Shown piece after piece: positions 1 to 34,570 of a DNA stretch of 34,570 bases. The notes beneath the pieces are model-generated. The model had not been told where the DNA came from. It saw nothing but the letters and a program-made list of their open reading frames with translations, and did not search any database. Positions within the stretch are counted from its first letter, which is position 1, and every line of letters begins with the position of its first letter. Source of the stretch: a virus. Taxonomy: Duplodnaviria > Heunggongvirae > Uroviricota > Caudoviricetes. The DNA is taken from the IMG/VR virus record IMGVR_UViG_2554235190_000007; one strand, written 5' to 3'. The position numbers were made by a program, and so were the translations under genes.

Positions 1-303
1 TTCTCCCAAACCAAGGTTTTCGAGAGCCGTTTTCACCGTGCCATCCGATTTGATATCGCCAAACGGATTCTTGCGGCTTAACAGCAGAGCACGAAGCGCG
101 GTAAGCAACTGGTCGTTTCGCCCCTTCTCCAGGCTGGCACCGGATGCCTCCACCACGCTGCAGAGTTCTTCCTGCAACATATCAAAGTAGTCATCATCCA
201 GATCGGTGGCAGGTGTGCCAGTCTGGGGGTTACCACGGGTAAAACCGTTCTTACCCGCGCCGAACTTATCCTTCTGCGCGGTTTTCGTGTCTATACGATG
301 CAT
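1..303 (-). CDS. tail fibre protein, N-terminal part only (gene runs off the window start)
   Basis: Minus-strand frame open from ATG at 303 to position 1 with no stop (101 codons, [55 protein letters not shown]...). Sits immediately after the DUF2313 baseplate gene, the tail-fibre position in Mu/P2-type tail modules. Not in the ORF track because it is truncated. Confidence 0.5.
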
Positions 304-306
304 GGA

Positions 307-891
307 TTACTCCGGATATTTAAAAATTACGTAGGTATGCGACGGGCAGAGTTTGTTAAGCACACATTCGACAACGGTGTCGCCCCAGATACGCAGCGCG
401 GAATCACAGGGATCGCCACATGTCATCCAGGTGGTGTTTGTGGCGGCTGGCATGTTGACCTGCCAGTAATACCGCCATTCCGGCGCATTCACCGCGTCAG
501 TACAGACCGATGAGCAGGTGAACGTGCTTTTGTCGTATCGCGTGATGTTGGCATCTGGTCTGCCCAGGGCAGCAAGCTGTGCAAGATAAAAATCCTCGTT
601 GATGCCACCCGCCAGGTTAACCTTCGCATCCAGCCGTTGCTGACGCTGGCGAAGGGTCTGTGTCCCTGCGGGAATACATTCATCCGGCAGGCCGCACAGA
701 CGCTCCCAGCGATTTATCAGTTCAGTGGTGGTGCGCGGATCCAGCTCCCGCATCAGGGCATCCGCACGCTGATGAACACGGGTTAATGACGGTGCCGCAC
801 CGGCAATCGCCGGATCGCTGGCTGACCACGCCGGACCGGGGGGCAACAGTGCCGACAACAGACGGATGTAATCATCGTTTGTCACGTCCAT
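307..891 (-). CDS. baseplate/tail protein, DUF2313 family (Mu gp48 / YmfQ-like)
   Basis: 194-aa ORF; sequence and position (after the J-like baseplate gene, before the tail fibre) match the Mu gp48 / P2 gpI-type protein. ATG start; its stop lies 4 nt from the tail-fibre start. Confidence 0.65.
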
Positions 892-1940
892 GAAATCGTC
901 CCCAGAACCGCCAGTTCATTTTTTGCAATGGAGATATTGTCCGCCGGTGCAAGCAACTGATGGCTGTATTCCCCGTTCGCACCGGAAATCGCTTCACTGA
1001 TACGTGACACCTTCAGTTCTCCCTGCGGATAACCATCACGCAGCAGGAACGAACGCAACTCCGCGGTGATGGCAGCCCGTATTTCCGGTGTGTCCGGCGT
1101 CACACGGATATGAAAATCCACCGTATGTGCCACCGGCCTGAACACATACAAATCAGAGCCTGCCACCGGGGCCAGTGGCTCGATATGTTGTCTTGCCGCC
1201 GTTTCCGTTGATTCTTCCGGTATGGGATTAATCAGGTCACTGCCGGCAATCATCACACCGACAGTTCCCGTTCCCATCCAGTGACGGTATGTCCATGCGC
1301 GGGTAATGCCGGGCACTTCTTTAGCCCAGACGACATAGTCCCCGTCAGCCCCGCCCTGCGGCGTCCAGTAATACCGCTCAATGACGCGGGCGCGCCACGT
1401 TTCCAGCTCTTCAGTATCAAATCCGCCTGTAAGGGTGTCAGCCACACCGGAAGACGGCAGACCATTCACCGGCGTGACCAGGATTAATGCCGTACCGTCG
1501 TCAGCGTTACCGACCGCACCTGCACTTGAGCAGGCGATCGGCACGCGCAGGACACCACCGGAGCTGGTTGCATCGTCAGTTGTCGTGTACTGAACCAGGT
1601 CATCGCGCTGAATAACACTCCCGGCGGTCACCTTCAGGCCATCGCTGACACCTTCCCAGCGCATATACCCGCTGGCAGCCGTGGCCCCCTTGCGCGGACA
1701 CCGTTTCATCGCAGCATGTCGCGCCAGCCAGGACTCATCGCAGAGGTCAGGCAGCATGTTCATTGCCAGATAATCGATGTAACCGTAAACCGTATGCAGC
1801 GCCGCCGCATACACCTTTGCCCGCACGTCTTCATCCATGCGCCGGAGCGTGTCGCTGACGTCCAGCCTGGCGAATAAATCGTTACGGAGCATACTGATAT
1901 TTTCTGCCAGCGTCGGGCGCTGAAATTCACTGTCCGCCAT
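882..1940 (-). CDS. baseplate J-like protein (Mu gp47 / P2 gpJ family)
   Basis: 352-aa ORF in the conserved baseplate gene order; ATG start; overlaps both neighbours by a few nt (translational coupling). Confidence 0.75.
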
Positions 1941-2355
1941 GCGTTATCGCACTCCACAGATCATCAAAAGAAATCATTACCGGTCCGTCACGACGCCAGA
2001 GAGTGATACTGTTACCCAGTTCATTAATCCCGGTGCGGCGGATATCCAGATCAATACGGGACACCACGCCGTCATCAATCATCCATTGCAGGCATTCGCG
2101 GATATACCCCCTTACCGTCTGCACCAGCTGATTGGTCAGTTTGCCGCGCTGAAGCAGCCACAGCCGGGAGCCGTAACGGTCATTCTGTACCGCAGGCCAG
2201 GTATCCCCCCACCATCCCATCGGGACGTCGGCATTGTCATCAGGCTCCGCCCGCCGCCAGGTGAACAGGGAAATCACCACGGCGCGGGTCAGCGGATCCA
2301 GCGGTGCGCTGGCGCAGGTGCGTTTACCGTTCACCGTCAGCCACAGTTCCATCAT
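1927..2355 (-). CDS. baseplate protein, Mu gp46 family
   Basis: 142 aa with the GWWGD...GSRLWLL signature region typical of the GP46 family; lies between the V-like and J-like genes. Confidence 0.65.
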   Translation of the reverse strand: MMELWLTVNGKRTCASAPLDPLTRAVVISLFTWRRAEPDDNADVPMGWWGDTWPAVQNDRYGSRLWLLQRGKLTNQLVQTVRGYIRECLQWMIDDGVVSRIDLDIRRTGINELGNSITLWRRDGPVMISFDDLWSAITHGGQ

Positions 2356-2900
2356 GCCTCCATCGCTTTATCCGGTTTGTCGGTGTTACTGCCCTGACCG
2401 TTCTCTCTGTGACGATGGCCGTTATAGGCAAGCCGCATCGCTGACATGGTGGTGCCGCCGGAGTCGCACAGGTCTTTCACCTGTCCGGTCACTTCCAGGT
2501 CCATTTCAAAACGTGCTCTGGGCGCATTGCGAAACGTGATCGTTTTACCTGCACCATCCACCACGATCCCCTCCCGGGTCAGCGTCACAGACTGCCCCTG
2601 ATCGTCATAGACAGCCACCTCCCCCGTCTGCAGCCCTTTCAGGCGGTAGCGCCGGTCCGACACCGTAACAACCACCGCATGAGAACGGTCGCCATCCGGA
2701 AACAACACCACCGCTTCCGCACCGCTGTTTGCCCTTGCGGTAAAACCGTAGGGTTCAAGATGTTCAACCCCGGCTTTGGGTTCACCGGCAATCAGGGACA
2801 CATCCACGGTCTGACATTTCGTGGCGGCACTGATGCTTTTCACCACTGCCCGCCCAATCAGGCCGAGAAGTTGTCGCTGCATGGCTTCAATCGTCCTCAT
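2352..2900 (-). CDS. baseplate assembly protein V / central spike (Mu gp45-like)
   Basis: 182 aa; position between hub and gp46-like genes; gpV-like sequence. Confidence 0.7.
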   Translation of the reverse strand: MRTIEAMQRQLLGLIGRAVVKSISAATKCQTVDVSLIAGEPKAGVEHLEPYGFTARANSGAEAVVLFPDGDRSHAVVVTVSDRRYRLKGLQTGEVAVYDDQGQSVTLTREGIVVDGAGKTITFRNAPRARFEMDLEVTGQVKDLCDSGGTTMSAMRLAYNGHRHRENGQGSNTDKPDKAMEA

Positions 2901-3979
2901 CAGAACGGGTCCTCCTGTACTCTGGCTTTTTTCTTTTTCCGCGCGCCGGGGTCTTCAGGTTCAGGCAGATAAGCATCAGGCGGGCCGACACGGATTTCCG
3001 TCAGGGTACCGTTCTGGTCCTGAGTAAACGTGACTTCCGAAACAAGCAGTTCGGTATTGTCAAAACCACAGACCGGATCAAAGACAATCACCCGCTGGTT
3101 GGGTTGCCACAGCGTACCGTTACCCTGTCGCCAGCCCTGCACCACATAGGTGGTTTCATCCGTCCGCGCCGCCCGTTGCCGGGCTTCAAAGTCAGCACGC
3201 GCAATACAGCCTGCCCCCGTAGCCTGCCCTGTCTGCCTGATATACATCGGACGGTAACGGGCAATAAATGCGTCCTCTGTGCGGGCCCGCAGCGCGGTGG
3301 TGGTGGCCTCACCGAAATCATCGTCGTTTCCGGCACGCTGCCCCGCCACCTGGTAAACAGAAAACCGCTCCCGGATACTCTTCTCCGTATCGCAGGAAAG
3401 GATGTTTTCCCCAAGTACCAGCGCGGTATGTGCCCGCGTTGAGCCAATACCACCAATCACCAGCCTGCCGTGCGGGTCGTCGTAAGCCAGCGCCTGCTGC
3501 TGACCGAGTATTTTGTTGATCACCTCAATCACCGTTTCACCGTGATCAGGCTGGACATCAGGAATAACACCCGACGGCGCACCGCTGTTCACCACCTCAA
3601 TGCCGAAAGGCGCAGCAAGCGCCTGCGCAATCTGTACCAGCGATCGTCCGTTAAACTGTGTCGGTTCGGCTGCACAGTCAATCAGGTCAGCGGTCAGACT
3701 ACGTCCGGCAATACCGGTGCTGACCGAACGGGCATCGTAACGAACGGGCGTCGCCTCCACCCAGCCGGTGATCACCAGCTCATCACCAATCAGCACCTCC
3801 ACTTTTGAACCATTTTTAATGCGCGGCTGAAGCGTGGTAATACCCTCATCTCCCGGCCACTGGCGGGTGATCTCCACACTGAAATCCCGCGCCAGTCGTT
3901 CAACACCGGCACCGATGCGCACCGATGTCCAGCCATTCCACTCCCGGCCATTTACCCGTAGCGTGACGTTATCGTTCAT
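2900..3979 (-). CDS. baseplate hub / late control D-like tail protein (Mu gp44-like)
   Basis: 359 aa, N-terminus MNDNVTLRVNGREWNGWTSVRI typical of P2 gpD / Mu P proteins; lies between the DNA circulation and spike genes. Confidence 0.7.
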   Translation of the reverse strand: MNDNVTLRVNGREWNGWTSVRIGAGVERLARDFSVEITRQWPGDEGITTLQPRIKNGSKVEVLIGDELVITGWVEATPVRYDARSVSTGIAGRSLTADLIDCAAEPTQFNGRSLVQIAQALAAPFGIEVVNSGAPSGVIPDVQPDHGETVIEVINKILGQQQALAYDDPHGRLVIGGIGSTRAHTALVLGENILSCDTEKSIRERFSVYQVAGQRAGNDDDFGEATTTALRARTEDAFIARYRPMYIRQTGQATGAGCIARADFEARQRAARTDETTYVVQGWRQGNGTLWQPNQRVIVFDPVCGFDNTELLVSEVTFTQDQNGTLTEIRVGPPDAYLPEPEDPGARKKKKARVQEDPF

Positions 3980-5304
3980 TGCACTGGCACCTTCAGAGGG
4001 ATCACCGGCACAAAGCCGGGATGCGTAATGGCATTACGCCGGATAATGTCCGCGTCACGCGCCGCGTTATCAAACCAGGTCGCCGCCAGCACCAGCGCGG
4101 GTAAAACCTCATCCGGCGTGCGCTGAATGATCCGTGCAGACTGTTCAAGGCGCGTGTTGATATCCGCATTCAGATCTGCTTTCACCCGGCGCAGCGCCAG
4201 AAACAGCGCATCACTGGTTGTTCGGGACAACTCCTTATCAATTGCCGTATTCAGTGTGTCGCGAATGTCAGTCAGTTCTTCCCACGTCGGCAGGTCAACC
4301 GTGTTTTTCACCGCCGGTGCATTGTTCAGTGCTGGATGCGTGACGGAAGGCCAGCCAGTGCTCTGCGCGGGTGTTGTTGCCTGCCCCACTGCGGCATTCT
4401 GCATCACCGCGGAAGTTGTTGGCGCAGGCAATCGGGTGACGGCATACGCCGCTTCGCTGATTGCGGTCGTACGAAGGGTGCTGGCAACCACGTTACGCTG
4501 CTGCGTCGCCGTGGCGGTGGTTTTACTGTCCGTTTTCCAGACGCCGCGCGGTTGCAGATCGCTGCCGAGGCTGACACCGGAAAGCGTTTTGATCATGGTG
4601 ACCAGGTCGCTGGCGTTACCATAAAGGCGTTTCCCGGTACGCCACATTTTCTGCACCTGCTCAACGAAATTTTTGCCTGACGATGGCGGCGGCAGAAGTA
4701 CCGAGATATCCCCCTGCAACAGCCTGGCGGCATCCGATACGGCAGAATCCACCACTTTCATCGCATCAGAAACATACCCAAGCATTGTGCCGGCATTACC
4801 GACGACGTCGTTCTGCACAAAATCTGCCACGCCATCGATACTGAAACTACTGAAACTGTCACTGATACAATCATCCAGTGCGAAACAGGATGACATCAGC
4901 GTCTGTGCCGTCGCCGCACCTGATGTGGGGTAAGAGAGTTCTCCCGCTTCGACAAACTTCAGGTCAAAGCGGACAATACGCCCTTCATTCTTCGATGTGC
5001 TGACCCGAACTTCCCCGTCAACACAGACTTTCAGCTCACCGTAAGTCGGATGGACAAGCGTGCCGGGACCGGGTTTATTCAGCGCGTCAATCAGGCGATC
5101 GCGCTGGTCAAAGCAGTCATCTCCCACCACATAAGCCGTGATGGACGGGCGGAAAGTGATTTTCCCCAGGTCTTCGGTATAGGGTTTGTCGCGGTTCGGG
5201 TATTCGTGCGTTTCCACACGACGGCCAGTTCCCGCACTTTCTTCTTCAACCTTAAACGGCACACCTCGAAATGACGCATCCTGAAGCCTGTCTTTCCACG
5301 TCAT
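3976..5304 (-). CDS. DNA circulation protein (Mu gp43 / N-like)
   Basis: 442 aa, N-terminus MTWKDRLQDASFRGVPFKVEEESAGTGRRVETHEYPNRD matches the Mu N-type DNA circulation N-terminal domain; downstream of the tape measure as in Mu. Confidence 0.7.
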   Translation of the reverse strand: MTWKDRLQDASFRGVPFKVEEESAGTGRRVETHEYPNRDKPYTEDLGKITFRPSITAYVVGDDCFDQRDRLIDALNKPGPGTLVHPTYGELKVCVDGEVRVSTSKNEGRIVRFDLKFVEAGELSYPTSGAATAQTLMSSCFALDDCISDSFSSFSIDGVADFVQNDVVGNAGTMLGYVSDAMKVVDSAVSDAARLLQGDISVLLPPPSSGKNFVEQVQKMWRTGKRLYGNASDLVTMIKTLSGVSLGSDLQPRGVWKTDSKTTATATQQRNVVASTLRTTAISEAAYAVTRLPAPTTSAVMQNAAVGQATTPAQSTGWPSVTHPALNNAPAVKNTVDLPTWEELTDIRDTLNTAIDKELSRTTSDALFLALRRVKADLNADINTRLEQSARIIQRTPDEVLPALVLAATWFDNAARDADIIRRNAITHPGFVPVIPLKVPVQ

Positions 5305-5325
5305 ATATACTCCGAAAATTAAAAA

Positions 5326-5345
5326 GCCACCTATTAGAAGGTGGC
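5326..5345 (-). terminator. rho-independent terminator after the tail-module insert gene
   Basis: Minus-strand hairpin GCCACCT-(6 nt loop)-AGGTGGC followed by TTTTTAATTTT, located between the stop of ORF 5366..5896 and the start of the DNA circulation gene. Confidence 0.55.
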
Positions 5346-5365
5346 CTTGTAATGAATTTTATTAA

Positions 5366-5896
5366 TTAGCGAGTCAGAAACAACGAATCTTTATACTTTT
5401 GCTGTTGTTCATTTAAATACTTAGCTGTTTCATCGCTGGCAAATGGAAATATTACCGTATTTTTAGGCATGGTAATTTCTTTTTTGTCCAGCGTCAGAGT
5501 AAACATAGGAACATACTGAGCAGAGTAACGCACCGCAGAAACGAGCTCTAGTTTAGACTCTTCAATAACACTTAAATTATCCAGGCTAACTTTCTCTTCA
5601 TCTTTTTTCTTTGACGCATTTAAAGTTTTTATTACTTTATTTAATTTCTCCTGAAAATCCTCCTTAAAGTTTTCAGGATTGCCGTCGACAACAAGAATCT
5701 GTTCCCCCTGATTATCTGGAAAAATAATCTTTGCACTTATCAATTTATTTTCTTTATAAACATCACCAAGTTTTATGGCTCCTCCAGATAACTGAATAAT
5801 ATGTTCATCTTTAAAGGAGATGTTGCCAGAGATTATGAGAGATGAAAAAATAGCCGCTGCTCCAAGAATTACACTTGCTGTGATATAGCCTTTCAT
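5366..5896 (-). CDS. hypothetical exported or membrane-anchored protein (AT-rich insert in tail operon)
   Basis: 176-aa ORF with hydrophobic N-terminus MKGYITASVILGAAAIFSSLIISG (signal peptide or signal anchor, no lipobox Cys) and a K/E-rich body. Visibly AT-rich relative to the flanking tail genes. Own promoter-like sequence upstream and terminator downstream. No family recognised. Confidence 0.6.
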   Translation of the reverse strand: MKGYITASVILGAAAIFSSLIISGNISFKDEHIIQLSGGAIKLGDVYKENKLISAKIIFPDNQGEQILVVDGNPENFKEDFQEKLNKVIKTLNASKKKDEEKVSLDNLSVIEESKLELVSAVRYSAQYVPMFTLTLDKKEITMPKNTVIFPFASDETAKYLNEQQQKYKDSLFLTR

Positions 5897-5931
5897 TTTT
5901 CGCCTATTAACATTTTTCTAAATGTGCATTA

Positions 5932-5959
5932 ATTCTATCACTCTATTTATGACTTACAA
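5932..5959 (-). promoter_or_regulatory. candidate sigma70 promoter for ORF 5366..5896
   Basis: On the minus strand TTGTAA - 16 nt - TGaTAGAAT (extended -10), about 35 nt upstream of the ATG at 5896, in the AT-rich gap after the tape measure stop. Confidence 0.35.
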
Positions 5960-5987
5960 CCAGCAATACCTGTGAGGGGAATCCTGG

Positions 5988-7820
5988 CTACCAAAATCGG
6001 GTATAGCCAACATCGTGATTTATATCAATGCCACTGGAGCGAGTTTCCGTAACCCGCATACCTGGTGGCATATTTATAAATGATACCTTGATCTCACCAT
6101 CAACTTTTGGCGCGGTAGCTTTATTAATCATGAAGGGATTCGAGCCTGTGGCACCGGAGGCGTTGTTTGCCTGAGCCGGATCCACCGCCGGATAAGGAGT
6201 GTATCCCCGTGGCGGTATTCCCGTCCCATAAGCATCATAAGCACCCGCGCCCCACTGCGCCGAGTTAATGGCATCGACCGTGTCACCGGAACTGTCGGTA
6301 AACCATTCAATAATCGGCTTCAGCTTATCCCACATATCCTGAAACCACTTAACAACCGGTCCCCAGTTATTGATCACCATCCCCAGCGGCGACCAGGCAA
6401 AAACCTTCTTCAGAAGTTCCCGGCCAGCCTCAAAATAAGGACTAATGGTTTCCCAGAGTTTCTTAAAATAAGGTCCGACAACATCCCAGTTAGTGATAAT
6501 TAATCCCGCAGCCAGGGCAATCGCCGTCGCAATCATGCCAATCGGCGTCATCGACATGATCCTGCTGACGATACTGATGGCACTGCCCACGCCCATCAAT
6601 CCCAGTTTCAGAATCGCAAGACCGGCAGCAAGCCCGACGACGCCGCGAATAACCCGGGGATTTTCATCCGCAAACTTCGTGAATTTTTCCCCTAACTCCC
6701 CCAGCCATTGCGTGATATTTTTGGCGTCACCAGAAAATGCGCCACCAATAGCCGCAAGGCCGTTAGTTGCGGTCCCCGTCATTGCCTCCCACAGGTTGGA
6801 CAGCGTACCAAGCTGGGCCTGAACACGTTTATTCAGGCTGGCCTGTTTATGCATCTTCTGCTGGATCTGATCGTAACCATCCTTTCCTTTATCGATCAGA
6901 GCATTGACCACCTGAAGGGTTTCGGCATCATCACCAAATATTGCCTTAAGTACACCGGTTCGCTTAACGTCGGTCAGTTTTCGCAGCTTTGCCAGTTGCC
7001 TGAACATGTTATCAAGACCGCCAAAACTCCCTTTGCCATCAGTAAAATCGAGCTGTACCCCGAGTTTCTGGCGGGCCATGATTTTATTGACGTCCCTGAT
7101 TTTCTTAACGCTTAATCCGGACTGGATAACTTTTCGCAGGGCATTACCTGCCGACTCCCCGTTCATCCCCATCTGATCCATCATGACGCTGATGGGGGCA
7201 AGGCTCTGTGCAGCCTGAAGACCGTCCTTGTTCACCATCTTCAGAACAGAACTGGTTTTAGTGAAGAAGGACAACATGTTGGTATCGTCAACGCCCAGAT
7301 AAAACGCCTTCTGGATAGTGTCGAACAGCCCCATCATGTCTTCTGACGCCGTTCCGGTAGCATCCTGCATCTTTGCAGCAAACTCGGCAGCCGCTTCCGG
7401 TGTTTTTTTCAGTTGTACCGCAAGATAAGCTGTCGCTTTACCCACACCACCCAGAATGTTTTCTGCCGGGATCCCCTGACGCACCAGCATCTGCATCATG
7501 TTCTGGAAATCAGCCGTTGTACCGGGTAGCTGGTTACCCAGGCCAATAGCCAGTTTATTGATGTCCTGAAAGCGCTTTCCAACCTCGCCGTTCGCATCCA
7601 TCATGGCGACTTTCAGCCCGGTGGCGGCGTTTTCCTGATCGGCATAAGATTTCAGGGAAAGCGTCAGACCCGCTGCCAGTCCGCCCCCAAGCGCCAGCCC
7701 ACCCTGTGACGCTTCTTCCGCCTGGCGTTTAAATCCCCGGATTTTCTTTTGCATTTTCGACAGCGCGGGAGAAAGCCTGTCGACACCGGTGATCAACGCC
7801 TTAAGCTCAAATTCAGCCAT
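5988..7820 (-). CDS. tail tape measure protein
   Basis: 610 aa, helical N-terminal part, Gly/Ala-rich hydrophobic central segments and C-terminal domain; follows the frameshifted chaperone pair as in all long-tailed phages. Confidence 0.85.
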   Translation of the reverse strand: MAEFELKALITGVDRLSPALSKMQKKIRGFKRQAEEASQGGLALGGGLAAGLTLSLKSYADQENAATGLKVAMMDANGEVGKRFQDINKLAIGLGNQLPGTTADFQNMMQMLVRQGIPAENILGGVGKATAYLAVQLKKTPEAAAEFAAKMQDATGTASEDMMGLFDTIQKAFYLGVDDTNMLSFFTKTSSVLKMVNKDGLQAAQSLAPISVMMDQMGMNGESAGNALRKVIQSGLSVKKIRDVNKIMARQKLGVQLDFTDGKGSFGGLDNMFRQLAKLRKLTDVKRTGVLKAIFGDDAETLQVVNALIDKGKDGYDQIQQKMHKQASLNKRVQAQLGTLSNLWEAMTGTATNGLAAIGGAFSGDAKNITQWLGELGEKFTKFADENPRVIRGVVGLAAGLAILKLGLMGVGSAISIVSRIMSMTPIGMIATAIALAAGLIITNWDVVGPYFKKLWETISPYFEAGRELLKKVFAWSPLGMVINNWGPVVKWFQDMWDKLKPIIEWFTDSSGDTVDAINSAQWGAGAYDAYGTGIPPRGYTPYPAVDPAQANNASGATGSNPFMINKATAPKVDGEIKVSFINMPPGMRVTETRSSGIDINHDVGYTRFW

Positions 7821-7995
7821 GTGTGCGTTTCTCCTGCTCTATCCTGTTTGCCTGACTGACCAGTAAGGGAATTTCACTGATCGGCATATTCAGCAATTCG
7901 AAAGGATTAATGCGCCAGTAGCTGGCGCAGTCAAAGAAGCGATCAGTGAGGTATTCAGCCGTCAGGCCTGGAGGAAAAAACCAGCCACAAGCCAC
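7813..7995 (-). CDS. -1 frame extension of the tail assembly chaperone (frameshift product C-terminal part)
   Basis: 60-aa ORF in the -1 frame overlapping the 3' end of ORF 7962..8231. The overlap contains the slippery heptamer T TTT TTC (mRNA GGT TTT TTC; about 7974..7980), deduced from both protein tails (...AGFFLQA* versus ...GWFFPPGL...). It ends inside the tape measure start. Confidence 0.6.
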   Translation of the reverse strand: MACGWFFPPGLTAEYLTDRFFDCASYWRINPFELLNMPISEIPLLVSQANRIEQEKRTHG

Positions 7996-8231
7996 GCCGC
8001 TGCATTCAGGTCTGCCGGAGACATCTGGTCGACAGAGCTTTGCGGCACTTTCGCCAGCCGCACAATGTATTTCGACACCACATGCGCCAGAAGTTTGACT
8101 GACTCATCCTGATTCATCTGGTAGGGATACCCCAGCTCGCGGACATCCTTCCCGGTGGGCTCATCAAACTCCAGTACGGAGAGTGTCTCGCCATGAGCAG
8201 TAATCGGTTTCTTTAACTCAAGCTCTTTCAT
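7962..8231 (-). CDS. tail assembly chaperone (G-like, Mu gp41-type)
   Basis: 89-aa ORF between tail tube and tape measure; conserved position of the G/GT-type chaperone; ATG start. Confidence 0.7.
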   Translation of the reverse strand: MKELELKKPITAHGETLSVLEFDEPTGKDVRELGYPYQMNQDESVKLLAHVVSKYIVRLAKVPQSSVDQMSPADLNAAAWLVAGFFLQA

Positions 8232-8587
8232 TACTGGTAATCCCCTTCTTCACCGTGGAACTCAAGATCAACCGTGCCTTCTTCGGCATTATGGTTCGCT
8301 TCGCCGTGCAGCCAGGCAGACGACAGTACATAGACCTGACCGTTCGCCAGCTCGGCAGTGATGGTCATCTCATCAGACGAGGTGATTTTGTTCACCGGAA
8401 AATTCTTCGGCACCTTGAAAGTCCCTTTGACATAAGGCGCACGGTGAGTTTCCTTGCGGTCCACTGAACCGTCCAGGCCGATGATGTCATCATTGACCGT
8501 CCTGTTCATGGGCACCTCAATGCCGCCGGTCAGCGATAGCTGTTGACCGTCAATTTTGAAATAACAGGTTCCCCCGATACGGGCCAT
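8231..8587 (-). CDS. tail tube protein (Mu gp40-like)
   Basis: 118 aa directly downstream of the sheath gene; contractile-tail tube family features; ATG start overlapping the sheath stop. Confidence 0.8.
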   Translation of the reverse strand: MARIGGTCYFKIDGQQLSLTGGIEVPMNRTVNDDIIGLDGSVDRKETHRAPYVKGTFKVPKNFPVNKITSSDEMTITAELANGQVYVLSSAWLHGEANHNAEEGTVDLEFHGEEGDYQ

Positions 8588-10083
8588 TATGCAGACTCCT
8601 CTGAATACTGAAGACGGAACTGGTTAACCACGGCAAAGACACGCAACTGGTTAACATAGTCAGGCGGGAACAGCGTGTTCAGGCGGTTCGGATCGCTGGC
8701 ATCACGCTCCACAACCAGGTACTGCTTAAACAGTTCGTAGTTTTCCACGATCCCCGCACGCTCAAGCTGACGGTAGGTTGCCAGCAGTTCCCCTTTGATC
8801 ACCGCCGGTGTGACAATCGCCTGACCGGGACCAAAGCGGGTACCGTCGCTGGCAAGCTTGTGACGCCCGTACTTACTGGTAATGACGGATTTCAGTTTGC
8901 GCAGCACATACGCGCTGGTATGCAGCGTCTCGCTGTCGAGGTAGCTGTTATCCGCAACACCGTAAGCGTTTTTCCTGTACGTGGTGACATCACGCTGAAT
9001 GCGCAGCACCCCGCTTTCGACATACGCCGTTGCCACGCCATGAGACAGCAGGGTCTGTTGTTCGGTCATCGTGAACCGTTTCCCCTTCGGCGCAGGCAGC
9101 ATACCCACCAGCTCACCGGTCTGCGTGGGACGTGCCGGATCGTTGCGGATAAACACCGCTGCGCGGGCGGTACGGCTTGCCGCCAGCTCGTCGGCAGGCG
9201 TCTGGGTCTCTTTTTCGTATCCCGCCAGGGTAATGTGCTGCTGGTTAAACTGGTCACCTGCGGTCACCAGTTCTGACAGCGTGCCGATCTTTGCCGTATA
9301 CACATGACCATACAGCTGACGCACATAGCTCCAGCGACCGCTGGTATCGTTCATCTCGGTCACCAGCGTGTTAACGGAGGCTGTGTCGTTGAACGGCAGG
9401 CCGATATAATCAAACGGCTCATCCGCCATTGCAGCCACCGCGCCGGTGAGAACAGGAGCGCCCGTTCCGGCGGTACCCGTCGCCACGGCAATCTGTACGC
9501 CCGCTGGCAGCACTTCGCCCCCACCAAAGCCGTAGTAATTGAGGCTGACAGGAATTTCATTCCCGCAAAGCCCCTTATGACGCGCGGTCAGTGTGACCAC
9601 GCCTGCCGAAGATGAGGCAGTAAACGGCAGGGTCGGAACGGCATTGATGGCATCCTGGATACTGCTGGCAATCGTCGCAACGTTATCGCCGTTGGTCACC
9701 GGTGCCTGCACGCGGGTACGTCCCACATAAACATTCACCGTGCCGGTTTCGGTTGCCGCGCCGGTCACCGTCAGCGTAACCGTTGCCGCCGCGCCCGTGG
9801 ATTCAGGAACGGCAATCACATACAGCTCGCCAAACGGGTCGGTCTGGCGATAAGCCTCGACCATACGCGCCAGCTGACTTCCCGCACCACAAATCTGGCG
9901 TGCATAGTCTGCCGACGGCATCAGTACCAGACTGTTGGCAACAATCTCTGCACCGTTATTGGCATGACCAATCAGCAGCGATGCTCCGCTGTCCTGTGCA
10001 GTATTCGCCGCCTGATTATCCATTTCCGCATAAAACAGCGGAACCAGCGTATTCGACGGAATGGTGTTAAAGCTTATCGTCAT
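8587..10083 (-). CDS. contractile tail sheath protein
   Basis: 498 aa, N-terminus MTISFNTIPSNTLVPLFYAEMDN typical of Mu L / P2 FI-type sheath proteins; followed by tube. Confidence 0.85.
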   Translation of the reverse strand: MTISFNTIPSNTLVPLFYAEMDNQAANTAQDSGASLLIGHANNGAEIVANSLVLMPSADYARQICGAGSQLARMVEAYRQTDPFGELYVIAVPESTGAAATVTLTVTGAATETGTVNVYVGRTRVQAPVTNGDNVATIASSIQDAINAVPTLPFTASSSAGVVTLTARHKGLCGNEIPVSLNYYGFGGGEVLPAGVQIAVATGTAGTGAPVLTGAVAAMADEPFDYIGLPFNDTASVNTLVTEMNDTSGRWSYVRQLYGHVYTAKIGTLSELVTAGDQFNQQHITLAGYEKETQTPADELAASRTARAAVFIRNDPARPTQTGELVGMLPAPKGKRFTMTEQQTLLSHGVATAYVESGVLRIQRDVTTYRKNAYGVADNSYLDSETLHTSAYVLRKLKSVITSKYGRHKLASDGTRFGPGQAIVTPAVIKGELLATYRQLERAGIVENYELFKQYLVVERDASDPNRLNTLFPPDYVNQLRVFAVVNQFRLQYSEESA

Positions 10084-10237
10084 CGGTGTTCACCTTTTTA
10101 TTCACGCGCCGGATATCACCCGCTACTTCACGGCGCAGCCAGTAGTTGTTCTCGTCAACATTTCGCCCTTCGGCGGGCAAAAGGTCGCCGCGGGCAGGGT
10201 CAGGAACTGACCGCCCTTTAACAGGTTTGACAAACAT
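10067..10237 (-). CDS. small conserved phage ORF (56 aa), possibly DUF2635-like
   Basis: Not in the ORF track (under 60 aa). Found by manual translation: ATG at 10237 directly after the stop of the upstream gene, MFVKPVKGRSVPDPARGDLLPAEGRNVDENNYWLRREVAGDIRRVNKKVNTDDDKL, stop overlapping the sheath start by 17 nt. Mu has a small gene at this position. Confidence 0.4.
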   Translation of the reverse strand: MFVKPVKGRSVPDPARGDLLPAEGRNVDENNYWLRREVAGDIRRVNKKVNTDDDKL

Positions 10238-10245
10238 GAGGATCC

Positions 10246-10806
10246 TCAGGAAGGAAGGGTTATTTCGGTGTGATGTTCGATATCGCCGTCAGGCCCGTTA
10301 CCGGGCTCGAGATAATCAACATCAATCGCCAGCGTTTGCAGTTCATCCAGACTGTTCAGATCATCCTGCTGGCGGGTATCGTCTTCAGTCAGCTCGCTGA
10401 TGACCGAAAAATCGAACTGATAAATCAGCTCATGACGATTCAGATCCAGCAGCGTGCCGCCGTCATAGGTAATCGGGTTACCGCACGCTTCCGGGTTCCA
10501 GCCCAGCAGGGCCTTAAAGAGCATCTGCCGGACATCGTCCACCACATCATACGAGGCAAACTGACCGCGCTCATCACGCCCGTTACTCAGTATGACAACC
10601 ACGGAGAAGCCCTCTTTCAGCTCCTGCCAGTAGTCGGTCTGGCTTTTGTTTTCTCCCGGAGAGTCATCACCCGGTACCACATACGCCGCCGGGAGTCTCA
10701 GCTTTCCGATCTCCGGCAGATTTTTGAACTGTGCCGCGCCTGCCACCCGGTTTTCAAAATACGGGCAGCGGGCACGCAGCGCAGCAATAACAGGCGTCAG
10801 TTTCAT
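10246..10806 (-). CDS. virion protein, Mu gp37-like (DUF1834-type), probable tail completion protein
   Basis: 186 aa, N-terminus MKLTPVIAALRARCPYFENRVAGAAQF; lies between head-tail joining genes and sheath. Family assignment is from memory. Confidence 0.45.
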   Translation of the reverse strand: MKLTPVIAALRARCPYFENRVAGAAQFKNLPEIGKLRLPAAYVVPGDDSPGENKSQTDYWQELKEGFSVVVILSNGRDERGQFASYDVVDDVRQMLFKALLGWNPEACGNPITYDGGTLLDLNRHELIYQFDFSVISELTEDDTRQQDDLNSLDELQTLAIDVDYLEPGNGPDGDIEHHTEITLPS

Positions 10807-11309
10807 CTGTGTCGTCGCTCCGGCTTCAGTGATTTACGCAATTCCCGCGCCAGAAAATAGCGTGTCCAGCTGCGGTTCTTTTCAAGAGTTTCCACCATGA
10901 AGTTATTACGTGGAGCCAGTCGCCAGCCGCTGCCACCGGATGCACCACGATGATGACTACGACGACGTTTTGCTCCTCCCCGGACACCAAAAAACAGAAA
11001 TGCCGGATAGAAGTCACCAGAGATCATCCGGTTCCCCTTCCCGTTGCGCTGGTTAGGGGCAATGCGTGTCATAAAACCGGCTCGCTTTTTACTGGCTCTC
11101 GGCACCATATAACCAATCGAACGAGCCAGGCGTCCGGTCTGATAACCGGGGTTTTCACCTGGTACCGACCGCGCACGGCGCATCACCAGCCGACGGGCAT
11201 CACGCATATGACGCAGCCCAATCGTGACAAACGCCCGCCGGACACGGGCGCGGTTAAAGCGCATCTCGGCGGGCTGCTGAACATCAACGTGAAAAAAGGG
11301 AGTCGCCAT
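10803..11309 (-). CDS. HK97 gp10-family head-tail joining protein
   Basis: 168 aa with a TGRLARSIGY-type motif characteristic of the HK97 gp10 family; downstream of the head-tail adaptor. Confidence 0.55.
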   Translation of the reverse strand: MATPFFHVDVQQPAEMRFNRARVRRAFVTIGLRHMRDARRLVMRRARSVPGENPGYQTGRLARSIGYMVPRASKKRAGFMTRIAPNQRNGKGNRMISGDFYPAFLFFGVRGGAKRRRSHHRGASGGSGWRLAPRNNFMVETLEKNRSWTRYFLARELRKSLKPERRHR

Positions 11310-11694
11310 TGCTGCCTCCGTGACTCTGCCTACATTCGCCCAGCTCCGTACACTCCAGCAGCAGAAAGCGCCGCGCCCCGTTCAGATCACGCTGACGTTT
11401 CACCCGGTACACACTGTCATCACAGACCACCTCATAATCAGCAGTGATCCCCCGGCGGTAACGAATGGTGATGTAATGGGTGATGGCGTCCCCGGTCTGC
11501 GCGGTTTCCTGCCAGGTGGTGGCACTGGTCTGGATAACCTTCGCCCATGTCCGGAACGTAACCGGGTATTGAGGCTCCACGCCAAAGTTATCCGCGGGCA
11601 TATCCACCCGCTGGCGGATCAGGACGCGTTTATTCAGTTCACCGGGGTCCGGCAGAATGTAGGTTGCGCTGGTCTGCGCCTGACGAATTTTCAT
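11284..11694 (-). CDS. head-tail adaptor / head closure protein
   Basis: 136 aa with the conserved ITIRYR...LLLEC region typical of head-tail joining proteins; overlaps the next gene. Confidence 0.6.
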   Translation of the reverse strand: MKIRQAQTSATYILPDPGELNKRVLIRQRVDMPADNFGVEPQYPVTFRTWAKVIQTSATTWQETAQTGDAITHYITIRYRRGITADYEVVCDDSVYRVKRQRDLNGARRFLLLECTELGECRQSHGGSNGDSLFSR

Positions 11695-12014
11695 TGCGGA
11701 AAGTACCTGTACGGGCCGACAAGCCAGCCAAAACTCTGCGGCATGTCGAGTTTCTCCACTTCCGTAACCGACGAGCGGTTTTCGTAAAAATGGCTGATAA
11801 GCATCAGCATCCCCAGACGAATATCATCCGGCAGGTGCAGCCCGTCCGGATCGCTGTCCGGAATGGTTTCATCCGGTGCATAGAGCTTCCGGTTCAGATA
11901 CGTTTCCGTCCGCTTTTGTGCCGCACAGGCCAGCAGTTGCAGATGGCGGTCATCAGCATCGAAATCCTCATCCAGCCGGAGTTGGGCTTTAATCTCTTCC
12001 ATTGTCAGAAGCAT
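11691..12014 (-). CDS. gp6-like head-tail connector protein
   Basis: 107 aa, N-terminus MLLTMEEIKAQLRLDEDFDADDRHLQLLACAAQ matches the gp6-like connector pattern; follows the major capsid region. Confidence 0.6.
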   Translation of the reverse strand: MLLTMEEIKAQLRLDEDFDADDRHLQLLACAAQKRTETYLNRKLYAPDETIPDSDPDGLHLPDDIRLGMLMLISHFYENRSSVTEVEKLDMPQSFGWLVGPYRYFPQ

Positions 12015-12016
12015 AC

Positions 12017-12217
12017 TCAGCCCTCTTTACTGGTCGTGGCTTTTTTCTCTTTTGCCGCTTTACTGCTTTTTGCACTGATTCCGCGCTCTGCTAACCCGGC
12101 CTGAAGTGCAATCTCCTGCACCCGGGCAGGAAGTGCCCCGTCGTCATACTCACCGGCCCGAATGACCTCAACACGCATACCGTCCGGTGACCATTTCAGA
12201 TCTTGTTTCAGGATCAT
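12017..12217 (-). CDS. hypothetical small protein (66 aa) between capsid and connector genes
   Basis: Compact ORF filling the gap in the head module; K/A-rich C-terminus; no family recognised. Confidence 0.35.
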   Translation of the reverse strand: MILKQDLKWSPDGMRVEVIRAGEYDDGALPARVQEIALQAGLAERGISAKSSKAAKEKKATTSKEG

Positions 12218-12266
12218 GATTCTTCACCCGTCAGAACAGGGGGCGCGGTTCCGCGCCCTTGAGTGA

Positions 12267-13472
12267 TTACGCCGCTGCAATCTTCAGCAGTTTGATGGCC
12301 TGCGAATCGACCAGCATCCCGCCGGTGCGCTTGGTGGTATAAAAACCGACAAACGGTTTATTGGTGTACGGGTCACGCAGAATGCGGGTGCCGATACGGT
12401 CAACGATGGTGTAACCCCGTTTGAAGTTACCAAATGCAATGGCTTTCGCATCAGCGGCGATATCCGGCATCTGTTCGTTTTCAGCGATACCGTAACCCGC
12501 CAGAGAGGACGGCTGCCCCAGTTCCAGCCCCGGACGCCACAGATAGTTACCCTCGCTGTCTTTAAGCAGACGGATGGCAAACAGGCTGTTGTTGTTCATC
12601 ATGAACTTCGCGCCAGTGCGGTGTGCCTTACGCAGCGTGTAAATCAGTTTGATAATGGCGTCTGCGGTCACCGCGGTCGCTTCGCCGGATACAATATGCT
12701 GAAGTTTGCCGAACGCCCGGACCTTGTCGGTTTCATCAGTGGATTCATACGCCAGGAACCCTTTCGGCTTCTTGGTGCCATCGCCTGAGGTAAAGGCAAT
12801 TTCTTCCTGTTCGGCAAATTCGGTTGCCAGCTCGCTGTTGATCCAGGCCTCCACGTTGAAGAAGGCATCGTCCAGCATTTTCTGGGTAGCCTGCGGGTTG
12901 CCGTAAATTTCCCCCATGAGAGGTTCAATCAGCTCCAGTCTGGAGGTGGCAGTCTGGGATCGCGTATCCGTTTCCCCCACCCATCCGGAAGCCGTACCGC
13001 CCAGATTCACCAGTTTTTTGTAGTCGGAACCGCCAACGGTGATCACCGTGGCTTCCTGACGCATCACCACTTCATCTTTCAGCAGGTTAAGAATGTTGCG
13101 ATCCAGTTCTTCCGGCACGGCGTAGCCACCGTCTTCATCGGTACCCACCTGCAATGCCTTACGCTCCAGATCGCGCAGACCGTCTTCACGGCCTTTACGC
13201 AGGAAGCCCACAAACGCCTCTTTATGCTCGGTGGCCAGTTTATTTTGCGCTCCACCAGCCGGACGTTTCAGCTCAAGCAGCTCTTTTTCAAGGTCGCTTT
13301 TGAGATTTTCCAGCTCGCTGAGTTTCCCGTTCAGGGTTTCCACCTGCCCGGCAAGCTTGCCTTTTTCCTGCTCAATCGCATCCACGCGCTTGTCGTTCTT
13401 TGCTTTGAAGTCGTCAAACTTCTGCTGCAGCTCCTGCGCGACCTGTTCGACATCTTTAATATCAACCGCCAT
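12267..13472 (-). CDS. major capsid protein, HK97 family
   Basis: 401 aa with a long N-terminal coiled-coil delta domain (KLAGQVETLNGKLSELENLKSDLEKELLELK) followed by an HK97-fold capsid domain; directly downstream of the prohead protease. Confidence 0.85.
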   Translation of the reverse strand: MAVDIKDVEQVAQELQQKFDDFKAKNDKRVDAIEQEKGKLAGQVETLNGKLSELENLKSDLEKELLELKRPAGGAQNKLATEHKEAFVGFLRKGREDGLRDLERKALQVGTDEDGGYAVPEELDRNILNLLKDEVVMRQEATVITVGGSDYKKLVNLGGTASGWVGETDTRSQTATSRLELIEPLMGEIYGNPQATQKMLDDAFFNVEAWINSELATEFAEQEEIAFTSGDGTKKPKGFLAYESTDETDKVRAFGKLQHIVSGEATAVTADAIIKLIYTLRKAHRTGAKFMMNNNSLFAIRLLKDSEGNYLWRPGLELGQPSSLAGYGIAENEQMPDIAADAKAIAFGNFKRGYTIVDRIGTRILRDPYTNKPFVGFYTTKRTGGMLVDSQAIKLLKIAAA

Positions 13473-13486
13473 CGTATTTCTCCTGA

Positions 13487-14137
13487 TTAGAAGTTCAGAT
13501 TTTTCAGTGCATTCAGTGCAGAGCCCACATCCTCAGCGTCGCGCAGGGACAGTGCGCCATAGCCCCCGGCCATGAATGCTTTGGCCTGGGTACGGGAGAG
13601 TCCGACATCACGCAGGACTCTTTCGATTTTTTTCTGTTCGGGGATTTCCCCGCGGGCCAGTGCGTTCTTGACGTCGCTGATCCGCGCCTCGTCGTTAGAC
13701 GGGAACGTCACCAGGCTGACTTCCCAGAGGTCGATTTCTTTCAGCAGAAAGGCTTCTTTGCTCCGGTCGTATTCCCAGTCTTTCAGGACGTACCCAATAG
13801 AAAGGCCGGTTAACGAACCGGCCTTCATGTGTGCATGTGCGCGTTTTGCGAGGGGATCATCATCAATAAGCAACCGTCCCCTGACGTAAAGCCCGACATC
13901 GTCTTCCTTCATTTCGGTGTAAACACCGATGGGTTCATCCATGCGGTGCTGCCAGAGCAGCGCAGGTAACGCTTTTCTGTCACTCCACGCCCGCAGGGAA
14001 GCAGCAAATGCCCCGGACATCACCACATCATCGTGGCTGTCCTTTACACCAAAGACGGAGCCATACCCTTCAAACTCACCGGAGTCACTGACAGATTTCA
14101 GACTCAGCGGTACATCAAGACGTTGTTTCGTCTGCAT
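13487..14137 (-). CDS. prohead maturation protease, HK97 family (peptidase S78)
   Basis: Strong match to the S78 pattern (SGEFEGYGSVFGVKDSHDDVV...LWQH...EPIGV...LSIGY...EVSLVTFPSN). Track ORF starts at 14173; the internal ATG at about 14137 has a better Shine-Dalgarno (AAGGA), so the start is placed there with uncertainty. Confidence 0.8.
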   Translation of the reverse strand: MQTKQRLDVPLSLKSVSDSGEFEGYGSVFGVKDSHDDVVMSGAFAASLRAWSDRKALPALLWQHRMDEPIGVYTEMKEDDVGLYVRGRLLIDDDPLAKRAHAHMKAGSLTGLSIGYVLKDWEYDRSKEAFLLKEIDLWEVSLVTFPSNDEARISDVKNALARGEIPEQKKIERVLRDVGLSRTQAKAFMAGGYGALSLRDAEDVGSALNALKNLNF

Positions 14138-15356
14138 TGGCGTTATCCTTCTGCTTACCGGCTTTACTGCCATCGGAGGGTTTCGTGGTCATGTTCATCG
14201 GTGTGAGATAGACATCACCACCGGGACGCGGATTCATATCTTCCAGGTCGCGGCAGTCATTGGGAGAGTAAATTCCCCAGTTGATCCCGGTGGCGTAGGC
14301 TTCAAAACGGGACTTCATATCCCCGCGCAGTAACGCCCCGGCGTTAAATTTGGCGTAATAAACGCCCTGCTTACTTTTTCGTACCAGTCCGGTGTTGATC
14401 CGCTGTTCGATGCGGGTCAGATACGGCACCAGTGAATAGTTGATAAATCCCAGCCCCAGCTCTTCGATATTGTTGAAGGTGGCGCGATCGGTGTTCTGCA
14501 CCATGTGCAACGGCACCCGGAACAGACGACAGATTTCTTCAAGCTGAAACTTGCGGGTTTCCAGGAACTGGCTGTCCTCGGCGTTCAGCGCCATCGACTT
14601 CCAGTCCAGCCCCATCTCAAGGATCATCGGGCGGTGAGCATTGCCAAGCCCGGTGTGACGCTCCTCAAAATCTTTCTTCAGGCGCTCATAAGCCTGATCT
14701 GACAGCGTCTGCTCTGTACGCAACACACCCGACGTCACCGCGCCATTGCTGAACAGTCTGGCCCCGTGCTCTTCGGTCGCAGCTGCCAGCGATATTGCCT
14801 CGCGGGCATAGGCGATGGGATTCAGCCCCACCAGTCCGTCCAGCGTCAGCGTGCGCACATGCCAGATATCCTCCTGGCTCAGTACATCCGTGGAGCCATC
14901 CGGGAATGTGACCTGATAGATCGGCTCCCAGCTACTGTTAAGCTTCGGTACCACACAGCCGGGATCGACGGGCAGCAGTTCAGCCACTTCGCCAAATGCT
15001 TTCACTTTGTAGGCGTAAAAGTTTCCCCGCAGGCACAGACAGGTGACCACCAGCTCCCAGAACTCCTGCGGCGTCATATAGCCATTGGGATGCGTGGAGA
15101 TCAGTTTATGCAGACGTTCGCCGGTGGCTCTCTGCTTCAGGCTGCCGTTCAGGTGATACAGATTGCAGGGCAACATCCCGACCGACTCTGCCAGCACTCT
15201 GACGCAGGAAAAAACCGCCGTCAGTCGCATGGCCCGCTGACTGCTGATCTGCTTTCCGGTATAGGTGTCGTAGGACAACCCGATGGCATCCGCCAGCTCT
15301 GCTGGCGTGGTCACCGGTGCGTCACTTTTTCGTTGAAATAATCCCGAAAAGAACAC
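14115..15356 (-). CDS. portal protein, HK97 family
   Basis: 413 aa between terminase and protease; portal-type sequence; GTG start in the track. Confidence 0.85.
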   Translation of the reverse strand: MFFSGLFQRKSDAPVTTPAELADAIGLSYDTYTGKQISSQRAMRLTAVFSCVRVLAESVGMLPCNLYHLNGSLKQRATGERLHKLISTHPNGYMTPQEFWELVVTCLCLRGNFYAYKVKAFGEVAELLPVDPGCVVPKLNSSWEPIYQVTFPDGSTDVLSQEDIWHVRTLTLDGLVGLNPIAYAREAISLAAATEEHGARLFSNGAVTSGVLRTEQTLSDQAYERLKKDFEERHTGLGNAHRPMILEMGLDWKSMALNAEDSQFLETRKFQLEEICRLFRVPLHMVQNTDRATFNNIEELGLGFINYSLVPYLTRIEQRINTGLVRKSKQGVYYAKFNAGALLRGDMKSRFEAYATGINWGIYSPNDCRDLEDMNPRPGGDVYLTPMNMTTKPSDGSKAGKQKDNANADETTS

Positions 15357-15538
15357 TATTTACCTCCACCAACAGACAGCTGTGTACGGTCGAGATATCG
15401 CGCTACCAGCCACGACCAGAACAGGCACAACGCCCCGGCAACAACAAACCCCGCCGGGGGATAAATCAGCCAGGCACCATACGCCAGCAAAAGCGCCCCC
15501 AGCACGCCCACCAGAGGCGCGAGAATCAGCATGATCAT
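15356..15538 (-). CDS. hypothetical small membrane protein (two predicted TM helices)
   Basis: 60-aa ORF exactly filling the gap between terminase large subunit and portal, [48 protein letters not shown]; could be a real small hydrophobic protein or chance ORF. Confidence 0.3.
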
Positions 15539-15549
15539 AATTACCTCAG

Positions 15550-17283
15550 TTAAAGCGAGCGGATCCCATAGGACTCAATGTGGTCAGACAGCGTGTCTTC
15601 TTTCTCGTACAGCATGGCTCTGCCAACCGCCATAATCAGCGCAACTGCACCGTCAATTTTGTTTTCCGCCTGCTCTTTGACGGGTTTCACCACATCATCG
15701 TTACCCGGAATGGTTTTGCCGACCACATTGCCGATACACCAGGTCATGATGGGATTGCCATCATGATGAAAGCGCCCCGATTCAATTGCCGCTTCCAGCT
15801 CTTTCATCGGGTCGGACATGTTGGTGTAGTTCTGAATGATAGTGACGGGATTCAGGTCTTCATCAGCAAGGTCATGTGACAACCCGGTCGCCCCGAAGGG
15901 GTCGATGGGTGACTCACTGACCGGGCTGATTTTGTTCGCCGCTTTGGCCTCCTCGAGGATGTAGCGATAATCCACCTCCGCACCATCGGTAACGGTCAGA
16001 ACGCCCATTTCCACCCATTTCTGAAAGCGTTCGGCTGTCCGGCGATCTTCATTTTTCTCGACGCTGTACACCGTGTCATACGGTACCCAGAAGCGCGGAG
16101 CCACACTGTAGTAATGCGTTTTACCGTCAATCTCGCGGGTATAAAGTCGCGCCATGCTGTTCATATCCAGCTTACGCGCCAGGTCAAAGGCCAGAATGCA
16201 CGGTTGCCCCTCGAACTGCTCAAGGGTCAGTGATTTATCCTCGCAGCTCTGCCAGCTCACCAGGTTGAAATACGCCGAACGCGCCGACACCCAGATATTG
16301 AGGTGTTTTGTTTTAAAGACGTTTGCCAGACGGGCGTTATTTTTCGCACGCTGCTGCTGACTTAACAAAAATTCGCGATAAACCGACACGCCAATATTCG
16401 GGTTAGCTTTTTCCAGCACCTGCGGGTCGGTCCAGTCATCGCCTTCGTCAACGGTATAGATGATCCCGAACAGTTCATCGTTGGGTACCGAACCGTTGAG
16501 CATCTCGATAACTTCCCGCCGCTTGTCGTAGCACGGCCCCTCAATGTTGTACCCGGCGGTGGTGATGGCCCACATCAGTGGCTGACGTCGCGCGCCCATC
16601 CCGGTAAGCATCGTGGTATAAAGCGCATCGGTGGCGTGCTCGTGATATTCATCCACCACGGCACAGTGGGGTGATGAACCATCACCGGGGTTACCGATCA
16701 GCGGTTCAAACCGCGCGCCATCCTCCGGACGGTTCATGTTTGAGGCGTTAACCTCAATCCCGAACGCTTCCGTCAGCATGGGTGTGCGTTTACACATCAG
16801 TCGCGCCGGGCGAAAGACTTCCCACGCCTGTTTCTCTGTCGTGGCACCGGAATACACTTCCGCGCCAAACTCGTTATCACAGGCAAAACAATACAGGGCA
16901 ACACCGGCAGAGATTGCCGATTTGCCGTTCTTACGGGGGATTTCGGTATACACCTCCCTGAAGCGGCGCAGCCGGGAGCCTTTATTGACCCAGCCAAACG
17001 CACAGCAGATCACAAAGAGCTGCCACGGTTCCAGCGTGATGGGCATCCTCTTGAATGCCCACTCCCCCTTGGTGTGTGGCAACAGCTGAATAAATTTCGC
17101 GGCCCGTTCAGCCAGGTCCTTGTCGAAGCGGTAACGAAACGACTTACTTTTTTCCACCATCAGGTCATCAAGATGGCGCTGGCAGGCCTGAATCACAAAC
17201 TGGCAGGCCACAATCTTTCCGCGCACGACATCACGGGCATACTGATTGGCAGCATTTACGTTGGGGTAAGATTTCCGGCTCAT
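15550..17283 (-). CDS. terminase large subunit
   Basis: 577 aa with Walker A-like IPRKNGKS and a C-terminal nuclease domain; ATG start overlapping the small subunit stop. Confidence 0.9.
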
Positions 17284-17774
17284 GATTCGATGATTTTCAG
17301 AAACGGGTTAGTGGCTTTCTTCTGCCCCGCCAGGCCAATCAGACGCTGGCGGCTGCTGGGGTCGAGTCCGAGCATTGCCCCCGTGCTGCTCATCTCGGAC
17401 TCCTGTTCTTTCTTGGCGGTCAGCTCCGGATTTTTGACCATGCCACCCATTGCACCGGTGATGGTGTTGCCCTGTCTGGCAATATTTTTCACGGCACGCC
17501 GCCAGAACTCGTAGGCCACGCACCACCGCTCAAGCACCGCGAGGTCAGTCACGCACAGCAGGCCCTGACCGCAGAGTTCTTTGGTTGTCAGTTGCCACAT
17601 GATCGTGGCGAGAGGGAGATCTTCTTCAGCGAACCACTCCGGTGGCTCAACACCTTTGATGGGCGTAAAAACAGGTTCATCTTTATTCAGGGCTCGCTTG
17701 CCGGGGTTTCCGGCCAGCGCCTTGCGCGCCGTTGGCTTGGGGCGACGCCCGGAACGCCCCGCCGTTCCAGCCAT
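17280..17774 (-). CDS. terminase small subunit, P27 family
   Basis: Track ORF starts at GTG 17783, but an ATG at 17774 is preceded by AGGAG with 8-nt spacing, so the start is placed there ([27 protein letters not shown]...). Typical P27-family N-terminus. Confidence 0.75.
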
Positions 17775-17799
17775 ATGCGGCACTCCTGGTTAAATTTCA

Positions 17800-17899
17800 T
17801 TTTTCGCGGGTATAAAAAAACGATGGGGCGGGCAGTCCGGAAGACGTCAGGTCACAGAGATTTGACCCGCCCCTCCCCTCAGACAGTTGAGAATTATTA
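17800..17899. other. candidate cos (cohesive end / terminase recognition) region
   Basis: Non-coding gap between the HNH gene and the terminase small subunit, where HK97-type phages carry cos. Contains the G-rich GGGGCGGGCAGTCC (about 17825..17838) and its partial inverted partner GACCCGCCCC (about 17864..17873). Position-based inference only. Confidence 0.3.
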
Positions 17900-18250
17900 T
17901 CACTTAAGTCGTTCACGGGCCGTCTTCGCCTTATGACACGGCCAGCACAGACTCTGCAGATTACAGTCGGCATCAGTGCCGCCATGCGCTTTAGGGATGA
18001 TGTGGTCAACGGTTTTCGCCTCACGCACCACACCAGCACGCAGACATAACTGACACAGGCCTTTGTCACGCTTCAGGACACCCGCGCGGATACTGTCCCA
18101 CTTCGAACCATAACCGCGCTGATGACGGGATTGTCCTGGCTTGTATTGCTTCCAGCCCTCGCTTTTGTGGCTTTCGCAATAGCCTGACGGATCAGTCGTG
18201 GTATTGCGGCAACCGCGAAAACGGCAGGCTTTTGGGGTTCGTGGTGGCAT
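17900..18250 (-). CDS. HNH endonuclease (terminase-associated)
   Basis: 116 aa with Cys-rich zinc finger and HNH motif (CQLCLRAGVVREAKTVDHIIPKAHGG...NLQSLCWPCH); immediately upstream of terminase as in HK97-like cos phages. Confidence 0.85.
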   Translation of the reverse strand: MPPRTPKACRFRGCRNTTTDPSGYCESHKSEGWKQYKPGQSRHQRGYGSKWDSIRAGVLKRDKGLCQLCLRAGVVREAKTVDHIIPKAHGGTDADCNLQSLCWPCHKAKTARERLK

Positions 18251-18285
18251 TTATATCCCCTCTTTGGTGCACGCTTACAATGCGT

Positions 18286-18310
18286 AAAAAAGCCTCGCAT
18301 TAGCGAGGCT
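18286..18310 (-). terminator. rho-independent terminator upstream of the HNH gene
   Basis: Hairpin AGCCTCGC-(4 nt)-GCGAGGCT followed on the minus strand by TTTTTT. Confidence 0.5.
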
Positions 18311-18416
18311 CGTTTATATCTTGAAGGTGAATACTTATTGTCTTATCTATCCACGGGAAACATTAAGATTATTACACCCGTTAGTTGGGAAATAAAACAA
18401 AATGCAGGTGGTTTAT

Positions 18417-18641
18417 TTATTCTTTGCTGATTGCTTTCTGAATGGCATCGGCTAATGGTTCAATTAAGCCAATAGCTGCTTTTAATTCCTGTTCAAATTT
18501 TGCACTTGTAGCCTGACCACCTGCAGAAGAAAGTGAGGCCTTAACTAATTCAAGGGCAGCTTGAACAGCTATAACCCTCTGTTTTTGAGCTTGAGTTACA
18601 GGCTGAGCACCTATTCCTGAAGGGAAATAATTCTCTAACAT
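18417..18641 (-). CDS. hypothetical small helical protein (74 aa), AT-rich insert between Rz and HNH
   Basis: ATG preceded by GGAGG with 5-nt spacing; lower GC than the neighbours; flanked by about 270 bp and 100 bp of non-coding DNA and followed by a terminator. No family recognised. Confidence 0.5.
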   Translation of the reverse strand: MLENYFPSGIGAQPVTQAQKQRVIAVQAALELVKASLSSAGGQATSAKFEQELKAAIGLIEPLADAIQKAISKE

Positions 18642-18908
18642 TACAACCTCCGTATTAAAAAGTGAGGTTACACATTACCCTTAAGATTACTCTTAGTGAA
18701 GAGGTATCTCATAATTATCACCCTTACCAATAACGCTTGATGAAATTTGTAATGGACTGGCTCTTATTTCAACGCAACCACTTACCGCGCGCCAGATGCT
18801 TAACCTCAAACATTAGCAATGAGATGTTTAATCTGAATCCACTCCAGAAGTAATCACCACTCTGTCTACAGGGCCTGATGTGAAGGATGATGAGTAAAAT
18901 TATCGCTA

Positions 18909-19370
18909 TCATCGAAGGCATTGCGTCCTGATGTACTCCTGCAGGTAGTTAACCTGTGCGGTTATCCTGTCGATTCCACTTCGGAGACGGTAATAATTGA
19001 GTTCAGCATCTGCTGTAAGTCCTGGGCTTTCTCCATCGCCCATGCCGCTGGCTCTGGTCGTTGATTTTGCACAGGTGGCGGCGACTTGCAGGCGCTTACG
19101 CCCAGAAGAAACATCAGCACGGAGACTTTCGATAGTCGCGTTAGCATCAGCAAGCTCCTTTGTGTATCTGGCGTCAAGTTCTGCTACGTCACGTTGACGC
19201 TTCTGCATATCAGAGATAGTCGCCATAGCCGAATCTAATGCCATAGCATTCTCATCACGCTGCTTTTTGTATGCGATGGCTTTGCTGTGGTAATAATTTG
19301 CTGAACAGATAAAAGAACCAATGACAGTAACGAAGAATGCAGCGATAACCAGCTTATAGCTCAACTTCAT
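18909..19370 (-). CDS. Rz: Rz i-spanin
   Basis: 153 aa with N-terminal TM anchor and coiled coil; close similarity to lambda Rz (e.g. MQKRQRDVAELDARYTKELADA versus lambda MQMRQRDVAALDAKYTKELADA). Confidence 0.85.
   Translation of the reverse strand: MKLSYKLVIAAFFVTVIGSFICSANYYHSKAIAYKKQRDENAMALDSAMATISDMQKRQRDVAELDARYTKELADANATIESLRADVSSGRKRLQVAATCAKSTTRASGMGDGESPGLTADAELNYYRLRSGIDRITAQVNYLQEYIRTQCLR
18962..19147 (-). CDS. Rz1: Rz1 o-spanin lipoprotein, embedded in Rz in the +1 frame
   Basis: Embedded ORF with a lipoprotein signal MLTRLSKVSVLMFLLGVSAC (lipobox VSAC) followed by a Pro-rich segment KSPPPVQ, as in lambda Rz1. Start chosen at the internal Met (track ORF extends to 19177). Confidence 0.65.
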   Translation of the reverse strand: MLTRLSKVSVLMFLLGVSACKSPPPVQNQRPEPAAWAMEKAQDLQQMLNSIITVSEVESTG

Positions 19371-19830
19371 TTACCACCCCGCCAGCCTCTTTGAATCGGG
19401 CAATCAGGTCACCGATTTTATGTTCATACTGACCGTAACCAGCGCCCGGCAGTGAAGCCCAGATATTGCTGCAACGATCGATAGCCTGACGAATATCGCC
19501 GCGATCAATCATCGGTAAAGCGCCACGCTCTTTAATCTGCTGCAATGCCACAGCATCCTGGCTTTTTGGAGAGAAGTCTTTCAGCCCAAGCTGCTTGCGG
19601 TAAGCATCCCACCAGCGTGAAAGAAGTTGATAACGGCCTGCAGCTGTTGATTTGAGTTTGGGGTTTAGCGTGACAAGTTTGCGAGGGTGATCGGAGTAAT
19701 CAGTGAAGAGTTCACCACCGACAATAATATCATAACCGTGGTTACGTGTCGGTTGTCGCCCGTTATCCGTTCCTTCTGACCATGCCACCATATCGAGGAA
19801 AGCTTTACGCTGAGGATTAAGATTTTGCAT
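19354..19830 (-). CDS. R: endolysin, lambda R-type lytic transglycosylase
   Basis: 158 aa, near-identical over long stretches to lambda R as I recall it (QRKAFLDMVAWSEGTDNGRQ...RYQLLSRWWDAYRKQLGLKDFSPKSQDAVALQQIKERGALPMIDRGDIRQAIDRCSNIWASLPGAGYGQ). Confidence 0.9.
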   Translation of the reverse strand: MQNLNPQRKAFLDMVAWSEGTDNGRQPTRNHGYDIIVGGELFTDYSDHPRKLVTLNPKLKSTAAGRYQLLSRWWDAYRKQLGLKDFSPKSQDAVALQQIKERGALPMIDRGDIRQAIDRCSNIWASLPGAGYGQYEHKIGDLIARFKEAGGVVNEVEL

Positions 19831-20221
19831 TTTTCACCCCTGTCAGTCGTTCCCAGAAGTACGTCAGTGCAACCGAACCCATCGCACCACTAATCCCCGC
19901 TGTCGCGAGAATCATGTAAATACTGAATCCACTTTCGATGCTGATCAGGCCACCAATAACACCGGTGAATCCTGATACCACTATCTGAGCCAGAGCATTT
20001 ATCCAACTCCACGTTGCTTTACTCTGCTTCACATCTATCAGGTAGCGGACCAGACCGCCCCAACCTGCGATGATCAGCAAAACGAGCCAGAACGCTCCAG
20101 CAAGATTCTCTTTTTCGTGCATATGAATAGCCGCAGTTTCGCCTCCGACAGAAAATCGGAGCGTGAAATGATATGTTGATTTATTATTAATTCGAAAATT
20201 ACATTCTAATTCATCAGGCAT
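19817..20221 (-). CDS. holin (three predicted TM helices)
   Basis: ORF immediately upstream of the endolysin with hydrophobic segments AFWLVLLIIAGWGGLV, INALAQIVVSGFTGVIGGLISI, IYMILATAGISGAMGSVAL and a charged C-terminus. The first 33 residues look non-holin-like, so the true start may be the internal Met near 20122; neither start has a convincing Shine-Dalgarno. Confidence 0.65.
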   Translation of the reverse strand: MPDELECNFRINNKSTYHFTLRFSVGGETAAIHMHEKENLAGAFWLVLLIIAGWGGLVRYLIDVKQSKATWSWINALAQIVVSGFTGVIGGLISIESGFSIYMILATAGISGAMGSVALTYFWERLTGVKNAKS

Positions 20222-20240
20222 TGATGATTTTATAATAATA

Positions 20241-20261
20241 AAGGCCGTTCGTTACGGCCTT
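20241..20261 (-). terminator. hairpin terminator between the acidic insert gene and the holin
   Basis: AAGGCCGT-(5 nt)-ACGGCCTT stem-loop followed on the minus strand by TTTATTATTAT; symmetric, could act in both directions. Confidence 0.45.
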
Positions 20262-20273
20262 TATTATTGATAT

Positions 20274-20609
20274 TTATTTTACATCCCAAGGTAGTTCCTC
20301 AAGAGAGAAGACTAATTCATTATCAATGATTTCGTATTCTGCATAACCTTCAACCTCTCCTGAGAAGTTATTGTCAACGCATCCTTCATAATAGCTATAT
20401 GGTGCTATAAAGTGAAACCCATATTCATCTATCTCTGTGATTTCAAAATTGTAGTAATCGTAAGAATATCGAATATCATCATCAGAAATAGAACTAAGTA
20501 CATAGTTATTAAATTTATCGGAATGCTTAACGATAAGCTCTGACAACGCGTCAAGATTCTCTGGAGAGATATTTCCTAACGGTAATCTGTACTCAACGGC
20601 ATTAATCAT
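20274..20609 (-). CDS. hypothetical acidic protein (111 aa), AT-rich insert between Q and the lysis genes
   Basis: ATG with AGGAGG 4 nt upstream; very AT-rich; strongly acidic and Tyr/Glu/Asp-rich (e.g. DDDIRYSYDYYNFEITEIDEYGFHF, EGYAEYEIIDNE). Flanked by terminators on both sides. No family recognised. Confidence 0.6.
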   Translation of the reverse strand: MINAVEYRLPLGNISPENLDALSELIVKHSDKFNNYVLSSISDDDIRYSYDYYNFEITEIDEYGFHFIAPYSYYEGCVDNNFSGEVEGYAEYEIIDNELVFSLEELPWDVK

Positions 20610-20661
20610 ACAACCTCCTTTTTAACTGATATGAGGTTATATAATGTGTTTCAGTACAAGT

Positions 20662-20688
20662 AAATAAAAACCCGCTCAACAGCGGGTT
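20662..20688 (-). terminator. tR'-like rho-independent terminator just downstream of the late promoter
   Basis: Minus-strand hairpin AACCCGCT-(4 nt)-AGCGGGTT followed by TTTTTATTT, about 40-65 nt downstream of the predicted late transcription start. Confidence 0.6.
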
Positions 20689-20734
20689 CGTGAAAATTAT
20701 CAACGGCAGACATACAAAGCCCATCGTTGAGAAA

Positions 20735-20763
20735 ATCTTATCCATATTTTTTGAAAAATGCAA
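20735..20763 (-). promoter_or_regulatory. candidate late promoter (pR'-like) downstream of Q
   Basis: Minus strand TTGCAT - 17 nt - TAAGAT, about 30 nt after the Q stop codon and directly upstream of the tR'-like terminator, mirroring the lambda Q - pR' - tR' arrangement. Confidence 0.45.
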
Positions 20764-20794
20764 GCTTCATGTCGCCATCTTCGGCGAAAATCAC

Positions 20795-21547
20795 TTATCT
20801 CGTCACCTTTCTCAATTGCGTTTCAGCATATGCTTCTTCCTGCCAGCACTTTGTTACTAGTTTATCAATTACGTCTGCATATCCTTTGTACCACTGATAA
20901 TCAGTCAGGTCTGGAACCAGCTTCTGGACATGACGTCGTGCCAGTGTAGTTGGTAAACGGCTAAACCGGTTTCCATTGCAACGCCCACAAATCTTATAAA
21001 CAGGCGTGCCATGAAGCCGGGTCCTTTTTTCATCCAGGACAATACCTTTACCCTTACACCCTCTGCACGCTGTGCTGACTTCTCCCTTACCATGACAATG
21101 CTGACATAGTTCCTTCACCCACTCTTCCTTGATAACAGATTCCCCGCTTCTGGAGTGTTTCACCACCTCGCGCAATACATTATGAAATCCAGTACCAGCA
21201 CAATGCTCACAGCGAGCCTTACTTGCCGCAGACCTGGAATAATCAGCAAAGGCAAAATTCACAAGGTAAGGAATGATCTGTAGCCGGGTTTCTTCACTCA
21301 ATTTATTCAATGTCGGGTTATCCAGTGCCATCGCGTAATTGAGCAGACCTTCAATCGCAAACTGAGGATCCTGAACACCAACTTTTGCCAGGAATAAGGC
21401 AAACCCAAGCGGTGCTTTCGACTGCACCATCCCCTGCGCAGCCATCACATCCGTAATCGTTAAACCACCAGAGCCTGTCGCCGGTGCGTCATCGCTCAGT
21501 TTTGGAGATTTCGGGGAGTAATATTTCGGTAAGGCTTCAAGGTTCAT
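20795..21547 (-). CDS. Q: late gene antiterminator Q (zinc-binding Q family)
   Basis: 250 aa, N-terminus MNLEALPKYYSPKSPKLSDD and several CxxC pairs (CEHCAGTG, CQHCHGKG, CRGCKGKG, CGRCNG); located immediately upstream of the late promoter/terminator and lysis genes. Confidence 0.75.
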   Translation of the reverse strand: MNLEALPKYYSPKSPKLSDDAPATGSGGLTITDVMAAQGMVQSKAPLGFALFLAKVGVQDPQFAIEGLLNYAMALDNPTLNKLSEETRLQIIPYLVNFAFADYSRSAASKARCEHCAGTGFHNVLREVVKHSRSGESVIKEEWVKELCQHCHGKGEVSTACRGCKGKGIVLDEKRTRLHGTPVYKICGRCNGNRFSRLPTTLARRHVQKLVPDLTDYQWYKGYADVIDKLVTKCWQEEAYAETQLRKVTR

Positions 21548-21560
21548 GCTCGTTCTCCAC

Positions 21561-22556
21561 TTACGCCAGTACGCCTATTGCCAGCGCACGATCGATAAAA
21601 CGAAATATCAGCTCCAGCTGGGAACCATACTTCTCTTCAAATGCCACGGTATCCGCATGCAGCTCGTCGTGATGCTTTCTGCACAAAGGCAACACAAAGA
21701 GGTCATGCGCTTTTGTACCCATTCCCCCCTGACCGTGGCCTATCAGGTGGTGGGGATCATCAGCAGGCTTTCCACAACATGCACACGGCTGTGTCTTAAC
21801 CCAGCGTGTGTATTTTTCATTAACCCAGCGGCGACGTTTTGGGCGTAACATAAAAGACTCCGGCGACTCCGGATCCACTTTCAGCGCCAGCACCTTTTTC
21901 ACCTTATCCTGGATGATGCTGGTGGCAGGAACCGAAGGCACAAGGTCACTTTCCCGGGTGACAGACGGCACAACAGGCTTCGGTAATCTCAGTGCCTTAC
22001 GGGCTGCACTTTCCGGTAAGGCATCCGCCAGGTCATTACGAATCAGCCACCAGCACAGTTCCGGCATTGTCACAACGTGACTGTCATCAAAACCGAGATC
22101 CCGACGCACAACAGACAACACCCAGCGGGCACAGTTATCCGTTGCCATTGATTCCAGCCGTTCCGTGAACTGATCGCGCAGCTGGTTATCGCAGTGCCAG
22201 CACAGACGGATTGCGCCCGGAGCGTGTCGCATTGTGGTCATGTTCTCGCTGTGCCAGTCGGAATGAGGCCACTGGCAGCCTTTTTCACGAAGTAACCAGC
22301 TTTCAAGACATTCCACGCCACCAGCACGACGGATCACTGCCTCATTGCGGAACACGGCCTGAACGGCAGGATCATCCGCCAGCGGTTGTGATGCCGCCGG
22401 AACGGCACCACTGGCGAAAGATGAATAACGTTCCGGCTCAGGCTCCAGCAGGACACGCCCCTGCATAAACAGGGGCATCAGCTCTGAACCTGGTCTGAAC
22501 AATACGATCCCCATACGCGGGGCAATTTCAGGGGTCAGTAGTGCTCTCACGGTCAC
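21561..22556 (-). CDS. DUF968-family prophage protein (YdfU-like) with C-terminal Cys/His-rich motif
   Basis: 331 aa; C-terminal region CACCGKPADDPHHLIGHGQGG...LPLCRKHHDELH resembles DUF968 / HNH-like zinc-binding proteins found next to Q in lambdoid prophages. GTG start in the track; true start uncertain. Confidence 0.45.
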   Translation of the reverse strand: MTVRALLTPEIAPRMGIVLFRPGSELMPLFMQGRVLLEPEPERYSSFASGAVPAASQPLADDPAVQAVFRNEAVIRRAGGVECLESWLLREKGCQWPHSDWHSENMTTMRHAPGAIRLCWHCDNQLRDQFTERLESMATDNCARWVLSVVRRDLGFDDSHVVTMPELCWWLIRNDLADALPESAARKALRLPKPVVPSVTRESDLVPSVPATSIIQDKVKKVLALKVDPESPESFMLRPKRRRWVNEKYTRWVKTQPCACCGKPADDPHHLIGHGQGGMGTKAHDLFVLPLCRKHHDELHADTVAFEEKYGSQLELIFRFIDRALAIGVLA

Positions 22557-22557
22557 C

Positions 22558-23355
22558 TCAATGAACGGTATCGAGCAGCTTTAACAGCTCAGGGAATCGG
22601 GATTCGAAGAAATGCGGCTGCGTCTCGCGCGGATTTGCAGGACTGGTGATGTTCTTGCCGAACATGCAGCCTTTCGCCGTCAGCGACCAGAATTTTTTGA
22701 TGTTGTTAATCGCGGTACGGCTGTATCGTTCGCGTTGTTCAACGATCCCCAGCTTCGCCATCTGGTGATATGCCTGATTAGCTGTCAGGCAGATACCATA
22801 CTGCTTCAGCAGTGCACTCAGTGACAGCGTGGGGCGGCTTGAGCCATCAGGCGCGTCAGCAGGAGCATCAATGGCATAGCGCGGTGCCAGATTCGGTAAG
22901 CCAACAGCCTCCTGGAGTTTCTGACAGGCACCAAGCACTGAAGAGTTAGACAGGTTTAACTCCCGGCGCATAAAGTCCAGCAGGATCACGCCAGCCTGCA
23001 TCTTGTCAGCAGCCTGCCCGGATAATTTTTCCGGTGTGCTGGTTACCATATCGAAAGTACGGATCACCTTCAGATGGAATGACGGGCTGATCCACATTGC
23101 ATAGGCATACACCAGTTCTTTGCAGACATACGTCCCTTGGTTATTTCCGCCACGAATAACGTTAACTGGCGCTATATTGACCGAGTTGCAAATCTGCAAC
23201 TCGCTTATTAAACGTTCGGTTTGCTCATTGCGGAGCCAGAATGCAGGCTTATGTTTATCCAGAGAACCGGCAGCCCTGTGCAGATCGTTCAGGCTGTAAC
23301 GCCCATAAGCATCACGACGAACTTCAATACCATCAATAACCATCAGATTATTCAT
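22558..23355 (-). CDS. KilA-N domain protein
   Basis: 265 aa; N-terminal region MNNLMVIDGIEVRRDAYGRYSLNDLHRAAGSLDKHKPAFWLRNEQTERLISEL matches the KilA-N pattern common in enterobacterial prophages. Confidence 0.6.
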   Translation of the reverse strand: MNNLMVIDGIEVRRDAYGRYSLNDLHRAAGSLDKHKPAFWLRNEQTERLISELQICNSVNIAPVNVIRGGNNQGTYVCKELVYAYAMWISPSFHLKVIRTFDMVTSTPEKLSGQAADKMQAGVILLDFMRRELNLSNSSVLGACQKLQEAVGLPNLAPRYAIDAPADAPDGSSRPTLSLSALLKQYGICLTANQAYHQMAKLGIVEQRERYSRTAINNIKKFWSLTAKGCMFGKNITSPANPRETQPHFFESRFPELLKLLDTVH

Positions 23356-23374
23356 ACTTCGTTTCTCCTCTTAA

Positions 23375-23764
23375 TCAGGCGGCTGCACCCGCCGGTTTCT
23401 CGTACTTACTGATAGTGATCTCGACCTTCCCTTCCGGGATAACCGGTCCCCACTCCACCAGCATTCTTTTCACCTGACTGTCGTCTTCCCACACACCCGC
23501 GTGGGTCAGGGCGTCAAACAGCGCCTTGTTATAGTTGTCCAGATCGCGGATCCGGTTATCCGGAGGAAACAACACGATCTCCACTGAAGCAGGTGCCGAC
23601 GTTGGTTTTGGCAGACGACGTAACTGCTCAACTATTGCTGCACACGCCGCGCTCTGGAATTTGCGCCCCGCCGCGCTTATCAGGCTCTTACCAGCAAACG
23701 CCCCTTTGTTGGGGTGTCGCCAGTACGTGTTCACGCTGGGCGGAAAAGGCAGGATCAGCTTCAT
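23375..23764 (-). CDS. rusA: Holliday junction resolvase RusA
   Basis: 129 aa, MKLILPFPPSVNTYWRH...DLDNYNKALFDALTHAGVWEDDSQV, the RusA signature; typical nin-region gene. Confidence 0.85.
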   Translation of the reverse strand: MKLILPFPPSVNTYWRHPNKGAFAGKSLISAAGRKFQSAACAAIVEQLRRLPKPTSAPASVEIVLFPPDNRIRDLDNYNKALFDALTHAGVWEDDSQVKRMLVEWGPVIPEGKVEITISKYEKPAGAAA

Positions 23765-24087
23765 ACTTTCAGGCCCCTCTCATGTAACCAGTGGGCTGCA
23801 CGCAGCCTGGCGTTTTCCTCACCGGCAAGCAGTGAGCGGATAATCCCGACCGCCTCGCTGCCGTCGTCCTTCACCGCGGTATGAAGCGTTATCCCCCGTG
23901 CCACGCCACGCTTTATCGTGATGACGCCTTTTTTCTCCAGTGCGCGAAGATGCTCCACCGCTGCATTCACTGAACGGTATCCCAGCATGGTAGCCACCTC
24001 CTGATTGGTTGGCGGGAAGCCACGTTCTTTCTGATAAGAAATCAGCATATCCAGCACCTGCTGCTGGCATTGAGTTAATGTCGTCAT
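23761..24087 (-). CDS. LexA N-terminal DNA-binding domain protein (no peptidase domain)
   Basis: 108 aa; MTTLTQCQQQVLDMLISYQKERGFPPTNQEVATMLGYRSVNAAVEHLRALEKKGVITI aligns well with the winged-helix domain of LexA ([58 protein letters not shown], from memory), but the protein ends before any S24 peptidase domain. Confidence 0.6.
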   Translation of the reverse strand: MTTLTQCQQQVLDMLISYQKERGFPPTNQEVATMLGYRSVNAAVEHLRALEKKGVITIKRGVARGITLHTAVKDDGSEAVGIIRSLLAGEENARLRAAHWLHERGLKV

Positions 24088-24737
24088 GCCGCCATCTCCC
24101 TGACCAGTTTTTCCGCCTGCTGGCGAACCTGCGCCAGAAAGGCCTCACCACATGCCTCAAGTTCATCGCGCCCGATGTAGCTGATTGCCGGTCCCTTCCA
24201 GGTCTTGTCGAAAACAGCAATAGCACCAGCGAAGAAAGCGCCTGTCGGTACCTGCTTCTCGTCTTTCGGGATAAACCAGACAGGCAGTTCAAAACCAATA
24301 CGCCCGCGAATAAAAGCAATATGATCTGCATTTTCCGGCCACCACACTTCGCTGGTGGCAGCTTTGATCAGGAAAACATAGCGCCCGCCTTTATCACGCA
24401 TGGCACTGGCATGCTTCATGATGTAACGCATGCCGGTGATGTATTGCCCCTCATGCTGACTGGCGCGGCTGTATGGGGGATTACCAAAGGCAGCACCTTT
24501 AAGCTCCGCAAGACGTTCTGACCAGTCATGCGCCAGCGCGTTGTCTTCCGCCGTGTAATACGCGGCACATTTGGCGTTATCACCGTCAGTGAACAGATCC
24601 AGAACAAACGGGCCAAACAGGGTGTTAATTCCCCAGAAAATGTTGTCCGGCGTGCGCCACTGATCGCCCACTTCCTTCAGTTCATGGGCTGGTTTGTTCC
24701 GCAGTTCCACCAGCGCCTGGCAATATTTATTACTCAT
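24084..24737 (-). CDS. phage-type N6-adenine DNA methyltransferase (Dam family)
   Basis: Contains the NPPY catalytic motif (GNPPYSR) and a phage-Dam-like N-terminus (NKYCQALVELRNK...WRTPDNIF). Start placed at the ATG overlapping the upstream stop (TAATG) rather than the track GTG at 24770. Confidence 0.75.
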   Translation of the reverse strand: MSNKYCQALVELRNKPAHELKEVGDQWRTPDNIFWGINTLFGPFVLDLFTDGDNAKCAAYYTAEDNALAHDWSERLAELKGAAFGNPPYSRASQHEGQYITGMRYIMKHASAMRDKGGRYVFLIKAATSEVWWPENADHIAFIRGRIGFELPVWFIPKDEKQVPTGAFFAGAIAVFDKTWKGPAISYIGRDELEACGEAFLAQVRQQAEKLVREMAA

Positions 24738-25231
24738 TAAGCCCCCACGTAATTCCCTGACAGATACCACTCTTCACCCGATGCAGCGCGCTTGCTGCTT
24801 TTCCGTAAGCACCGCTCACGACGCGCCAGAAAATTGTTTCGCTCTTGCTGGGAGTGGCTTTCACGGAATGCCGCCATCCACACCGTTGCAGCACGACGGT
24901 ATAAGCCCCTGGACTCCAGTTCTTCCGCCTGGCGGGTCAGGCACAAAATCTCCCGCGGGTCGTTAGTGCCGACATAGAAATTGCGCACAGGTCTGGTTTC
25001 ACGAACTGGTTGCGGTTCCGCCTCCTGCGCTCTCTCAGTCAGGCGCGGGAAATGTCTGCGTGTATCCCCTTCACAACGGTGAGCCACACGACCACTCTGA
25101 CGTAACTTGCTTGCTGACTGCAGAACGCGCTGCCGTGAGTAACCTGCAAAAGCATCCGCAATGTCTCCGGAAGTACACCCCGGATGGGCTTCAATGTATT
25201 TCTGAACTTCATTCAAAAGACTCATGATCAC
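24737..25231 (-). CDS. PerC-like transcriptional regulator
   Basis: 164 aa; the region AEELESRGLYRRAATVWMAAF matches the PerC-family core as I recall it. GTG start in the track (an ATG lies 2 codons in). Confidence 0.45.
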   Translation of the reverse strand: MIMSLLNEVQKYIEAHPGCTSGDIADAFAGYSRQRVLQSASKLRQSGRVAHRCEGDTRRHFPRLTERAQEAEPQPVRETRPVRNFYVGTNDPREILCLTRQAEELESRGLYRRAATVWMAAFRESHSQQERNNFLARRERCLRKSSKRAASGEEWYLSGNYVGA

Positions 25232-26169
25232 CCCCTGAATCCTGCCGGGATCTGGCTGTAGTCCACGTTGTCGTAACTGGCTTTGAAGTACGGGTCTTCG
25301 CGTTTTTCGGTGTACGTGCTGACGGACGGCGATAAGCGCAGGGAAAGCTCATCCCATTTTTCCCGCAGCTTCGACGGGCTGAGCACGTTACGGCACCAGA
25401 ACGGATCGCGGCTGACGCGGCTGTACATCTCGCAGATTTGTTTGTGAGTACGACCATCCTGCACACACATCAGGCGAATTTCGTTTGCCCAGGCTGTCCA
25501 GTTCGGTTCTTTGGGACGAACCACCTCGCCGTCACATTCGGCGGCCTGCTCGTACAGGGCGATGATTTTTTTCCAGAGCCACTGTGCGCAGGTCAAATCA
25601 TCCTGCGTTCCCCACTGGCGCTTTTTAGGGCTGAATACAACCGCATCAGGATGGCGAGTTAAAAACTCCTGTTCAGCCGTCTGCGTGTCCGGTTGCGAAG
25701 CGTCCGGACGAGAAGTTTTTTTATCTGACGGATCATGTTTTGATTTTACTGACGGATCCCCGCCAGATTCTGACGGGTGAAAACCCGCTTTTTTGCCAGA
25801 TTTCGACGCATCAAATTTTGACGGGTCAGATTTTGATGCGTCAGATTTTGACGGGTCAGAATCTGACAGTTGAGAAAATGCCGCTGCCTGAAGCTTCGCA
25901 ACGTTAAGCTGATAAACATTCGACGCATTGCGGTTACCCTGGCGACGCGCCTTACGCGTTAACCAGCCTTCTGCTTCCAGCCGTGCGATAGCCGTTCTGA
26001 CGGTACTCATCCCCGCGCCAATCTGACGGGCAATGGTTTCAATTGATGGCCAGCACACACCTTCGTCATTACTGAAATCAGCCAGGCGGGCCATAATTGC
26101 CACGCTGGATAATTTCATGCCTGACGCAGCGCAACCATCCCATACATAGCCGGTTAATTTAGTGCTCAT
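25228..26169 (-). CDS. replication initiation protein (lambda O-like organisation, winged-helix N-terminus)
   Basis: 313 aa; N-terminal HTH-like region (SSVAIMARLADFSNDEGVCWPSIETIARQIGAGMSTVRTAIARLEAEGWL), central Ser/Asp/Pro/Lys repeat linker encoded by tandem 15-bp DNA repeats, C-terminal domain; in the replication position between CII-like and nin-like genes. Confidence 0.55.
   Translation of the reverse strand: MSTKLTGYVWDGCAASGMKLSSVAIMARLADFSNDEGVCWPSIETIARQIGAGMSTVRTAIARLEAEGWLTRKARRQGNRNASNVYQLNVAKLQAAAFSQLSDSDPSKSDASKSDPSKFDASKSGKKAGFHPSESGGDPSVKSKHDPSDKKTSRPDASQPDTQTAEQEFLTRHPDAVVFSPKKRQWGTQDDLTCAQWLWKKIIALYEQAAECDGEVVRPKEPNWTAWANEIRLMCVQDGRTHKQICEMYSRVSRDPFWCRNVLSPSKLREKWDELSLRLSPSVSTYTEKREDPYFKASYDNVDYSQIPAGFRG
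25796..25870. repeat. tandem 15-bp direct repeats (candidate iterons) inside the replication initiator gene
   Basis: Five head-to-tail copies of a 15-bp unit (plus-strand consensus TCAGATTTTGACGGG, variants TCAAATTTTGACGGG, TCAGATTTTGATGCG, CCAGATTTCGACGCA, TCAGAATCTGACAGT) with two more degenerate copies at about 25741..25777. Confidence 0.5.
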
Positions 26170-26178
26170 GACCGACCT

Positions 26179-26517
26179 CTATTTCCCTGAATTTACGACG
26201 AAACTGTTCGAGCGGGCTGAAGCACTCATGCTCATAGTCTTCGCGGAGGTAGATAACCCGTTGTGTTTCCGGCTCCCAACGAATGACTCTGACGGGTACT
26301 CCGTAGTGATCTTTGAACCAGCGGTTAACTTGTCGCAAAGGACTGTCTCCTTCTGCCGGTTGAAATCACCCACAGCCCACTCTGCAAAGCTGTGGGTTAC
26401 AATTTCCCTGTCACCTGGTACATTCACTGCATAGCAATATTCCACCTTCGCTTTTCCACCCGGTACAGGAAGCGCAATCAGTTGCGAGCGACGGTAGTGT
26501 GTTGTTAAACTGTTCAT
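26179..26517 (-). CDS. hypothetical protein (112 aa) between CII-like and replication genes
   Basis: ATG overlapping the upstream stop (ATGA) and ending 10 nt before the replication gene start, with GAGG upstream of that start; strand and coupling support a real gene. No family recognised. Confidence 0.4.
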
Positions 26518-27083
26518 GCGTTAGTTTCTCCACAACCAGAAGCAATCGACGCCACGACGCCCGGAGCTGCACACTCGCGGGCGTCATTACTTTCTGAAAT
26601 GCAAAAAATTTTGTAGACAAGTGCTGCATGCTCCTGCAGCTTCGAAATTGAGAGATACAGCTCGTCGTTAATTGCTGTCTTCTCATGCGGTTCCACTACA
26701 CCGTCTTCGATTGCTGAACGAATCTGTTTTGAATAACTGCCGATCTGTTCAATGACTTCCAGCAGACGCTGGTTAATATCGGCGTTGTCCACATCCTCGA
26801 CGTCAGGAAGAGACACAAAGACGCCATTTGCAGACTGCGCCACAGCATCAGCAATGAAGTGAGTGCCACCAGCACGCTGTAAAACCATTGCCCATCCCAG
26901 CGGGAAAATCTGATCGCCATCTGCACGAAGGCGGTTGAATAAAGCGTTTTCTGTTACATCGAGCCAGTCAGCCGCTTCAGCGTAACCACCCGGCAACGCC
27001 GCGATAGTTTTTCTGACAGCTTTCACGTACCACTCAGGCTGTTTTTCTATTTTCCAGTGATGCTTACCCACGATTAGCCTCAT
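26514..27083 (-). CDS. CII-like regulatory protein (CP76 / YdaT-type)
   Basis: 189 aa immediately downstream of cro on the same strand, the position of cII in lambdoid phages; size and sequence are compatible with the large CII-type family, but the assignment is from memory. Confidence 0.45.
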
Positions 27084-27114
27084 CGTTCTGTGGTTAAAAA
27101 TTGAAAGTGTTCTG

Positions 27115-27315
27115 CTAATCTTTCGGATAGATATCCGGTCTTAAGTCAGATTTCGTAATTGCACCTGACGTGCATTGCTCAAGTTTTTTAGCCAGCACAA
27201 AACTGGCTTTTTTATAGCCATTGAAAACCAGCCGTAAGTAGCCAGGTGTTGAGCCAACTTTTCCGGCCAACTCGCCCTGCTGTTCTTTGGTTAAAGAGTC
27301 CCAATACGCTTTCAT
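27115..27315 (-). CDS. cro: Cro-like repressor (YdaS-type HTH)
   Basis: 66 aa, MKAYWDSLTKEQQGELAGKVGSTPGYLRLVFNGYKKASFVLAKKLEQCTSGAITKSDLRPDIYPKD; HTH and C-terminal DLRPDIYP match YdaS/Cro-like proteins. Divergent from cI with GGAGG 10 nt upstream. The track ORF 27115..27618 is a 5'-extended version that overlaps cI. Confidence 0.7.
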   Translation of the reverse strand: MKAYWDSLTKEQQGELAGKVGSTPGYLRLVFNGYKKASFVLAKKLEQCTSGAITKSDLRPDIYPKD

Positions 27316-27320
27316 ACAAT

Positions 27321-27389
27321 ATGTACCTCCGATGTACATATTACATGATTGAAATGAACCTTCAAGATACTTGTACCTTAACGGTACAA
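27321..27389. promoter_or_regulatory. right operator region: two 19-bp palindromic operators with divergent cro and cI promoters
   Basis: ATGTACC-TCCGA-TGTACAT (about 27321..27339) and TTGTACC-TTAAC-GGTACAA (about 27371..27389), sharing TGTACC half-sites. Candidate cro promoter on the minus strand TTGAAG-16-TAATAT; candidate cI promoter on the plus strand TTGTAC-17-TTTAAT placing the start at or next to the cI ATG (leaderless). Confidence 0.5.
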
Positions 27390-27405
27390 GGGTTTTAATT
27401 TCGTT

Positions 27406-28080
27406 ATGAAAACAATCCATGACATCCGGCGGTCTAACGCCAGAAAACTGAGAGATGGTGTTGGCGGGAATTCTTCCTTTGCCACTATGATTGATCGCGA
27501 GCCAACCCAGACCAGCAGGTTTATGGGAGATGGTGCTACTAAAAATATCGGTGACAGCATGGCACGACACATCGAAAAATGTTTCGACCTGCCTGTCGGA
27601 TGGCTCGATCAAGAACACCAGACAACGAACATCACAAAAAAACCTGATGTTTCAATCACTAATAAACAAATCACATTAGTCCCTGTCATATCATGGGTAC
27701 AGGCCGGAGCATGGAAAGAAGTTGGATATTCTGAGGTTGATTTGAGCACAGCAGAAACGTATCCCTGCCCTGTCCCCTGTGGGGAAATGACTTATATCTT
27801 GCGGGTGATAGGTGATTCAATGATTGATGAGTACCGCCCGGGAGACATGATTTTTGTCGATCCTGAAGTACCTGCCTGCCACGGTGACGACGTTATTGCA
27901 TTGATGCACGATACAGGTGAAACCACCTTCAAAAGGTTGATAGAAGATGGGACACAGCGTTATCTCAAAGCGTTAAACCCAAACTGGCCTGAGCCTTACA
28001 TTAAGATCAACGGTAATTGCTCTATAATTGGTACAGTGATTTTCTCAGGAAAACCAAGAAGATACAAAATCAAAGCCTAA
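27406..28080 (+). CDS. cI: CI-type prophage repressor (HTH plus S24 LexA-like peptidase domain)
   Basis: 224 aa; N-terminal HTH, Ala-Gly autocleavage site (WVQAGAWKE), Ser/Lys dyad context (VIGDSM ... TTFKRL); divergent from cro across the operator region; ATG start with no Shine-Dalgarno. Confidence 0.85.
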   Translation: MKTIHDIRRSNARKLRDGVGGNSSFATMIDREPTQTSRFMGDGATKNIGDSMARHIEKCFDLPVGWLDQEHQTTNITKKPDVSITNKQITLVPVISWVQAGAWKEVGYSEVDLSTAETYPCPVPCGEMTYILRVIGDSMIDEYRPGDMIFVDPEVPACHGDDVIALMHDTGETTFKRLIEDGTQRYLKALNPNWPEPYIKINGNCSIIGTVIFSGKPRRYKIKA

Positions 28081-28092
28081 TCAATGTTTATG

Positions 28093-28115
28093 AACCTGCT
28101 TCGGCAGGTTTTTTT
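28093..28115 (+). terminator. rho-independent terminator after cI
   Basis: AACCTGC-(4 nt)-GCAGGTT followed by TTTTT, starting 13 nt after the cI stop. Confidence 0.5.
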
Positions 28116-28119
28116 ATAC

Positions 28120-28152
28120 TTGACAATGTACCTTTGAGATACATAATGTACC
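28120..28152 (+). promoter_or_regulatory. pL-like promoter overlapped by repressor operator half-sites
   Basis: TTGACA - 16 nt - CATAAT on the plus strand, with ATGTACC repeated between -35 and -10 and again over the start region (ATGTACCTTTGAGATACAT resembles the right-operator sites). Confidence 0.45.
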
Positions 28153-28569
28153 CAAGAGAAACAACAAACAGGCAGGACGTCCACGAAGTAGCCGCCTGGG
28201 GCATATGAAGTCCAAGATGATTCGTTAGCAACAAAACGCCCATAGGACGCTTCGCTCTTTAACAATTTGAATATTTTCAGCGTCAATGATCTGTTTAGCT
28301 CCCTACAAGTAAATGTAGCGTAGCACCATGATAAATCCTGCTAGTGTTTAGTTAAAAATCGCGCGAGAGCAAGAACGACGTGAGGGCAGGCAATATTGAT
28401 AGTGTTATTGCTATTAGTTTATCAAAAATATTTAGACGACCCAGATGAATATTTTTAATACATACTCCCCCTAATTTAACAGGAGTAAATGTTGATGAAT
28501 AACGAGACATCTATACTCAACAATTGTATGATATGAACAATTATATAACATAATGTAGGAAAAATAAAA

Positions 28570-29166
28570 ATGGATTGGCATGACCTTATATCAAAGGTAA
28601 TTATCGGACTTGTTACAGGCTCAATCGCAGCTTACTTAACTGCGCGATATGCACTCGGCCGTTATTATAAAGAAAAATGGTGGGACAAAAGAATAGATTT
28701 GTATACGCAATTAGTTGACTGTGTTTATCTTCTAAAAAACACAGCTGACTATTGGTATAAACATGAGTTACATCACGCTTCACAATTCCCAACCTACTTT
28801 AGTTACAAATCAAAAGAAGAAAATGAAATCCTTAGCAAATCTTTCTCTAATGAGCTTGAAAAACTCAGTAGAATAGGTGAGCTATCTTCATTATTCTTAA
28901 CAGAAGAGTGTGGGGATAAAATCCGTTCATTCATTGAAAATGAAGAAAATCTATTTATACAATGGGAGTTTGATAGTATAGAGTTGATAGATGCCCACAA
29001 GTCAAGACTTGATAAATTAAAAGTATTACTAGACGATATTATCTCTGAAGCAAAGAGAGAGCTTAAGGTCAATAAAAAACATAACAGCCTAAAGAATATA
29101 AAGTGGTCCATAACTATGCCAGACCAAAAAAATGATGAGCCAATTAATTATTACGACAATCATTAA
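28570..29166 (+). CDS. hypothetical membrane-anchored protein (198 aa), AT-rich cassette downstream of cI
   Basis: ATG with AGGA upstream; one N-terminal TM helix (ISKVIIGLVTGSIAAYLTARYAL), W/Y-rich juxtamembrane segment (YYKEKWWDKRIDLY...DYWYKHELHH) and K/E-rich helical C-terminal domain; very AT-rich; clean terminator follows. No family recognised. Confidence 0.65.
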   Translation: MDWHDLISKVIIGLVTGSIAAYLTARYALGRYYKEKWWDKRIDLYTQLVDCVYLLKNTADYWYKHELHHASQFPTYFSYKSKEENEILSKSFSNELEKLSRIGELSSLFLTEECGDKIRSFIENEENLFIQWEFDSIELIDAHKSRLDKLKVLLDDIISEAKRELKVNKKHNSLKNIKWSITMPDQKNDEPINYYDNH

Positions 29167-29176
29167 AACACTTTAG

Positions 29177-29198
29177 AACCCGCTGGGCGGGTTTTATT
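29177..29198 (+). terminator. rho-independent terminator after ORF 28570..29166
   Basis: AACCCGC-(3 nt)-GCGGGTT followed by TTTATT, 11 nt after the stop codon. Confidence 0.6.
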
Positions 29199-29588
29199 CA
29201 AATATACTTTGCACATCACAAATAAAACTATAACGTCCTTCTTCTTTTCCTAATATCTTATATCTACTTATTTATAAGCGGCTTACAGATCTTCAACAGA
29301 TAAACCTAATGAAGGCGACAATGTTCTGATGAATAGCCACCTTTTTACTCAACTGAAAGCGCGTTCTGTCCCTTGTCATTAAGTGCCAGTTCGTTAAGTC
29401 CAAAACCTCCGGAACGCGCTTTCAATTGAGTGGGGAAAATAACTGGCGATGGCAGCCGCCCGTTGCACTAAGTGCCTCTGGATGGGGCATTTACTGAAAC
29501 GAAACCAAAACTTTTAATCGCCTTATGGCGAGGGATTCGTGCAACCAAAAATCGTGCGGTGCAGCGCACCAATTAAGGAGAACTAACG

Positions 29589-30125
29589 ATGAGTTTTATC
29601 CAGACTCTTACCGGTAAGAAGTTCAATTATATCAACTCCACCATTGACGATATTTATATCGAGGATATCGCCGGTGCGCTTTCAAATATCTGCCGCTTCG
29701 CGGGACACTTGCCGGATTTTTACAGCGTGGCGCAGCATTCCGTTCTGTGCAGTCAACTTGTGGCGCCAGAGTTCGCCTTTGAAGCGTTAATGCATGATGC
29801 AACAGAAGCGTATTGTCAGGACATCCCCGCGCAACTGAAACGCCTTCTTCCTGACTATAAACGGATGGAAGAAAAAATAGACGCCGTAATCCGTGAGAAA
29901 TACGGGTTACCCCCGGTTATGAGCACGCCCGTGAAATATGCCGATCTCATCATGCTGGCAACCGAACGCCGCGATCTCGGGCTTGATGATGGCTCTTTCT
30001 GGCCTCTACTGGAAGGTATCCCAGCAACAGAGATGTTCAAAGTTATTCCACTGTCGCCAGGCCATGCCTACGGGATGTTTATGGAACGTTTTAACGAGTT
30101 ATCGGAGTTACGCAAATGCGCATGA
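29589..30125 (+). CDS. HD-domain phosphohydrolase (YfdR-like)
   Basis: 178 aa with HD motif (FEALMHDATEAY) and upstream His (FAGHLPDFYSVAQHS); strong Shine-Dalgarno AAGGAG; first gene of the early-left operon. Confidence 0.75.
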   Translation: MSFIQTLTGKKFNYINSTIDDIYIEDIAGALSNICRFAGHLPDFYSVAQHSVLCSQLVAPEFAFEALMHDATEAYCQDIPAQLKRLLPDYKRMEEKIDAVIREKYGLPPVMSTPVKYADLIMLATERRDLGLDDGSFWPLLEGIPATEMFKVIPLSPGHAYGMFMERFNELSELRKCA

Positions 30126-30478
30126 ATGTTTTCGAAATGGAAGGGTTTCTTCGCGGGAAATGTGTACCGCGAGATCTGAAAGTGAATGAAACGGATGCTG
30201 AATACCTGGTGCGTAAATTCGATGCGCTTGAAGCTAAATGTGCGGCACTGGAAAACAAAGTAATACCAGTGTCAACTGAACTGCCACCAGCAAATGAAAG
30301 TGTTTTGTTATTCGATGCTAACGGAGAAGGCTGGCTAATTGGCTGGCGTTCTCTCTGGTACACCTGGGGACAAAAAGAAACCGGAGACTGGCAGTGGACA
30401 TTTCAGGTCGGGGACCTTGAAAACGTCAATATCACTCACTGGGCAGTAATGCCAAAAGCACCGGAGGCTGGAGCATAA
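30116..30478 (+). CDS. DUF551-domain protein
   Basis: 120 aa; Trp-rich C-terminal region (GWLIGWRSLWYTWGQKETGDWQWTF...ITHWAVMP) typical of DUF551; start overlaps the HD gene stop. Confidence 0.65.
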   Translation: MRMNVFEMEGFLRGKCVPRDLKVNETDAEYLVRKFDALEAKCAALENKVIPVSTELPPANESVLLFDANGEGWLIGWRSLWYTWGQKETGDWQWTFQVGDLENVNITHWAVMPKAPEAGA

Positions 30479-30783
30479 TGACCACTTTTACCGACAAAGA
30501 ACTGATTAAAGAAATCAAAGAGCGTATCAGCAGCCTTGACGTGCGAGACGATATTGAGCGCCGTGCTTATGAAATCGCACTCCTATCTCTGGAAGTAGAG
30601 CCAGATGAACGCGAATCCTATGAATTATTTATGGAAAAACGTTTCGGTGGCTTAGTAGATAGTCGGAGAGCAAAAAACGGCGATAACGAATACATGGCAT
30701 GGGATATGACTCTCGGTTGGATCGTCTGGCAACAACGAGCTGGCATTCATTTTTCAACAATATCACAGCAAGAGGTGAAATAA
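30478..30783 (+). CDS. hypothetical protein (101 aa), early-left operon
   Basis: ATG overlapping the upstream stop; no family recognised. Confidence 0.5.
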   Translation: MTTFTDKELIKEIKERISSLDVRDDIERRAYEIALLSLEVEPDERESYELFMEKRFGGLVDSRRAKNGDNEYMAWDMTLGWIVWQQRAGIHFSTISQQEVK

Positions 30784-31133
30784 TGGAACCATACAGCCTC
30801 ACGCTAGATGAGGCCTGTCATTTTCTCAAGATATCCAGACCGACTGCCATTAACTGGATACGCACAGGGCGTCTGCAGGCAACACGCAAAGATCCCACTA
30901 AGAATAAATCTCCTTACCTCACAACACGACAAGCCTGCATTGCGGCGCTTCAGTCTCCGCTGCATACTGTCCAGGTGAGCGCGGGTGATGGCATAACAGA
31001 GGAAAGAAAATGTCACTCTTCCGCAGAGGTGAAATATGGTACGCCAGTTTCACATTGCCGAACGGTAAAAGATTTAAACAGTCTCTTGGAACAAAGGACA
31101 AAAGGCAGGCGACAGAACTCCATGACAAGCTAA
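30783..31133 (+). CDS. xis: excisionase-like HTH protein
   Basis: Starts at the ATG overlapping the upstream stop (TAATG) with GAGGTG upstream; [36 protein letters not shown] is a typical excisionase/AlpA-type HTH. The frame stays open to 31133, overlapping the integrase start by about 120 nt, so the 3' end is uncertain. The track ORF 30699..31133 includes an unlikely 5' extension. Confidence 0.55.
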
Positions 31134-32173
31134 AGGCTGAAGCATGGCGGGTCAGCAAACTTGGTGAAATTCCTGATATAACGTTCGAGGAAGCGTGTGT
31201 CAGGTGGCTTGAAGAGAAAGCACATAAAAAATCACTGGACGATGACAAAAGCCGGATCGGATTCTGGCTTCAACATTTCGCAGGAATGCAACTAAGAGAC
31301 ATTACTGAATCAAAAATTTATTCAGCAATGCAGAAAATGACGAACCGGCGTCATGAGGAAAACTGGAAACTCAGGGCAGAAGCATGCAGAAAAAAAGGGA
31401 AACCTGTTCCAGAATACACGCCAAAACCAGCGTCCGTTGCAACGAAGGCTACGCATCTTTCATTTATAAAGGCCCTGCTAAGAGCCGCAGAGCGTGAATG
31501 GAAAATGCTGGATAAGGCACCAATTATTAAAGTGCCTCAACCAAAGAATAAACGGATCCGCTGGCTGGAGCCTCATGAAGCACAAAGGCTGATTGATGAA
31601 TGTCCGGAGCCATTAAAGTCTGTTGTTGAATTTGCACTTGCAACAGGCTTAAGACGCTCGAACATCATCAACCTTGAATGACAACAAATAGACATGCAGC
31701 GCCGGGTGGCATGGATAAACCCGGAAGAGAGTAAATCAAACCGCGCAATTGGCGTTGCGCTGAATGATACTGCATGTCGCGTATTGAAAAAACAAATCGG
31801 GAATCATCACCGTTGGGTATTTGTGTATAAGGAAAGCTGTACCAAACCAGACGGAACGAAAGCGCCAACAGTCAGGAAGATGCGGTATGACGCAAACACA
31901 GCCTGGAAAGCGGCGCTGAGACGAGCAGGTATTGATGATTTCAGATTTCACGACTTGAGACACACCTGGGCAAGTTGGCTGGTTCAAGCCGGAGTCCCGT
32001 TATCAGTGTTACAGGAAATGGGAGGCTGGGAGTCTATCGAAATGGTTCGTCGATATGCTCACCTCGCACCTAATCACCTTACCGAACACGCACGGCAAAT
32101 AGACTCGATTCTGAACCCATCGGTCCCAAATTTGTCCCAGTCAAGAAATAAGGAAGGTACTAATGATGTGTAA
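31010..32173 (+). pseudogene. int: tyrosine integrase interrupted by one in-frame stop codon (read as TGA at 31679..31681)
   Basis: Track ORFs 31010..31681 and 31694..32173 are in the same frame. The first carries the N-terminal arm-binding domain and the first catalytic Arg ([13 protein letters not shown]); the second carries the rest of the catalytic domain ([18 protein letters not shown]). The stop falls where family members usually have Trp (LEWQQID), so a single TGG to TGA change is the simplest explanation. Confidence 0.7.
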
Positions 32174-32187
32174 CTTATTGATTTAAA

Positions 32188-32236
32188 TGGTGCCGATAAT
32201 AGGAGTCGAACCTACGACCTTCGCATTACGAATGCG
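32188..32236 (-). other. att core: 3' 49 nt of tRNA-Thr(CGU) (thrW-like), not a complete tRNA
   Basis: Plus strand TGGTGCCGATAATAGGAGTCGAACCTACGACCTTCGCATTACGAATGCG is the reverse complement of a tRNA 3' portion (anticodon loop TTCGTAA with anticodon CGT, T-arm GGTTCGACTCC, acceptor stem, CCA). The upstream 5' half of a tRNA is absent. Lies 15 nt after the integrase stop. Confidence 0.65.
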
Positions 32237-32324
32237 TAAATTGGTCCTGTAAAATCAATACCTATCGAATTTAAATAGATTTTTTGCCACAATATTGCCA
32301 CAGTTCGTTAGGAATCAGACAGAA

Positions 32325-33398
32325 ATGGCGACTATACGCAAACGTGGTAATTACCAATGGGAAGCTCAAATCCGTAAACGTGGTTTTCCCTCTCAAACCA
32401 AAACCTTTAACACCAAAGTAGAAGCAGATGCTTGGGCCAAAATGATCGAGTCAGAAATGGCGAGAGGAGTTTGGCTTAGCCGCAGCGAAGCGGAATCTAC
32501 GACATTGTATGAAGCCCTAACGCGCTATGAAAAAGAGATTGTTCCCGACAAAAAAGGAGCAGTGCAAGACCGATCATTGGTGCGGATACTAAAAGGCACT
32601 CAGCTGGCAAAAAACTATATGGCCAGCATCAGGAGTGCCGATGTCGCCAAGCTAAGAGATGAATGGTTGAAAATTTATGCTCCTGCAACCGTTTTAAGGC
32701 GTTTGGCCTTACTTTCTCATGTATTCAATGTTTCGCGGAAAGAATGGGGCATGGAGAGCCTGCTGAACCCCGTAGAGGCCATTCGCAAACCCCAACCCAA
32801 GAACTCAAGGACCAGACGCCTGGAAGCGCTGCCTTTAGTTTCTGAGCAAACCGGTGTTACGTCAGGAAAGGAATTAGCCAACGAGATCGAACATATCATT
32901 GCCGCAACACATTCATTAGTATTGCCAGCAATCATTCTTCTGGCGTTAGAGACAGCCATGCGCCGTAGCGAAATTGCAGAACTTCGATGGCGCTTTATCG
33001 ATCTTGATAGGCGAGTTGCACACCTGCCGGATACTAAGAATGGTAATGCTCGCGATGTCCCCTTATCCACAAAGGCTGTTATGGTACTATCCAATCTAAA
33101 GGAGCGTTCTAAACAAGCTGATGACAAGGTTTTTGGAATGCGTGCCGATGCGATCACCCGCGCTTTTGATCGAGCTGTAAAGCGCGCCAGAGAAAGATAT
33201 GAACAAGCTAAACCTCAATGTGATGACACCTTCCTCAAAGATTTAAGATTTCACGATCTCCGGCATGAAGCGACCTCTCGCTTGGCTGAGATTTTCCCCA
33301 TGCACGAGCTGACAAAAATCACGGGGCATAAAGACCCGAGAATGCTAATGCGGTATTATCATCCAAAAGCTGAGGATTTAGCGTTAAAGTTGAAATAA
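32325..33398 (+). CDS. tyrosine integrase of a second, adjacent integrative element
   Basis: Arm-type N-terminus (MATIRKRGNYQWEAQIRKRGFPSQTKTFNTKVEADAWAKMIE) and catalytic motifs (RRSEIAELRW, FHDLRHEATS, LMRYYHP). Track ORF starts at TTG 32295; the ATG at about 32325 is the more likely start. Begins about 90 nt after the att fragment and points away from it. Confidence 0.8.
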   Translation: MATIRKRGNYQWEAQIRKRGFPSQTKTFNTKVEADAWAKMIESEMARGVWLSRSEAESTTLYEALTRYEKEIVPDKKGAVQDRSLVRILKGTQLAKNYMASIRSADVAKLRDEWLKIYAPATVLRRLALLSHVFNVSRKEWGMESLLNPVEAIRKPQPKNSRTRRLEALPLVSEQTGVTSGKELANEIEHIIAATHSLVLPAIILLALETAMRRSEIAELRWRFIDLDRRVAHLPDTKNGNARDVPLSTKAVMVLSNLKERSKQADDKVFGMRADAITRAFDRAVKRARERYEQAKPQCDDTFLKDLRFHDLRHEATSRLAEIFPMHELTKITGHKDPRMLMRYYHPKAEDLALKLK

Positions 33399-33408
33399 AG
33401 GATATCTT

Positions 33409-34356
33409 ATGCGTTACATTAGAAAACACATTGCAAATTTTGATTTCAATATTGTATCCATTACATATTTGCTGATTGCTTGCATTGTAATCATGAAGTT
33501 CCCATTATTACTTCAAGATAAAACCTTCTTGGTTTGTGGGTTATTCCTCTCGGTAGCATTCATTTTTTGTGCCTATAACAACAAAAAAACAATCGTCAAT
33601 AAAATGATTGAGCACAGCATCATTAAATGGATTGGAACTGTATTGATTTTTTCAAGTTGTATGTGGTATGCAAAACATAAAATTAATTTTGATTACGATA
33701 TTCAACCGGAATACTTAATATACTCATCTTATGGTTATGCTTTCGCAATGGCCATTCCTCTATCTCTATCCATTTATGGCCTTAGCATTTTCATATACTT
33801 ATACCTTGGAAGAATTACTGCTTATCAATGCTTTTACGCGGCAATTTTGACCATCCCTTTTTCTGCAATGCTAAGAGAGACGATTGAAAAAAACCAAGAG
33901 GTTGATTTCAAAGTTATTATGTTGTTAGTTTTCGGGTTAGCTTTCGGTATCATAACCATGTTCAAAGCAATGCCAAAAACAAATAAAGAATCAACTTCAC
34001 CCAATAAAAAGAATCTATTATACATTGCAAAAACAATGGCACAAGATATTAATAGAGCAAAACTAATTTTAATGATATGGTTTAAAAAAATACTTATATG
34101 TTCGAATAGCTACTTAAGAGTTGCAGATCTATTATCGACAGCAATTGCATTATTATTCATTGGTGTTTTTTCAATAAAGATAATACCAGAGTATCAGAAG
34201 TCTTTTCTTTTACTTGATGCTTTTTCCAAGACAGATTGCAATACAAAAAAAGATTCATTTTCATACATCAGGAAATCGAAAAACGAATGCTACAGAATTA
34301 ATTCTAAAGGAATAGAAATTATCGAAATGATATCATTTACCTCATCAGCTGACTAA
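33409..34356 (+). CDS. hypothetical polytopic inner-membrane protein (315 aa, about 7-8 TM helices)
   Basis: ATG 10 nt after the integrase stop with AAGGA upstream; extremely AT-rich; multiple hydrophobic segments (e.g. IVSITYLLIACIVIM, FLVCGLFLSVAFIFCAY, YAFAMAIPLSLSIYGLSIFIYLYLG, VIMLLVFGLAFGIITMF, LLSTAIALLFIGVFSIKII); no family recognised. Confidence 0.6.
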   Translation: MRYIRKHIANFDFNIVSITYLLIACIVIMKFPLLLQDKTFLVCGLFLSVAFIFCAYNNKKTIVNKMIEHSIIKWIGTVLIFSSCMWYAKHKINFDYDIQPEYLIYSSYGYAFAMAIPLSLSIYGLSIFIYLYLGRITAYQCFYAAILTIPFSAMLRETIEKNQEVDFKVIMLLVFGLAFGIITMFKAMPKTNKESTSPNKKNLLYIAKTMAQDINRAKLILMIWFKKILICSNSYLRVADLLSTAIALLFIGVFSIKIIPEYQKSFLLLDAFSKTDCNTKKDSFSYIRKSKNECYRINSKGIEIIEMISFTSSAD

Positions 34357-34369
34357 AACATAGGTAGTA

Positions 34370-34570
34370 ATGAAAATGGATGAGACCACAAAGAGAAAAA
34401 GGATTGAGGCATTTAGGAAAGCAGAGGCTAGCTTATATTTATCAGGTAAAGATCCTCGCGGATCAGAATTTTACCAGAAAATAAAGGATGAAATTATAAA
34501 AGGTAAGCTAACTTATGAAGAGGCAAAAGCAGAGATTTTAAATCACCATATAGAGAAATCGAAAAAATAA
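34370..34570 (+). CDS. hypothetical small helical protein (66 aa), weak resemblance to VbhA/YhfG-type Fic antitoxins
   Basis: Complete ORF ending at the window edge, MKMDETTKRKRIEAFRKAEASLYLSGKDPRGSEFYQKIKDEIIKGKLTYEEAKAEILNHH. The AEASLYLSG segment resembles the SxxxEG inhibitory motif of class I Fic antitoxins, but with Ser in place of the Glu. Confidence 0.35.
   Translation: MKMDETTKRKRIEAFRKAEASLYLSGKDPRGSEFYQKIKDEIIKGKLTYEEAKAEILNHHIEKSKK

What the first reader, a model, noticed from the sequence alone, without database searches (positions are those of the whole stretch)
5310..5990. Exported-protein insert gene within the tail operon, between tape measure and DNA circulation genes
ORF 5366..5896 interrupts an otherwise conserved Mu-like tail gene order. 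It is AT-rich and has an extended -10 promoter-like element upstream and an intrinsic terminator downstream. The product has an N-terminal signal peptide or signal anchor and a K/E-rich periplasmic body. Envelope-targeted accessory proteins encoded inside tail modules are classically superinfection-exclusion or receptor-masking factors (for example cor-type genes), so a cell-envelope function in the lysogen is plausible.
Basis: partly seen in the sequence, partly recalled or inferred. Interest (0 to 1): 0.6.

Follow-up and report, generated by a model that had tools for sequence, protein, structure and literature searches.

The report
Membrane-anchored accessory gene in phage tail operon
A small, AT-rich add-on gene sits between two tail genes of an SfV/e14-like E. 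coli prophage and encodes an uncharacterised protein, probably anchored in the inner membrane and facing the periplasm; it is optional for the phage, so its most likely job is to block other phages from infecting the host, but nobody has tested that.

Summary
ORF 5366..5896 lies on the minus strand, like the whole tail operon. It is 34% GC against about 55% in the flanks and sits between the tape-measure and DNA-circularization (Mu gpN-like hub) genes.

It is optional. The flanks occur in 1100 of 5426 complete E. coli genomes, the ORF in 174. Isolated phages SfI, SfII and SfV have the slot empty. At least four other cargo genes use the same slot; two have an export signal and one matches a family named "Sie-like".

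The product belongs to PHROG 5485 (unknown function). About 77 clusters exist, nearly all around 175 aa with an N-terminal hydrophobic helix. A confident AlphaFold model (pLDDT 92) has no relative among solved structures. Distant members lie in other prophage slots and small integrative islands, so the family is mobile cargo, not tail machinery. It is under purifying selection (pN/pS 0.18).

- The "terminator" belongs to the slot and is also present when the slot is empty.
- The promoter is only a consensus match and is missing in distant orthologues.

There is no lipobox, so it is not Cor/Llp-like. Its topology fits inner-membrane injection blockers such as HK97 gp15. It is a classical moron and a candidate superinfection-exclusion gene; the function is inferred, not shown.

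The parts
5366..5896 (-). Accessory gene of 176 aa (RefSeq WP_000679479.1, 'hypothetical protein'; PHROG 5485). N-terminal helix at residues 2-23, read as a signal anchor, followed by an alpha/beta domain at residues 32-171, read as periplasmic.
   Evidence: ORF and translation. phrog_5485 match over the full length, E 3.8e-108. No Pfam, NCBIfam or PADLOC hit. AlphaFold model with pLDDT 92.1. pN/pS 0.18 over 76 copies.
5932..5959 (-). Sigma-70 promoter-like site with an extended -10 (TTGTAA, 16 nt, TGaTAGAAT), 36 nt upstream of the ATG.
   Evidence: It is the only minus-strand site with a TG extension in the 18-kb late region, but the site count is not above shuffles. Unverified.
5897..5987 (-). 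91-nt AT-rich leader between the tape-measure stop codon and the ORF start. It holds the promoter-like site and a weak Shine-Dalgarno sequence (AGG, 7 nt before the ATG).
5323..5348 (-). Hairpin of 10 pairs plus a T-run (intrinsic-terminator-like), about 20 nt before the ribosome-binding site of the DNA-circularization gene. This is a slot feature, also present in empty slots.
   Evidence: dG -17.3, z -4.8. Equivalent hairpins in the UTI89 empty slot, SfII (annotated there as a putative terminator), the other same-strand cargos and the Leclercia orthologue.
5988..7820 (-). Tail tape-measure gene, the upstream border of the slot. Its last few codons change with the cargo.
   Evidence: PF10145 and phrog_28. 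Variation in the 3' end.
3976..5304 (-). DNA-circularization / baseplate-hub gene (Mu gpN-like), the downstream border of the slot. Homology among all variants resumes at its ribosome-binding site, GGAGTnTAT-ATG.
   Evidence: PF07157 and phrog_184. Boundary alignment.

Best explanation
The gene is a moron, meaning optional cargo carried in a dedicated variable slot between the tape-measure and hub (Mu gpN-like) genes of SfV/e14-like temperate myoviruses.

**Shown**
- It is dispensable for making virions.
- It is exchanged as a roughly 0.7-kb unit running from the last tape-measure codons to the slot hairpin. There are no target-site duplications, so the exchange looks like recombination within the conserved flanks.
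- It is a real, selected protein-coding gene.
- Its family also rides in unrelated slots of other prophages and in small integrative islands.
- The N-terminal hydrophobic segment is conserved family-wide, and the alpha/beta body has no counterpart among solved structures.

**Inferred**
- The protein is a bitopic inner-membrane protein, N-terminus in and C-terminus out, with its body in the periplasm.
- The protein sits in the inner membrane of the lysogen. During lytic growth it is also made from the late transcript, which the phage's Q-like antiterminator would carry through the hairpin.
- From there it interferes with a post-adsorption step of incoming phages. The most likely target is passage of the ejected tape-measure or hub proteins and the DNA across the periplasm and inner membrane. 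This would be superinfection exclusion in the manner of HK97 gp15.
For: **Optional gene in a variable slot**
- The flanks are in 1100 of 5426 E. coli genomes and the ORF in 174.
- The slot is empty (60 nt) in UTI89 and in phages SfI, SfII, SfV and vB_EcoM-689R6, at 95-96% flank identity.
- Alternative cargos in the same slot: a 164-aa signal-peptide protein (84 genomes), a 225-aa lipoprotein (54), a bPH_1 protein (24), an OB-fold protein matching phrog_8545 'Sie-like' (70), and an IS3 element.
- The cassette is 98.8-99.7% identical between prophages whose flanks are 95.6-98.2% identical.
- No flanking direct repeats.

**A selected, mobile family**
- pN/pS is 0.18.
- 77 clusters at 50% identity, nearly all 170-180 aa.
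- Members at 53-58% and at 33% identity keep the same slot.
- Members at about 22% identity lie in Pseudomonas-type integrative islands beside recombinases, and in another prophage between its holin and RecT genes.

**Topology**
- 56 of 58 members have a hydrophobic N-terminal segment (median Kyte-Doolittle mean 2.22) within an uncharged stretch of median 22 residues.
- Charge bias is positive on the N side.
- There is no conserved AxA site, lipobox or Cys.
- AlphaFold gives a helix at 2-23 followed by an alpha/beta domain, pLDDT 92.

**Precedent**
- HK97 gene 15 is a low-GC moron next to the tape-measure gene, followed by a terminator. It encodes an inner-membrane protein that blocks genome injection, and its specificity maps to the tail (PMC3594210; HK97 record).
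- A Q-like antitermination protein is annotated in this prophage.
Against: - No experiment or homology links the family to any function. There are no Pfam, NCBIfam or PADLOC hits.
- There is no similarity to HK97 gp15 (hhalign probability 0.14%).
- Expression in the lysogen is unproven. The promoter is a consensus match no better than chance. None was found in Leclercia, and the 33% orthologue has only 26 nt of upstream spacer. The gene may therefore be expressed only late, together with the tail genes.
- Signal anchor versus cleaved signal peptide could not be settled without a dedicated predictor. IIS|G after residue 23 is a possible cleavage site.
- An envelope location fits other roles equally well, such as toxin immunity or a host-fitness factor.
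Confidence: 0.4

Rival explanations
1. It acts in the lytic cycle. The gene has no promoter of its own and is made only from the late tail transcript. It would act in the envelope of the infected cell, for example by stopping superinfection late in infection, by preventing progeny from injecting into lysing cells and debris (the role described for T5 Llp), or by tuning lysis.
For: The gene is on the same strand as the late operon and inside it. The 33%-identical orthologue lies 26 nt after the tape-measure stop, with a Shine-Dalgarno sequence and no room for an intergenic promoter. No promoter-like site was found upstream of the Leclercia orthologue. The E. coli promoter match is not above chance.
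Against: The E. coli cassette has a 91-nt AT-rich leader with a good extended -10 match. Family members in integrative islands have no late operon to ride on. The prophage already has its own holin, endolysin and Rz-like lysis genes.
Confidence: 0.2
2. It is an immunity or protection factor against something other than phage that acts in the periplasm, such as a colicin/bacteriocin or a type VI secretion cell-wall effector. From memory, inner-membrane-anchored periplasmic immunity proteins such as the colicin M immunity protein have this topology.
For: The inferred topology is bitopic with a periplasmic domain. The family is carried as cargo on several kinds of mobile elements. No catalytic motif is conserved, which suggests a binding protein.
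Against: No toxin or effector gene lies next to it in any of the contexts examined. There is no sequence or fold similarity to any solved immunity protein.
Confidence: 0.1
3. It is a host-fitness or virulence moron, like lambda Bor or Lom. It would change envelope properties such as serum resistance, adhesion or stress tolerance rather than phage susceptibility.
For: It has moron architecture, and envelope-targeted proteins recur in the same slot. It is found in human, animal and environmental E. coli.
Against: As I recall, Bor and Lom are outer-membrane proteins exposed to the host, whereas this protein has no lipobox and no beta-barrel and is predicted to stay at the inner membrane. Distant relatives occur in marine and environmental Pseudomonas-type genomes with no animal host.
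Confidence: 0.1
4. It is a tail-assembly or virion component specific to some SfV-like phages.
For: Its position between the tape-measure and hub genes is kept down to 33% identity across several genera.
Against: It is absent from isolated, propagated phages SfI, SfII and SfV and from about 84% of E. coli relatives with near-identical tail genes. The slot holds unrelated genes instead. An exported or membrane-anchored protein is in the wrong compartment for cytoplasmic tail assembly. Family members also occur in elements with no tail genes.
Confidence: 0.03

Closest known systems
HK97 gp15 moron (Cumby et al. 2012; reviewed in PMC3594210)
   Same: Both are low-GC add-on genes inside the tail operon, directly next to the tape-measure gene, and each is followed by a terminator-like hairpin just before the next tail gene. 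Both encode a small protein with a single N-terminal hydrophobic helix. gp15 blocks genome injection, and its specificity is set by the incoming tail.
   Different: gp15 is 62 aa with no large extra-membrane domain and lies upstream of the tape-measure gene. It belongs to the YebO family. No sequence similarity was found (hhalign probability 0.14%). The function of the present gene is untested.
   Same: Both are phage-encoded envelope proteins that prevent superinfection. Cor genes also lie among the late or tail genes.
   Different: From memory, Cor and Llp are outer-membrane lipoproteins that inactivate FhuA. The present protein has no Cys and no lipobox and matches no Pfam family. It is predicted to stay at the inner membrane.
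T4 Spackle (Sp) and Imm; lactococcal Sie2009-type proteins (recalled from the literature, not tested here)
   Same: These are small proteins anchored by an N-terminal hydrophobic segment, with their body outside the cytoplasm, that block a post-adsorption step. Sp inhibits the tail-spike lysozyme of a contractile-tail phage, and the Sie2009 type blocks DNA injection. The lactococcal proteins are of similar size (about 160-170 aa).
   Different: No sequence relationship was detected: no Pfam or PHROG annotation beyond PHROG 5485. The genomic locations differ (T4 early genes; the lactococcal lysogeny module).
Variable accessory hotspots of P2-like phages and satellites (Rousset et al. 2022, as cited)
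   Same: Both are fixed positions between conserved phage genes where unrelated cargo genes replace one another. One P2 hotspot (Z/fun) also lies among tail genes.
   Different: This is a different phage group (SfV/e14-like) and a different slot (tape measure | hub). The cargos are single small genes, mostly envelope-targeted, and none matches PADLOC. I found no paper that describes this slot.
PHROG 5485 (unknown function)
   Same: Full-length match, E 3.8e-108, positions 1-176 of a 176-position profile. A distant Pseudomonas-type member also matches (E 4e-14).
   Different: No difference: this is the family the protein belongs to, but it carries no functional annotation.

Membership tests
Moron (Juhala/Hendrix definition, as summarised in PMC3594210) | Present between two genes that are adjacent in close relatives | tested here: met
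   The slot is empty, with a 60-nt spacer, in UTI89, SfI, SfII and SfV at 95-98% flank identity. The ORF is in 174 of about 1100 genomes that carry the flanks.
Moron (Juhala/Hendrix definition, as summarised in PMC3594210) | Base composition differs from the surrounding genes | tested here: met
   GC is 0.31-0.38 against 0.52-0.61 in the flanks. The same holds for the orthologues in Leclercia and in L012.
Moron (Juhala/Hendrix definition, as summarised in PMC3594210) | Own promoter | tested here: inconclusive
   TTGTAA-16-TGaTAGAAT lies upstream, but the site count is not above shuffles. No match was found in Leclercia, and L012 has only a 26-nt spacer.
Moron (Juhala/Hendrix definition, as summarised in PMC3594210) | Own terminator | tested here: met
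   The hairpin with T-run has dG -17.3 and z -4.8. Caveat: an equivalent hairpin exists in the empty slot, so it does not mark this cassette specifically.
Moron (Juhala/Hendrix definition, as summarised in PMC3594210) | Expressed from the repressed prophage | not testable with these tools
   Needs RNA-seq, 5'-RACE or a reporter fusion in a lysogen.
PHROG 5485 | Full-length match to the family profile | tested here: met
   E 3.8e-108, positions 1-176 of 176.
Cor / Llp-type receptor-masking lipoproteins | Lipoprotein signal (lipobox with Cys) | tested here: not met
   The protein has no Cys at all, and no Cys is conserved in 58 family members.
Cor / Llp-type receptor-masking lipoproteins | Sequence similarity to the family | tested here: not met
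   No Pfam, NCBIfam or annotated PHROG hit. There was no direct pairwise test against Cor or Llp sequences.
HK97 gp15 / YebO family | Sequence similarity | tested here: not met
   hhalign of gp15 against the 58-sequence family profile gives probability 0.14%.
HK97 gp15 / YebO family | Blocks genome injection when expressed | not testable with these tools
   Needs plating, adsorption and DNA-entry assays.
i-spanin (Rz-like) | N-terminal membrane anchor with a periplasmic coiled-coil body, encoded in the lysis cassette with an o-spanin partner | tested here: not met
   The anchor is present, but the body is modelled as a beta-sheet-rich alpha/beta domain. The gene lies in the tail operon. The prophage has its own lysis cassette, which includes a 153-aa 'lysis protein'.
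Core tail / virion protein of the SfV-like module | Present in all functional relatives | tested here: not met
   Absent from SfI, SfII, SfV and vB_EcoM-689R6 and from most prophage relatives.
Known anti-phage defence systems (PADLOC-DB 2.0) | Match to a defence-protein model | tested here: not met
   0 families at E <= 1. The other slot occupants also match nothing.

The most novel reading that the evidence does not exclude
PHROG 5485 is a new family of superinfection-exclusion proteins with a previously unseen periplasmic fold. Anchored in the inner membrane, it would intercept the tape-measure or hub proteins, or the DNA conduit, of incoming contractile-tail phages. On this reading, the tape-measure | hub slot of SfV/e14-like phages is a dedicated and so far undescribed hotspot for envelope-level anti-phage cargo, with at least five interchangeable genes.
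Probability: 0.3. Interest if true: 0.6.

Novelty: new member of a known kind. Interest (0 to 1): 0.4.

Why it matters
Few envelope-level blocks to phage entry are understood mechanistically, and homology-based defence finders miss them; nothing in this slot matched PADLOC.

This locus offers a compact, testable set. One conserved slot in a common E. coli/Shigella prophage type holds at least five interchangeable small genes, several of them exported. One of them is a widespread family with a confident predicted structure and no known relative.

If the family blocks injection, it would add a new exclusion mechanism. It would also give a probe for how the tape-measure and hub proteins of contractile tails cross the periplasm. 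If it does not, the locus remains an ordinary moron.

Tried and rejected
**Homology and structure searches that found nothing**
- Pfam, NCBIfam and PADLOC scans of the protein gave no hit.
- tblastn against 50,697 deposited phage genomes gave no hit. The gene is common in IMG/VR prophage contigs, however.
- Profile searches of PDB sequences with the 14- and 58-sequence alignments gave nothing below E 0.3.

**Hypotheses rejected**
- i-spanin: rejected on fold and location.
- Transposon-like insertion: rejected, because there are no flanking direct repeats.
- Phase-variable expression by the neighbouring small serine recombinase in the Pseudomonas-type islands: no consistent inverted repeats were found.
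- A paralogue relationship between the family and the exported 180-aa neighbour in those islands: rejected (hhalign probability 0.3%).
- The extra 503-aa and 94-aa genes in Leclercia relatives are tail proteins, not a second defence slot.

**Other dead ends**
- The Rfam scan gave only a sub-threshold Phe_leader match over the hairpin, which is a chance hit.
- Genome-collection scans with the broad alignments failed for lack of a conserved peptide stretch.
- Literature searches found no paper on this protein or this slot.
Full report
**1. What is in the sequence**

The finding's coordinates hold a single ORF of at least 50 aa. It runs from 5366 to 5896 on the minus strand and encodes 176 aa. 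The whole late region of the window is also on the minus strand. The order is sheath (8587..10083), tube, tail-assembly chaperone, tape measure (5988..7820), this ORF, a Mu gpN-like DNA-circularization/hub gene (3976..5304), then gpP-, gp45-, gp46-, gp47- and gp48-like baseplate genes.

GC drops to 0.31-0.38 over 5250-6000, against 0.52-0.61 on both sides.

Upstream lies TTGTAA-16 nt-TGaTAGAAT, at 5959..5932 on the minus strand. Downstream lies a 10-pair hairpin with a T-run at 5348..5323. The hairpin folds at -17.3 kcal/mol, with z -4.8 against shuffles.

The promoter match is not statistically distinctive. Locally there are 2 sites against 2.4 expected, and over 18 kb there are 8 against 10.7. 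It is, however, the only minus-strand site in the late region with a TG extension.

The window as a whole is a complete lambdoid prophage with an HK97-type head and a Mu-type contractile tail. Over the 2.7 kb compared, it is identical to a prophage of E. coli T43. That prophage is annotated with integrase, repressor, a Q-like antiterminator, a lysis cassette, terminase and an invertible tail-fibre segment with pinE. Its gene names (ymfL, ymfQ, ymfR, yfdN-R) tie it to the K-12 remnants e14 and CPS-53. The closest isolated phages are Shigella phages SfI, SfII, SfV and SfIV.

**2. The gene is optional cargo in a variable slot**

The 2.7 kb spanning the slot matches 1100 of 5426 complete E. coli genomes at 95-99% identity. 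Only 173-174 of them contain the ORF.

Most of the others have the tape-measure and hub genes separated by a 60-nt spacer, as in UTI89. So do phages SfI, SfII, SfV and vB_EcoM-689R6. These are isolated, sequenced phages, so the gene is not needed to build a virion.

Other genomes carry a different gene at exactly this place:

| Cargo | Features | Genomes with that gene |
|---|---|---|
| 164-aa protein | typical cleavable signal peptide, GC 0.31 | 84 |
| 225-aa protein | lipoprotein...LLGGC | 54 |
| 125-aa protein | bPH_1 (PF08000) | 24 |
| OB-fold protein | opposite strand; matches phrog_8545 'superinfection exclusion Sie-like', E 1e-41; appears N-terminally truncated | 70 |
| IS3 element | seen in one sampled genome | not counted |

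I verified the slot position for the sampled loci, not for every copy counted. None of the cargos matches PADLOC.

**3. Anatomy of the slot**

Homology among all variants breaks within the last few codons of the tape-measure gene. It resumes at the ribosome-binding site of the hub gene, GGAGTnTAT-ATG.

Every same-strand cargo is followed by its own version of a GC-rich hairpin and T-run about 20 nt before that ribosome-binding site. The empty slot has one too (dG -18.7, z -3.5). The SfII depositors annotated it as a putative rho-independent terminator.

My inference is that late transcription crosses this hairpin thanks to the phage's Q-like antiterminator (annotated).

There are no flanking direct repeats. 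The cassette is 98.8-99.7% identical between prophages whose flanks are only 95.6-98.2% identical. This is the pattern expected when a cassette spreads by homologous recombination in the conserved flanks.

**4. The protein and its family**

RefSeq calls the protein hypothetical (WP_000679479.1). It matches phrog_5485 (unknown function) end to end and nothing in Pfam, NCBIfam or PADLOC.

A word-indexed search found only the E. coli form and a group at 53-58% identity in Leclercia and Lelliottia. That group occupies the same slot in SfV-like prophages and is equally AT-rich.

A full HMM search of 1.84 billion cluster representatives found 77 clusters, nearly all 170-180 aa and matched end to end. 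In the 58-sequence alignment, G44 and Y124 are invariant, and G39, L43, E49 and L134 are nearly so. A conserved motif, N/H-[IV]-x(5)-G-x-V-[KR]-L-G-x-[VI]-Y-x-E, follows the hydrophobic segment.

Among 76 full-length E. coli copies there are 13 synonymous and 9 non-synonymous variable sites, giving pN/pS 0.18. Two of 78 copies are frameshifted. The gene is therefore a real protein-coding gene under purifying selection.

**5. Topology**

In 56 of 58 members, the best 19-residue Kyte-Doolittle mean near the N-terminus (window starts 1-25) exceeds 1.6; the median is 2.22. The uncharged stretch is 22 residues at the median.

The N-side carries on average 1.2 K/R and 0.17 D/E. The 15 residues after the segment carry 1.7 K/R and 2.3 D/E.

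No AxA-type site, lipobox or Cys is conserved.

This favours an uncleaved type II signal anchor, with the N-terminus in and the body in the periplasm. Cleavage after IIS23 cannot be excluded without a dedicated predictor. Either way, the body is predicted to be outside the cytoplasm. That is an inference, not a demonstration.

**6. The family is mobile cargo, not tail machinery**

- A member at 33% identity still sits between a tape-measure and a DNA_circ_N gene. It starts only 26 nt after the upstream stop and is followed by the usual hairpin.
- Members at about 22% identity lie elsewhere. They are found in roughly 10-kb integrative islands of marine Pseudomonas-type genomes and in Aquipseudomonas alcaligenes, beside large and small serine recombinases, a tyrosine integrase or a DUF5906 primase-like gene.
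- One further member sits in another prophage, in a gene-poor gap between its holin and RecT genes.

A family that appears in several unrelated accessory positions on mobile elements is what one expects of a host-directed or competitor-directed accessory gene.

**7. Most likely mechanism**

The facts shown are these: the gene is optional, selected and mobile, carries a family-wide N-terminal export or anchor signal, and sits in a slot that also hosts other exported proteins and a 'Sie-like' relative.

The best-supported reading is a superinfection-exclusion factor acting after adsorption, at the periplasm or inner membrane.

The nearest characterised precedent is HK97 gp15. It is a low-GC moron adjacent to the tape-measure gene and is followed by a terminator. 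Its inner-membrane product blocks genome injection with a specificity set by the incoming tail (PMC3594210; HK97 record).

The two proteins are unrelated in sequence and differ in size, so this is an analogy of design, not membership.

The suggestion that the target is the ejected tape-measure or hub protein is speculation, prompted by the gene's neighbours and by the gp15 precedent.

The main uncertainty is when the gene is expressed. The promoter evidence is weak and is not conserved in the orthologues. A purely late, lytic-cycle envelope role is therefore a serious rival. Toxin immunity and host-fitness roles cannot be excluded. A structural role is effectively excluded.

**8.

The general idea of an envelope-targeted accessory gene, plausibly for exclusion, is reasonable and is now better supported by the slot polymorphism and the nature of the other occupants.

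The Cor-type analogy fails on the lipoprotein criterion. The terminator argument does not hold, and the promoter remains unverified.

This is a textbook moron carrying an uncharacterised protein family: a new member of a known kind. It is of moderate interest, mainly as a ready-made experimental entry point into a variable slot for which I found no published description, and into a protein family with no relative among solved structures.

Noticed in passing
L005 1206-1265 (UTI89, empty slot); L105 1115-1153 (SfII); window 5323-5348: A terminator-like hairpin with a T-run sits inside the late tail operon, about 20 nt before the hub gene's ribosome-binding site, even when the slot holds no cargo. 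The SfII depositors annotated it as a putative terminator. Its role in an operon that must be read through is unexplained; it may be an antitermination-dependent checkpoint, an mRNA 3' stabiliser or a recombination landmark.
   Followed up: partly
L006 1311-1688 (-); L007 1233-1619 (+); L008 1296-1790 (-); L009 1258-1935 (-); hit H32 (IS3): The same slot holds at least four other cargo genes in E. coli: a bPH_1 protein, an OB-fold 'Sie-like' relative on the opposite strand, a 164-aa signal-peptide protein and a 225-aa lipoprotein. An IS3 element was also seen there. All are low-GC, and none has a PADLOC hit or a known function.
   Followed up: partly
L013 7634-9534; L017 7935-9531; L103 7161-8549: In three independent Pseudomonas-type integrative islands, the family member lies just downstream of a divergently oriented small serine recombinase (188-232 aa). 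In L013 an unrelated exported 180-aa protein lies between the two. I looked for invertible-segment inverted repeats and found none that were consistent.
   Followed up: partly
L108 4476-5063: A 195-aa family member sits in a gene-poor gap between the holin and RecT genes of an unrelated prophage next to a PTS gene. This is a third kind of genomic context for the family.
   Followed up: no
L021 (NZ_CP081716.1, 'plasmid unnamed3', 37,667 bp, E. coli CX04): A record deposited as a 37.7-kb circular plasmid carries this phage's tail region, with a frameshifted tape-measure gene and a truncated copy of the ORF. It is probably the excised or replicating phage genome assembled as a circle.
   Followed up: no
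L001 10013-11808: Leclercia relatives carry two extra genes (503 aa and 94 aa, no Pfam hit) between the hub gene and the gpP-like gene. The larger one matches PHROG tail-protein families, so this is a tail-module difference rather than a second cargo slot.
   Followed up: partly
window 28570-29166 (+); 33409-34356 (+); 20274-20609 (-): There are three further low-GC ORFs (GC about 0.28-0.39) with no Pfam or PADLOC match. One lies near the repressor, one beside the integrase at the prophage end, and one upstream of the holin. They are likely additional accessory genes of this prophage.
   Followed up: partly
window 7813-8231 (-): The tail-assembly-chaperone ORF (7962..8231, Phage_TAC_7) is overlapped at its 3' end by a 60-aa ORF in another frame (7813..7995). 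This is the layout expected for the programmed frameshift of tail chaperones.
   Followed up: no
window 5290-6010 compared with L018-L021: The cassette, including its non-coding parts, is 3- to 10-fold less diverged between prophages than the flanking tail genes (98.8-99.7% against 95.6-98.2%). This points to recent spread of the cassette among already diverged phage backbones.
   Followed up: yes

Follow-up and report, generated by a model that had tools for sequence, protein, structure and literature searches.

Does a run of short repeats inside a phage replication gene mark the origin at which the product of that gene acts, or does it merely encode a repetitive stretch of protein? The question is raised by a 34,570-nt stretch of viral DNA (the window, by which we mean the whole stretch analysed), in which the repeats lie within the coding sequence of an O-like replication initiator. 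A reading made earlier from the bare sequence (the sequence-only reading) had taken them for the iterons of a lambda O/ori arrangement. Synonymous constraint, retention of a site in two reading frames, change of copy number by whole units, modularity, and covariation of the site core with the N-terminal domain of the initiator together leave the lambda O/ori reading well supported by sequence comparison. On this evidence the 15-bp repeats are almost certainly the predicted initiator-binding sites of a lambda-style origin, and the region, a part of the initiator gene that codes for the linker of the protein, is very probably the replication origin of an SfII/SfIV-like prophage.

Host phage and gene context

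The window comes from an SfII/SfIV-type Shigella lambdoid prophage. Its O-like replication initiator gene (25228-26169, minus strand; 942 bp, 313 aa), recognized from its ORF and from Pfam and phrog matches, contains the candidate origin and has a DNA identity of 99.8% to Shigella phage SfIV and 98.8% to SfII; the gene order of the window agrees with the SfII record. Leftwards from cI (27406-28080, plus strand, placed from the gene order of the window) come cro, a CP76-type cII, a small ORF, and then the initiator gene. Beyond it lie a PerC-like gene (24737-25231) and genes for a Dam methyltransferase, a LexA-DNA-binding-like protein, RusA, and KilA-N; among the next genes, from the PerC-like gene to RusA, we found no P-, DnaC-, or DnaB-like gene.

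As a kind of element, an origin inside an initiator gene is textbook material; for this particular origin we found no description. The SfII and SfIV records have no origin feature annotated, the SfIV genome paper mentions neither an origin nor iterons, and the literature on SfIV/SfV origins, HTH_36 iterons, and replication modules yielded no account of it, the experimental work that we found there dealing with lambda-type O proteins only. A 211-bp segment is nonetheless present in 1950 of 5426 complete Escherichia coli genomes (about one-third), and these copies carry as their sole annotation “helix-turn-helix domain-containing protein”.

The initiator protein

The initiator as a whole matches phrog_391 (“replication initiation O-like”, 1.6e-135). 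Residues 23-70 match the Pfam family HTH_36 (PF13730, 4.2e-11), and PF04492 is not matched. AlphaFold2 models residues 1-100 (25870-26169, minus strand) as an N-terminal winged-helix DNA-binding domain, presumably the reader of the iterons, with the element order H-H-H-H-strand-strand-H and block-mean pLDDT of 64-89. This is the only winged-helix domain in the model; its fold matches are generic MarR-like winged helices only, and searches of solved structures and folds gave no initiator-specific match. Residues 167-278 (25336-25671, minus strand) make up, by BLASTP and AlphaFold2, a lambda-O-like C-terminal domain presumed to recruit the helicase. The C-domain is homologous to lambda O (BLASTP 1e-25, with a conserved stretch at residues 182-277) and to phi80 gp15 (BLASTP 2e-25), and its pLDDT is mostly 86-93 over residues 189-278, with a dip to ∼75 near residues 211-220. 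Between the winged-helix domain and the helical C-domain, residues 103-163 have pLDDT below 50 and are predicted to be disordered.

The repeat array and a conserved block downstream of it occupy codons ∼102-150, that is, the inter-domain linker. For the lambda O/ori arrangement put forward in the sequence-only reading, the predictions that sequence can check are borne out: the protein is an O-like initiator, the array falls between its domains, and its relative position is that of the annotated iterons in lambda and phi80.

Iteron array and distal site

The five contiguous 15-bp repeats claimed earlier are present, in a refined register, at 25796-25866 (minus strand) by both Tandem Repeats Finder (TRF) and a core pattern search, and so lie within the initiator ORF as had been stated. 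On the coding (minus) strand each unit reads xxx-TCA-RAA-TCT-GAx; within it an 11-bp quasi-palindrome, TCA(R)A-W-TCTGA, is conserved, and the 4 bp after this form a variable spacer. The individual cores, written as TCA(R)A-W-TCTG(R), are at 25796-806, 25811-821, 25826-836, 25841-851, and 25856-866 (all minus strand), and the repeats encode SDSDPSKSDASKSDPSKFDASKSG. TRF describes 25797-25860 with period 15 (4.3 copies, 81% matches, score 86) and the same region with period 30 (2.1 copies, 88%, score 100); a separate repeat search of the region recovers the same copies. We rejected the 30-bp super-repeat, for all its higher TRF score: homologues do not retain the alternating spacers (those of homologue 733R5 run ACA, ACG, ACG, GCG, GCG, CCC, GCG), and the repeat unit is therefore 15 bp.

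Two degenerate flanking copies had also been claimed. One of them stands, as a good sixth core, TCAGAATCTGG, at 25763-25773 (minus strand), 33 bp centre-to-centre from the last array unit; the other (∼25741-25758) belongs to a separate two-copy repeat, discussed below. In most homologues this distal site is the perfect palindrome CCAGAATCTGG. It is joined to the array by an A-tract/T-tract spacer (25774-25795, minus strand; CAAAAAAGCGGGTTTTCACCCG on the coding strand), whose TTTT-ACCC part is kept in homologues and which might contribute to bending. An antisense terminator-like hairpin at 25774-25787 (plus strand) was considered and dropped, being lost in homologues.

The degenerate pattern YCRRAWTYTGR has 12 strand matches in the 34.5-kb window (expectation 1.79 ± 1.63; none of 100 shuffles reaches 12), and 11 of these fall on the six sites between 25763 and 25866, leaving one other core match in the 34.5 kb. 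Half-site spacing along the array alternates between 6 and 9 bp, and a dimer could take either pairing: the array is matched just as well by an alternative register, TCTGA-N4-TCARA, in which 9 bp separate the half-sites. The distal site, isolated and perfectly palindromic, favours the 5+1+5 reading. In an 11-bp palindrome of this form only 6 bp separate the half-site centres, which is little room for a winged-helix dimer. The 15-bp period amounts to ∼1.4 helical turns, so that neighbouring sites face roughly opposite sides of the helix, in contrast to the 20-24-bp spacing of lambda.

Conservation of DNA and of peptide

An array of this kind could be nothing more than a low-complexity Ser/Asp/Pro/Lys linker made by slippage, with a regularity owed to recent tandem duplication and no function as DNA. 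The region does encode a predicted disordered linker, and near-identical phages differ in copy number by whole units, as replication slippage would give; slippage would not, however, explain how the nucleotides are conserved. We assembled 83 non-identical homologues from seven phages and ∼75 bacterial genomes of many Enterobacterales genera, with N-domain identities of 52-100%, and took codon usage from the 75 homologues in which a peptide anchor delimiting the linker was found. In these 75, TCA and TCT make up 85% of linker Ser codons, as compared to 19% in the N-domain and 30% in the C-domain, and Lys is encoded by AAA in 96% of linker cases, as compared to 59-65% in the two domains.

A position matrix built from 289 in-phase units of non-identical homologues locates this preference more closely. 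Within the core, third codon positions reach 94% conservation, the level also seen at first and second positions. The fourth codon varies at its third position and the fifth throughout, the fifth residue being A, P, T, G, R, K, V, or H. Conservation begins and ends with the 11-bp core and does not keep to codon boundaries. The TCA, AAA/GAA, and TCT codons persist from genus to genus, although synonymous sites in the N-domain have become saturated: four-fold sites at conserved residues carry 0.31 bits in the N-domain (n = 32, saturated), versus 1.46 bits in the downstream block (n = 8).

Individual homologues separate the two levels more sharply. In KpnBHU6, the peptide units PKSGR, SESEP, SESGR, and PESER are written over an unchanged DNA core. 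In phiP27 the distal element is duplicated: its 20 nt, TTTGACCCTTCAGAWTCTGG, recur at a distance of 32 nt, one copy being read in frame 0 and one in frame 2, so that the two specify different peptides, FDPSDSG and LTLQNLD. The peptide can thus change while the core stays, and one copy of a site is kept in another frame; the core, in its turn, changes along with the N-domain, as described below. The sequence-only reading had named homologues that keep the peptide and lose the DNA periodicity as the finding that would tell against it, and the outcome was the opposite, the DNA motif being kept where the peptide is not. Comparison of the homologues has largely refuted a slippage-made linker, to which we attach very little probability. 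Because residues 103-163 are predicted to be disordered, a peptide-level reason for the nucleotide conservation is unlikely; judged from the alignments, the bases of the array and of the downstream block are under purifying selection at the DNA level.

Selection might instead act on the message, through a long hairpin formed by the array that regulates translation or stability of the initiator mRNA. For 25700-25885, RNA of the coding strand has a folding energy of -58 kcal/mol (z = -4.2 relative to shuffles) and a weak, sub-threshold Rfam match to a miRNA hairpin model (mir-5880). That match scores 30.7 bits, however, against a gathering score of 97. Moreover, the natural order of units in 48 homologues is no more stable than permutations of it (mean z +0.3), which makes the hairpin a by-product of palindromic units, and the conserved downstream block is AT-rich and unstructured. 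We therefore hold an mRNA-level cause to be exceedingly improbable, and return to the array as a set of candidate protein-binding sites in DNA.

The downstream GATC block

Two GATC-containing repeats, GATCCGTCAG(W)(W)AAAA, lie 24 bp apart at 25743-58 and 25719-34 (minus strand; expected 0 by chance). On the same strand the two copies can also be read as GATCCGTCAGWWAAAA, and it is to this pair that the second of the supposed flanking copies belongs. The block has the consensus TTTTgACCCgnCAGAATCTGGnGGgGATCCGTCAGTAAatTCAAaacaaGATCCATcAGntAaaaaa in 81 of the 83 homologues, and its synonymous sites are fixed (GAT in 81/81, GTA in 81/81, TCA in 73/73). The GATCCGTCAG block specifies an invariant DPS(V) peptide as well, and part of its conservation could be protein-level; the fixed synonymous sites argue otherwise.

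An adjacent AT-rich region, for which the sequence-only reading had proposed to look, was found here. By nearest-neighbour stability the least stable 40-mer of the initiator gene, which is also its most AT-rich, is 25711-25750 (72.5% AT, z = 3.43), immediately downstream of the distal site and overlapping the GATC repeats, and we propose it as a candidate DNA-unwinding element. The homologues are alike in this: of 81 genes, 73 have their least stable 40-mer starting 0-19 nt after the first GATC. At 72.5% over 40 bp, the AT-richness is modest. No DnaA boxes were found in 24901-26500.

Copy number, modularity, and covariation with the N-domain

Repeat number, which the sequence-only reading had proposed to compare, varies among relatives. 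In 80 viral contigs with identical N-domains there are 5-8 sites, always in whole units, and 70 of the 80 have six. The sites are read as codons, and iteron number therefore changes only by whole 5-codon units.

A mosaic junction at 25691-25724, delimited by partial phage matches (phiNP matches 25691-26168 only, and mEp460_4F5 matches 25228-25724 only), divides the N-domain and origin module from exchangeable C-domains. Among the homologues the N-domain, array, and block stay together as a unit, attached to C-domains of at least five unrelated kinds. Phg_2220_C accounts for 59 homologues, a lambda-O-like domain for 17, and a phiP27-like domain for 2; two further C-domains occur once each. These classes were assigned by best hit; single-linkage clustering of C-termini merged classes through a shared tail. 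The converse case is a sister subgroup, P0035/L178, that has a near-identical C-domain and the same kinds of downstream genes. Its recognition helix reads STVKSAIA, versus STVRTAIA in the window protein, and its wing RKVGGRNVSNIY, versus RRQGNRNASNVY; its cores are TCAAC-N-GTTGA / TCAAATATTGA, at the same 15-bp period. In these comparisons, the site sequence moves and changes with the N-domain, independently of the C-domain.

DNA-level constraint alone is silent on what the sites do. A real cis-acting element, bound by the initiator or by another phage or host protein, could serve a purpose other than initiation. It could act in autoregulation or as a roadblock to rightward transcription, it could be a site of the partition or packaging type, or it could be a hotspot of recombination, responsible for the mosaic junction that lies only ∼40-70 bp away. 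Plasmid Rep proteins commonly autoregulate through repeats, which lends such a purpose some plausibility. Yet several sites, a conserved AT-rich block of low stability, and an inter-domain position make up the specific anatomy of a lambdoid origin, and an element with another purpose leaves both the conserved low-stability block and that lambda-like anatomy unexplained. The window has no comparable repeat array elsewhere, by size or by score (its other TRF rows are short, with ∼2 copies), and no partition genes were seen in the scanned immunity/replication region; a junction adjoining the origin is, for its part, a prediction of lambda-type module exchange. We consider a purpose other than initiation improbable. 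The origin reading accounts for what is found together at this locus: inter-domain position, at least three dyad sites, an AT-rich region downstream, and sites linked to the N-domain.

Comparison with known origins

The closest analogue in anatomy is ori-lambda within the O gene. In both, the initiator gene houses the origin or candidate origin, at the linker that joins a DNA-binding N-domain to a C-domain; several dyad-symmetric initiator sites are followed by an AT-rich region; the gene comes after cro and cII in the rightward operon; and its stop codon overlaps the start of the next gene. The N-domain of lambda O, however, is Phage_rep_O (PF04492), whereas that of the window protein is HTH_36 (PF13730). 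The iterons of lambda are 19 bp. Four are annotated in lambda, as 18-bp features with 20/24/23-bp spacing, in contrast to the window, where five 15-bp units, each with an 11-bp core, follow one another directly and a distal site is set apart from them. The AT-rich block of the window differs further in carrying two conserved GATC repeats, and the next gene is P in lambda but PerC-like in the window. Held against the lambda O family, then, the window protein shares the C-terminal homology, while having neither a PF04492 N-domain nor a P-, DnaC-, or DnaB-like neighbour. What is distinctive here is the different family of DNA-binding domain, the short, contiguous iterons phased at 15 bp, the candidate unwinding block with its GATC motifs, and the lack of a loader gene.

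Phage phi80 (JX871397, with four annotated gp15 binding sites) likewise has an in-gene site array followed by an AT-rich stretch, and its annotated sites have the same relative position in the gene as the window array. It differs in its Phage_rep_O N-domain, in its sites (15-16 bp with 20-21-bp spacing, of sequence TTCCCGAAAACGGGAA), and in the P-like gene 14 that comes next. The phi80 case shows that lambdoid initiators with a common C-domain carry different iterons matched to different N-domains. We had considered phi80 gp15 as a member of the same type, the name “Replication protein 15” being carried by a Pantoea homologue, and set this aside, the C-domain alone being common to them.

Experimental precedent comes from the six-iteron origins of the Stx phages 933W and P27, where plasmids could no longer be established once iterons had been mutated synonymously (Kozlowska et al. 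2020, PMC7466680). As in our homologues, iteron number differs among related phages and the sites are coding, so that extra iterons lengthen O; these are, however, true lambda-type O proteins with lambda-type iterons (ATCCCTCAAAACGAGGGA), and that study included no initiator of the HTH_36 type (PMC7466680). The “P27” of that work (PMC7466680) was also considered as the phiP27 of our homologue set (L17) and ruled out, having a lambda-type O.

Nearer in protein type are other HTH_36 O-like initiators (SfV/mEp460, ST64B Sb42, Min27 O, ZF40 gp14, Vibrio phage D75, and Klebsiella RAH1). They share the winged-helix N-domain and have dyad-symmetric tandem repeats in the linker-coding DNA, followed by a block with two to three copies of GAACCAGTCA that resembles the two copies of GATCCGTCAG in the window. 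Their N-domains, however, are only 35-45% identical to that of the window protein, each has its own unrelated repeat with a 21-24-bp period, and some are followed by DnaB-like or P-like genes.

In iteron plasmid origins (pSC101, R6K, RK2, and RepA of pPS10), the initiator sites adjoin an AT-rich unwinding region and the initiator is a winged-helix protein. Plasmid iterons are 17-22-bp direct repeats that lie outside the rep gene, usually together with DnaA boxes, and Rep has two winged-helix domains. The window is alike in placing multiple sites beside an AT-rich region and in the winged helix of its initiator; its sites, in contrast, are palindromic, coding, and of 15-bp period, and it has one winged-helix domain and no DnaA box in the interval searched (24901-26500).

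Proposed mechanism and implications

By analogy with lambda O/ori-lambda, the initiator would be made from the pR transcript running through cro, cII, and the initiator gene. Its N-terminal winged-helix domain, probably as dimers, would fill the palindromic cores, and a multimeric nucleoprotein complex would build up on the five-plus-one sites. Together with supercoiling and transcription through the site, this complex could melt the adjacent AT-rich GATC block at 25711-25750, whereupon the lambda-O-like C-domain would recruit the host replicative helicase.

The likely origin of a very common prophage replicon is thereby narrowed to ∼150 bp, in a segment that belongs to the serotype-converting Shigella phages SfII and SfIV. 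It offers a natural case of dual coding, in which the same bases specify a protein linker and a predicted protein-binding DNA array, and in which iteron number evolves in 5-codon steps. The N-domains with their matching iterons (half-sites TCAGA and TCAAC) may be usable for studies of initiator specificity and as orthogonal replicons. Engineers should be aware that codon-optimizing or otherwise recoding the initiator gene would destroy the candidate origin.

A bolder reading, which we think doubtful though worth stating, is that the locus represents a distinct origin design, common to the large HTH_36 class of phage initiators and going beyond lambda with other iterons. Short palindromic sites set head-to-tail every 15 bp would suggest a continuous initiator filament, not a lambda-type O-some, and the GATC-bearing block may be an unwinding or loading element that is independent of specificity and kept across iteron specificities. 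On the same reading, the lack of a phage-encoded helicase loader implies direct capture of host DnaB/DnaC. If it were true, about one-third of complete E. coli genomes would carry an uncharacterised type of origin. Control by Dam methylation and SeqA is possible as well, since a phage Dam gene often adjoins the initiator gene.

Genes downstream of the initiator

The place that P has in lambda is occupied here by a PerC-like gene (window 24737-25231, minus strand), which adjoins the stop codon of the O-like initiator gene (25228-25230). Its 164-aa product belongs to the PerC family, with Pfam PerC matched at aa 100-151, and falls in phrog_1324, annotated "transcriptional activator". The GTG start of this gene and the initiator stop share GTGA, the same overlap as that of O and P in lambda. 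We found no P-, DnaC-, or DnaB-like gene among six ORFs scanned downstream of the initiator (22558-25231). Two genes past the initiator lies a phage Dam-type N6-adenine methyltransferase gene (24084-24770, minus strand; PF05869, 7.8e-46). ST64B, mEp460, and SfII likewise combine an initiator with a PerC-like gene and Dam. Of 80 related loci, 35 have a Dam homologue no more than 1.5 kb downstream. The candidate unwinding block within the initiator gene carries GATC sites at 25731 and 25755, both invariant across the homologues (81/81). Taken together, the nearby Dam gene and the fixed GATC sites hint that initiation may be under methylation/SeqA control.

Candidate origin elements in related phages and homologues

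The palindrome that lies rightward of the AT-rich region reads TCGTCAGAGAATTCTGGCGAATCC in lambda (locus L174, 563-585) and TCGTCCGAGAATTCTGACGAATCC in phi80 (locus L177, 8781-8803); both are similar to CCGTCAGAATCTGGCGGGGATCC in the window (25753-25775). Providencia homologues with a lambda-O-like C-domain have both elements, with TCGTCGCAGAATTCTGACGAATCC lying 3' of the conserved GATC-bearing block. The likeness could be due to chance, or could reflect an origin component in common.

Enlarged arrays are present in two distant homologues. One, from a soil Proteobacteria MAG (L087), has three 33-bp repeats CCTCCAGTATTTAGAGCCACAAGTGGACTTGAA at gene nt ~350-490, with CCAGAATCTGGA sites on both sides; the other, from Tatumella saanichensis (L082), has about three copies of a 60-bp super-repeat at gene nt ~330-540, each made up of four different 15-bp units. 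Between the window's own five-iteron array and its distal site, on the plus strand, antisense to the initiator, CGGGTGAAAACCCG and then CTTTTTTG make up a hairpin that resembles a terminator (25774-25787); this hairpin is not retained in homologues.

Variant initiators and the immunity region

Some database proteins join the initiator to other domains: P0003 (477 aa) is a fusion to PerC, and further long variants carry recombinase, tail, or antitermination domains. Most of these domain-fused forms derive from single short contigs and probably result from frameshifts, misassemblies, or truncation of a prophage. The initiator of E. coli ECDA1023 (L061) is interrupted past residue 79 and continues into unrelated sequence.

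On either side of cI we find five copies of a ∼17-19-bp dyad resembling TGTACC-N5-GGTACA, three between cro and cI (27320-38, 27353-71, and 27372-88) and two just beyond the cI 3' end (28125-43 and 28145-63). These dyads, spanning 27320-27388 and 28125-28163, probably represent OR and OL, the operators that belong to this immunity region.

Follow-up and report, generated by a model that had tools for sequence, protein, structure and literature searches.

The locus examined here raises the question of how a prophage with cI (plus strand) and cro (minus strand) diverging from a short control region, the arrangement of a lambda-type switch, sets these two genes against each other, and whether its operators and its repressor transcript are of a new kind. 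In the window, by which we mean the whole 34.5-kb stretch of DNA that was analysed, we identify this region as the lysis/lysogeny switch of an SfV-like prophage and as the ymfK-ymfT module of the cryptic prophage e14 of E. coli K-12 (probability about 0.85). Its operators, to which the repressor is predicted to bind and through which it would regulate its own gene, and its leaderless repressor mRNA are real but already known. A first interpretation made from the letters of the DNA (here called the sequence-only reading) had taken the region for an immunity switch, and each element that it named survives testing, but it did not recognise that this is the e14/SfV region and that the region had been described. 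The finding is correct and ordinary, because others had mapped the leaderless mRNA and flagged the operator region before.

An immunity region shared with e14 and SfV

Across 130 bp, the control region differs from that of K-12 at a single nucleotide, positions 27333-27425 are identical, and e14 carries the same terminator, PL, OL1 and OL2 as the window, the OL/PL region being identical in both. The Shigella flexneri phage SfV shows six differences across the same 130-bp control region, with one substitution within the right half of OR1 and the OR3 spacer reading CTATC where the window has TTAAC; the promoter hexamers, the half-sites of OR2 and OR3 and the spacing to the ATG are invariant. Among close relatives in general, substitutions fall mostly within the operator spacers. 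The cro-cI-PL DNA is 95.5-99.4% identical in SfV, SfIV, the cdtI phage, Stx2c phages, Ayreon, 2H10 and PhiR29, the next gene is 97% identical to YmfM, and the immunity module was found in 1324 of 5426 complete E. coli genomes (about a quarter). The GenBank record of SfV already carries a "putative operator region" that corresponds to window positions 27321-27389 and includes OR3, and the terminator after cI is annotated in that record as well as in the one for Ayreon. Judged by sequence similarity, cI, Cro and the control DNA place the prophage in the predicted e14/SfV (YmfK/YmfT) immunity group. The surroundings of the module are another matter: e14 is a 15-kb defective remnant, whereas the window holds an apparently complete SfV-like myovirus prophage, the two have different replication genes, and their PL operons differ beyond about position 28230. 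The genes downstream of PL differ in SfV too. SfV-type phages have neither N nor cIII (PMC3851460).

The repressor carries a Peptidase_S24 domain (PF00717, E 1.5e-26) and shares a homologous C-terminal domain with lambda cI (1.9e-9). The S24 residues Ala100-Gly101, Ser138 and Lys176 are present in the translation, from which autocleavage is predicted. The profile of the N-terminal domain (residues 1-72) matches Rep, the repressor of Salmonella phage SPC32H (PDB 5d50, E 6.1e-8). No Pfam family, HTH_3 (XRE) included, matched this N-terminal domain even at E values up to 10; its fold is probably still a helix-turn-helix. Cro is a YdaS-type helix-turn-helix protein of phrog_35 (transcriptional repressor), and its N-terminus, MK[AE]YWDSL, is kept in relatives.

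Operators and promoters

The start codon of cro (CAT on the plus strand, 27313-27315) and the cI ATG at 27406 delimit a gap that is therefore 90 bp long (27316-27405), the length given in the sequence-only reading. That reading had placed two 19-bp palindromes with TGTACC half-sites here, and both are present, as OR1 and OR3; the gap, however, holds three sites. It was because the third was missed that the switch had been called unusually compact, a description that we do not uphold, as the cI-cro gap of lambda is similar at about 100 bp. By sequence, three partly symmetric operators overlap PR and PRM, and together with the sites on PL they define a putative 19-bp dyad consensus, ATGTACC-N5-GGTACAT (Table 1).

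Table 1. Coordinates of the switch elements in the window
Feature	Position	Strand	Sequence or elements	Remarks
cro (YmfT/CroE homologue, 66 aa)	27115-27315	-		98% identical to K-12 YmfT (65/66 residues)
OR1 (putative)	27321-27339		ATGTACC-TCCGA-TGTACAT	over predicted PR start and cro leader
Shine-Dalgarno of cro	27326-27330	-	GGAGG	CCTCC on + strand, within OR1 spacer
PR (predicted)	27338-27365	-	-35 TTGAAG (27365-27360), 16 bp, -10 TAATAT (27343-27338)	
OR2 (putative, weak)	27354-27372		ATGAACC-TTCAA-GATACTT	covers PR -35; centre -43 from cI start
OR3 (putative)	27371-27389		TTGTACC-TTAAC-GGTACAA	perfect dyad; centre -26 from cI start; left half = PRM -35
PRM	27371-27406	+	-35 TTGTAC (27371-27376), 17 bp, -10 TTTAAT (27394-27399), 6 nt	start = A of ATG (27406)
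cI repressor (YmfK/CohE, 224 aa)	27406-28080	+		100% identical to K-12 YmfK (224/224)
Intrinsic terminator after cI	28092-28118	+	8-bp stem and T run	kept in relatives
PL	28120-28147	+	TTGACA-16-CATAAT	11/12 matches; best promoter-like site of the region
OL1 (putative)	28126-28144		ATGTACCTTTGAGATACAT; ATGTACC-TTTGA-GATACAT	fills spacer between PL hexamers
OL2 (putative)	28146-28164		ATGTACCCAAGAGAAACAA; ATGTACC-CAAGA-GAAACAA	over PL start, after PL hexamers

When TGTACC-N5-GGTACA was searched for across the prophage, as the sequence-only reading had proposed, the hits were confined to two promoter regions: allowing up to two mismatches, only OR1, OR3, OL1 and OL2 were recovered in the entire window. 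With at most one mismatch, three sites were observed against 0.04 expected, a number reached in none of 300 dinucleotide shuffles, and the three occurrences of ATGTACC in the window all lie within the dyad sites. A further copy of the motif inside cI (27771; three mismatches here, two in K-12 and SfV) was judged to be due to chance. We then compared operators, promoters and start codons in 25 distinct relatives, whose loci come from E. coli, Atlantibacter, Leclercia, Pantoea, Enterobacter, Klebsiella, Kluyvera, Proteus, Rosenbergiella, Hafnia, Pseudomonas and Vibrio. The placement of the sites is the same across these relatives, with OR1, OR2 and OR3 centred at -76, -43 and -26 and OL1 between the PL hexamers. 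OR1, which is imperfect (one mismatch to the symmetric 17-mer), is centred at -76/-77 relative to the cI ATG in all 25. OR3 has no mismatch in the window, where the dyad extends to 8+5+8 when the flanking C/G pair is counted, and zero or one mismatch with its centre at -26/-27 in 25 of 25. A scanner called OR3 terminator-like, which we regard as a by-product of a dyad followed by the T-rich -10 region.

OR2 needs separate consideration, as it deviates from the motif at three positions in the window and overlaps OR3 by 1-2 bp, the two centres being 17 bp apart. If only the two good dyads were bound, as the sequence-only reading would have it, then OR2 would be a mere by-product of the PR -35 and OR3: the PR -35 supplies its spacer (TTCAA), it runs into OR3, and sites at its three-mismatch level number 13 in the window against 9.85 expected. 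We consider such a two-operator switch quite improbable. The half-sites of OR2 fall outside the PR -35 hexamer, and ATGAAC and GGTACT are held there at a fixed position in enterics, with TGTACC...GGTTCT in Pseudomonas. Most relatives have ATGAACC-N5-GGTACTT, with two mismatches only, at an unchanged position abutting OR3, and an unprompted repeat search grouped 27353-27371 (OR2) with OR1, OL1 and OL2, that is, four of the five sites. Moreover, the deviation itself is conserved (A for T in TGAACC), which suggests selection for a weak site and not drift.

On the cro side, PR was absent from the promoter scan list because its 8 of 12 matches lie below the cut-off of the scanner, but enteric relatives keep both its TAATAT and the TTG of its -35, and a start near 27331 is predicted. 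The strong GGAGG of cro, which the sequence-only reading had described as embedded in an operator spacer, is indeed read inside OR1. Its complement, CCTCC, is kept in nearly all relatives, those from Pseudomonas and Vibrio included (one Rosenbergiella copy has CCCCC), and the cro anti-Shine-Dalgarno duplex averages -11.3 kcal/mol over the 25 relatives.

Downstream of cI, the strong promoter on which a related site and further ATGTACC repeats had been noticed is PL, and the repeats resolve into the dyads OL1 and OL2. PL is annotated as a promoter in phage Ayreon and is kept in about 20 relatives; its start is predicted near 28154. OL1, with one mismatch here, is a perfect dyad in most relatives and lies at about +729 from the cI ATG. 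OL2 (two mismatches) combines a good left half, kept in most relatives, with a poor right half that is kept in some and missing in others, and of the five sites it is the one we are least sure of.

The leaderless cI transcript

The sequence-only reading had inferred a cI promoter with a weak -35 (TTGTAC) and a -10 (TTTAAT) adjoining the cI ATG, a start at or next to that ATG and no Shine-Dalgarno sequence. Both hexamers are present, 6 nt before the ATG in the case of the -10, and the start has been mapped: in differential RNA-seq of K-12, the ymfK transcription start RVS_(I)-1202156 coincides with the gene start (class I, leader of 0 nt; Romero 2014, PMC4681348 Table S3). This position was looked up for the K-12 copy of e14, which the window matches exactly over 27333-27425. 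The supplement to that study yielded no start for ymfT or for the PL side. In the 25 relatives the spacing is conserved. ATG is the start codon of cI in all of them, a hexamer of the type xxTAAT/xxAAAT stands at -12 to -7 in 23 and is displaced by 1 nt in the remaining two, and the 6 nt between the -10 and the ATG vary freely while the hexamer keeps its position. In most relatives this -10 is without the usual A at its second position. Codon-position entropy of cI is 0.60/0.61/1.39 from codon 2 onward and flat upstream, and coding therefore starts at the ATG at 27406. The best anti-Shine-Dalgarno duplex in the region -20 to -1 of cI reaches -4.3 kcal/mol here and averages -2.3 kcal/mol in the 25 relatives, compared with the -11.3 kcal/mol of cro. 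In a lysogen, the weak PRM would initiate at the A of the cI start codon, so that the lysogenic cI mRNA would have neither a leader nor a Shine-Dalgarno sequence.

Most of the cI protein might still come from a leadered transcript started upstream in a CII-dependent manner, or from the internal codons Met28 or Met40, with the mapped 5' end being a minor one. A CII-like activator, YmfL, is encoded next door (Phage_CP76, 1.3e-13; phrog_101, 7e-71), which makes transcription through OR from an establishment promoter plausible, and the annotators of Hafnia phage yong2 put the cI start at Met40. We nevertheless hold this to be very improbable. In K-12, in a lysogen-like state, transcription of ymfK has a class I primary start at the A of its ATG (PMC4681348). 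Residues 1-39 of cI are conserved as protein, with the pattern of third-position variation, which requires that translation begin at the first ATG; going upstream from this ATG, the window offers no other in-frame start before a stop is reached, and a leadered cI transcript would be without a Shine-Dalgarno sequence too. A CII-dependent establishment promoter toward cI was looked for in the cro-ymfL region and none was convincing, the only conserved element being AACCACAG upstream of the ymfL start. Since cI has no ribosome-binding site, gene callers may misplace its start, and annotations such as that of yong2, which begins at Met40, can now be corrected.

Short leaders of this kind have been seen before in prophage repressors: ymfK, racR (Rac) and dicA (Qin), the last with a leader of 3 nt, are three of the five E. 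coli mRNAs with leaders below 10 nt, and all three encode prophage repressors (PMC4681348). The repressors and operators of racR and dicA are unrelated to those of YmfK.

Proposed regulatory logic and its known counterparts

In the mechanism that we propose, a dimer of the CI-type repressor would bind the 19-bp dyads, OR1-OR3 between cro and cI and OL1-OL2 on PL. Occupancy of OR1 would cover the PR start and the cro ribosome-binding site; with OR1 and OR2 both occupied, cro, the cII-like ymfL, ymfM and replication would be turned off, and occupancy of OL1 and OL2 would turn off PL. OR2, at -43, lies where lambda cI binds to activate PRM and may serve for activation at moderate repressor levels, and OR3, at -26 on the -35 and spacer, would mediate repression, and with it self-limitation, at high levels. 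Judged from the placement of the sites, such a lambda-like logic, including this order of occupancy, is likely. Cro would act at the same sites and shut PRM off, and upon DNA damage RecA-stimulated self-cleavage at Ala100-Gly101 would open PR and PL together. No binding or reporter data for YmfK or YmfT turned up in the literature that was searched.

Several features speak against the lambda-like model. OR2 is weak, the right half of OL2 is poor and PR reaches only 8/12. Because OR2 and OR3 overlap, with their centres at 17 bp as opposed to 23-24 bp in lambda, simultaneous occupancy and lambda-style cooperativity are not assured, and because the best dyad, OR3, sits on PRM, plain negative autoregulation would be favoured over activation. 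Instead of the cooperative ladder of lambda, the family may run on a built-in toggle in which occupancy of OR2 (activating) and of OR3 (repressing) is mutually exclusive, complemented by an antitermination or RNA-immunity element in the PL leader. The overlap of the two sites, the only perfect dyad lying on the PRM -35, the atypical -10 and the Rep-type DNA-binding domain are all compatible with such a toggle, which we regard as unlikely.

The RNA component of this alternative has a candidate in the roughly 75-nt PL leader just past OL2. Its conservation extends across genera, a hairpin within it shows compensatory changes, and the structured part spans 28184-28224. In these phages without N, the leader could act in antitermination independently of any factor, or as an RNA-immunity element. 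RNA immunity is reportedly a property of SfV (attributed to Roberts, 2007), and the PL leader element may instead represent that activity. Rfam models run against the entire window with gathering thresholds returned nothing and a permissive scan of 28050-28650 gave chance-level hits only, so no known RNA family, C4/P4-type immunity RNAs included, is found at or after PL. Folded as a single sequence, the leader was no better than shuffles (z = 0.31). P4-like antisense pairing was considered and rejected, as the complement of the hairpin loop is not repeated downstream and matches are at chance level.

The response to DNA damage bears on the identity of the protein at the dyads. Genes of e14 are induced about 36-fold by DNA damage (PMC11228462), and this induction is reported to need LexA cleavage and has been ascribed to many weak LexA boxes, and not to repressor cleavage (PNAS 2024, PMC11228462). 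LexA might thus control the SOS response directly at weak boxes, or the GTAC dyads might be sites for a different protein, either Cro alone or a host factor. We find either hardly credible: the dyads sit exactly on PR, PRM and PL, they follow the cI N-terminal domain across mosaic phages with differing C-terminal domains and flanking genes, and there is no LexA-box-like site within OR or OL, the window-wide count of such sites (10 observed, 7.9 expected) being at chance level. A CI repressor that is cleaved through RecA should also show an indirect dependence on LexA cleavage, as in lambda. With the CI-type repressor as the binding protein, the operator map would account simply for the strong SOS induction of the whole e14 element, by the loss of one repressor at PR and PL.

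The switch resembles lambda in that cI and cro diverge, three dyads make up OR, a cluster of OL sites lies on PL and the S24 C-terminal domain is homologous. Lambda PRM likewise initiates on the A of the cI AUG, with OR2 near -42/-43 and OR3 overlapping the promoter. The operator sequence is different, however, and the N-terminal domain of cI is of another sequence family, being Rep-like in the window. The OR sites are spaced by 33 and 17 bp here and by 24 and 23 bp in lambda, OR1 covers the PR start and the Shine-Dalgarno sequence of cro instead of the -10/-35, and there are two OL sites instead of three. Furthermore, CII is of the 186/CP76 type and N is absent, unlike in lambda. To SPC32H Rep the homology is limited to the N-terminal DNA-binding domain, with no significant match to the S24 C-terminal domain, and as the recognition-helix residues differ, a different operator is to be expected. 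SPC32H Rep is inactivated by an antirepressor and is not known to cleave itself.

Although these findings leave the current understanding of phage switches unchanged, the module has medical relevance through its presence in Stx2c-converting phages, the cdtI phage and the Shigella serotype-converting phages SfV and SfIV. The consensus of the five putative operators, together with the promoter map, could be used to type prophages by immunity group and to predict homoimmunity.

Putative operators and promoters of the cro-cI switch

The sequence-only reading of 27316-28160 had described TGTACC dyads in the 90-bp gap between cro (YmfT/CroE homologue) and cI (YmfK/CohE homologue), a related site with further ATGTACC on the strong promoter after cI, and a cro GGAGG embedded in an operator spacer. 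All of these elements were found, as OR1 and OR3 in the gap, OL1 and OL2 at PL, and the Shine-Dalgarno sequence within the OR1 spacer. A search of the 34.5-kb window for TGTACC-N5-GGTACA with at most 2 mismatches returned exactly four places, OR1, OR3, OL1 and OL2, all confined to the two promoter regions. At no more than 1 mismatch, 3 sites were observed and 0.04 expected, and none of 300 dinucleotide-preserving shuffles reached 3; the heptamer ATGTACC occurs in 3 copies in the window, each within a predicted operator. An extra motif-like copy, CTGTACCCTGTGGGGAAAT, lies within cI (27771-27787, +; about +373) with 3 mismatches and recurs, with 2 mismatches in each, at 6553 of the K-12 locus (L003) and 3172 of the SfV locus (L001); we judged this to be chance.

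The two palindromes reported for the gap are thus present, but a third site, OR2, had been overlooked. A repeat search built, unprompted, a four-member family with 27353-27371 among its members. Taken alone, OR2 with its 3 mismatches is at chance level in the window. OR2 lies across the PR -35 with its centre at -43 relative to the cI start; lambda cI activates PRM from OR2 at -42. Its half-sites outside the PR -35 hexamer, a position fixed across genera and an imperfection that is itself conserved argue, on comparative grounds, for a real operator. With OR2 counted, the gap, close to lambda's in length, holds as many OR sites as in lambda, three, so the switch, called compact in the sequence-only reading, is not unusually so. 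The OR3 dyad together with GGTTTTAATT (27370-27399, +) was given a terminator-like score by the scanner, probably a by-product of the operator; a transcript reaching cI from upstream would have the OR3 hairpin 16 nt 5' of the AUG.

Features of the immunity region, in window coordinates
Feature	Coordinates	Strand	Description
cro	27115-27315	-	YdaS-type helix-turn-helix protein
cro-cI gap	27316-27405		90 bp
cI	27406-28080	+	Peptidase_S24 domain
OR1	27321-27339		ATGTACC-TCCGA-TGTACAT; in cro-cI gap
cro Shine-Dalgarno	27326-27330	-	GGAGG (CCTCC on +); in OR1 spacer
OR2	27354-27372		ATGAACC-TTCAA-GATACTT; 3 mismatches to motif; predicted site
PR -35	27365-27360	-	TTGAAG
OR3	27371-27389		TTGTACC-TTAAC-GGTACAA; perfect dyad in cro-cI gap
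PRM	27371-27376, 27394-27399		TTGTAC, 17 bp, TTTAAT; 6 nt to cI ATG
Intrinsic terminator	28092-28118		after cI
PL promoter	28120-28147		TTGACA-16-CATAAT; near-consensus, 11/12 matches
OL1	28126-28144		ATGTACC-TTTGA-GATACAT; inside PL spacer
OL2	28146-28164		ATGTACC-CAAGA-GAAACAA; over PL start

Conservation and the leaderless start of cI

Relatives were collected by tblastn with the cI N-terminal domain, which found phages of Hafnia (74.5% identity), Pseudomonas (about 59%) and Vibrio (55%), and by a scan of one genome per species, which added 20 loci from Atlantibacter, Leclercia, Pantoea, Enterobacter, Pseudocitrobacter, Klebsiella, Trabulsiella, Kluyvera, Proteus, Rosenbergiella, Pseudomonas and others. 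When anchored at the cI ATG, the 25 distinct upstream sequences aligned almost free of indels. The centre of OR3 lies at -26, and the site has 0-1 mismatch; OR2 adjoins it at -43, reading ATGAACC-N5-GGTACTT in most enterics and TGTACC-GTCAA-GGTTCT in Pseudomonas; and OR1 is centred at -76 with a CCTCC spacer nearly throughout (CCCCC in one Rosenbergiella copy). 3' of cI, conservation extends to the terminator, TTGACA, OL1 (in most relatives a perfect dyad), CATAAT and the left half of OL2; the right half of OL2 is retained only in some cases. The repressors of these phages differ in their C-terminal domains and sit among different genes; the dyads therefore travel with the N-terminal domain, as would be expected of that domain's operators.

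An xxTAAT or xxAAAT at -12..-7, followed by six freely varying bases and ATG, is found in 23 of the 25 relatives; in the remaining two it is displaced by 1 nt. A differential RNA-seq map of primary 5' ends in K-12 (Romero et al. 2014, PMC4681348) puts the ymfK start, RVS_(I)-1202156, on the first base of the gene, giving a 0-nt leader (Table S3). Since window 27333-27425 is identical to K-12, the leaderless cI deduced from sequence is right and already published. The lack of a Shine-Dalgarno sequence was borne out as well: in the 20 nt 5' of cI the best pairing with the 16S 3' end is -4.3 kcal/mol in the window, with a mean of -2.3 in the 25 relatives, versus -11.3 for cro. Codons 2-27 vary at the third position (entropy 0.60/0.61/1.39), a pattern not seen in the 60 nt upstream; the start codon is ATG in all relatives, and no alternative in-frame start was found in the window. 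For Hafnia phage yong2 (L004, 2501-3175) the record starts cI at internal Met40 (locus 2618). Conservation of the N-terminus, the operators and the -10 shows that the gene begins 117 nt earlier; a gene caller was probably misled by the lack of a ribosome-binding site.

Kinship with e14 and SfV, and comparison with lambda

The immunity-region DNA is 95.5-99.4% identical to that of SfV, SfIV, cdtI phage, twelve Stx2c-converting phages, Ayreon, 2H10 and PhiR29, and 1324 of 5426 complete E. coli genomes carry the module, with its genes named ymfK and ymfT, the repressor and Cro of the cryptic K-12 prophage e14. Identity to K-12 is 224/224 for cI (YmfK) and 65/66 for Cro (YmfT), and a single base differs in 130 bp round the control region (27332, OR1 spacer); the remainder of the window is an SfV-like myovirus prophage. 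A "putative operator region" in the SfV GenBank entry maps to 27321-27389, the cI terminator is annotated too, and the Ayreon entry annotates PL. Novelty is accordingly low: this is the e14/SfV immunity region, with its leaderless repressor mRNA already mapped and its operator region already flagged. The observation is confirmed and its interpretation supported, and the analysis usefully adds a third OR site, a consensus drawn from five sites and the promoter-to-AUG coupling conserved across genera. A literature search on YmfK/YmfT, outside which lay the SfV genome paper, the e14 analysis and Roberts 2007, found no binding data.

cI matches Peptidase_S24 (E 1.5e-26) and shares a homologous C-terminal domain with lambda cI (1.9e-9); Ser138 and Lys176 are present. 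We infer that repressor dimers would silence the rightward operon from OR1, over the cro Shine-Dalgarno and a PR start predicted near 27331, and from OR2, and would silence PL by occupying OL1 and OL2, in an order that is likewise conjectural. The weak PRM, with its -35 formed by one half of OR3 and its transcript starting at the AUG, would be activated from the OR2 position and repressed from the OR3 position, and RecA-stimulated cleavage at the predicted site Ala100-Gly101 would open PR and PL together. Such cleavage fits the roughly 36-fold induction of most e14 genes by DNA damage (PMC11228462). That study (2024) put the induction, which depends on LexA cleavage and takes in nearly all e14 genes, down to weak LexA boxes. 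We found no LexA-box-like sites at OR and OL, and matches across the window were at chance level; an S24 CI-type repressor with operators on both early promoters offers a simpler, indirect account of e14 induction.

Unlike lambda, the window has a cI N-terminal domain homologous (6e-8) to Rep, the repressor of Salmonella phage SPC32H, with no match to a Pfam helix-turn-helix model, operator spacings of 33 and 17 bp with one base pair shared by OR2 and OR3, its best dyad on PRM, two OL sites and a CII of 186 type, and SfV-type phages are without N (PMC3851460). A regulatory logic somewhat unlike that of lambda would be compatible with these differences.

Neighbouring genes and the PL transcript

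The gene next to cro encodes a CII-like activator of the phage 186 CP76 family (YmfL homologue; 26514-27083, -). Its true start is probably GTG at 27071 (185 aa, as in the K-12 ymfL annotation) rather than ATG at 27083; the GTG and the GAGG/AAGGGG ahead of it are kept in relatives. The motif AACCACAG (27095-27088, minus strand) near this start is likewise conserved. An ORF of 112 aa downstream is identical to the division inhibitor YmfM at 109/112 residues.

Directly after OL2, a PL leader (28165-28225, +; about 75 nt conserved) is shared by E. coli, SfV, Atlantibacter, Leclercia, Enterobacter, Pseudocitrobacter and Kluyvera. RNAalifold predicted a hairpin (28195-28199/28212-28216) in which 3 of 5 pairs show compensatory changes, enclosed by an invariant CGAA/UUCG pairing (28184-28187/28221-28224); the hairpin of the window contains one C-A mismatch, and folding the sequence singly gave no significant structure. 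The leader had no Rfam match. It may be an antitermination signal or correspond to the RNA-based immunity reported for SfV (Roberts 2007, as cited in PMC3475682).

Further along the PL transcript, GCTCTTTAACAA (28254-28265, +) follows a small GC hairpin. It matches the rrn-type boxA consensus. It is also found in two further comparison loci (L011, L026) and is absent from K-12 e14 and SfV, which diverge just upstream. A 198-aa ORF (28570-29166, +) in an AT-rich stretch downstream of PL replaces the SfV/e14 genes there; it has no Pfam domain, its only match is phrog_17948, a PHROG of unknown function (E 6e-95), and it is possibly an accessory ('moron') gene. In yong2, GTGGTGTAGCTCAGTTGGTAGAGC...GGTTCAAGTCCAGCCACCAC in the early leftward transcript from PL (about 3370-3445) looks like a candidate tRNA gene.

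What the first reader, a model, noticed from the sequence alone, without database searches (positions are those of the whole stretch)
28081..29200. AT-rich membrane-anchored single-gene cassette in the rex/sieB-equivalent slot next to cI
ORF 28570..29166 is on the cI strand, after the cI terminator and an operator-overlapped strong promoter (TTGACA-16-CATAAT). It has its own ribosome binding site and a clean terminator, and is much more AT-rich than the phage backbone. The protein has one N-terminal TM helix, a Trp/Tyr-rich juxtamembrane segment and a K/E-rich helical domain with no motif I can assign. In lambdoid phages the lysogen-expressed genes at this position (rexAB in lambda, sieB-type genes) are exclusion or abortive-infection functions. 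This is my best candidate for an undescribed single-gene defence or superinfection-exclusion determinant.
Basis: partly seen in the sequence, partly recalled or inferred. Interest (0 to 1): 0.75.

Follow-up and report, generated by a model that had tools for sequence, protein, structure and literature searches.

The report
Orphan membrane-protein cassette beside prophage repressor
A prophage carries a self-contained, AT-rich gene for a small membrane-anchored helical protein of an uncharacterised but widespread family, placed just after the repressor-controlled early promoter, where phages often keep genes that exclude rival phages; that role is plausible here but unproven.

Summary
ORF 28570-29166 (198 aa) is a real gene under purifying selection (dN/dS 0.14-0.21). 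It is AT-rich (33% GC against 51% for the window). It has an SD, an intrinsic terminator (29175-29198) and its own sigma-70-like promoter (28504-28532), whose hexamers are invariant across five diverged loci.

The protein has an N-terminal TM helix with a conserved small-residue stripe, a near-invariant juxtamembrane motif (FYxEKWWEKK) and a cytoplasmic four-helix bundle (AF2 pLDDT 90). It belongs to phrog_17948. It has no Pfam, NCBIfam, PADLOC, PDB-sequence or specific fold match. The family has at least 271 representatives at 50% identity, across many phyla, on prophages, plasmids and chromosomal islands.

The slot was misread. TTGACA-16-CATAAT is the cI-repressed PL analogue of an e14-immunity, SfV-like prophage. 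A phi80-type nutL follows it, and the gene sits where phi80 has N. No N homologue is present. So this is the N/sieB side of PL, not the rex side, and lysogen expression would depend on the gene's own promoter.

Close homologues always follow a cI-type repressor. Distant ones sometimes neighbour RM, BREX, Gabija or Kiwa genes. A defence or exclusion role is the best guess (about 0.4) and is untested.

The parts
27406..28080 (+). cI-type repressor. It is the same RefSeq protein as E. coli K-12 e14 YmfK/CohE.
   Evidence: Peptidase_S24 E=1.5e-26; phrog_4. RefSeq protein WP_000848748.1 is annotated both in ECONIH4, whose 1501 bases matching window 28100-29600 are 100% identical, and at K-12 ymfK.
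28092..28118 (+). Intrinsic terminator of cI
   Evidence: Terminator scan; fold dG -14.3, z -4.3; annotated as a terminator in SfV and Ayreon.
28120..28147 (+). PL-analogue promoter, TTGACA-16-CATAAT, with operator OL at 28126-28144 inside its spacer
   Evidence: 11 of 12 consensus matches. The operator palindrome ATGTAC-N7-GTACAT occurs only at 27321, 27371 and 28126 in the window. The arrangement matches pL/OL of phi80.
28253..28428 (+). phi80-type nutL leader: boxA CGCTCTTTAACAA (28253-28265), a boxB-like core region (28304-28317, degenerate here) and a conserved structured segment
   Evidence: 71% identical over 140 nt to phi80 nutL. The majority variant is 99.5% identical to the phi80 region annotated 'nutL boxA / nutL core'. 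Covariation: 96.5% of cells paired against 31-44% in slid controls.
28504..28532 (+). The cassette's own sigma-70-like promoter, GAGACA-17-TATGAT
   Evidence: 9 of 12 matches. AGACAT and GTAT are invariant, and the -10 hexamer reads TATGAT, TATAAT or TATAGT, at fixed spacing in five loci whose proteins are 56-84% identical. The surrounding sequence varies. Activity was not tested.
28557..28560 (+). Shine-Dalgarno AGGA, 9 nt upstream of the ATG
   Evidence: Read directly from the sequence. The AG of this AGGA is invariant in alignment A3.
28570..29166 (+). 198-aa bitopic membrane protein, a member of phrog_17948. TM residues 6-28 correspond to nt 28585-28653; the conserved juxtamembrane motif, residues 29-45, to nt 28654-28704.
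   Evidence: ORF; phrog_17948 E=6e-95; dN/dS 0.14-0.21; 271 representative homologues; AF2 pLDDT 90.2; conservation profile.
29175..29198 (+). Intrinsic terminator of the cassette
   Evidence: dG -13.6, z -3.2. Equivalent hairpins with different loop sequences occur in Raoultella and Citrobacter.
28227..29483 (.). Mosaic segment that differs from SfV. The breakpoint against Ayreon is at 28178. SfV carries orf33-orf31 here, and e14 carries ymfJ/ymfI.
   Evidence: blastn breakpoints; SfV, Ayreon and e14 annotation. The whole cassette is present in only 16 of 5426 E. coli genomes.

Best explanation
ORF 28570-29166 is a moron-type accessory gene. It is an AT-rich, self-contained unit (promoter, SD, ORF, terminator) inserted in the mosaic hotspot immediately downstream of PL/OL and a phi80-type nutL, in an e14-immunity, SfV-like prophage. 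It sits where phi80 has gene N.

Shown:
- The gene is real and under purifying selection.
- Its product is a 198-aa protein with a single N-terminal TM helix. That helix carries a conserved small-residue stripe (G13, G17, A21, T24, A28).
- A near-invariant interfacial motif, L-x-R-F-Y-x-E-K-W-W-E-K-K, follows the TM helix.
- The cytoplasmic domain is a four-helix bundle. Its last helix ends in the conserved motif AKK[DE]LK.
- The close subfamily has a disordered tail ending in a conserved YYDN[HYF].
- The family (phrog_17948) is stand-alone, has no conserved partner gene, and travels on prophages, plasmids and genomic islands in many phyla.

Inferred:
- Topology is N-out/C-in, from the positive-inside rule.
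- The gene is transcribed at a low constitutive level from its own promoter in the lysogen and strongly from PL after derepression.
- The TM stripe drives homo-oligomerisation or packing against a membrane partner.
- The protein acts at the cytoplasmic face of the inner membrane as a single-gene phage-exclusion determinant. It could block the inner-membrane step of genome entry by superinfecting phages. Alternatively, it could perturb or depolarise the membrane after a phage cue is sensed by the bundle, which would be abortive infection in the manner of RexB or Csx28.
For: - Cassette anatomy and composition.
- Footprinted own promoter.
- Purifying selection.
- Family breadth and motif conservation.
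- Confident TM plus four-helix-bundle model.
- No conserved partner among 107 dereplicated neighbourhoods.
- Close homologues always lie downstream of differing cI-type repressors. A 37%-identical member lies directly after an N gene.
- More distant members occupy other typical moron sites, near xis/int and between the Mu-F-like and scaffold genes.
- Among 50,697 isolated-phage records, only two phages carry the family (three records: CobraSix is deposited twice, plus OS31). Both encode an integrase and an excisionase. This argues against a core lytic function.
- In 72 dereplicated chromosomal loci, about 7 of 107 immediate neighbours are strong PADLOC hits (Type III Res E=0, BrxL 6e-242, GajA 8e-217, GajB, KwaB, TmtA, an SMC-like protein). 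About 10-12 of 129 neighbours at two or three genes' distance are also strong hits (RM types I/II/III, BrxH, dGTPase, DrmD/HmaA, TIR-TM, PDC-S02).
- A plasmid copy lies near HEPN-associated and restriction genes.
- The cI-N interval is a recognised hotspot that holds rexAB and bstA: PMC8585504.
Against: - There is no experimental or expression evidence.
- There is no similarity to any known defence, Sie or Abi protein: PADLOC, PHROG annotation, and hhalign against SieB, SieA and RexB at below 1% probability.
- Fold matches are generic four-helix bundles only.
- The defence-gene association is modest, roughly 7-8% of neighbours. No matched control was run, and any mobile-element cargo gene could show the same.
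- The strongest promoter upstream is the repressed PL, so the main expression may come during lytic growth rather than lysogeny.
- The periplasmic tail is only about 5 residues, which limits contact with incoming virion components.
- Some copies are truncated (L090, L091, L112, L194).
Confidence: 0.4

Rival explanations
1. Early lytic-cycle accessory function. The gene is expressed mainly from PL as the first early-left gene after induction or infection. It would then manipulate a host inner-membrane process such as division, proteolysis (FtsH), transport or membrane energetics. It could also protect the already infected cell from superinfection. Lambda Kil and cIII and T4 Imm do comparable things in their own operons.
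For: - It lies directly downstream of PL/OL and nutL, in the N slot.
- Related members sit inside early-left operons, after N or next to xis/int with RecT/exonuclease genes.
- PL matches 11 of 12 consensus positions, against 9 of 12 for the gene's own promoter.
Against: - The family is found in only two isolated phages among 50,697 records.
- It also occurs on plasmids and in chromosomal islands with no phage genes nearby.
- A dedicated, conserved promoter and terminator are not needed for a gene that is only a passenger in the operon.
Confidence: 0.25
2. Lysogenic-conversion gene unrelated to phages. A membrane protein that changes host envelope physiology, for example stress tolerance, colonisation or antibiotic and bacteriocin susceptibility.
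For: - Moron architecture and AT-rich foreign composition.
- Purifying selection.
- Carriage on a prophage whose integrase has a premature stop, so host benefit could explain its retention.
Against: - Nothing in the sequence points to a particular envelope function.
- Its distribution across very different phyla and habitats argues for a generic target rather than a niche-specific one.
- Some members sit next to defence genes.
Confidence: 0.15
3. Lysis-related membrane protein: a holin, antiholin or i-spanin-like component.
For: A single N-terminal TM segment followed by a charged helical domain resembles class III holins and i-spanins in outline.
Against: - It is not in the lysis region, and it sits on the opposite strand from the late genes.
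- Listing ORFs of 40 aa or more between 25500 and 32000 shows no plus-strand ORF embedded in or overlapping 28570-29166. A short lipoprotein (o-spanin) partner was not specifically sought.
- The charge distribution puts the helical domain in the cytoplasm: net -1 before the TM segment and net +4 after it.
- No PHROG lysis family matches.
Confidence: 0.05
4. Decaying or functionless hitch-hiker ORF in a degenerate prophage.
For: - The integrase has an in-frame stop.
- nutL has no N gene.
- Some copies of the gene are truncated.
- It is rare in E. coli, in 16 of 5426 genomes.
Against: - dN/dS is 0.14-0.21 while synonymous sites are near saturation.
- The motif is near-invariant across 68 distant homologues.
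- The promoter, SD and terminator are conserved.
Confidence: 0.05

Closest known systems
Morons of lambdoid phages (Hendrix/Juhala sense), and the mosaic hotspot between cI and N that holds lambda rexAB and BTP1 bstA
   Same: A self-contained promoter-gene-terminator unit whose base composition differs from its flanks. It is inserted between conserved backbone genes next to the repressor, and different phages carry different cargo at the same place (PMC8585504).
   Different: rexAB and bstA lie between cI and PL and share or follow the repressor's transcription. This gene lies beyond the cI terminator, PL/OL and nutL. The protein is unrelated to RexA, RexB or BstA.
SieB (lambda, P22, Rac): an abortive-infection or exclusion gene inside the early-left operon
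   Same: Similar size (184 aa in lambda against 198 aa here). A single accessory gene on the N side of PL.
   Different: No sequence or profile similarity: no Pfam SieB hit, and hhalign probability 0.2%. In the lambda record, sieB is on the strand opposite to N.
Csx28 (CRISPR-Cas13b accessory membrane pore) and RexB-type membrane effectors
   Same: From my own recollection of the literature, Csx28 has an N-terminal TM helix and a cytoplasmic helical domain, and oligomerises into a pore that depolarises infected cells. That is the kind of mechanism proposed here.
phi80 pL-nutL-N region
   Same: The leader upstream of the gene is a diverged copy of phi80 nutL, with boxA and the downstream conserved RNA, placed after a repressor-controlled PL.
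   Different: Gene N is absent, and the membrane-protein cassette stands in its place. The boxB-like 'core' hairpin is degenerate in the window copy (read from alignments A4 and A7).

Membership tests
phrog_17948 (PHROGs family of unknown function) | Full-length match to the family profile | tested here: met
   E=6.1e-95, residues 1-185 against profile positions 1-185 of 185. All 68 aligned homologues also match.
Moron (autonomous accessory cassette in a phage genome) | Own promoter upstream of the gene | tested here: inconclusive
   GAGACA-17-TATGAT at 28504-28532. The hexamers and their spacing are conserved in five diverged loci. Activity was not measured.
Moron (autonomous accessory cassette in a phage genome) | Own factor-independent terminator | tested here: met
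   Hairpin plus U tract at 29175-29198, z -3.2. It is conserved in two other genera.
Moron (autonomous accessory cassette in a phage genome) | Base composition unlike the flanks, and presence/absence polymorphism between otherwise collinear phages | tested here: met
   GC 0.33-0.36 against 0.45-0.51. Sharp breakpoints at 28227 (or 28178) and 29483 against SfV and Ayreon. Present in 16 of 5426 E. coli genomes, while the flanking leader is in 1536.
Lambda Rex system / rex slot | Located between cI and OL/PL and co-transcribed with cI | tested here: not met
   The cI terminator and the operator-bearing PL analogue lie between cI and the gene. Compare the lambda map.
Lambda Rex system / rex slot | Homology to RexA or RexB | tested here: not met
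   hhalign against RexB gives probability 0.5%. No PADLOC hit.
SieB superinfection exclusion family | Sequence or profile similarity to SieB | tested here: not met
   No Pfam SieB hit at E<=1. hhalign probability 0.2%.
SieA (P22) | Sequence or profile similarity | tested here: not met
   hhalign probability 0.55%.
Known anti-phage defence systems (PADLOC-DB v2.0.0) | Match to any defence-protein model | tested here: not met
   0 families at E<=10.
Defence-island resident ('guilt by association') | A majority of family members lie next to known defence genes | tested here: inconclusive
   About 7 of 107 immediate neighbours, and about 10-12 of 129 neighbours two or three genes away, are strong PADLOC hits. 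This is above a roughly 1.5% literature baseline (abstract of PMC13434031). It is far from a majority, and no matched control was run.
phi80-type nutL (for the leader at 28253-28428) | boxA, and sequence homology to the annotated phi80 nutL | tested here: met
   CGCTCTTTAACAA at 28253; 71% identity over 140 nt to phi80; annotation in NC_021190 and M11919.
phi80-type nutL (for the leader at 28253-28428) | A cognate N gene downstream | tested here: not met
   tblastn with the phi80, lambda and L180 N proteins finds nothing in the window or in loci of the close subfamily.
Holin / i-spanin | Location in the lysis cassette, with a periplasmic C-domain or an embedded lipoprotein partner | tested here: not met
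   It lies in the immunity-left region. Charge bias predicts a cytoplasmic C-domain. Listing ORFs of 40 aa or more shows no embedded plus-strand ORF. Topology was not measured.

The most novel reading that the evidence does not exclude
phrog_17948 is a new, phylum-spanning family of single-protein anti-phage effectors that act in the membrane. A TM small-residue zipper would assemble into an oligomer or pore at the inner membrane. The conserved FYxEKWWEKK/AKKELK membrane-proximal site and the cytoplasmic four-helix bundle would gate it. In some lambdoid prophages this family has displaced the antiterminator gene N behind an orphan nutL.
Probability: 0.3. Interest if true: 0.7.

Novelty: new member of a known kind. 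Interest (0 to 1): 0.45.

Why it matters
If the protein excludes or aborts phages, it would add a compact new family of single-gene defence proteins. It is about 160-200 aa and has a confident structural model and an obvious mutational target: the EKWW motif and the TM stripe. The family is present in prophages, plasmids and islands from Enterobacteria to Planctomycetes and candidate-phyla bacteria.

It would also extend the 'next to the repressor' defence hotspot of lambdoid phages to the N side of PL.

Independently of function, the locus shows a phi80-type nutL kept without its N gene. That raises the question of how early-left transcription passes the cassette's terminator in these e14/SfV-type prophages.

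If the gene has no phage phenotype, it is an ordinary hypothetical moron.

Tried and rejected
- **Family libraries.** Pfam, NCBIfam and PADLOC on the protein gave nothing. Pfam, NCBIfam and PHROGs on 68 homologues gave only phrog_17948 and scattered chance-level hits, including ProA and Csx28 at one member each.
- **Solved structures by sequence.** A profile search of PDB sequences gave only a chance gp41 coiled-coil match.
- **Known exclusion proteins.** hhalign against lambda SieB, P22 SieA and lambda RexB was negative.
- **Conserved partner gene.** Clustering neighbours in 107 dereplicated loci, and pooled Pfam scans of neighbours, found no partner gene.
- **Rfam.** Scanning 26500-30500 gave nothing.
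- **The leader as a new RNA.** I first treated the conserved leader as a possible new RNA, then identified it as the annotated phi80 nutL. Folding the window copy alone is not better than shuffled sequence (z 0.41), and six sequences gave no net covariation. Support appeared only with 26 sequences.
- **Leader peptide.** A 15-codon ORF at 28490-28537 behind an AGGAG is not conserved as an ORF in the Raoultella copy (reading of alignment A3), so I rejected it.
- **Literature.** Searches for the protein accession and for motif strings found nothing. The supplement of a metagenomic defence screen is not held. A 'ProA' search was uninformative.
Full report
**1. What is there**

The window is most of an SfV-like prophage.
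- Its immunity region is that of the E. coli K-12 cryptic prophage e14. The repressor carries RefSeq accession WP_000848748.1. That accession is annotated both in strain ECONIH4, whose cassette region (window 28100-29600) is 100% identical to the window, and at K-12 ymfK/cohE.
- cro, ymfL and the replication genes run leftward on the minus strand. cI (27406-28080) runs rightward.
- cI ends in a strong intrinsic terminator at 28092-28111.
- Next comes TTGACA-16-CATAAT at 28120-28147, with 11 of 12 consensus matches.
- The 19-bp palindrome ATGTAC-N7-GTACAT occurs three times in the whole window: twice between cro and cI (27321, 27371) and once inside the spacer of this promoter (28126-28144).
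- The promoter is therefore the repressor-controlled early-left promoter, the PL/OL analogue. phi80 has the same arrangement.
- The terminator-PL-leader segment is conserved in 1536 of 5426 complete E. coli genomes.

**2. The leader is a phi80-type nutL, and there is no N gene**

From 28253 the leader carries a consensus boxA (CGCTCTTTAACAA), followed by about 160 nt that stay conserved (65-72% identity) in loci where synonymous sites of the adjacent gene are saturated (pS 0.71-0.78).
- The element lies on the same strand downstream of an S24 repressor gene in at least 74 of 124 loci. The first ORF after it is highly variable.
- Its majority variant is 99.5% identical to the region of phage phi80 that GenBank annotates as 'nutL boxA' and 'nutL core', between pL and gene N. 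The window copy is 71% identical to phi80 over 140 nt.
- With 26 non-redundant copies a consensus fold is supported: 96.5% of cells are paired, against 31-44% when partners are slid. Ten pairs show compensatory changes, and 0 of 500 shuffles reach the observed values.
- Rfam has no model for it.
- No phi80-, lambda- or L180-type N protein is encoded in the window or in loci of the close subfamily.

The 198-aa ORF therefore stands exactly where phi80 has N, 140 nt after the element.

**3. The cassette**

Against SfV the window differs from 28227 to 29483. Against Ayreon it differs from 28178. SfV has orf33-orf31 there, and e14 has ymfJ/ymfI.
- The segment has 35.5% GC and the ORF 33.3%, against 50.8% for the window.
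- The region upstream of the ATG was aligned across five loci whose proteins are 56-84% identical. AGACAT and GTAT are invariant, and the -10 hexamer reads TATGAT, TATAAT or TATAGT. The two blocks sit 17 nt apart, and the sequence around them varies.
- This footprint coincides with the scanned promoter GAGACA-17-TATGAT at 28504-28532. An SD (AGGA, 28557-28560) follows.
- After the stop codon, a hairpin plus U tract at 29175-29198 folds better than shuffled sequence (z -3.2). It recurs in Raoultella and Citrobacter with different loop sequences.

This is the classical moron layout. Promoter activity is inferred, not shown.

**4. The gene is real, and the protein belongs to an uncharacterised, widespread family**

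- Pairwise dN/dS is 0.14-0.21.
- The word-indexed protein search found only 10 relatives, in Citrobacter, Raoultella and E. coli. Exhaustive HMMER over 1.84 billion representatives found 271 at E<=1e-3. Nearly all of those listed are 150-200 aa, and they match residues 1 to about 170.
- All 68 aligned members match phrog_17948, a family of unknown function.
- None matches a Pfam family convincingly. NCBIfam gives only scattered single hits. PADLOC gives none.
- The alignment shows an acidic N-tail.
- The TM helix has small residues at positions 13, 17, 21, 24 and 28 (G/A/S/T in 59-68 of 68 sequences).
- A near-invariant block follows: L29, R31, F32, Y33, E35, K36, W37, W38, E39, K40, K41 and Y45.
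- The C-terminal helix ends in A161-K-K-[DE]-L165-K.
- AlphaFold2 with this alignment gives pLDDT 90.2 and pTM 0.76. One helix runs from residue 3 to 70 (the TM segment continuing into the cytoplasm). It then packs with helices 82-104, 112-133 and 139-172 as an up-down four-helix bundle. Residues 173-198 have low confidence.
- By the bundle's connectivity, the conserved end of helix 4 should lie next to the juxtamembrane motif, so the conserved surface would be membrane-proximal. This is an inference.
- Charges are net -1 before the TM segment and net +4 after it. That predicts N-out/C-in, which is also an inference.
- In the close subfamily the variable tail ends in a conserved NYYDN[HYF].
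- Profile comparison with lambda SieB, P22 SieA and lambda RexB is negative.

**5. Where the family lives**

- Close homologues (56-100% identity) in Raoultella, Citrobacter and metagenomic contigs always lie downstream of a cI-type S24 repressor on the same strand. The repressors themselves differ (210-246 aa), and nutL precedes the gene.
- A 37%-identical member lies directly after an N gene.
- About 30%-identical members in Enterobacter phage CobraSix and Serratia phage OS31 sit at the end of the early-left operon, one or two genes before xis/int.
- Another subfamily sits between the Mu-F-like head gene and the scaffold or major-capsid genes.
- Others are on plasmid-like contigs or in chromosomal islands across many phyla.
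- No neighbour is conserved across 107 dereplicated loci.
- Three tblastn queries from different subfamilies find the family in only two isolated phages (three records) among 50,697 records. Both encode an integrase and an excisionase.
- In 72 dereplicated chromosomal loci, strong PADLOC matches among immediate neighbours include a Type III restriction enzyme, BrxL, GajA, GajB, KwaB, TmtA and an SMC-like ATPase.
- At two or three genes' distance there are RM type I/II/III components, BrxH, a dGTPase, DrmD/HmaA, TIR-TM and PDC-S02.
- That is roughly 7-8% of neighbours, against a literature figure of about 1.5% of genes (abstract of PMC13434031, seen). I could not run a matched control, and mobile-element cargo in general is enriched near defence genes. 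I rate this as suggestive only.

**6. Interpretation**

Its positional argument is only half right. The gene does lie in the recognised mosaic hotspot beside the repressor, which the literature places between cI and N and which holds rexAB and bstA (PMC8585504). But it lies on the far side of the cI terminator, PL/OL and nutL. That is the N/sieB side, and the 'strong promoter' should be silent in a lysogen.

Expression in lysogens rests on the second, footprinted promoter. After induction, the gene would be the first thing transcribed from PL. With no N, transcripts should largely stop at the cassette's terminator.

My preferred reading (0.4) is a stand-alone phage-exclusion determinant acting at the membrane. 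The reasons are:
- the moron architecture;
- positional conservation next to repressors;
- occurrence at other moron sites;
- near-absence from isolated phages;
- occasional defence-island neighbours;
- a conserved TM packing stripe plus an interfacial motif, which place the functional site at the inner membrane.

Whether it blocks genome entry or triggers membrane failure cannot be decided from sequence. The main rival (0.25) is an early-lytic host-manipulating or self-protecting function driven by PL.

**7. Novelty and score**

The kind of thing is known: a prophage accessory cassette in the immunity-region hotspot. The nutL element is also already annotated in phi80. The protein family is undescribed, and no paper in the searchable library mentions the accession or the motif. 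I file it as a new member of a known kind, with interest 0.45. It is a clean, testable candidate with a good structural model and clear mutational targets, but it has no functional evidence, and comparable hypothetical morons are common.

Noticed in passing
window 28253-28428 (+): A phi80-type nutL (consensus boxA plus about 160 nt of conserved RNA with covariation support) is present, but no N homologue is encoded anywhere in the window. The boxB-like 'core' hairpin (CACG-TAAA-CGTG in phi80) is degenerate here (TACAAGTAAATGTA). The part beyond boxA and the core has no Rfam family. It could be a larger cis-acting antitermination RNA than the GenBank annotation suggests.
   Followed up: partly
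window 31679-31681 (within int, 31010-32173): The tyrosine integrase has an in-frame TGA (…NLE*QQIDMQ…), most simply a TGG to TGA change. It splits the gene into ORFs of 223 and 159 aa, so this prophage copy may be unable to excise. The ECONIH4 copy instead carries an IS1634-family insertion between the DUF551 gene and xis.
   Followed up: partly
window 27115-28274; L306 (E. coli K-12 e14): The immunity module (cro, cI, terminator, PL/OL and the first ~80 nt of the leader) is that of cryptic prophage e14 in K-12 (YmfT/YmfK), grafted onto an SfV-like morphogenesis backbone. In e14, the slot after PL holds ymfJ/ymfI.
   Followed up: yes
L017, L021, L155 and relatives (viral and genome loci): One subfamily of the same protein family is inserted between the Mu-F-like head-morphogenesis gene and the scaffold/major-capsid genes. 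It sits in a conserved terminase-portal-MuF-[gene]-scaffold-capsid block, which is a second recurrent insertion site for this family.
   Followed up: partly
window 29199-29483: About 285 nt of AT-rich non-coding sequence between the cassette terminator and the point where homology to SfV resumes. It is about 77% conserved with the Citrobacter copy but not with Raoultella. It contains two terminator-like hairpins on the minus strand (near 29445-29460 and 29554-29571) and only very short ORFs. Its function is unknown.
   Followed up: no
L090, L091, L112, L194 (IMG/VR contigs): Some copies of the 198-aa gene that are otherwise 94-98% identical are truncated or interrupted: a 66-aa C-terminal fragment, or only residues 1-48 matched. 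The gene is therefore occasionally lost by decay.
   Followed up: no
window ~32233 onward: Homology to SfV, SfII and SfI ends about 84 nt after position 32150, at the end of int and attP. The sequence beyond, including ORFs 32295-33398 and 33409-34356 (the latter 31-34% GC), is therefore outside this prophage. ECONIH4 annotates a second integrase pseudogene there.
   Followed up: no

Follow-up and report, generated by a model that had tools for sequence, protein, structure and literature searches.

What becomes of a prophage whose integrase gene is interrupted, well inside the reading frame, by a single stop codon? We investigated this question in a 34,570-nt stretch of phage DNA (hereafter the window, meaning the whole stretch that was analyzed), where the integrase gene int carries a TGA at 31679..31681. 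A preliminary description had placed the two integrase halves in one reading frame, split only by this TGA, with the N-terminal domain upstream of the stop and an ATG at 31694; the ORFs and the one-base difference from an intact allele (E. coli 401651, locus L001) bear this out. The features to which the text refers are, in window coordinates:

1..32236: the part of an SfV/SfI/e14-like prophage that lies in the window, with tail, head, terminase, lysis, replication and immunity genes, then xis-int
30783..31133, plus strand: xis, an excisionase of 116 aa with a helix-turn-helix, intact and overlapping the start of int by 124 nt
31010..32173: int, a P22/SfV-type tyrosine integrase gene of 387 codons (1164 nt) with one in-frame TGA inside
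31010..31681, plus strand: the 5′ part of int, 223 codons and the premature TGA, as in the ORF list
31679..31681, plus strand: the premature TGA, which a G>A transition at 31681 has made out of TGG (Trp224)
31682..32173, plus strand: the 3′ part of int, codons 225–387, then a TAA stop
32188..32233, minus strand: the 46-bp att core, which is the 3′ end of the tRNA-Thr gene thrW and an exact match to the published core ATTCGTAATGCGAAGGTCGTAGGTTCGACTCCTATTATCGGCACCA
32325..33398, plus strand: the island integrase (Int2), 357 aa, matching Pfam PF00589 at 94 bits

The window holds the int-proximal end of the prophage, the left end and the second att site being outside. Its positions 1..32236 align with the thrW prophage of E. 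coli 0H26 at 98.4% identity over 32,236 nt. The 0H26 prophage combines a Mu-like contractile tail with an HK97-type head and with a P27-family terminase and HNH endonuclease; its e14-like ymfK/ymfT/ymfL immunity genes are followed by xis-int. Besides int, 46 annotated CDSs of the 0H26 prophage have a counterpart in the window, each full length and stop-free, the S24-peptidase repressor gene and xis among them; int alone has a stop. Xis matches Pfam HTH_17 (E = 1.6e-08), is 100% identical to its 0H26 homologue, and is annotated as excisionase in phage SfIV. The att core, which is common to the SfI/SfII/SfV/SfX/P22 group (PMC3636060), starts 14 bases downstream of int and marks the int-proximal prophage end; identity to thrW runs on to 32236, and homology to other E. 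coli prophages also stops at 32236. By the identity of int, the 46-bp core beside its 3′ end and the overlapping xis, this is a P22/SfV-type Int-Xis-att(thrW) module.

Elsewhere in the prophage, the repressor gene (ymfK-like, S24 peptidase) and the early-left genes flank an ORF of 198 aa (28570-29166, plus strand). This ORF is kept in related prophages, has no Pfam or PADLOC match, and may be a moron or accessory gene. Pfam and PADLOC searches of the unannotated ORFs 28570-29166, 30116-30783 and 33409-34356 returned nothing relevant.

The 223-codon ORF of int shares one reading frame with a 159-codon ORF that ORF finders call from ATG 31694 (Met229) to 32173. The sequence around the stop is AAC CTT GAA TGA CAA CAA ATA GAC ATG (N L E stop Q Q I D M), with C as the base right after the TGA (UGA-C) and the codons CAA CAA ATA GAC between the TGA and ATG 31694. 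RefSeq gives intact homologues a length of 372 aa, with a start matching 31055. The longer start at 31010, with its 124-nt overlap with xis, looks real because P22-type Int has 387 aa and a GAGGA Shine-Dalgarno sequence stands upstream of ATG 31010.

The intact allele mentioned above is the closest one known to us from the comparison, with 1 difference in 1164 nt: position 31681 is A in the window and G in E. coli 401651, and this single difference turns TGG (Trp224) into TGA. We aligned the best 120 homologues (71–99% identity; 331–388 aa, 94 of them exactly 387 aa) and found Trp in the codon-224 column in 120/120, within the invariant block RRSNI-x-x-x-E-W-x-Q-I-D-M-Q-R. The view that the family typically has Trp at the position of the stop is thereby upheld. 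The preliminary description had also named, as a finding that would speak against a broken gene, homologues with two natural ORFs divided at this position; none of the best 120 is a naturally split integrase.

The stop falls within the catalytic domain. When TGG is restored, Int matches Pfam PF00589 (Phage_integrase) over profile positions 1-171 with 164 bits, on residues 184-355. Without the repair, the N-terminal fragment matches positions 1-45 on residues 184-223 at 26.7 bits, just under the gathering score of 27.1 bits, and the C-terminal fragment matches positions 51-171 at 112 bits (the N-terminal fragment also has a sub-threshold match to DUF6538 at 3-44). Because the profile is shared out between the two ORFs and is whole on the repaired copy, they are one gene; no single ORF codes the whole domain, though the gene is a member of the family by descent. 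The stop lies at about profile position 45 of 172, some 40 residues into the catalytic domain, and the boundary of the domain itself lies near residue 184 rather than at 224.

Motif positions in the repaired protein, together with alignments to HP1 integrase and a XerC-like recombinase, gave the catalytic residues Arg215 (TGLRRS), Lys242, His314 and Arg317 (HDLRH), Trp340 (GGWES) and Tyr349 (RRYAH). The 5′ part of int codes the DNA-binding region at the N terminus, the beginning of the catalytic domain, and Arg215, which alone lies upstream of the stop, and the 3′ part codes Lys242, His314, Arg317, Trp340 and the Tyr349 nucleophile. This agrees with the earlier placement of the first catalytic Arg upstream of the stop and of His, Arg and Tyr downstream. 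All six residues are still encoded and unmutated, though no longer on one chain.

We then asked how widely the stop occurs. Relatives of int are present in 2714 of 5426 complete E. coli genomes, and SfV-type int, at least 80% covered, in 1066 of the 5426, in up to three places per genome. A 61-nt query centered on the stop found its segment in 1281 complete E. coli genome records, each time at 98.4% identity (one mismatch); the exact 61-mer with A was found in 0/1281 of these records and in none of the 5426 complete E. coli genomes. The 26-mer with TGG at codon 224 matched at least 120 IMG/VR contigs. With TGA or TAA at that codon it matched nothing in GTDB species representatives, IMG/VR or JGI metagenomes, and with TAG nothing in IMG/VR. 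Because the stop is absent from the relatives in these collections, it is not a conserved recoding signal.

Judging from the sequence, it is likely that int is here a recent nonsense pseudogene, and that the prophage is consequently defective in excision and integration, a "grounded" prophage that is inherited vertically and has taken its first step of decay. One recent G>A transition, TGG (Trp224) to TGA, has struck the int of an otherwise intact thrW prophage. Translation from ATG 31010 would stop after residue 223, and the truncated Int would keep its DNA-binding N-terminal half and Arg215 but have neither the Tyr349 nucleophile nor four other active-site residues; without Lys242, His314, Arg317, Trp340 and Tyr349 it should be unable to cleave and rejoin DNA. 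Prophages of the lambda/P22 type need Int for both integration and excision, and for this reason the prophage would be stuck in the chromosome. It would no longer excise at normal frequency, nor re-integrate at normal frequency in a new host after infection, and its progeny, if any, would be unable to lysogenize by site-specific recombination. The grounded prophage would then pass vertically within one E. coli lineage, and the allele's persistence in two or more of the sampled genomes fits this.

One disabling difference from a close intact allele, and no further decay among the CDSs of the window, make up the pattern of a recent pseudogene. The preliminary description had offered an excision-defective prophage, as a first step towards domestication, among several options, and a lone, lineage-restricted G>A in the catalytic domain, the sole lesion in 47 genes, favors that one. 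A second lesion, or a second, complementing copy of SfV-type int, may lie outside the window. The interrupted int is an ordinary nonsense pseudogene of a well-known gene, and the kind of event is already known.

The same codon could act as a leaky block instead, with near-cognate tRNA-Trp reading UGA-C, a little wild-type Int being made and excision being much reduced; we regard this as unlikely, though not so unlikely as to be passed over. The stop is UGA followed by C, the context in which, as Poole et al. reportedly found in 1995, RF2 terminates most weakly in E. coli. UGA is the leakiest E. coli stop, and its decoding by tRNA-Trp would put the original Trp back and rebuild the exact wild-type Int, so that a certain amount of full-length Int may be produced. 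Reporters in E. coli K-12 showed UGA readthrough by Trp-tRNA-Trp of about 2% at 37 C and 4% at 25 C (PMC10570021). However, products of readthrough that were visible in K-12 could not be detected when the more active RF2 allele of E. coli B was present (PMC5373646), and the figures from K-12, whose RF2 has reduced function, overestimate readthrough in natural isolates. Int activity should, furthermore, drop more steeply than the protein level, since Int presumably acts as a tetramer.

Against anything more than leakage stands the distribution of the codon, since a TGA that stands at codon 224 in 0/1281 complete E. coli genomes and in no IMG/VR contig is no evolved device for recoding. The fold of 31679-31760 had a z-score of −1.31, with 20 of 200 shuffles folding at least as well, and gave no sign of a stimulatory structure; Rfam over 31400-31950 returned no match at E ≤ 1, leaving a SECIS or readthrough element unsupported; and ARAGORN found no tRNA in the window that could be a suppressor tRNA carried by the prophage. 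Neither of the two marks of programmed readthrough or selenocysteine recoding, a conserved stop and a downstream RNA element, was thus found. Programmed UGA readthrough is exemplified by the coat/A1 protein of Q-beta. As in that case, the window has an in-frame UGA that tRNA-Trp can decode, with coding continuing in frame. Unlike that case, its stop is not conserved and has no stimulatory element, and the ancestral state is plainly TGG. The earlier suggestion that the element relies on readthrough is unsupported on both counts, conservation and structure, and readthrough of this stop is at most an accidental leak.

A more elaborate version would make the TGA a "leaky lock", permitting rare, heterogeneous excision through a small, condition-dependent share of full-length wild-type Int, while the abundant 223-aa fragment, its DNA-binding half retained, might sit on att sites and hinder the integration of related phages at thrW. 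UGA readthrough in E. coli does vary with temperature, cAMP and cell-to-cell noise (PMC10570021), and we consider the proposal speculative and rather improbable.

If int is a pseudogene, Int might still be supplied in trans, by Int2 of the neighboring element or by an SfV/P22-type Int of a co-resident or superinfecting phage. From 32237 a separate island lies in tandem with the prophage at the same thrW site, and the junction between the two has the same thrW 3′ segment for both; xis is intact; and the frequency of SfV-type int given above (1066/5426 complete E. coli genomes) makes a helper Int plausible in nature. Int2, however, aligns with Int in the catalytic domain alone, where the two share only about 30% identity over 244 columns, and the N-terminal arm- and core-binding parts of the two are not alignable, which makes a shared site specificity unlikely. 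The reliance on the neighbor's integrase that the preliminary description had considered is therefore unsupported. No second SfV-type int is present within the window, and in E. coli E2 the prophage-core-island order is the same and the phage int is intact, so that the tandem arrangement is not tied to loss of int. Supply in trans is accordingly quite improbable as the explanation of this locus.

Several observations concern the island itself (window 32237-34570; 11316-20672 in L005). After Int2 come an ORF of 315 aa, which matches no family in Pfam or PADLOC, and a VbhA-family antitoxin gene, and farther right in the source contig are genes for TrbL, a NikA-like protein, an AbiJ_NTD3 protein and HamA (a Hachiman component). 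From this gene content it looks like a degraded integrative mobilizable island with defense genes. At the prophage/island junction (32188-32262, minus strand) 49 nt of the thrW 3′ end run into island DNA and form with it a hybrid pseudo-tRNA; it scores 22.6 bits against the Rfam tRNA model, under the gathering score of 29 bits, and ARAGORN finds no tRNA in it. RefSeq annotates a 112-nt "tRNA-Ser" at the junction in E. coli E2 (L015 20015-20126), and "tRNA-Ser" is also listed under the junction match in other complete genomes; the "tRNA-Ser" at this junction is probably a mis-annotation.

The A at 31681 might also be a sequencing or assembly error and int in truth intact, a reading that turns on a single base. 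An exact look-up of the 223-aa product found the TGA allele in GCA_000392575.1 (contig ASHB01000087.1) and GCA_029361645.1, the former matching the window at 100% identity over 13.6 kb and the latter over 8.1 kb. The same TGA, in flanks identical throughout (8-13.5 kb), is thus present in two separately deposited NCBI assemblies, although these could be one clone, so that random base-call error is excluded by their agreement and a laboratory-stock mutation is not. The exact 159-aa downstream ORF was found on 4 contigs, one of them a third-party reassembly entry, and position 31681 is not in a homopolymer. With the allele in two separate assemblies and the 159-aa ORF on 4 contigs, a random base-call error is very unlikely. 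The earlier description had held that reads showing TGG here would tell against it; the A instead recurs in separately deposited assemblies.

The look-up of the 223-aa product hit 17 contigs, ten of which were listed, and it also returns contigs that end within the next codon. Six of the ten listed places (L007, L009 and L011-L014) were such artefacts, their contigs ending 0-2 nt past codon 223. Two further places, on short contigs, have TAG at the codon of window 31679-31681: L008 2076-2078 (ENA ERZ27232847) and L010 1236-1238 (Logan ERR3955943). Their int backgrounds share 98.9% identity with one another and 97-98% with the window. The two TAG codons are nonsense events at Trp224 separate from the TGA allele of the window. 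We do not read codon 224 as a hotspot, because the look-up could detect stops only there, whereas int offers 45 possible nonsense transitions, and because about 7% of int copies are disrupted elsewhere.

That the ribosome reinitiates at ATG 31694, as the preliminary description had also proposed, and that the 223-aa and 159-aa fragments form an active two-piece recombinase, is scarcely credible: the ATG is in frame and 12 nt past the stop, a distance at which terminating ribosomes can reinitiate, but the 25 nt upstream of it contain no Shine-Dalgarno sequence, the break is inside the catalytic domain and not at the boundary near residue 184, a two-piece Int would be without residues 224-228, including the invariant Trp, the product from 31694 would have neither Arg215 nor the opening quarter of the catalytic domain, and 0/120 of the best homologues are naturally split.

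The reading of int as a recent pseudogene can be set against its known relatives. The int genes of the Shigella flexneri phages SfIV, SfV, SfI and SfII and of Escherichia phage phi458 are 98.2-98.7% identical to that of the window at the nucleotide level over 1164 nt. They are intact (387 aa) with TGG at codon 224, whereas the window copy has TGA. These phages, like the window, have xis overlapping int and then att, with an identical 46-bp thrW core. Beyond attP from int, their genomes carry the gtrABC O-antigen modification genes (PMC3636060); in the window the neighboring island lies to the right of the att core, and the prophage end where gtr-type genes would sit is outside the window. The int of Salmonella phage P22 is more distant, with 79% nucleotide identity over the whole gene, and has the same 387-aa length and an overlapping 116-aa Xis. 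The paper on SfI gives P22 the same att core (PMC3636060). P22 has a different phage backbone, and its Int is functional, in contrast to the window copy with its stop at W224.

"Grounded" or cryptic prophages with inactivated recombination modules have been reviewed (PMC6379469). In these, including serotype-converting prophages of Shigella with a truncated int, int is lost by point mutation, frameshift or truncation, and the element stays. The prophage of the window would be at the very start of this path, since int is the sole lesion seen and is one base from an intact allele.

Loss of int is not rare among the relatives. We examined 109 IMG/VR proviruses with a fully aligned int, all of them picked for TGG at codon 224 and so unbiased elsewhere in the gene, and int was disrupted in 8 of the 109 (about 7%). 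Five of the lesions are A7->A6 at the run of window 31390-31396, one is G3->G2 adjacent to it, one is an 8-bp duplication, and one is a nonsense codon at 378. With about 7% of related proviruses carrying a disrupted int, the stop of the window is an ordinary event. The recurrent frameshifts at the A7G3 run (window 31390-31399) point either to a genuine slippage hotspot that inactivates int or to errors of homopolymer sequencing in older draft assemblies, and the homopolymer frameshifts may in part be sequencing errors. Truncated entries from Shigella and E. coli are also numerous in the clusters of Int proteins; quite a few of them bear the label "partial" and may have been cut short by contig ends.

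For annotation, the two ORFs of this locus should be entered as one int pseudogene with an internal stop and not as two integrase genes, and the prophage should be scored as probably non-excising despite its complete look. It offers a tidy case of the earliest visible stage of prophage grounding, with one base altered and the rest of the window intact. The source strain, if available, could serve as a handy natural control in excision assays or in measurements of UGA readthrough against a wild E. coli background.

Follow-up and report, generated by a model that had tools for sequence, protein, structure and literature searches.

A 3' fragment of thrW lies between two integrase genes

In the 34,570-nt stretch of viral DNA analysed here (the window; IMG/VR record IMGVR_UViG_2554235190_000007), two integrase genes flank a short piece of tRNA sequence. 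This raises the question of whether the piece is a tRNA gene or an attachment site and, if it is an attachment site, whether it marks the border between two integrative elements inserted at the same tRNA gene. The original prediction, made from the letters of the window, was that the piece is the reverse complement of the 3' part of a tRNA-Thr(CGU) gene without its 5' half, and that it is a copy of an att core rather than a gene. Both parts of this proposal held when the fragment was compared with annotated genomes. The plus-strand sequence of positions 32188-32236 is TGGTGCCGATAATAGGAGTCGAACCTACGACCTTCGCATTACGAATGCG, and its reverse complement is an exact copy of nucleotides 28-76 of Escherichia coli thrW, tRNA-Thr(CGU). 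It likewise matches, at 49 of 49 positions, the 3' ends of intact tRNA-Thr(cgt) genes in E. coli LR-06 (locus L004, 6092-6167, minus strand) and E. coli WAT (locus L002, 30611-30686), both of which are called by ARAGORN and adjoin proA. The fragment contains the anticodon stem from its second base, the CGU anticodon loop, the variable loop, the T arm, the 3' strand of the acceptor stem and the terminal ACCA, while the alignment with thrW stops exactly at nucleotide 28 and the 5' half is missing. Chance matches to the fragment were absent from 100 shuffles with 3 mismatches permitted. ARAGORN called no tRNA over the whole window, the Rfam tRNA model scored 22.6 bits at the fragment, which is below its gathering score of 29, and a 112-nt stretch that includes the fragment has no cloverleaf in its predicted fold. 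The feature derives from the 3' part of a tRNA and does not constitute a tRNA gene; it is a recombination scar, a copy of the 3' segment of thrW that serves tyrosine integrases as a crossover site.

Nested in the 49-nt copy is the 46-bp att core of SfV/P22-type phages (32188-32233, minus strand; ATTCGTAATGCG...GGCACCA). This core, ATTCGTAATGCGAAGGTCGTAGGTTCGACTCCTATTATCGGCACCA, is present without mismatch in the window and in the attP of SfV and SfIV, and is the published 46-base att core of SfI, SfII, SfV, SfX and P22 (PMC3636060) and also of SfIV (PMC3851460). Neither a second copy of the core, at up to 3 mismatches, nor an intact thrW was found anywhere in the window, because the window ends inside both elements: it begins in the tail-fibre genes of the prophage and stops 2.3 kb into the second element.

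The left flank is the integrase end of an SfV-like prophage

Positions 1-32187 hold the right-hand 32 kb of a prophage resembling SfV, SfIV and e14, whose left end lies beyond the window. Its modules for a Mu-like tail, an HK97-type head, lysis, Q, replication, cI/cro and xis-int can all be recognised. The window is colinear with a prophage of LR-06 at 92-99% identity, and the segment from cI to int (27000-32240) is 97% identical in DNA to Shigella phages SfIV and SfV. The gene for the SfV-type tyrosine integrase (31010-32173, plus strand; Pfam PF00589) ends just left of the fragment, as had been proposed, with its frame stopping at 32173 and 14 nt in between. This spacer (32174-32187) is identical to SfV attP and forms part of the int-side (P') arm of the phage. 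An open reading frame at 30699-31133 (plus strand) that overlaps the start of int is, from synteny, the probable excisionase gene, as it has the position and overlap of xis in SfV and SfIV; in LR-06 it is annotated as an HTH protein. In the SfV and SfIV genomes the 46-bp core sits between int and gtrA, and the left flank of the junction, from the int stop codon through the core, is identical to the int-side arm of their attP. The window thus shows the int-side attP arm, the adjacent convergent int and the xis-like reading frame of an SfV-type att site, and the right boundary of the prophage is at 32187/32188.

The integrase gene of this prophage is a pseudogene in the window, a point absent from the original prediction. 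With its stop codon read through, the product is 98% identical in amino acid sequence to the 387-aa Int of SfV; unlike the SfV gene, however, the frame carries an in-frame TGA at 31679-31681 (W224 to stop), where relatives such as LR-06 have TGG. The premature stop precedes the catalytic HxxR and Tyr residues, leaving the window with no intact integrase for excision of the prophage. In E7476, int bears no pseudogene flag and differs at about 1 position from the 1197-nt query. The TGA could be a genuine mutation that inactivates the gene, or it could reflect an error in sequencing. Provided that the base call is correct, truncation of Int before its catalytic residues means that the prophage is probably unable to excise by itself and would need a related Int in trans.

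The gtrABC cargo that lies beside attP in SfV and SfIV is not conserved in the closest genome, LR-06. There, just beyond the point corresponding to the left end of the window (locus L003, 7377-12762), it is replaced by genes for a 476-aa hypothetical protein, a DUF2254 protein and a BCCT-family transporter.

The right flank is the distal end of a second integrative element

On the other side of the fragment, an arm of 88 nt (32237-32324) leads to the ATG, at 32325, of a second integrase gene on the plus strand (int2; 32325-33398), in keeping with the distance of about 90 nt and the orientation away from the core that had been described. Int2 is a tyrosine recombinase of 357 aa (Pfam PF00589, E 8.8e-27; RefSeq WP_000201381.1, 'site-specific integrase'). 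The earlier description of the two integrases as unrelated was overstated: both belong to PF00589 and they are 30% identical over 244 aligned positions in the catalytic domain (E 5e-18); they are distant relatives of clearly different lineages. Downstream of int2 lie the first cargo genes of this element (element 2, hereafter E2), one for a 315-aa hypothetical protein (33409-34356, plus strand) without a match in Pfam or NCBIfam, and one for a VbhA-family antitoxin (34370-34570, plus strand) that ends at the edge of the window. They rest on the list of open reading frames of the window and on the RefSeq annotation of this stretch in LR-06 and WAT. A Fic/VbhT-type toxin is not annotated near the antitoxin gene in LR-06 or WAT. 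Scanning 32100-32400 for promoter and terminator consensus sequences returned nothing.

The 88-nt arm, int2 and the next two genes are 99.9-100% identical in many phage-free E. coli genomes. In the E2-only strain WAT, in which the arm is identical, E2 forms a 15.5-kb island between intact thrW and the same 49-bp repeat, and the chromosomal yagP' remnant and paoD come straight after the repeat. The right flank of the window junction therefore corresponds to the distal end (attR) of E2 as found where this element stands alone. The WAT island encodes Int2, the hypothetical protein, the VbhA-family antitoxin, remnants of TrbL, TrbJ and TraJ, HigA, Hachiman HamA with its helicase, and an FRG-domain protein. 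E2 is a degraded ICE/IME-like island that encodes its own integrase and Hachiman defence; a fec operon or Tn10 is also present in some strains. It has no annotated relaxase or coupling-protein gene and contains IS insertions, and thus looks old and immobile by itself.

A direct pair, TTGCCACA-N3-TTGCCACA, is located at 32284-32302, on the int2 side and 48 nt away from the core. At the opposite end of E2 a pair with the same orientation lies 81 nt from thrW, and this holds for every E2 locus examined that includes that end. Pairs were located at L004 5992-6010 in LR-06, and at L002 15115-15133 and 30511-30529 in WAT. These pairs are candidate arm-type binding sites for Int2.

Closely related genomes contain the complete array

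The complete genome closest to the window is that of E. coli LR-06, which is 99.6% identical to positions 31000-34570 and 99.0% identical over an 801-bp junction query. Its order, in the orientation of the window, is paoABCD, yagP', a 46-bp core, a 43-kb prophage ending in int, a 49-bp core, E2, thrW, proA and proB, and its E2 carries an inserted IS1-flanked fec operon. Three direct copies of the core are present in LR-06: one in the intact thrW beside proA, the 49-bp copy at the junction, and a 46-bp copy (L003, 6982-7027) that bounds the prophage on its far side and adjoins yagP'/paoD. The far copy, which lies beyond the window, is flanked by the other (gtr-side, P) arm of the SfV/SfIV attP. 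The intact tRNA-Thr gene and the further core copies expected under the original prediction are absent from the window, and both are found in LR-06. This layout is found again in Z0117EC0040, whose E2 is diverged and carries Tn10, and in both genomes an intact tRNA gene is accompanied by at least two more direct copies of the core. The array is thus seen in relatives that are 98-99.6% identical, the window itself holding one core copy and no thrW. Placed in this array, the window copy (32188-32236, minus strand; 49/49 to thrW) is both the tRNA-distal end, or attR, of E2 and the int-proximal end, or attL, of the prophage, which is the shared naming that had been proposed for it.

A motif resembling AAAATCA(N2-4)AGTTAC occurs past the CCA end of the tRNA sequence in the native chromosome, in the int-side arm of the phage and at the thrW-proximal end of E2 (window 32170-32187; L003 6960-6981; L004 6065-6091). 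Its presence in three contexts indicates that the similarity between attP and attB reaches past the tRNA. In LR-06 the prophage is bounded by a perfect direct repeat of 56 bp instead of 46.

Each element occurs alone at thrW and the two stack in either order

Chimeric queries were searched against 5426 complete E. coli genomes, and places with at least 80% query coverage were counted. This revealed a precise empty site, proA-thrW-yagP'-paoD, in 948 genomes (e.g. ATCC 8739, 99.9%), an SfV-type int directly beside intact thrW in about 1199 genomes (e.g. E7476), and the attR of E2 joined straight onto yagP' in the flanking chromosome, the copy there lacking a prophage, in 33 genomes. The int1-core-int2 junction as it stands in the window was present in 15 genomes. 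The probable reverse order, thrW-phage-core-E2, was seen in at least 3 genomes, at 73% coverage owing to different phage cargo, and was confirmed by sequence in ECCHD184. Outside this set, the exact 98-nt junction occurs on one 20-kb IMG/VR contig, which is 98.2% identical to the window over the compared stretch, and the exact junction patterns had no match in the GTDB species-representative genomes.

Comparison with genomes lacking one or both elements, which had been put forward as a check, thus found each element solo at thrW as well as the site with neither. As the elements occur solo with boundaries exactly at the core and stack in either order, they behave as two independent elements. 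The tandem insertion at one tRNA site that had been predicted is upheld by the three-copy array of LR-06, by the solo elements and by the 948 empty sites. The window junction is a classical tandem array at a tRNA hotspot, and we consider it highly probable that two independent integrative elements were stacked at proA-thrW with their junction marked by a thrW scar.

In ECCHD184 (locus L010, 20593-20638), an E2 end of the thrW-proximal type, the 46-bp core and an SfV-like P arm lead into the body of the prophage. Elsewhere this E2 has been rearranged and contains IS1 together with genes for sugar utilisation.

The junction belongs to the SfV/P22 family of thrW attachment sites

By core, arm and Int identity the junction belongs to the SfV/P22 family of thrW att sites, and it fails only in the integrity of its Int. 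The 46-bp core is identical to that of the SfV, SfIV, SfI, SfII and P22 sites; the int-side arm is identical to, and the int-xis-attP layout like, those of SfV and SfIV, with 98% identity to SfV Int and 97% DNA identity in the early region. Unlike SfV-type sites, the core in the window joins the end of another island and not the 5' half of thrW. SfI and SfX have been made to form tandem lysogens at thrW experimentally (Sun et al. 2011, PMC3306764), and there likewise att copies at proA-thrW are shared by two integrase-bearing elements, which an att site separates. The two elements of that experiment are both phages and have one 46-bp core in common, whereas the phage is paired here with an island that is not a phage and that has its own type of integrase and a 49-bp repeat; moreover, the incoming phage was at the attL (intact tRNA) side in the SfI/SfX tandem, while the phage in the present array is on the tRNA-distal side.

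The cryptic prophage CP4-6 of E. coli K-12, which extends from thrW to yagP, shares with E2 its slot, its chromosomal flank and a 49-bp repeat that starts from thrW nucleotide 28, and its intF, like int2, lies at the tRNA-distal end and is transcribed away from attR. IntF (466 aa) and Int2 (357 aa) are, however, only 27% identical over 173 aligned positions, and the arms and cargo of CP4-6 are unrelated to those of E2. That E2 might be CP4-6 itself was rejected on this divergence of the integrases and because nothing beyond the 49-bp core and the flanking chromosome can be aligned between the arms. The same 49-bp extent in both elements, despite integrases that are 27% identical, suggests that in both of them the anticodon stem constrains how far identity extends on the 5' side. 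In K-12 MG1655 (locus L008), the annotated boundary of CP4-6 (4399) is at thrW nucleotide 28, and attR is at 38706-38755.

thrW is among the most often targeted tDNAs of E. coli (PMC7545054). Since it is a long-known hotspot and its tandem occupancy has been shown experimentally, the junction touches no open question; the feature is real but is an ordinary instance of a well-described phenomenon. Mildly new are only the pairing of a phage with an ICE-remnant island, the nonsense codon and a recurrent 'tRNA-Ser' artefact of PGAP. The main use of the analysis is in annotation: it places the right edge of the prophage at 32187/32188, delimits a separate island from 32237 that carries defence and iron-uptake genes, marks the prophage integrase as a pseudogene in the strain of the window, and flags the RefSeq 'tRNA-Ser' as a mis-annotation over the att scar.

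Order of integration and alternative explanations

In the mechanism that we propose, E2 occupies thrW and has duplicated nucleotides 28-76 at the distal end, where its integrase gene lies. A temperate phage resembling SfV, with the canonical 46-bp thrW core in its attP beside int-xis, recombined with one of the thrW core copies. The product has the E2 flank on the tRNA-5' side of the junction and the int (P') arm of the phage on the tRNA-3' side, and the prophage ends on its far side in another 46-bp copy that is joined to the other attP arm. As the flank of the far copy in LR-06 is the gtr-side attP arm, the junction is what Int would be expected to yield by recombining an SfV-type attP with a copy of the thrW core. 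We lean somewhat towards E2 having arrived first and the phage having entered its attR copy. This order is favoured by the degraded state of E2, with its IS insertions and no annotated relaxase or coupling-protein gene, and by the CGCA/TGCG anticodon stem retained in the 49-bp copy, which makes it resemble a complete attB core. Had the phage instead been there already when E2 inserted into the intact thrW of the lysogen, the final sequence would be identical, and the order cannot be deduced from the junctions because both routes give one product and both physical orders occur in the population. In the published experiment, SfI entered the intact-tRNA (attL) side of an SfX lysogen in 24/24 isolates (PMC3306764). 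This choice of the intact-tRNA attL over the fragment weakens the part of our proposal in which the phage enters the fragment; the alternative copy in that experiment was a 46-bp phage attR without the 5' stem strand (PMC3306764).

The truncation of the prophage Int and the 46-bp crossover segment common to all three core copies point to a further possibility, namely that Int2, a predicted recombinase, or a co-resident SfV-type Int might recombine the copy in thrW with that at the far prophage end and so excise E2 and the prophage together as a composite circle. In a related version, islands that keep thrW nucleotides 28-30 might act as a second attB. We consider this reading unlikely. If it were true, an attR keeping nucleotides 28-30, and so the whole anticodon stem, would divert P22/SfV-type phages from the tRNA gene, and phage-made 46-bp attR copies would lack such attB competence.

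Stacking of two independent elements also accounts better for the data than does a single composite element with two integrases, in which the internal tRNA fragment would be a fossil carried along. The int1-core-int2 junction is found in 15 complete genomes, and at least some arrays may have been inherited or moved as a block; however, each half is found at thrW without the other and is delimited precisely by the core, the opposite order of the elements is also seen, and the flanks are SfV attP arms, which makes a composite origin very unlikely. An assembly artefact, in which contigs ending in thrW core copies were misjoined and the prophage and E2 are not adjacent, is scarcely credible: three exact copies of a 46-49 bp repeat in a span of about 70 kb could lead assemblers of short reads astray, but the same architecture appears in 15 'complete genome' assemblies from unrelated studies, the exact 98-nt junction is on an IMG/VR contig, and the 49-bp repeat is shorter than typical read lengths.

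Finally, we give almost no weight to a functional or degenerate tRNA gene, which RefSeq/PGAP annotates as a 112-nt 'tRNA-Ser' at the equivalent of 32188-32299 (minus strand) in nearly every E2-bearing genome examined: its T arm, the 3' strand of its acceptor stem and its CCA do come from a tRNA, but we reject it as a real gene on the ARAGORN and Rfam results given above and on folding, as the 112 nt form no cloverleaf and do not exceed shuffled sequences in stability (z -1.09), the 5' acceptor strand pairs by eye at 5/7 positions, the D arm is absent, and the 5' part is E2 arm DNA with the int2 upstream region. Our guess is that the anticodon hairpin of thrW was mistaken for a long variable arm. 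The same annotation stands at L001 21189-21300, L002 15019-15130 and L009 20339-20450.
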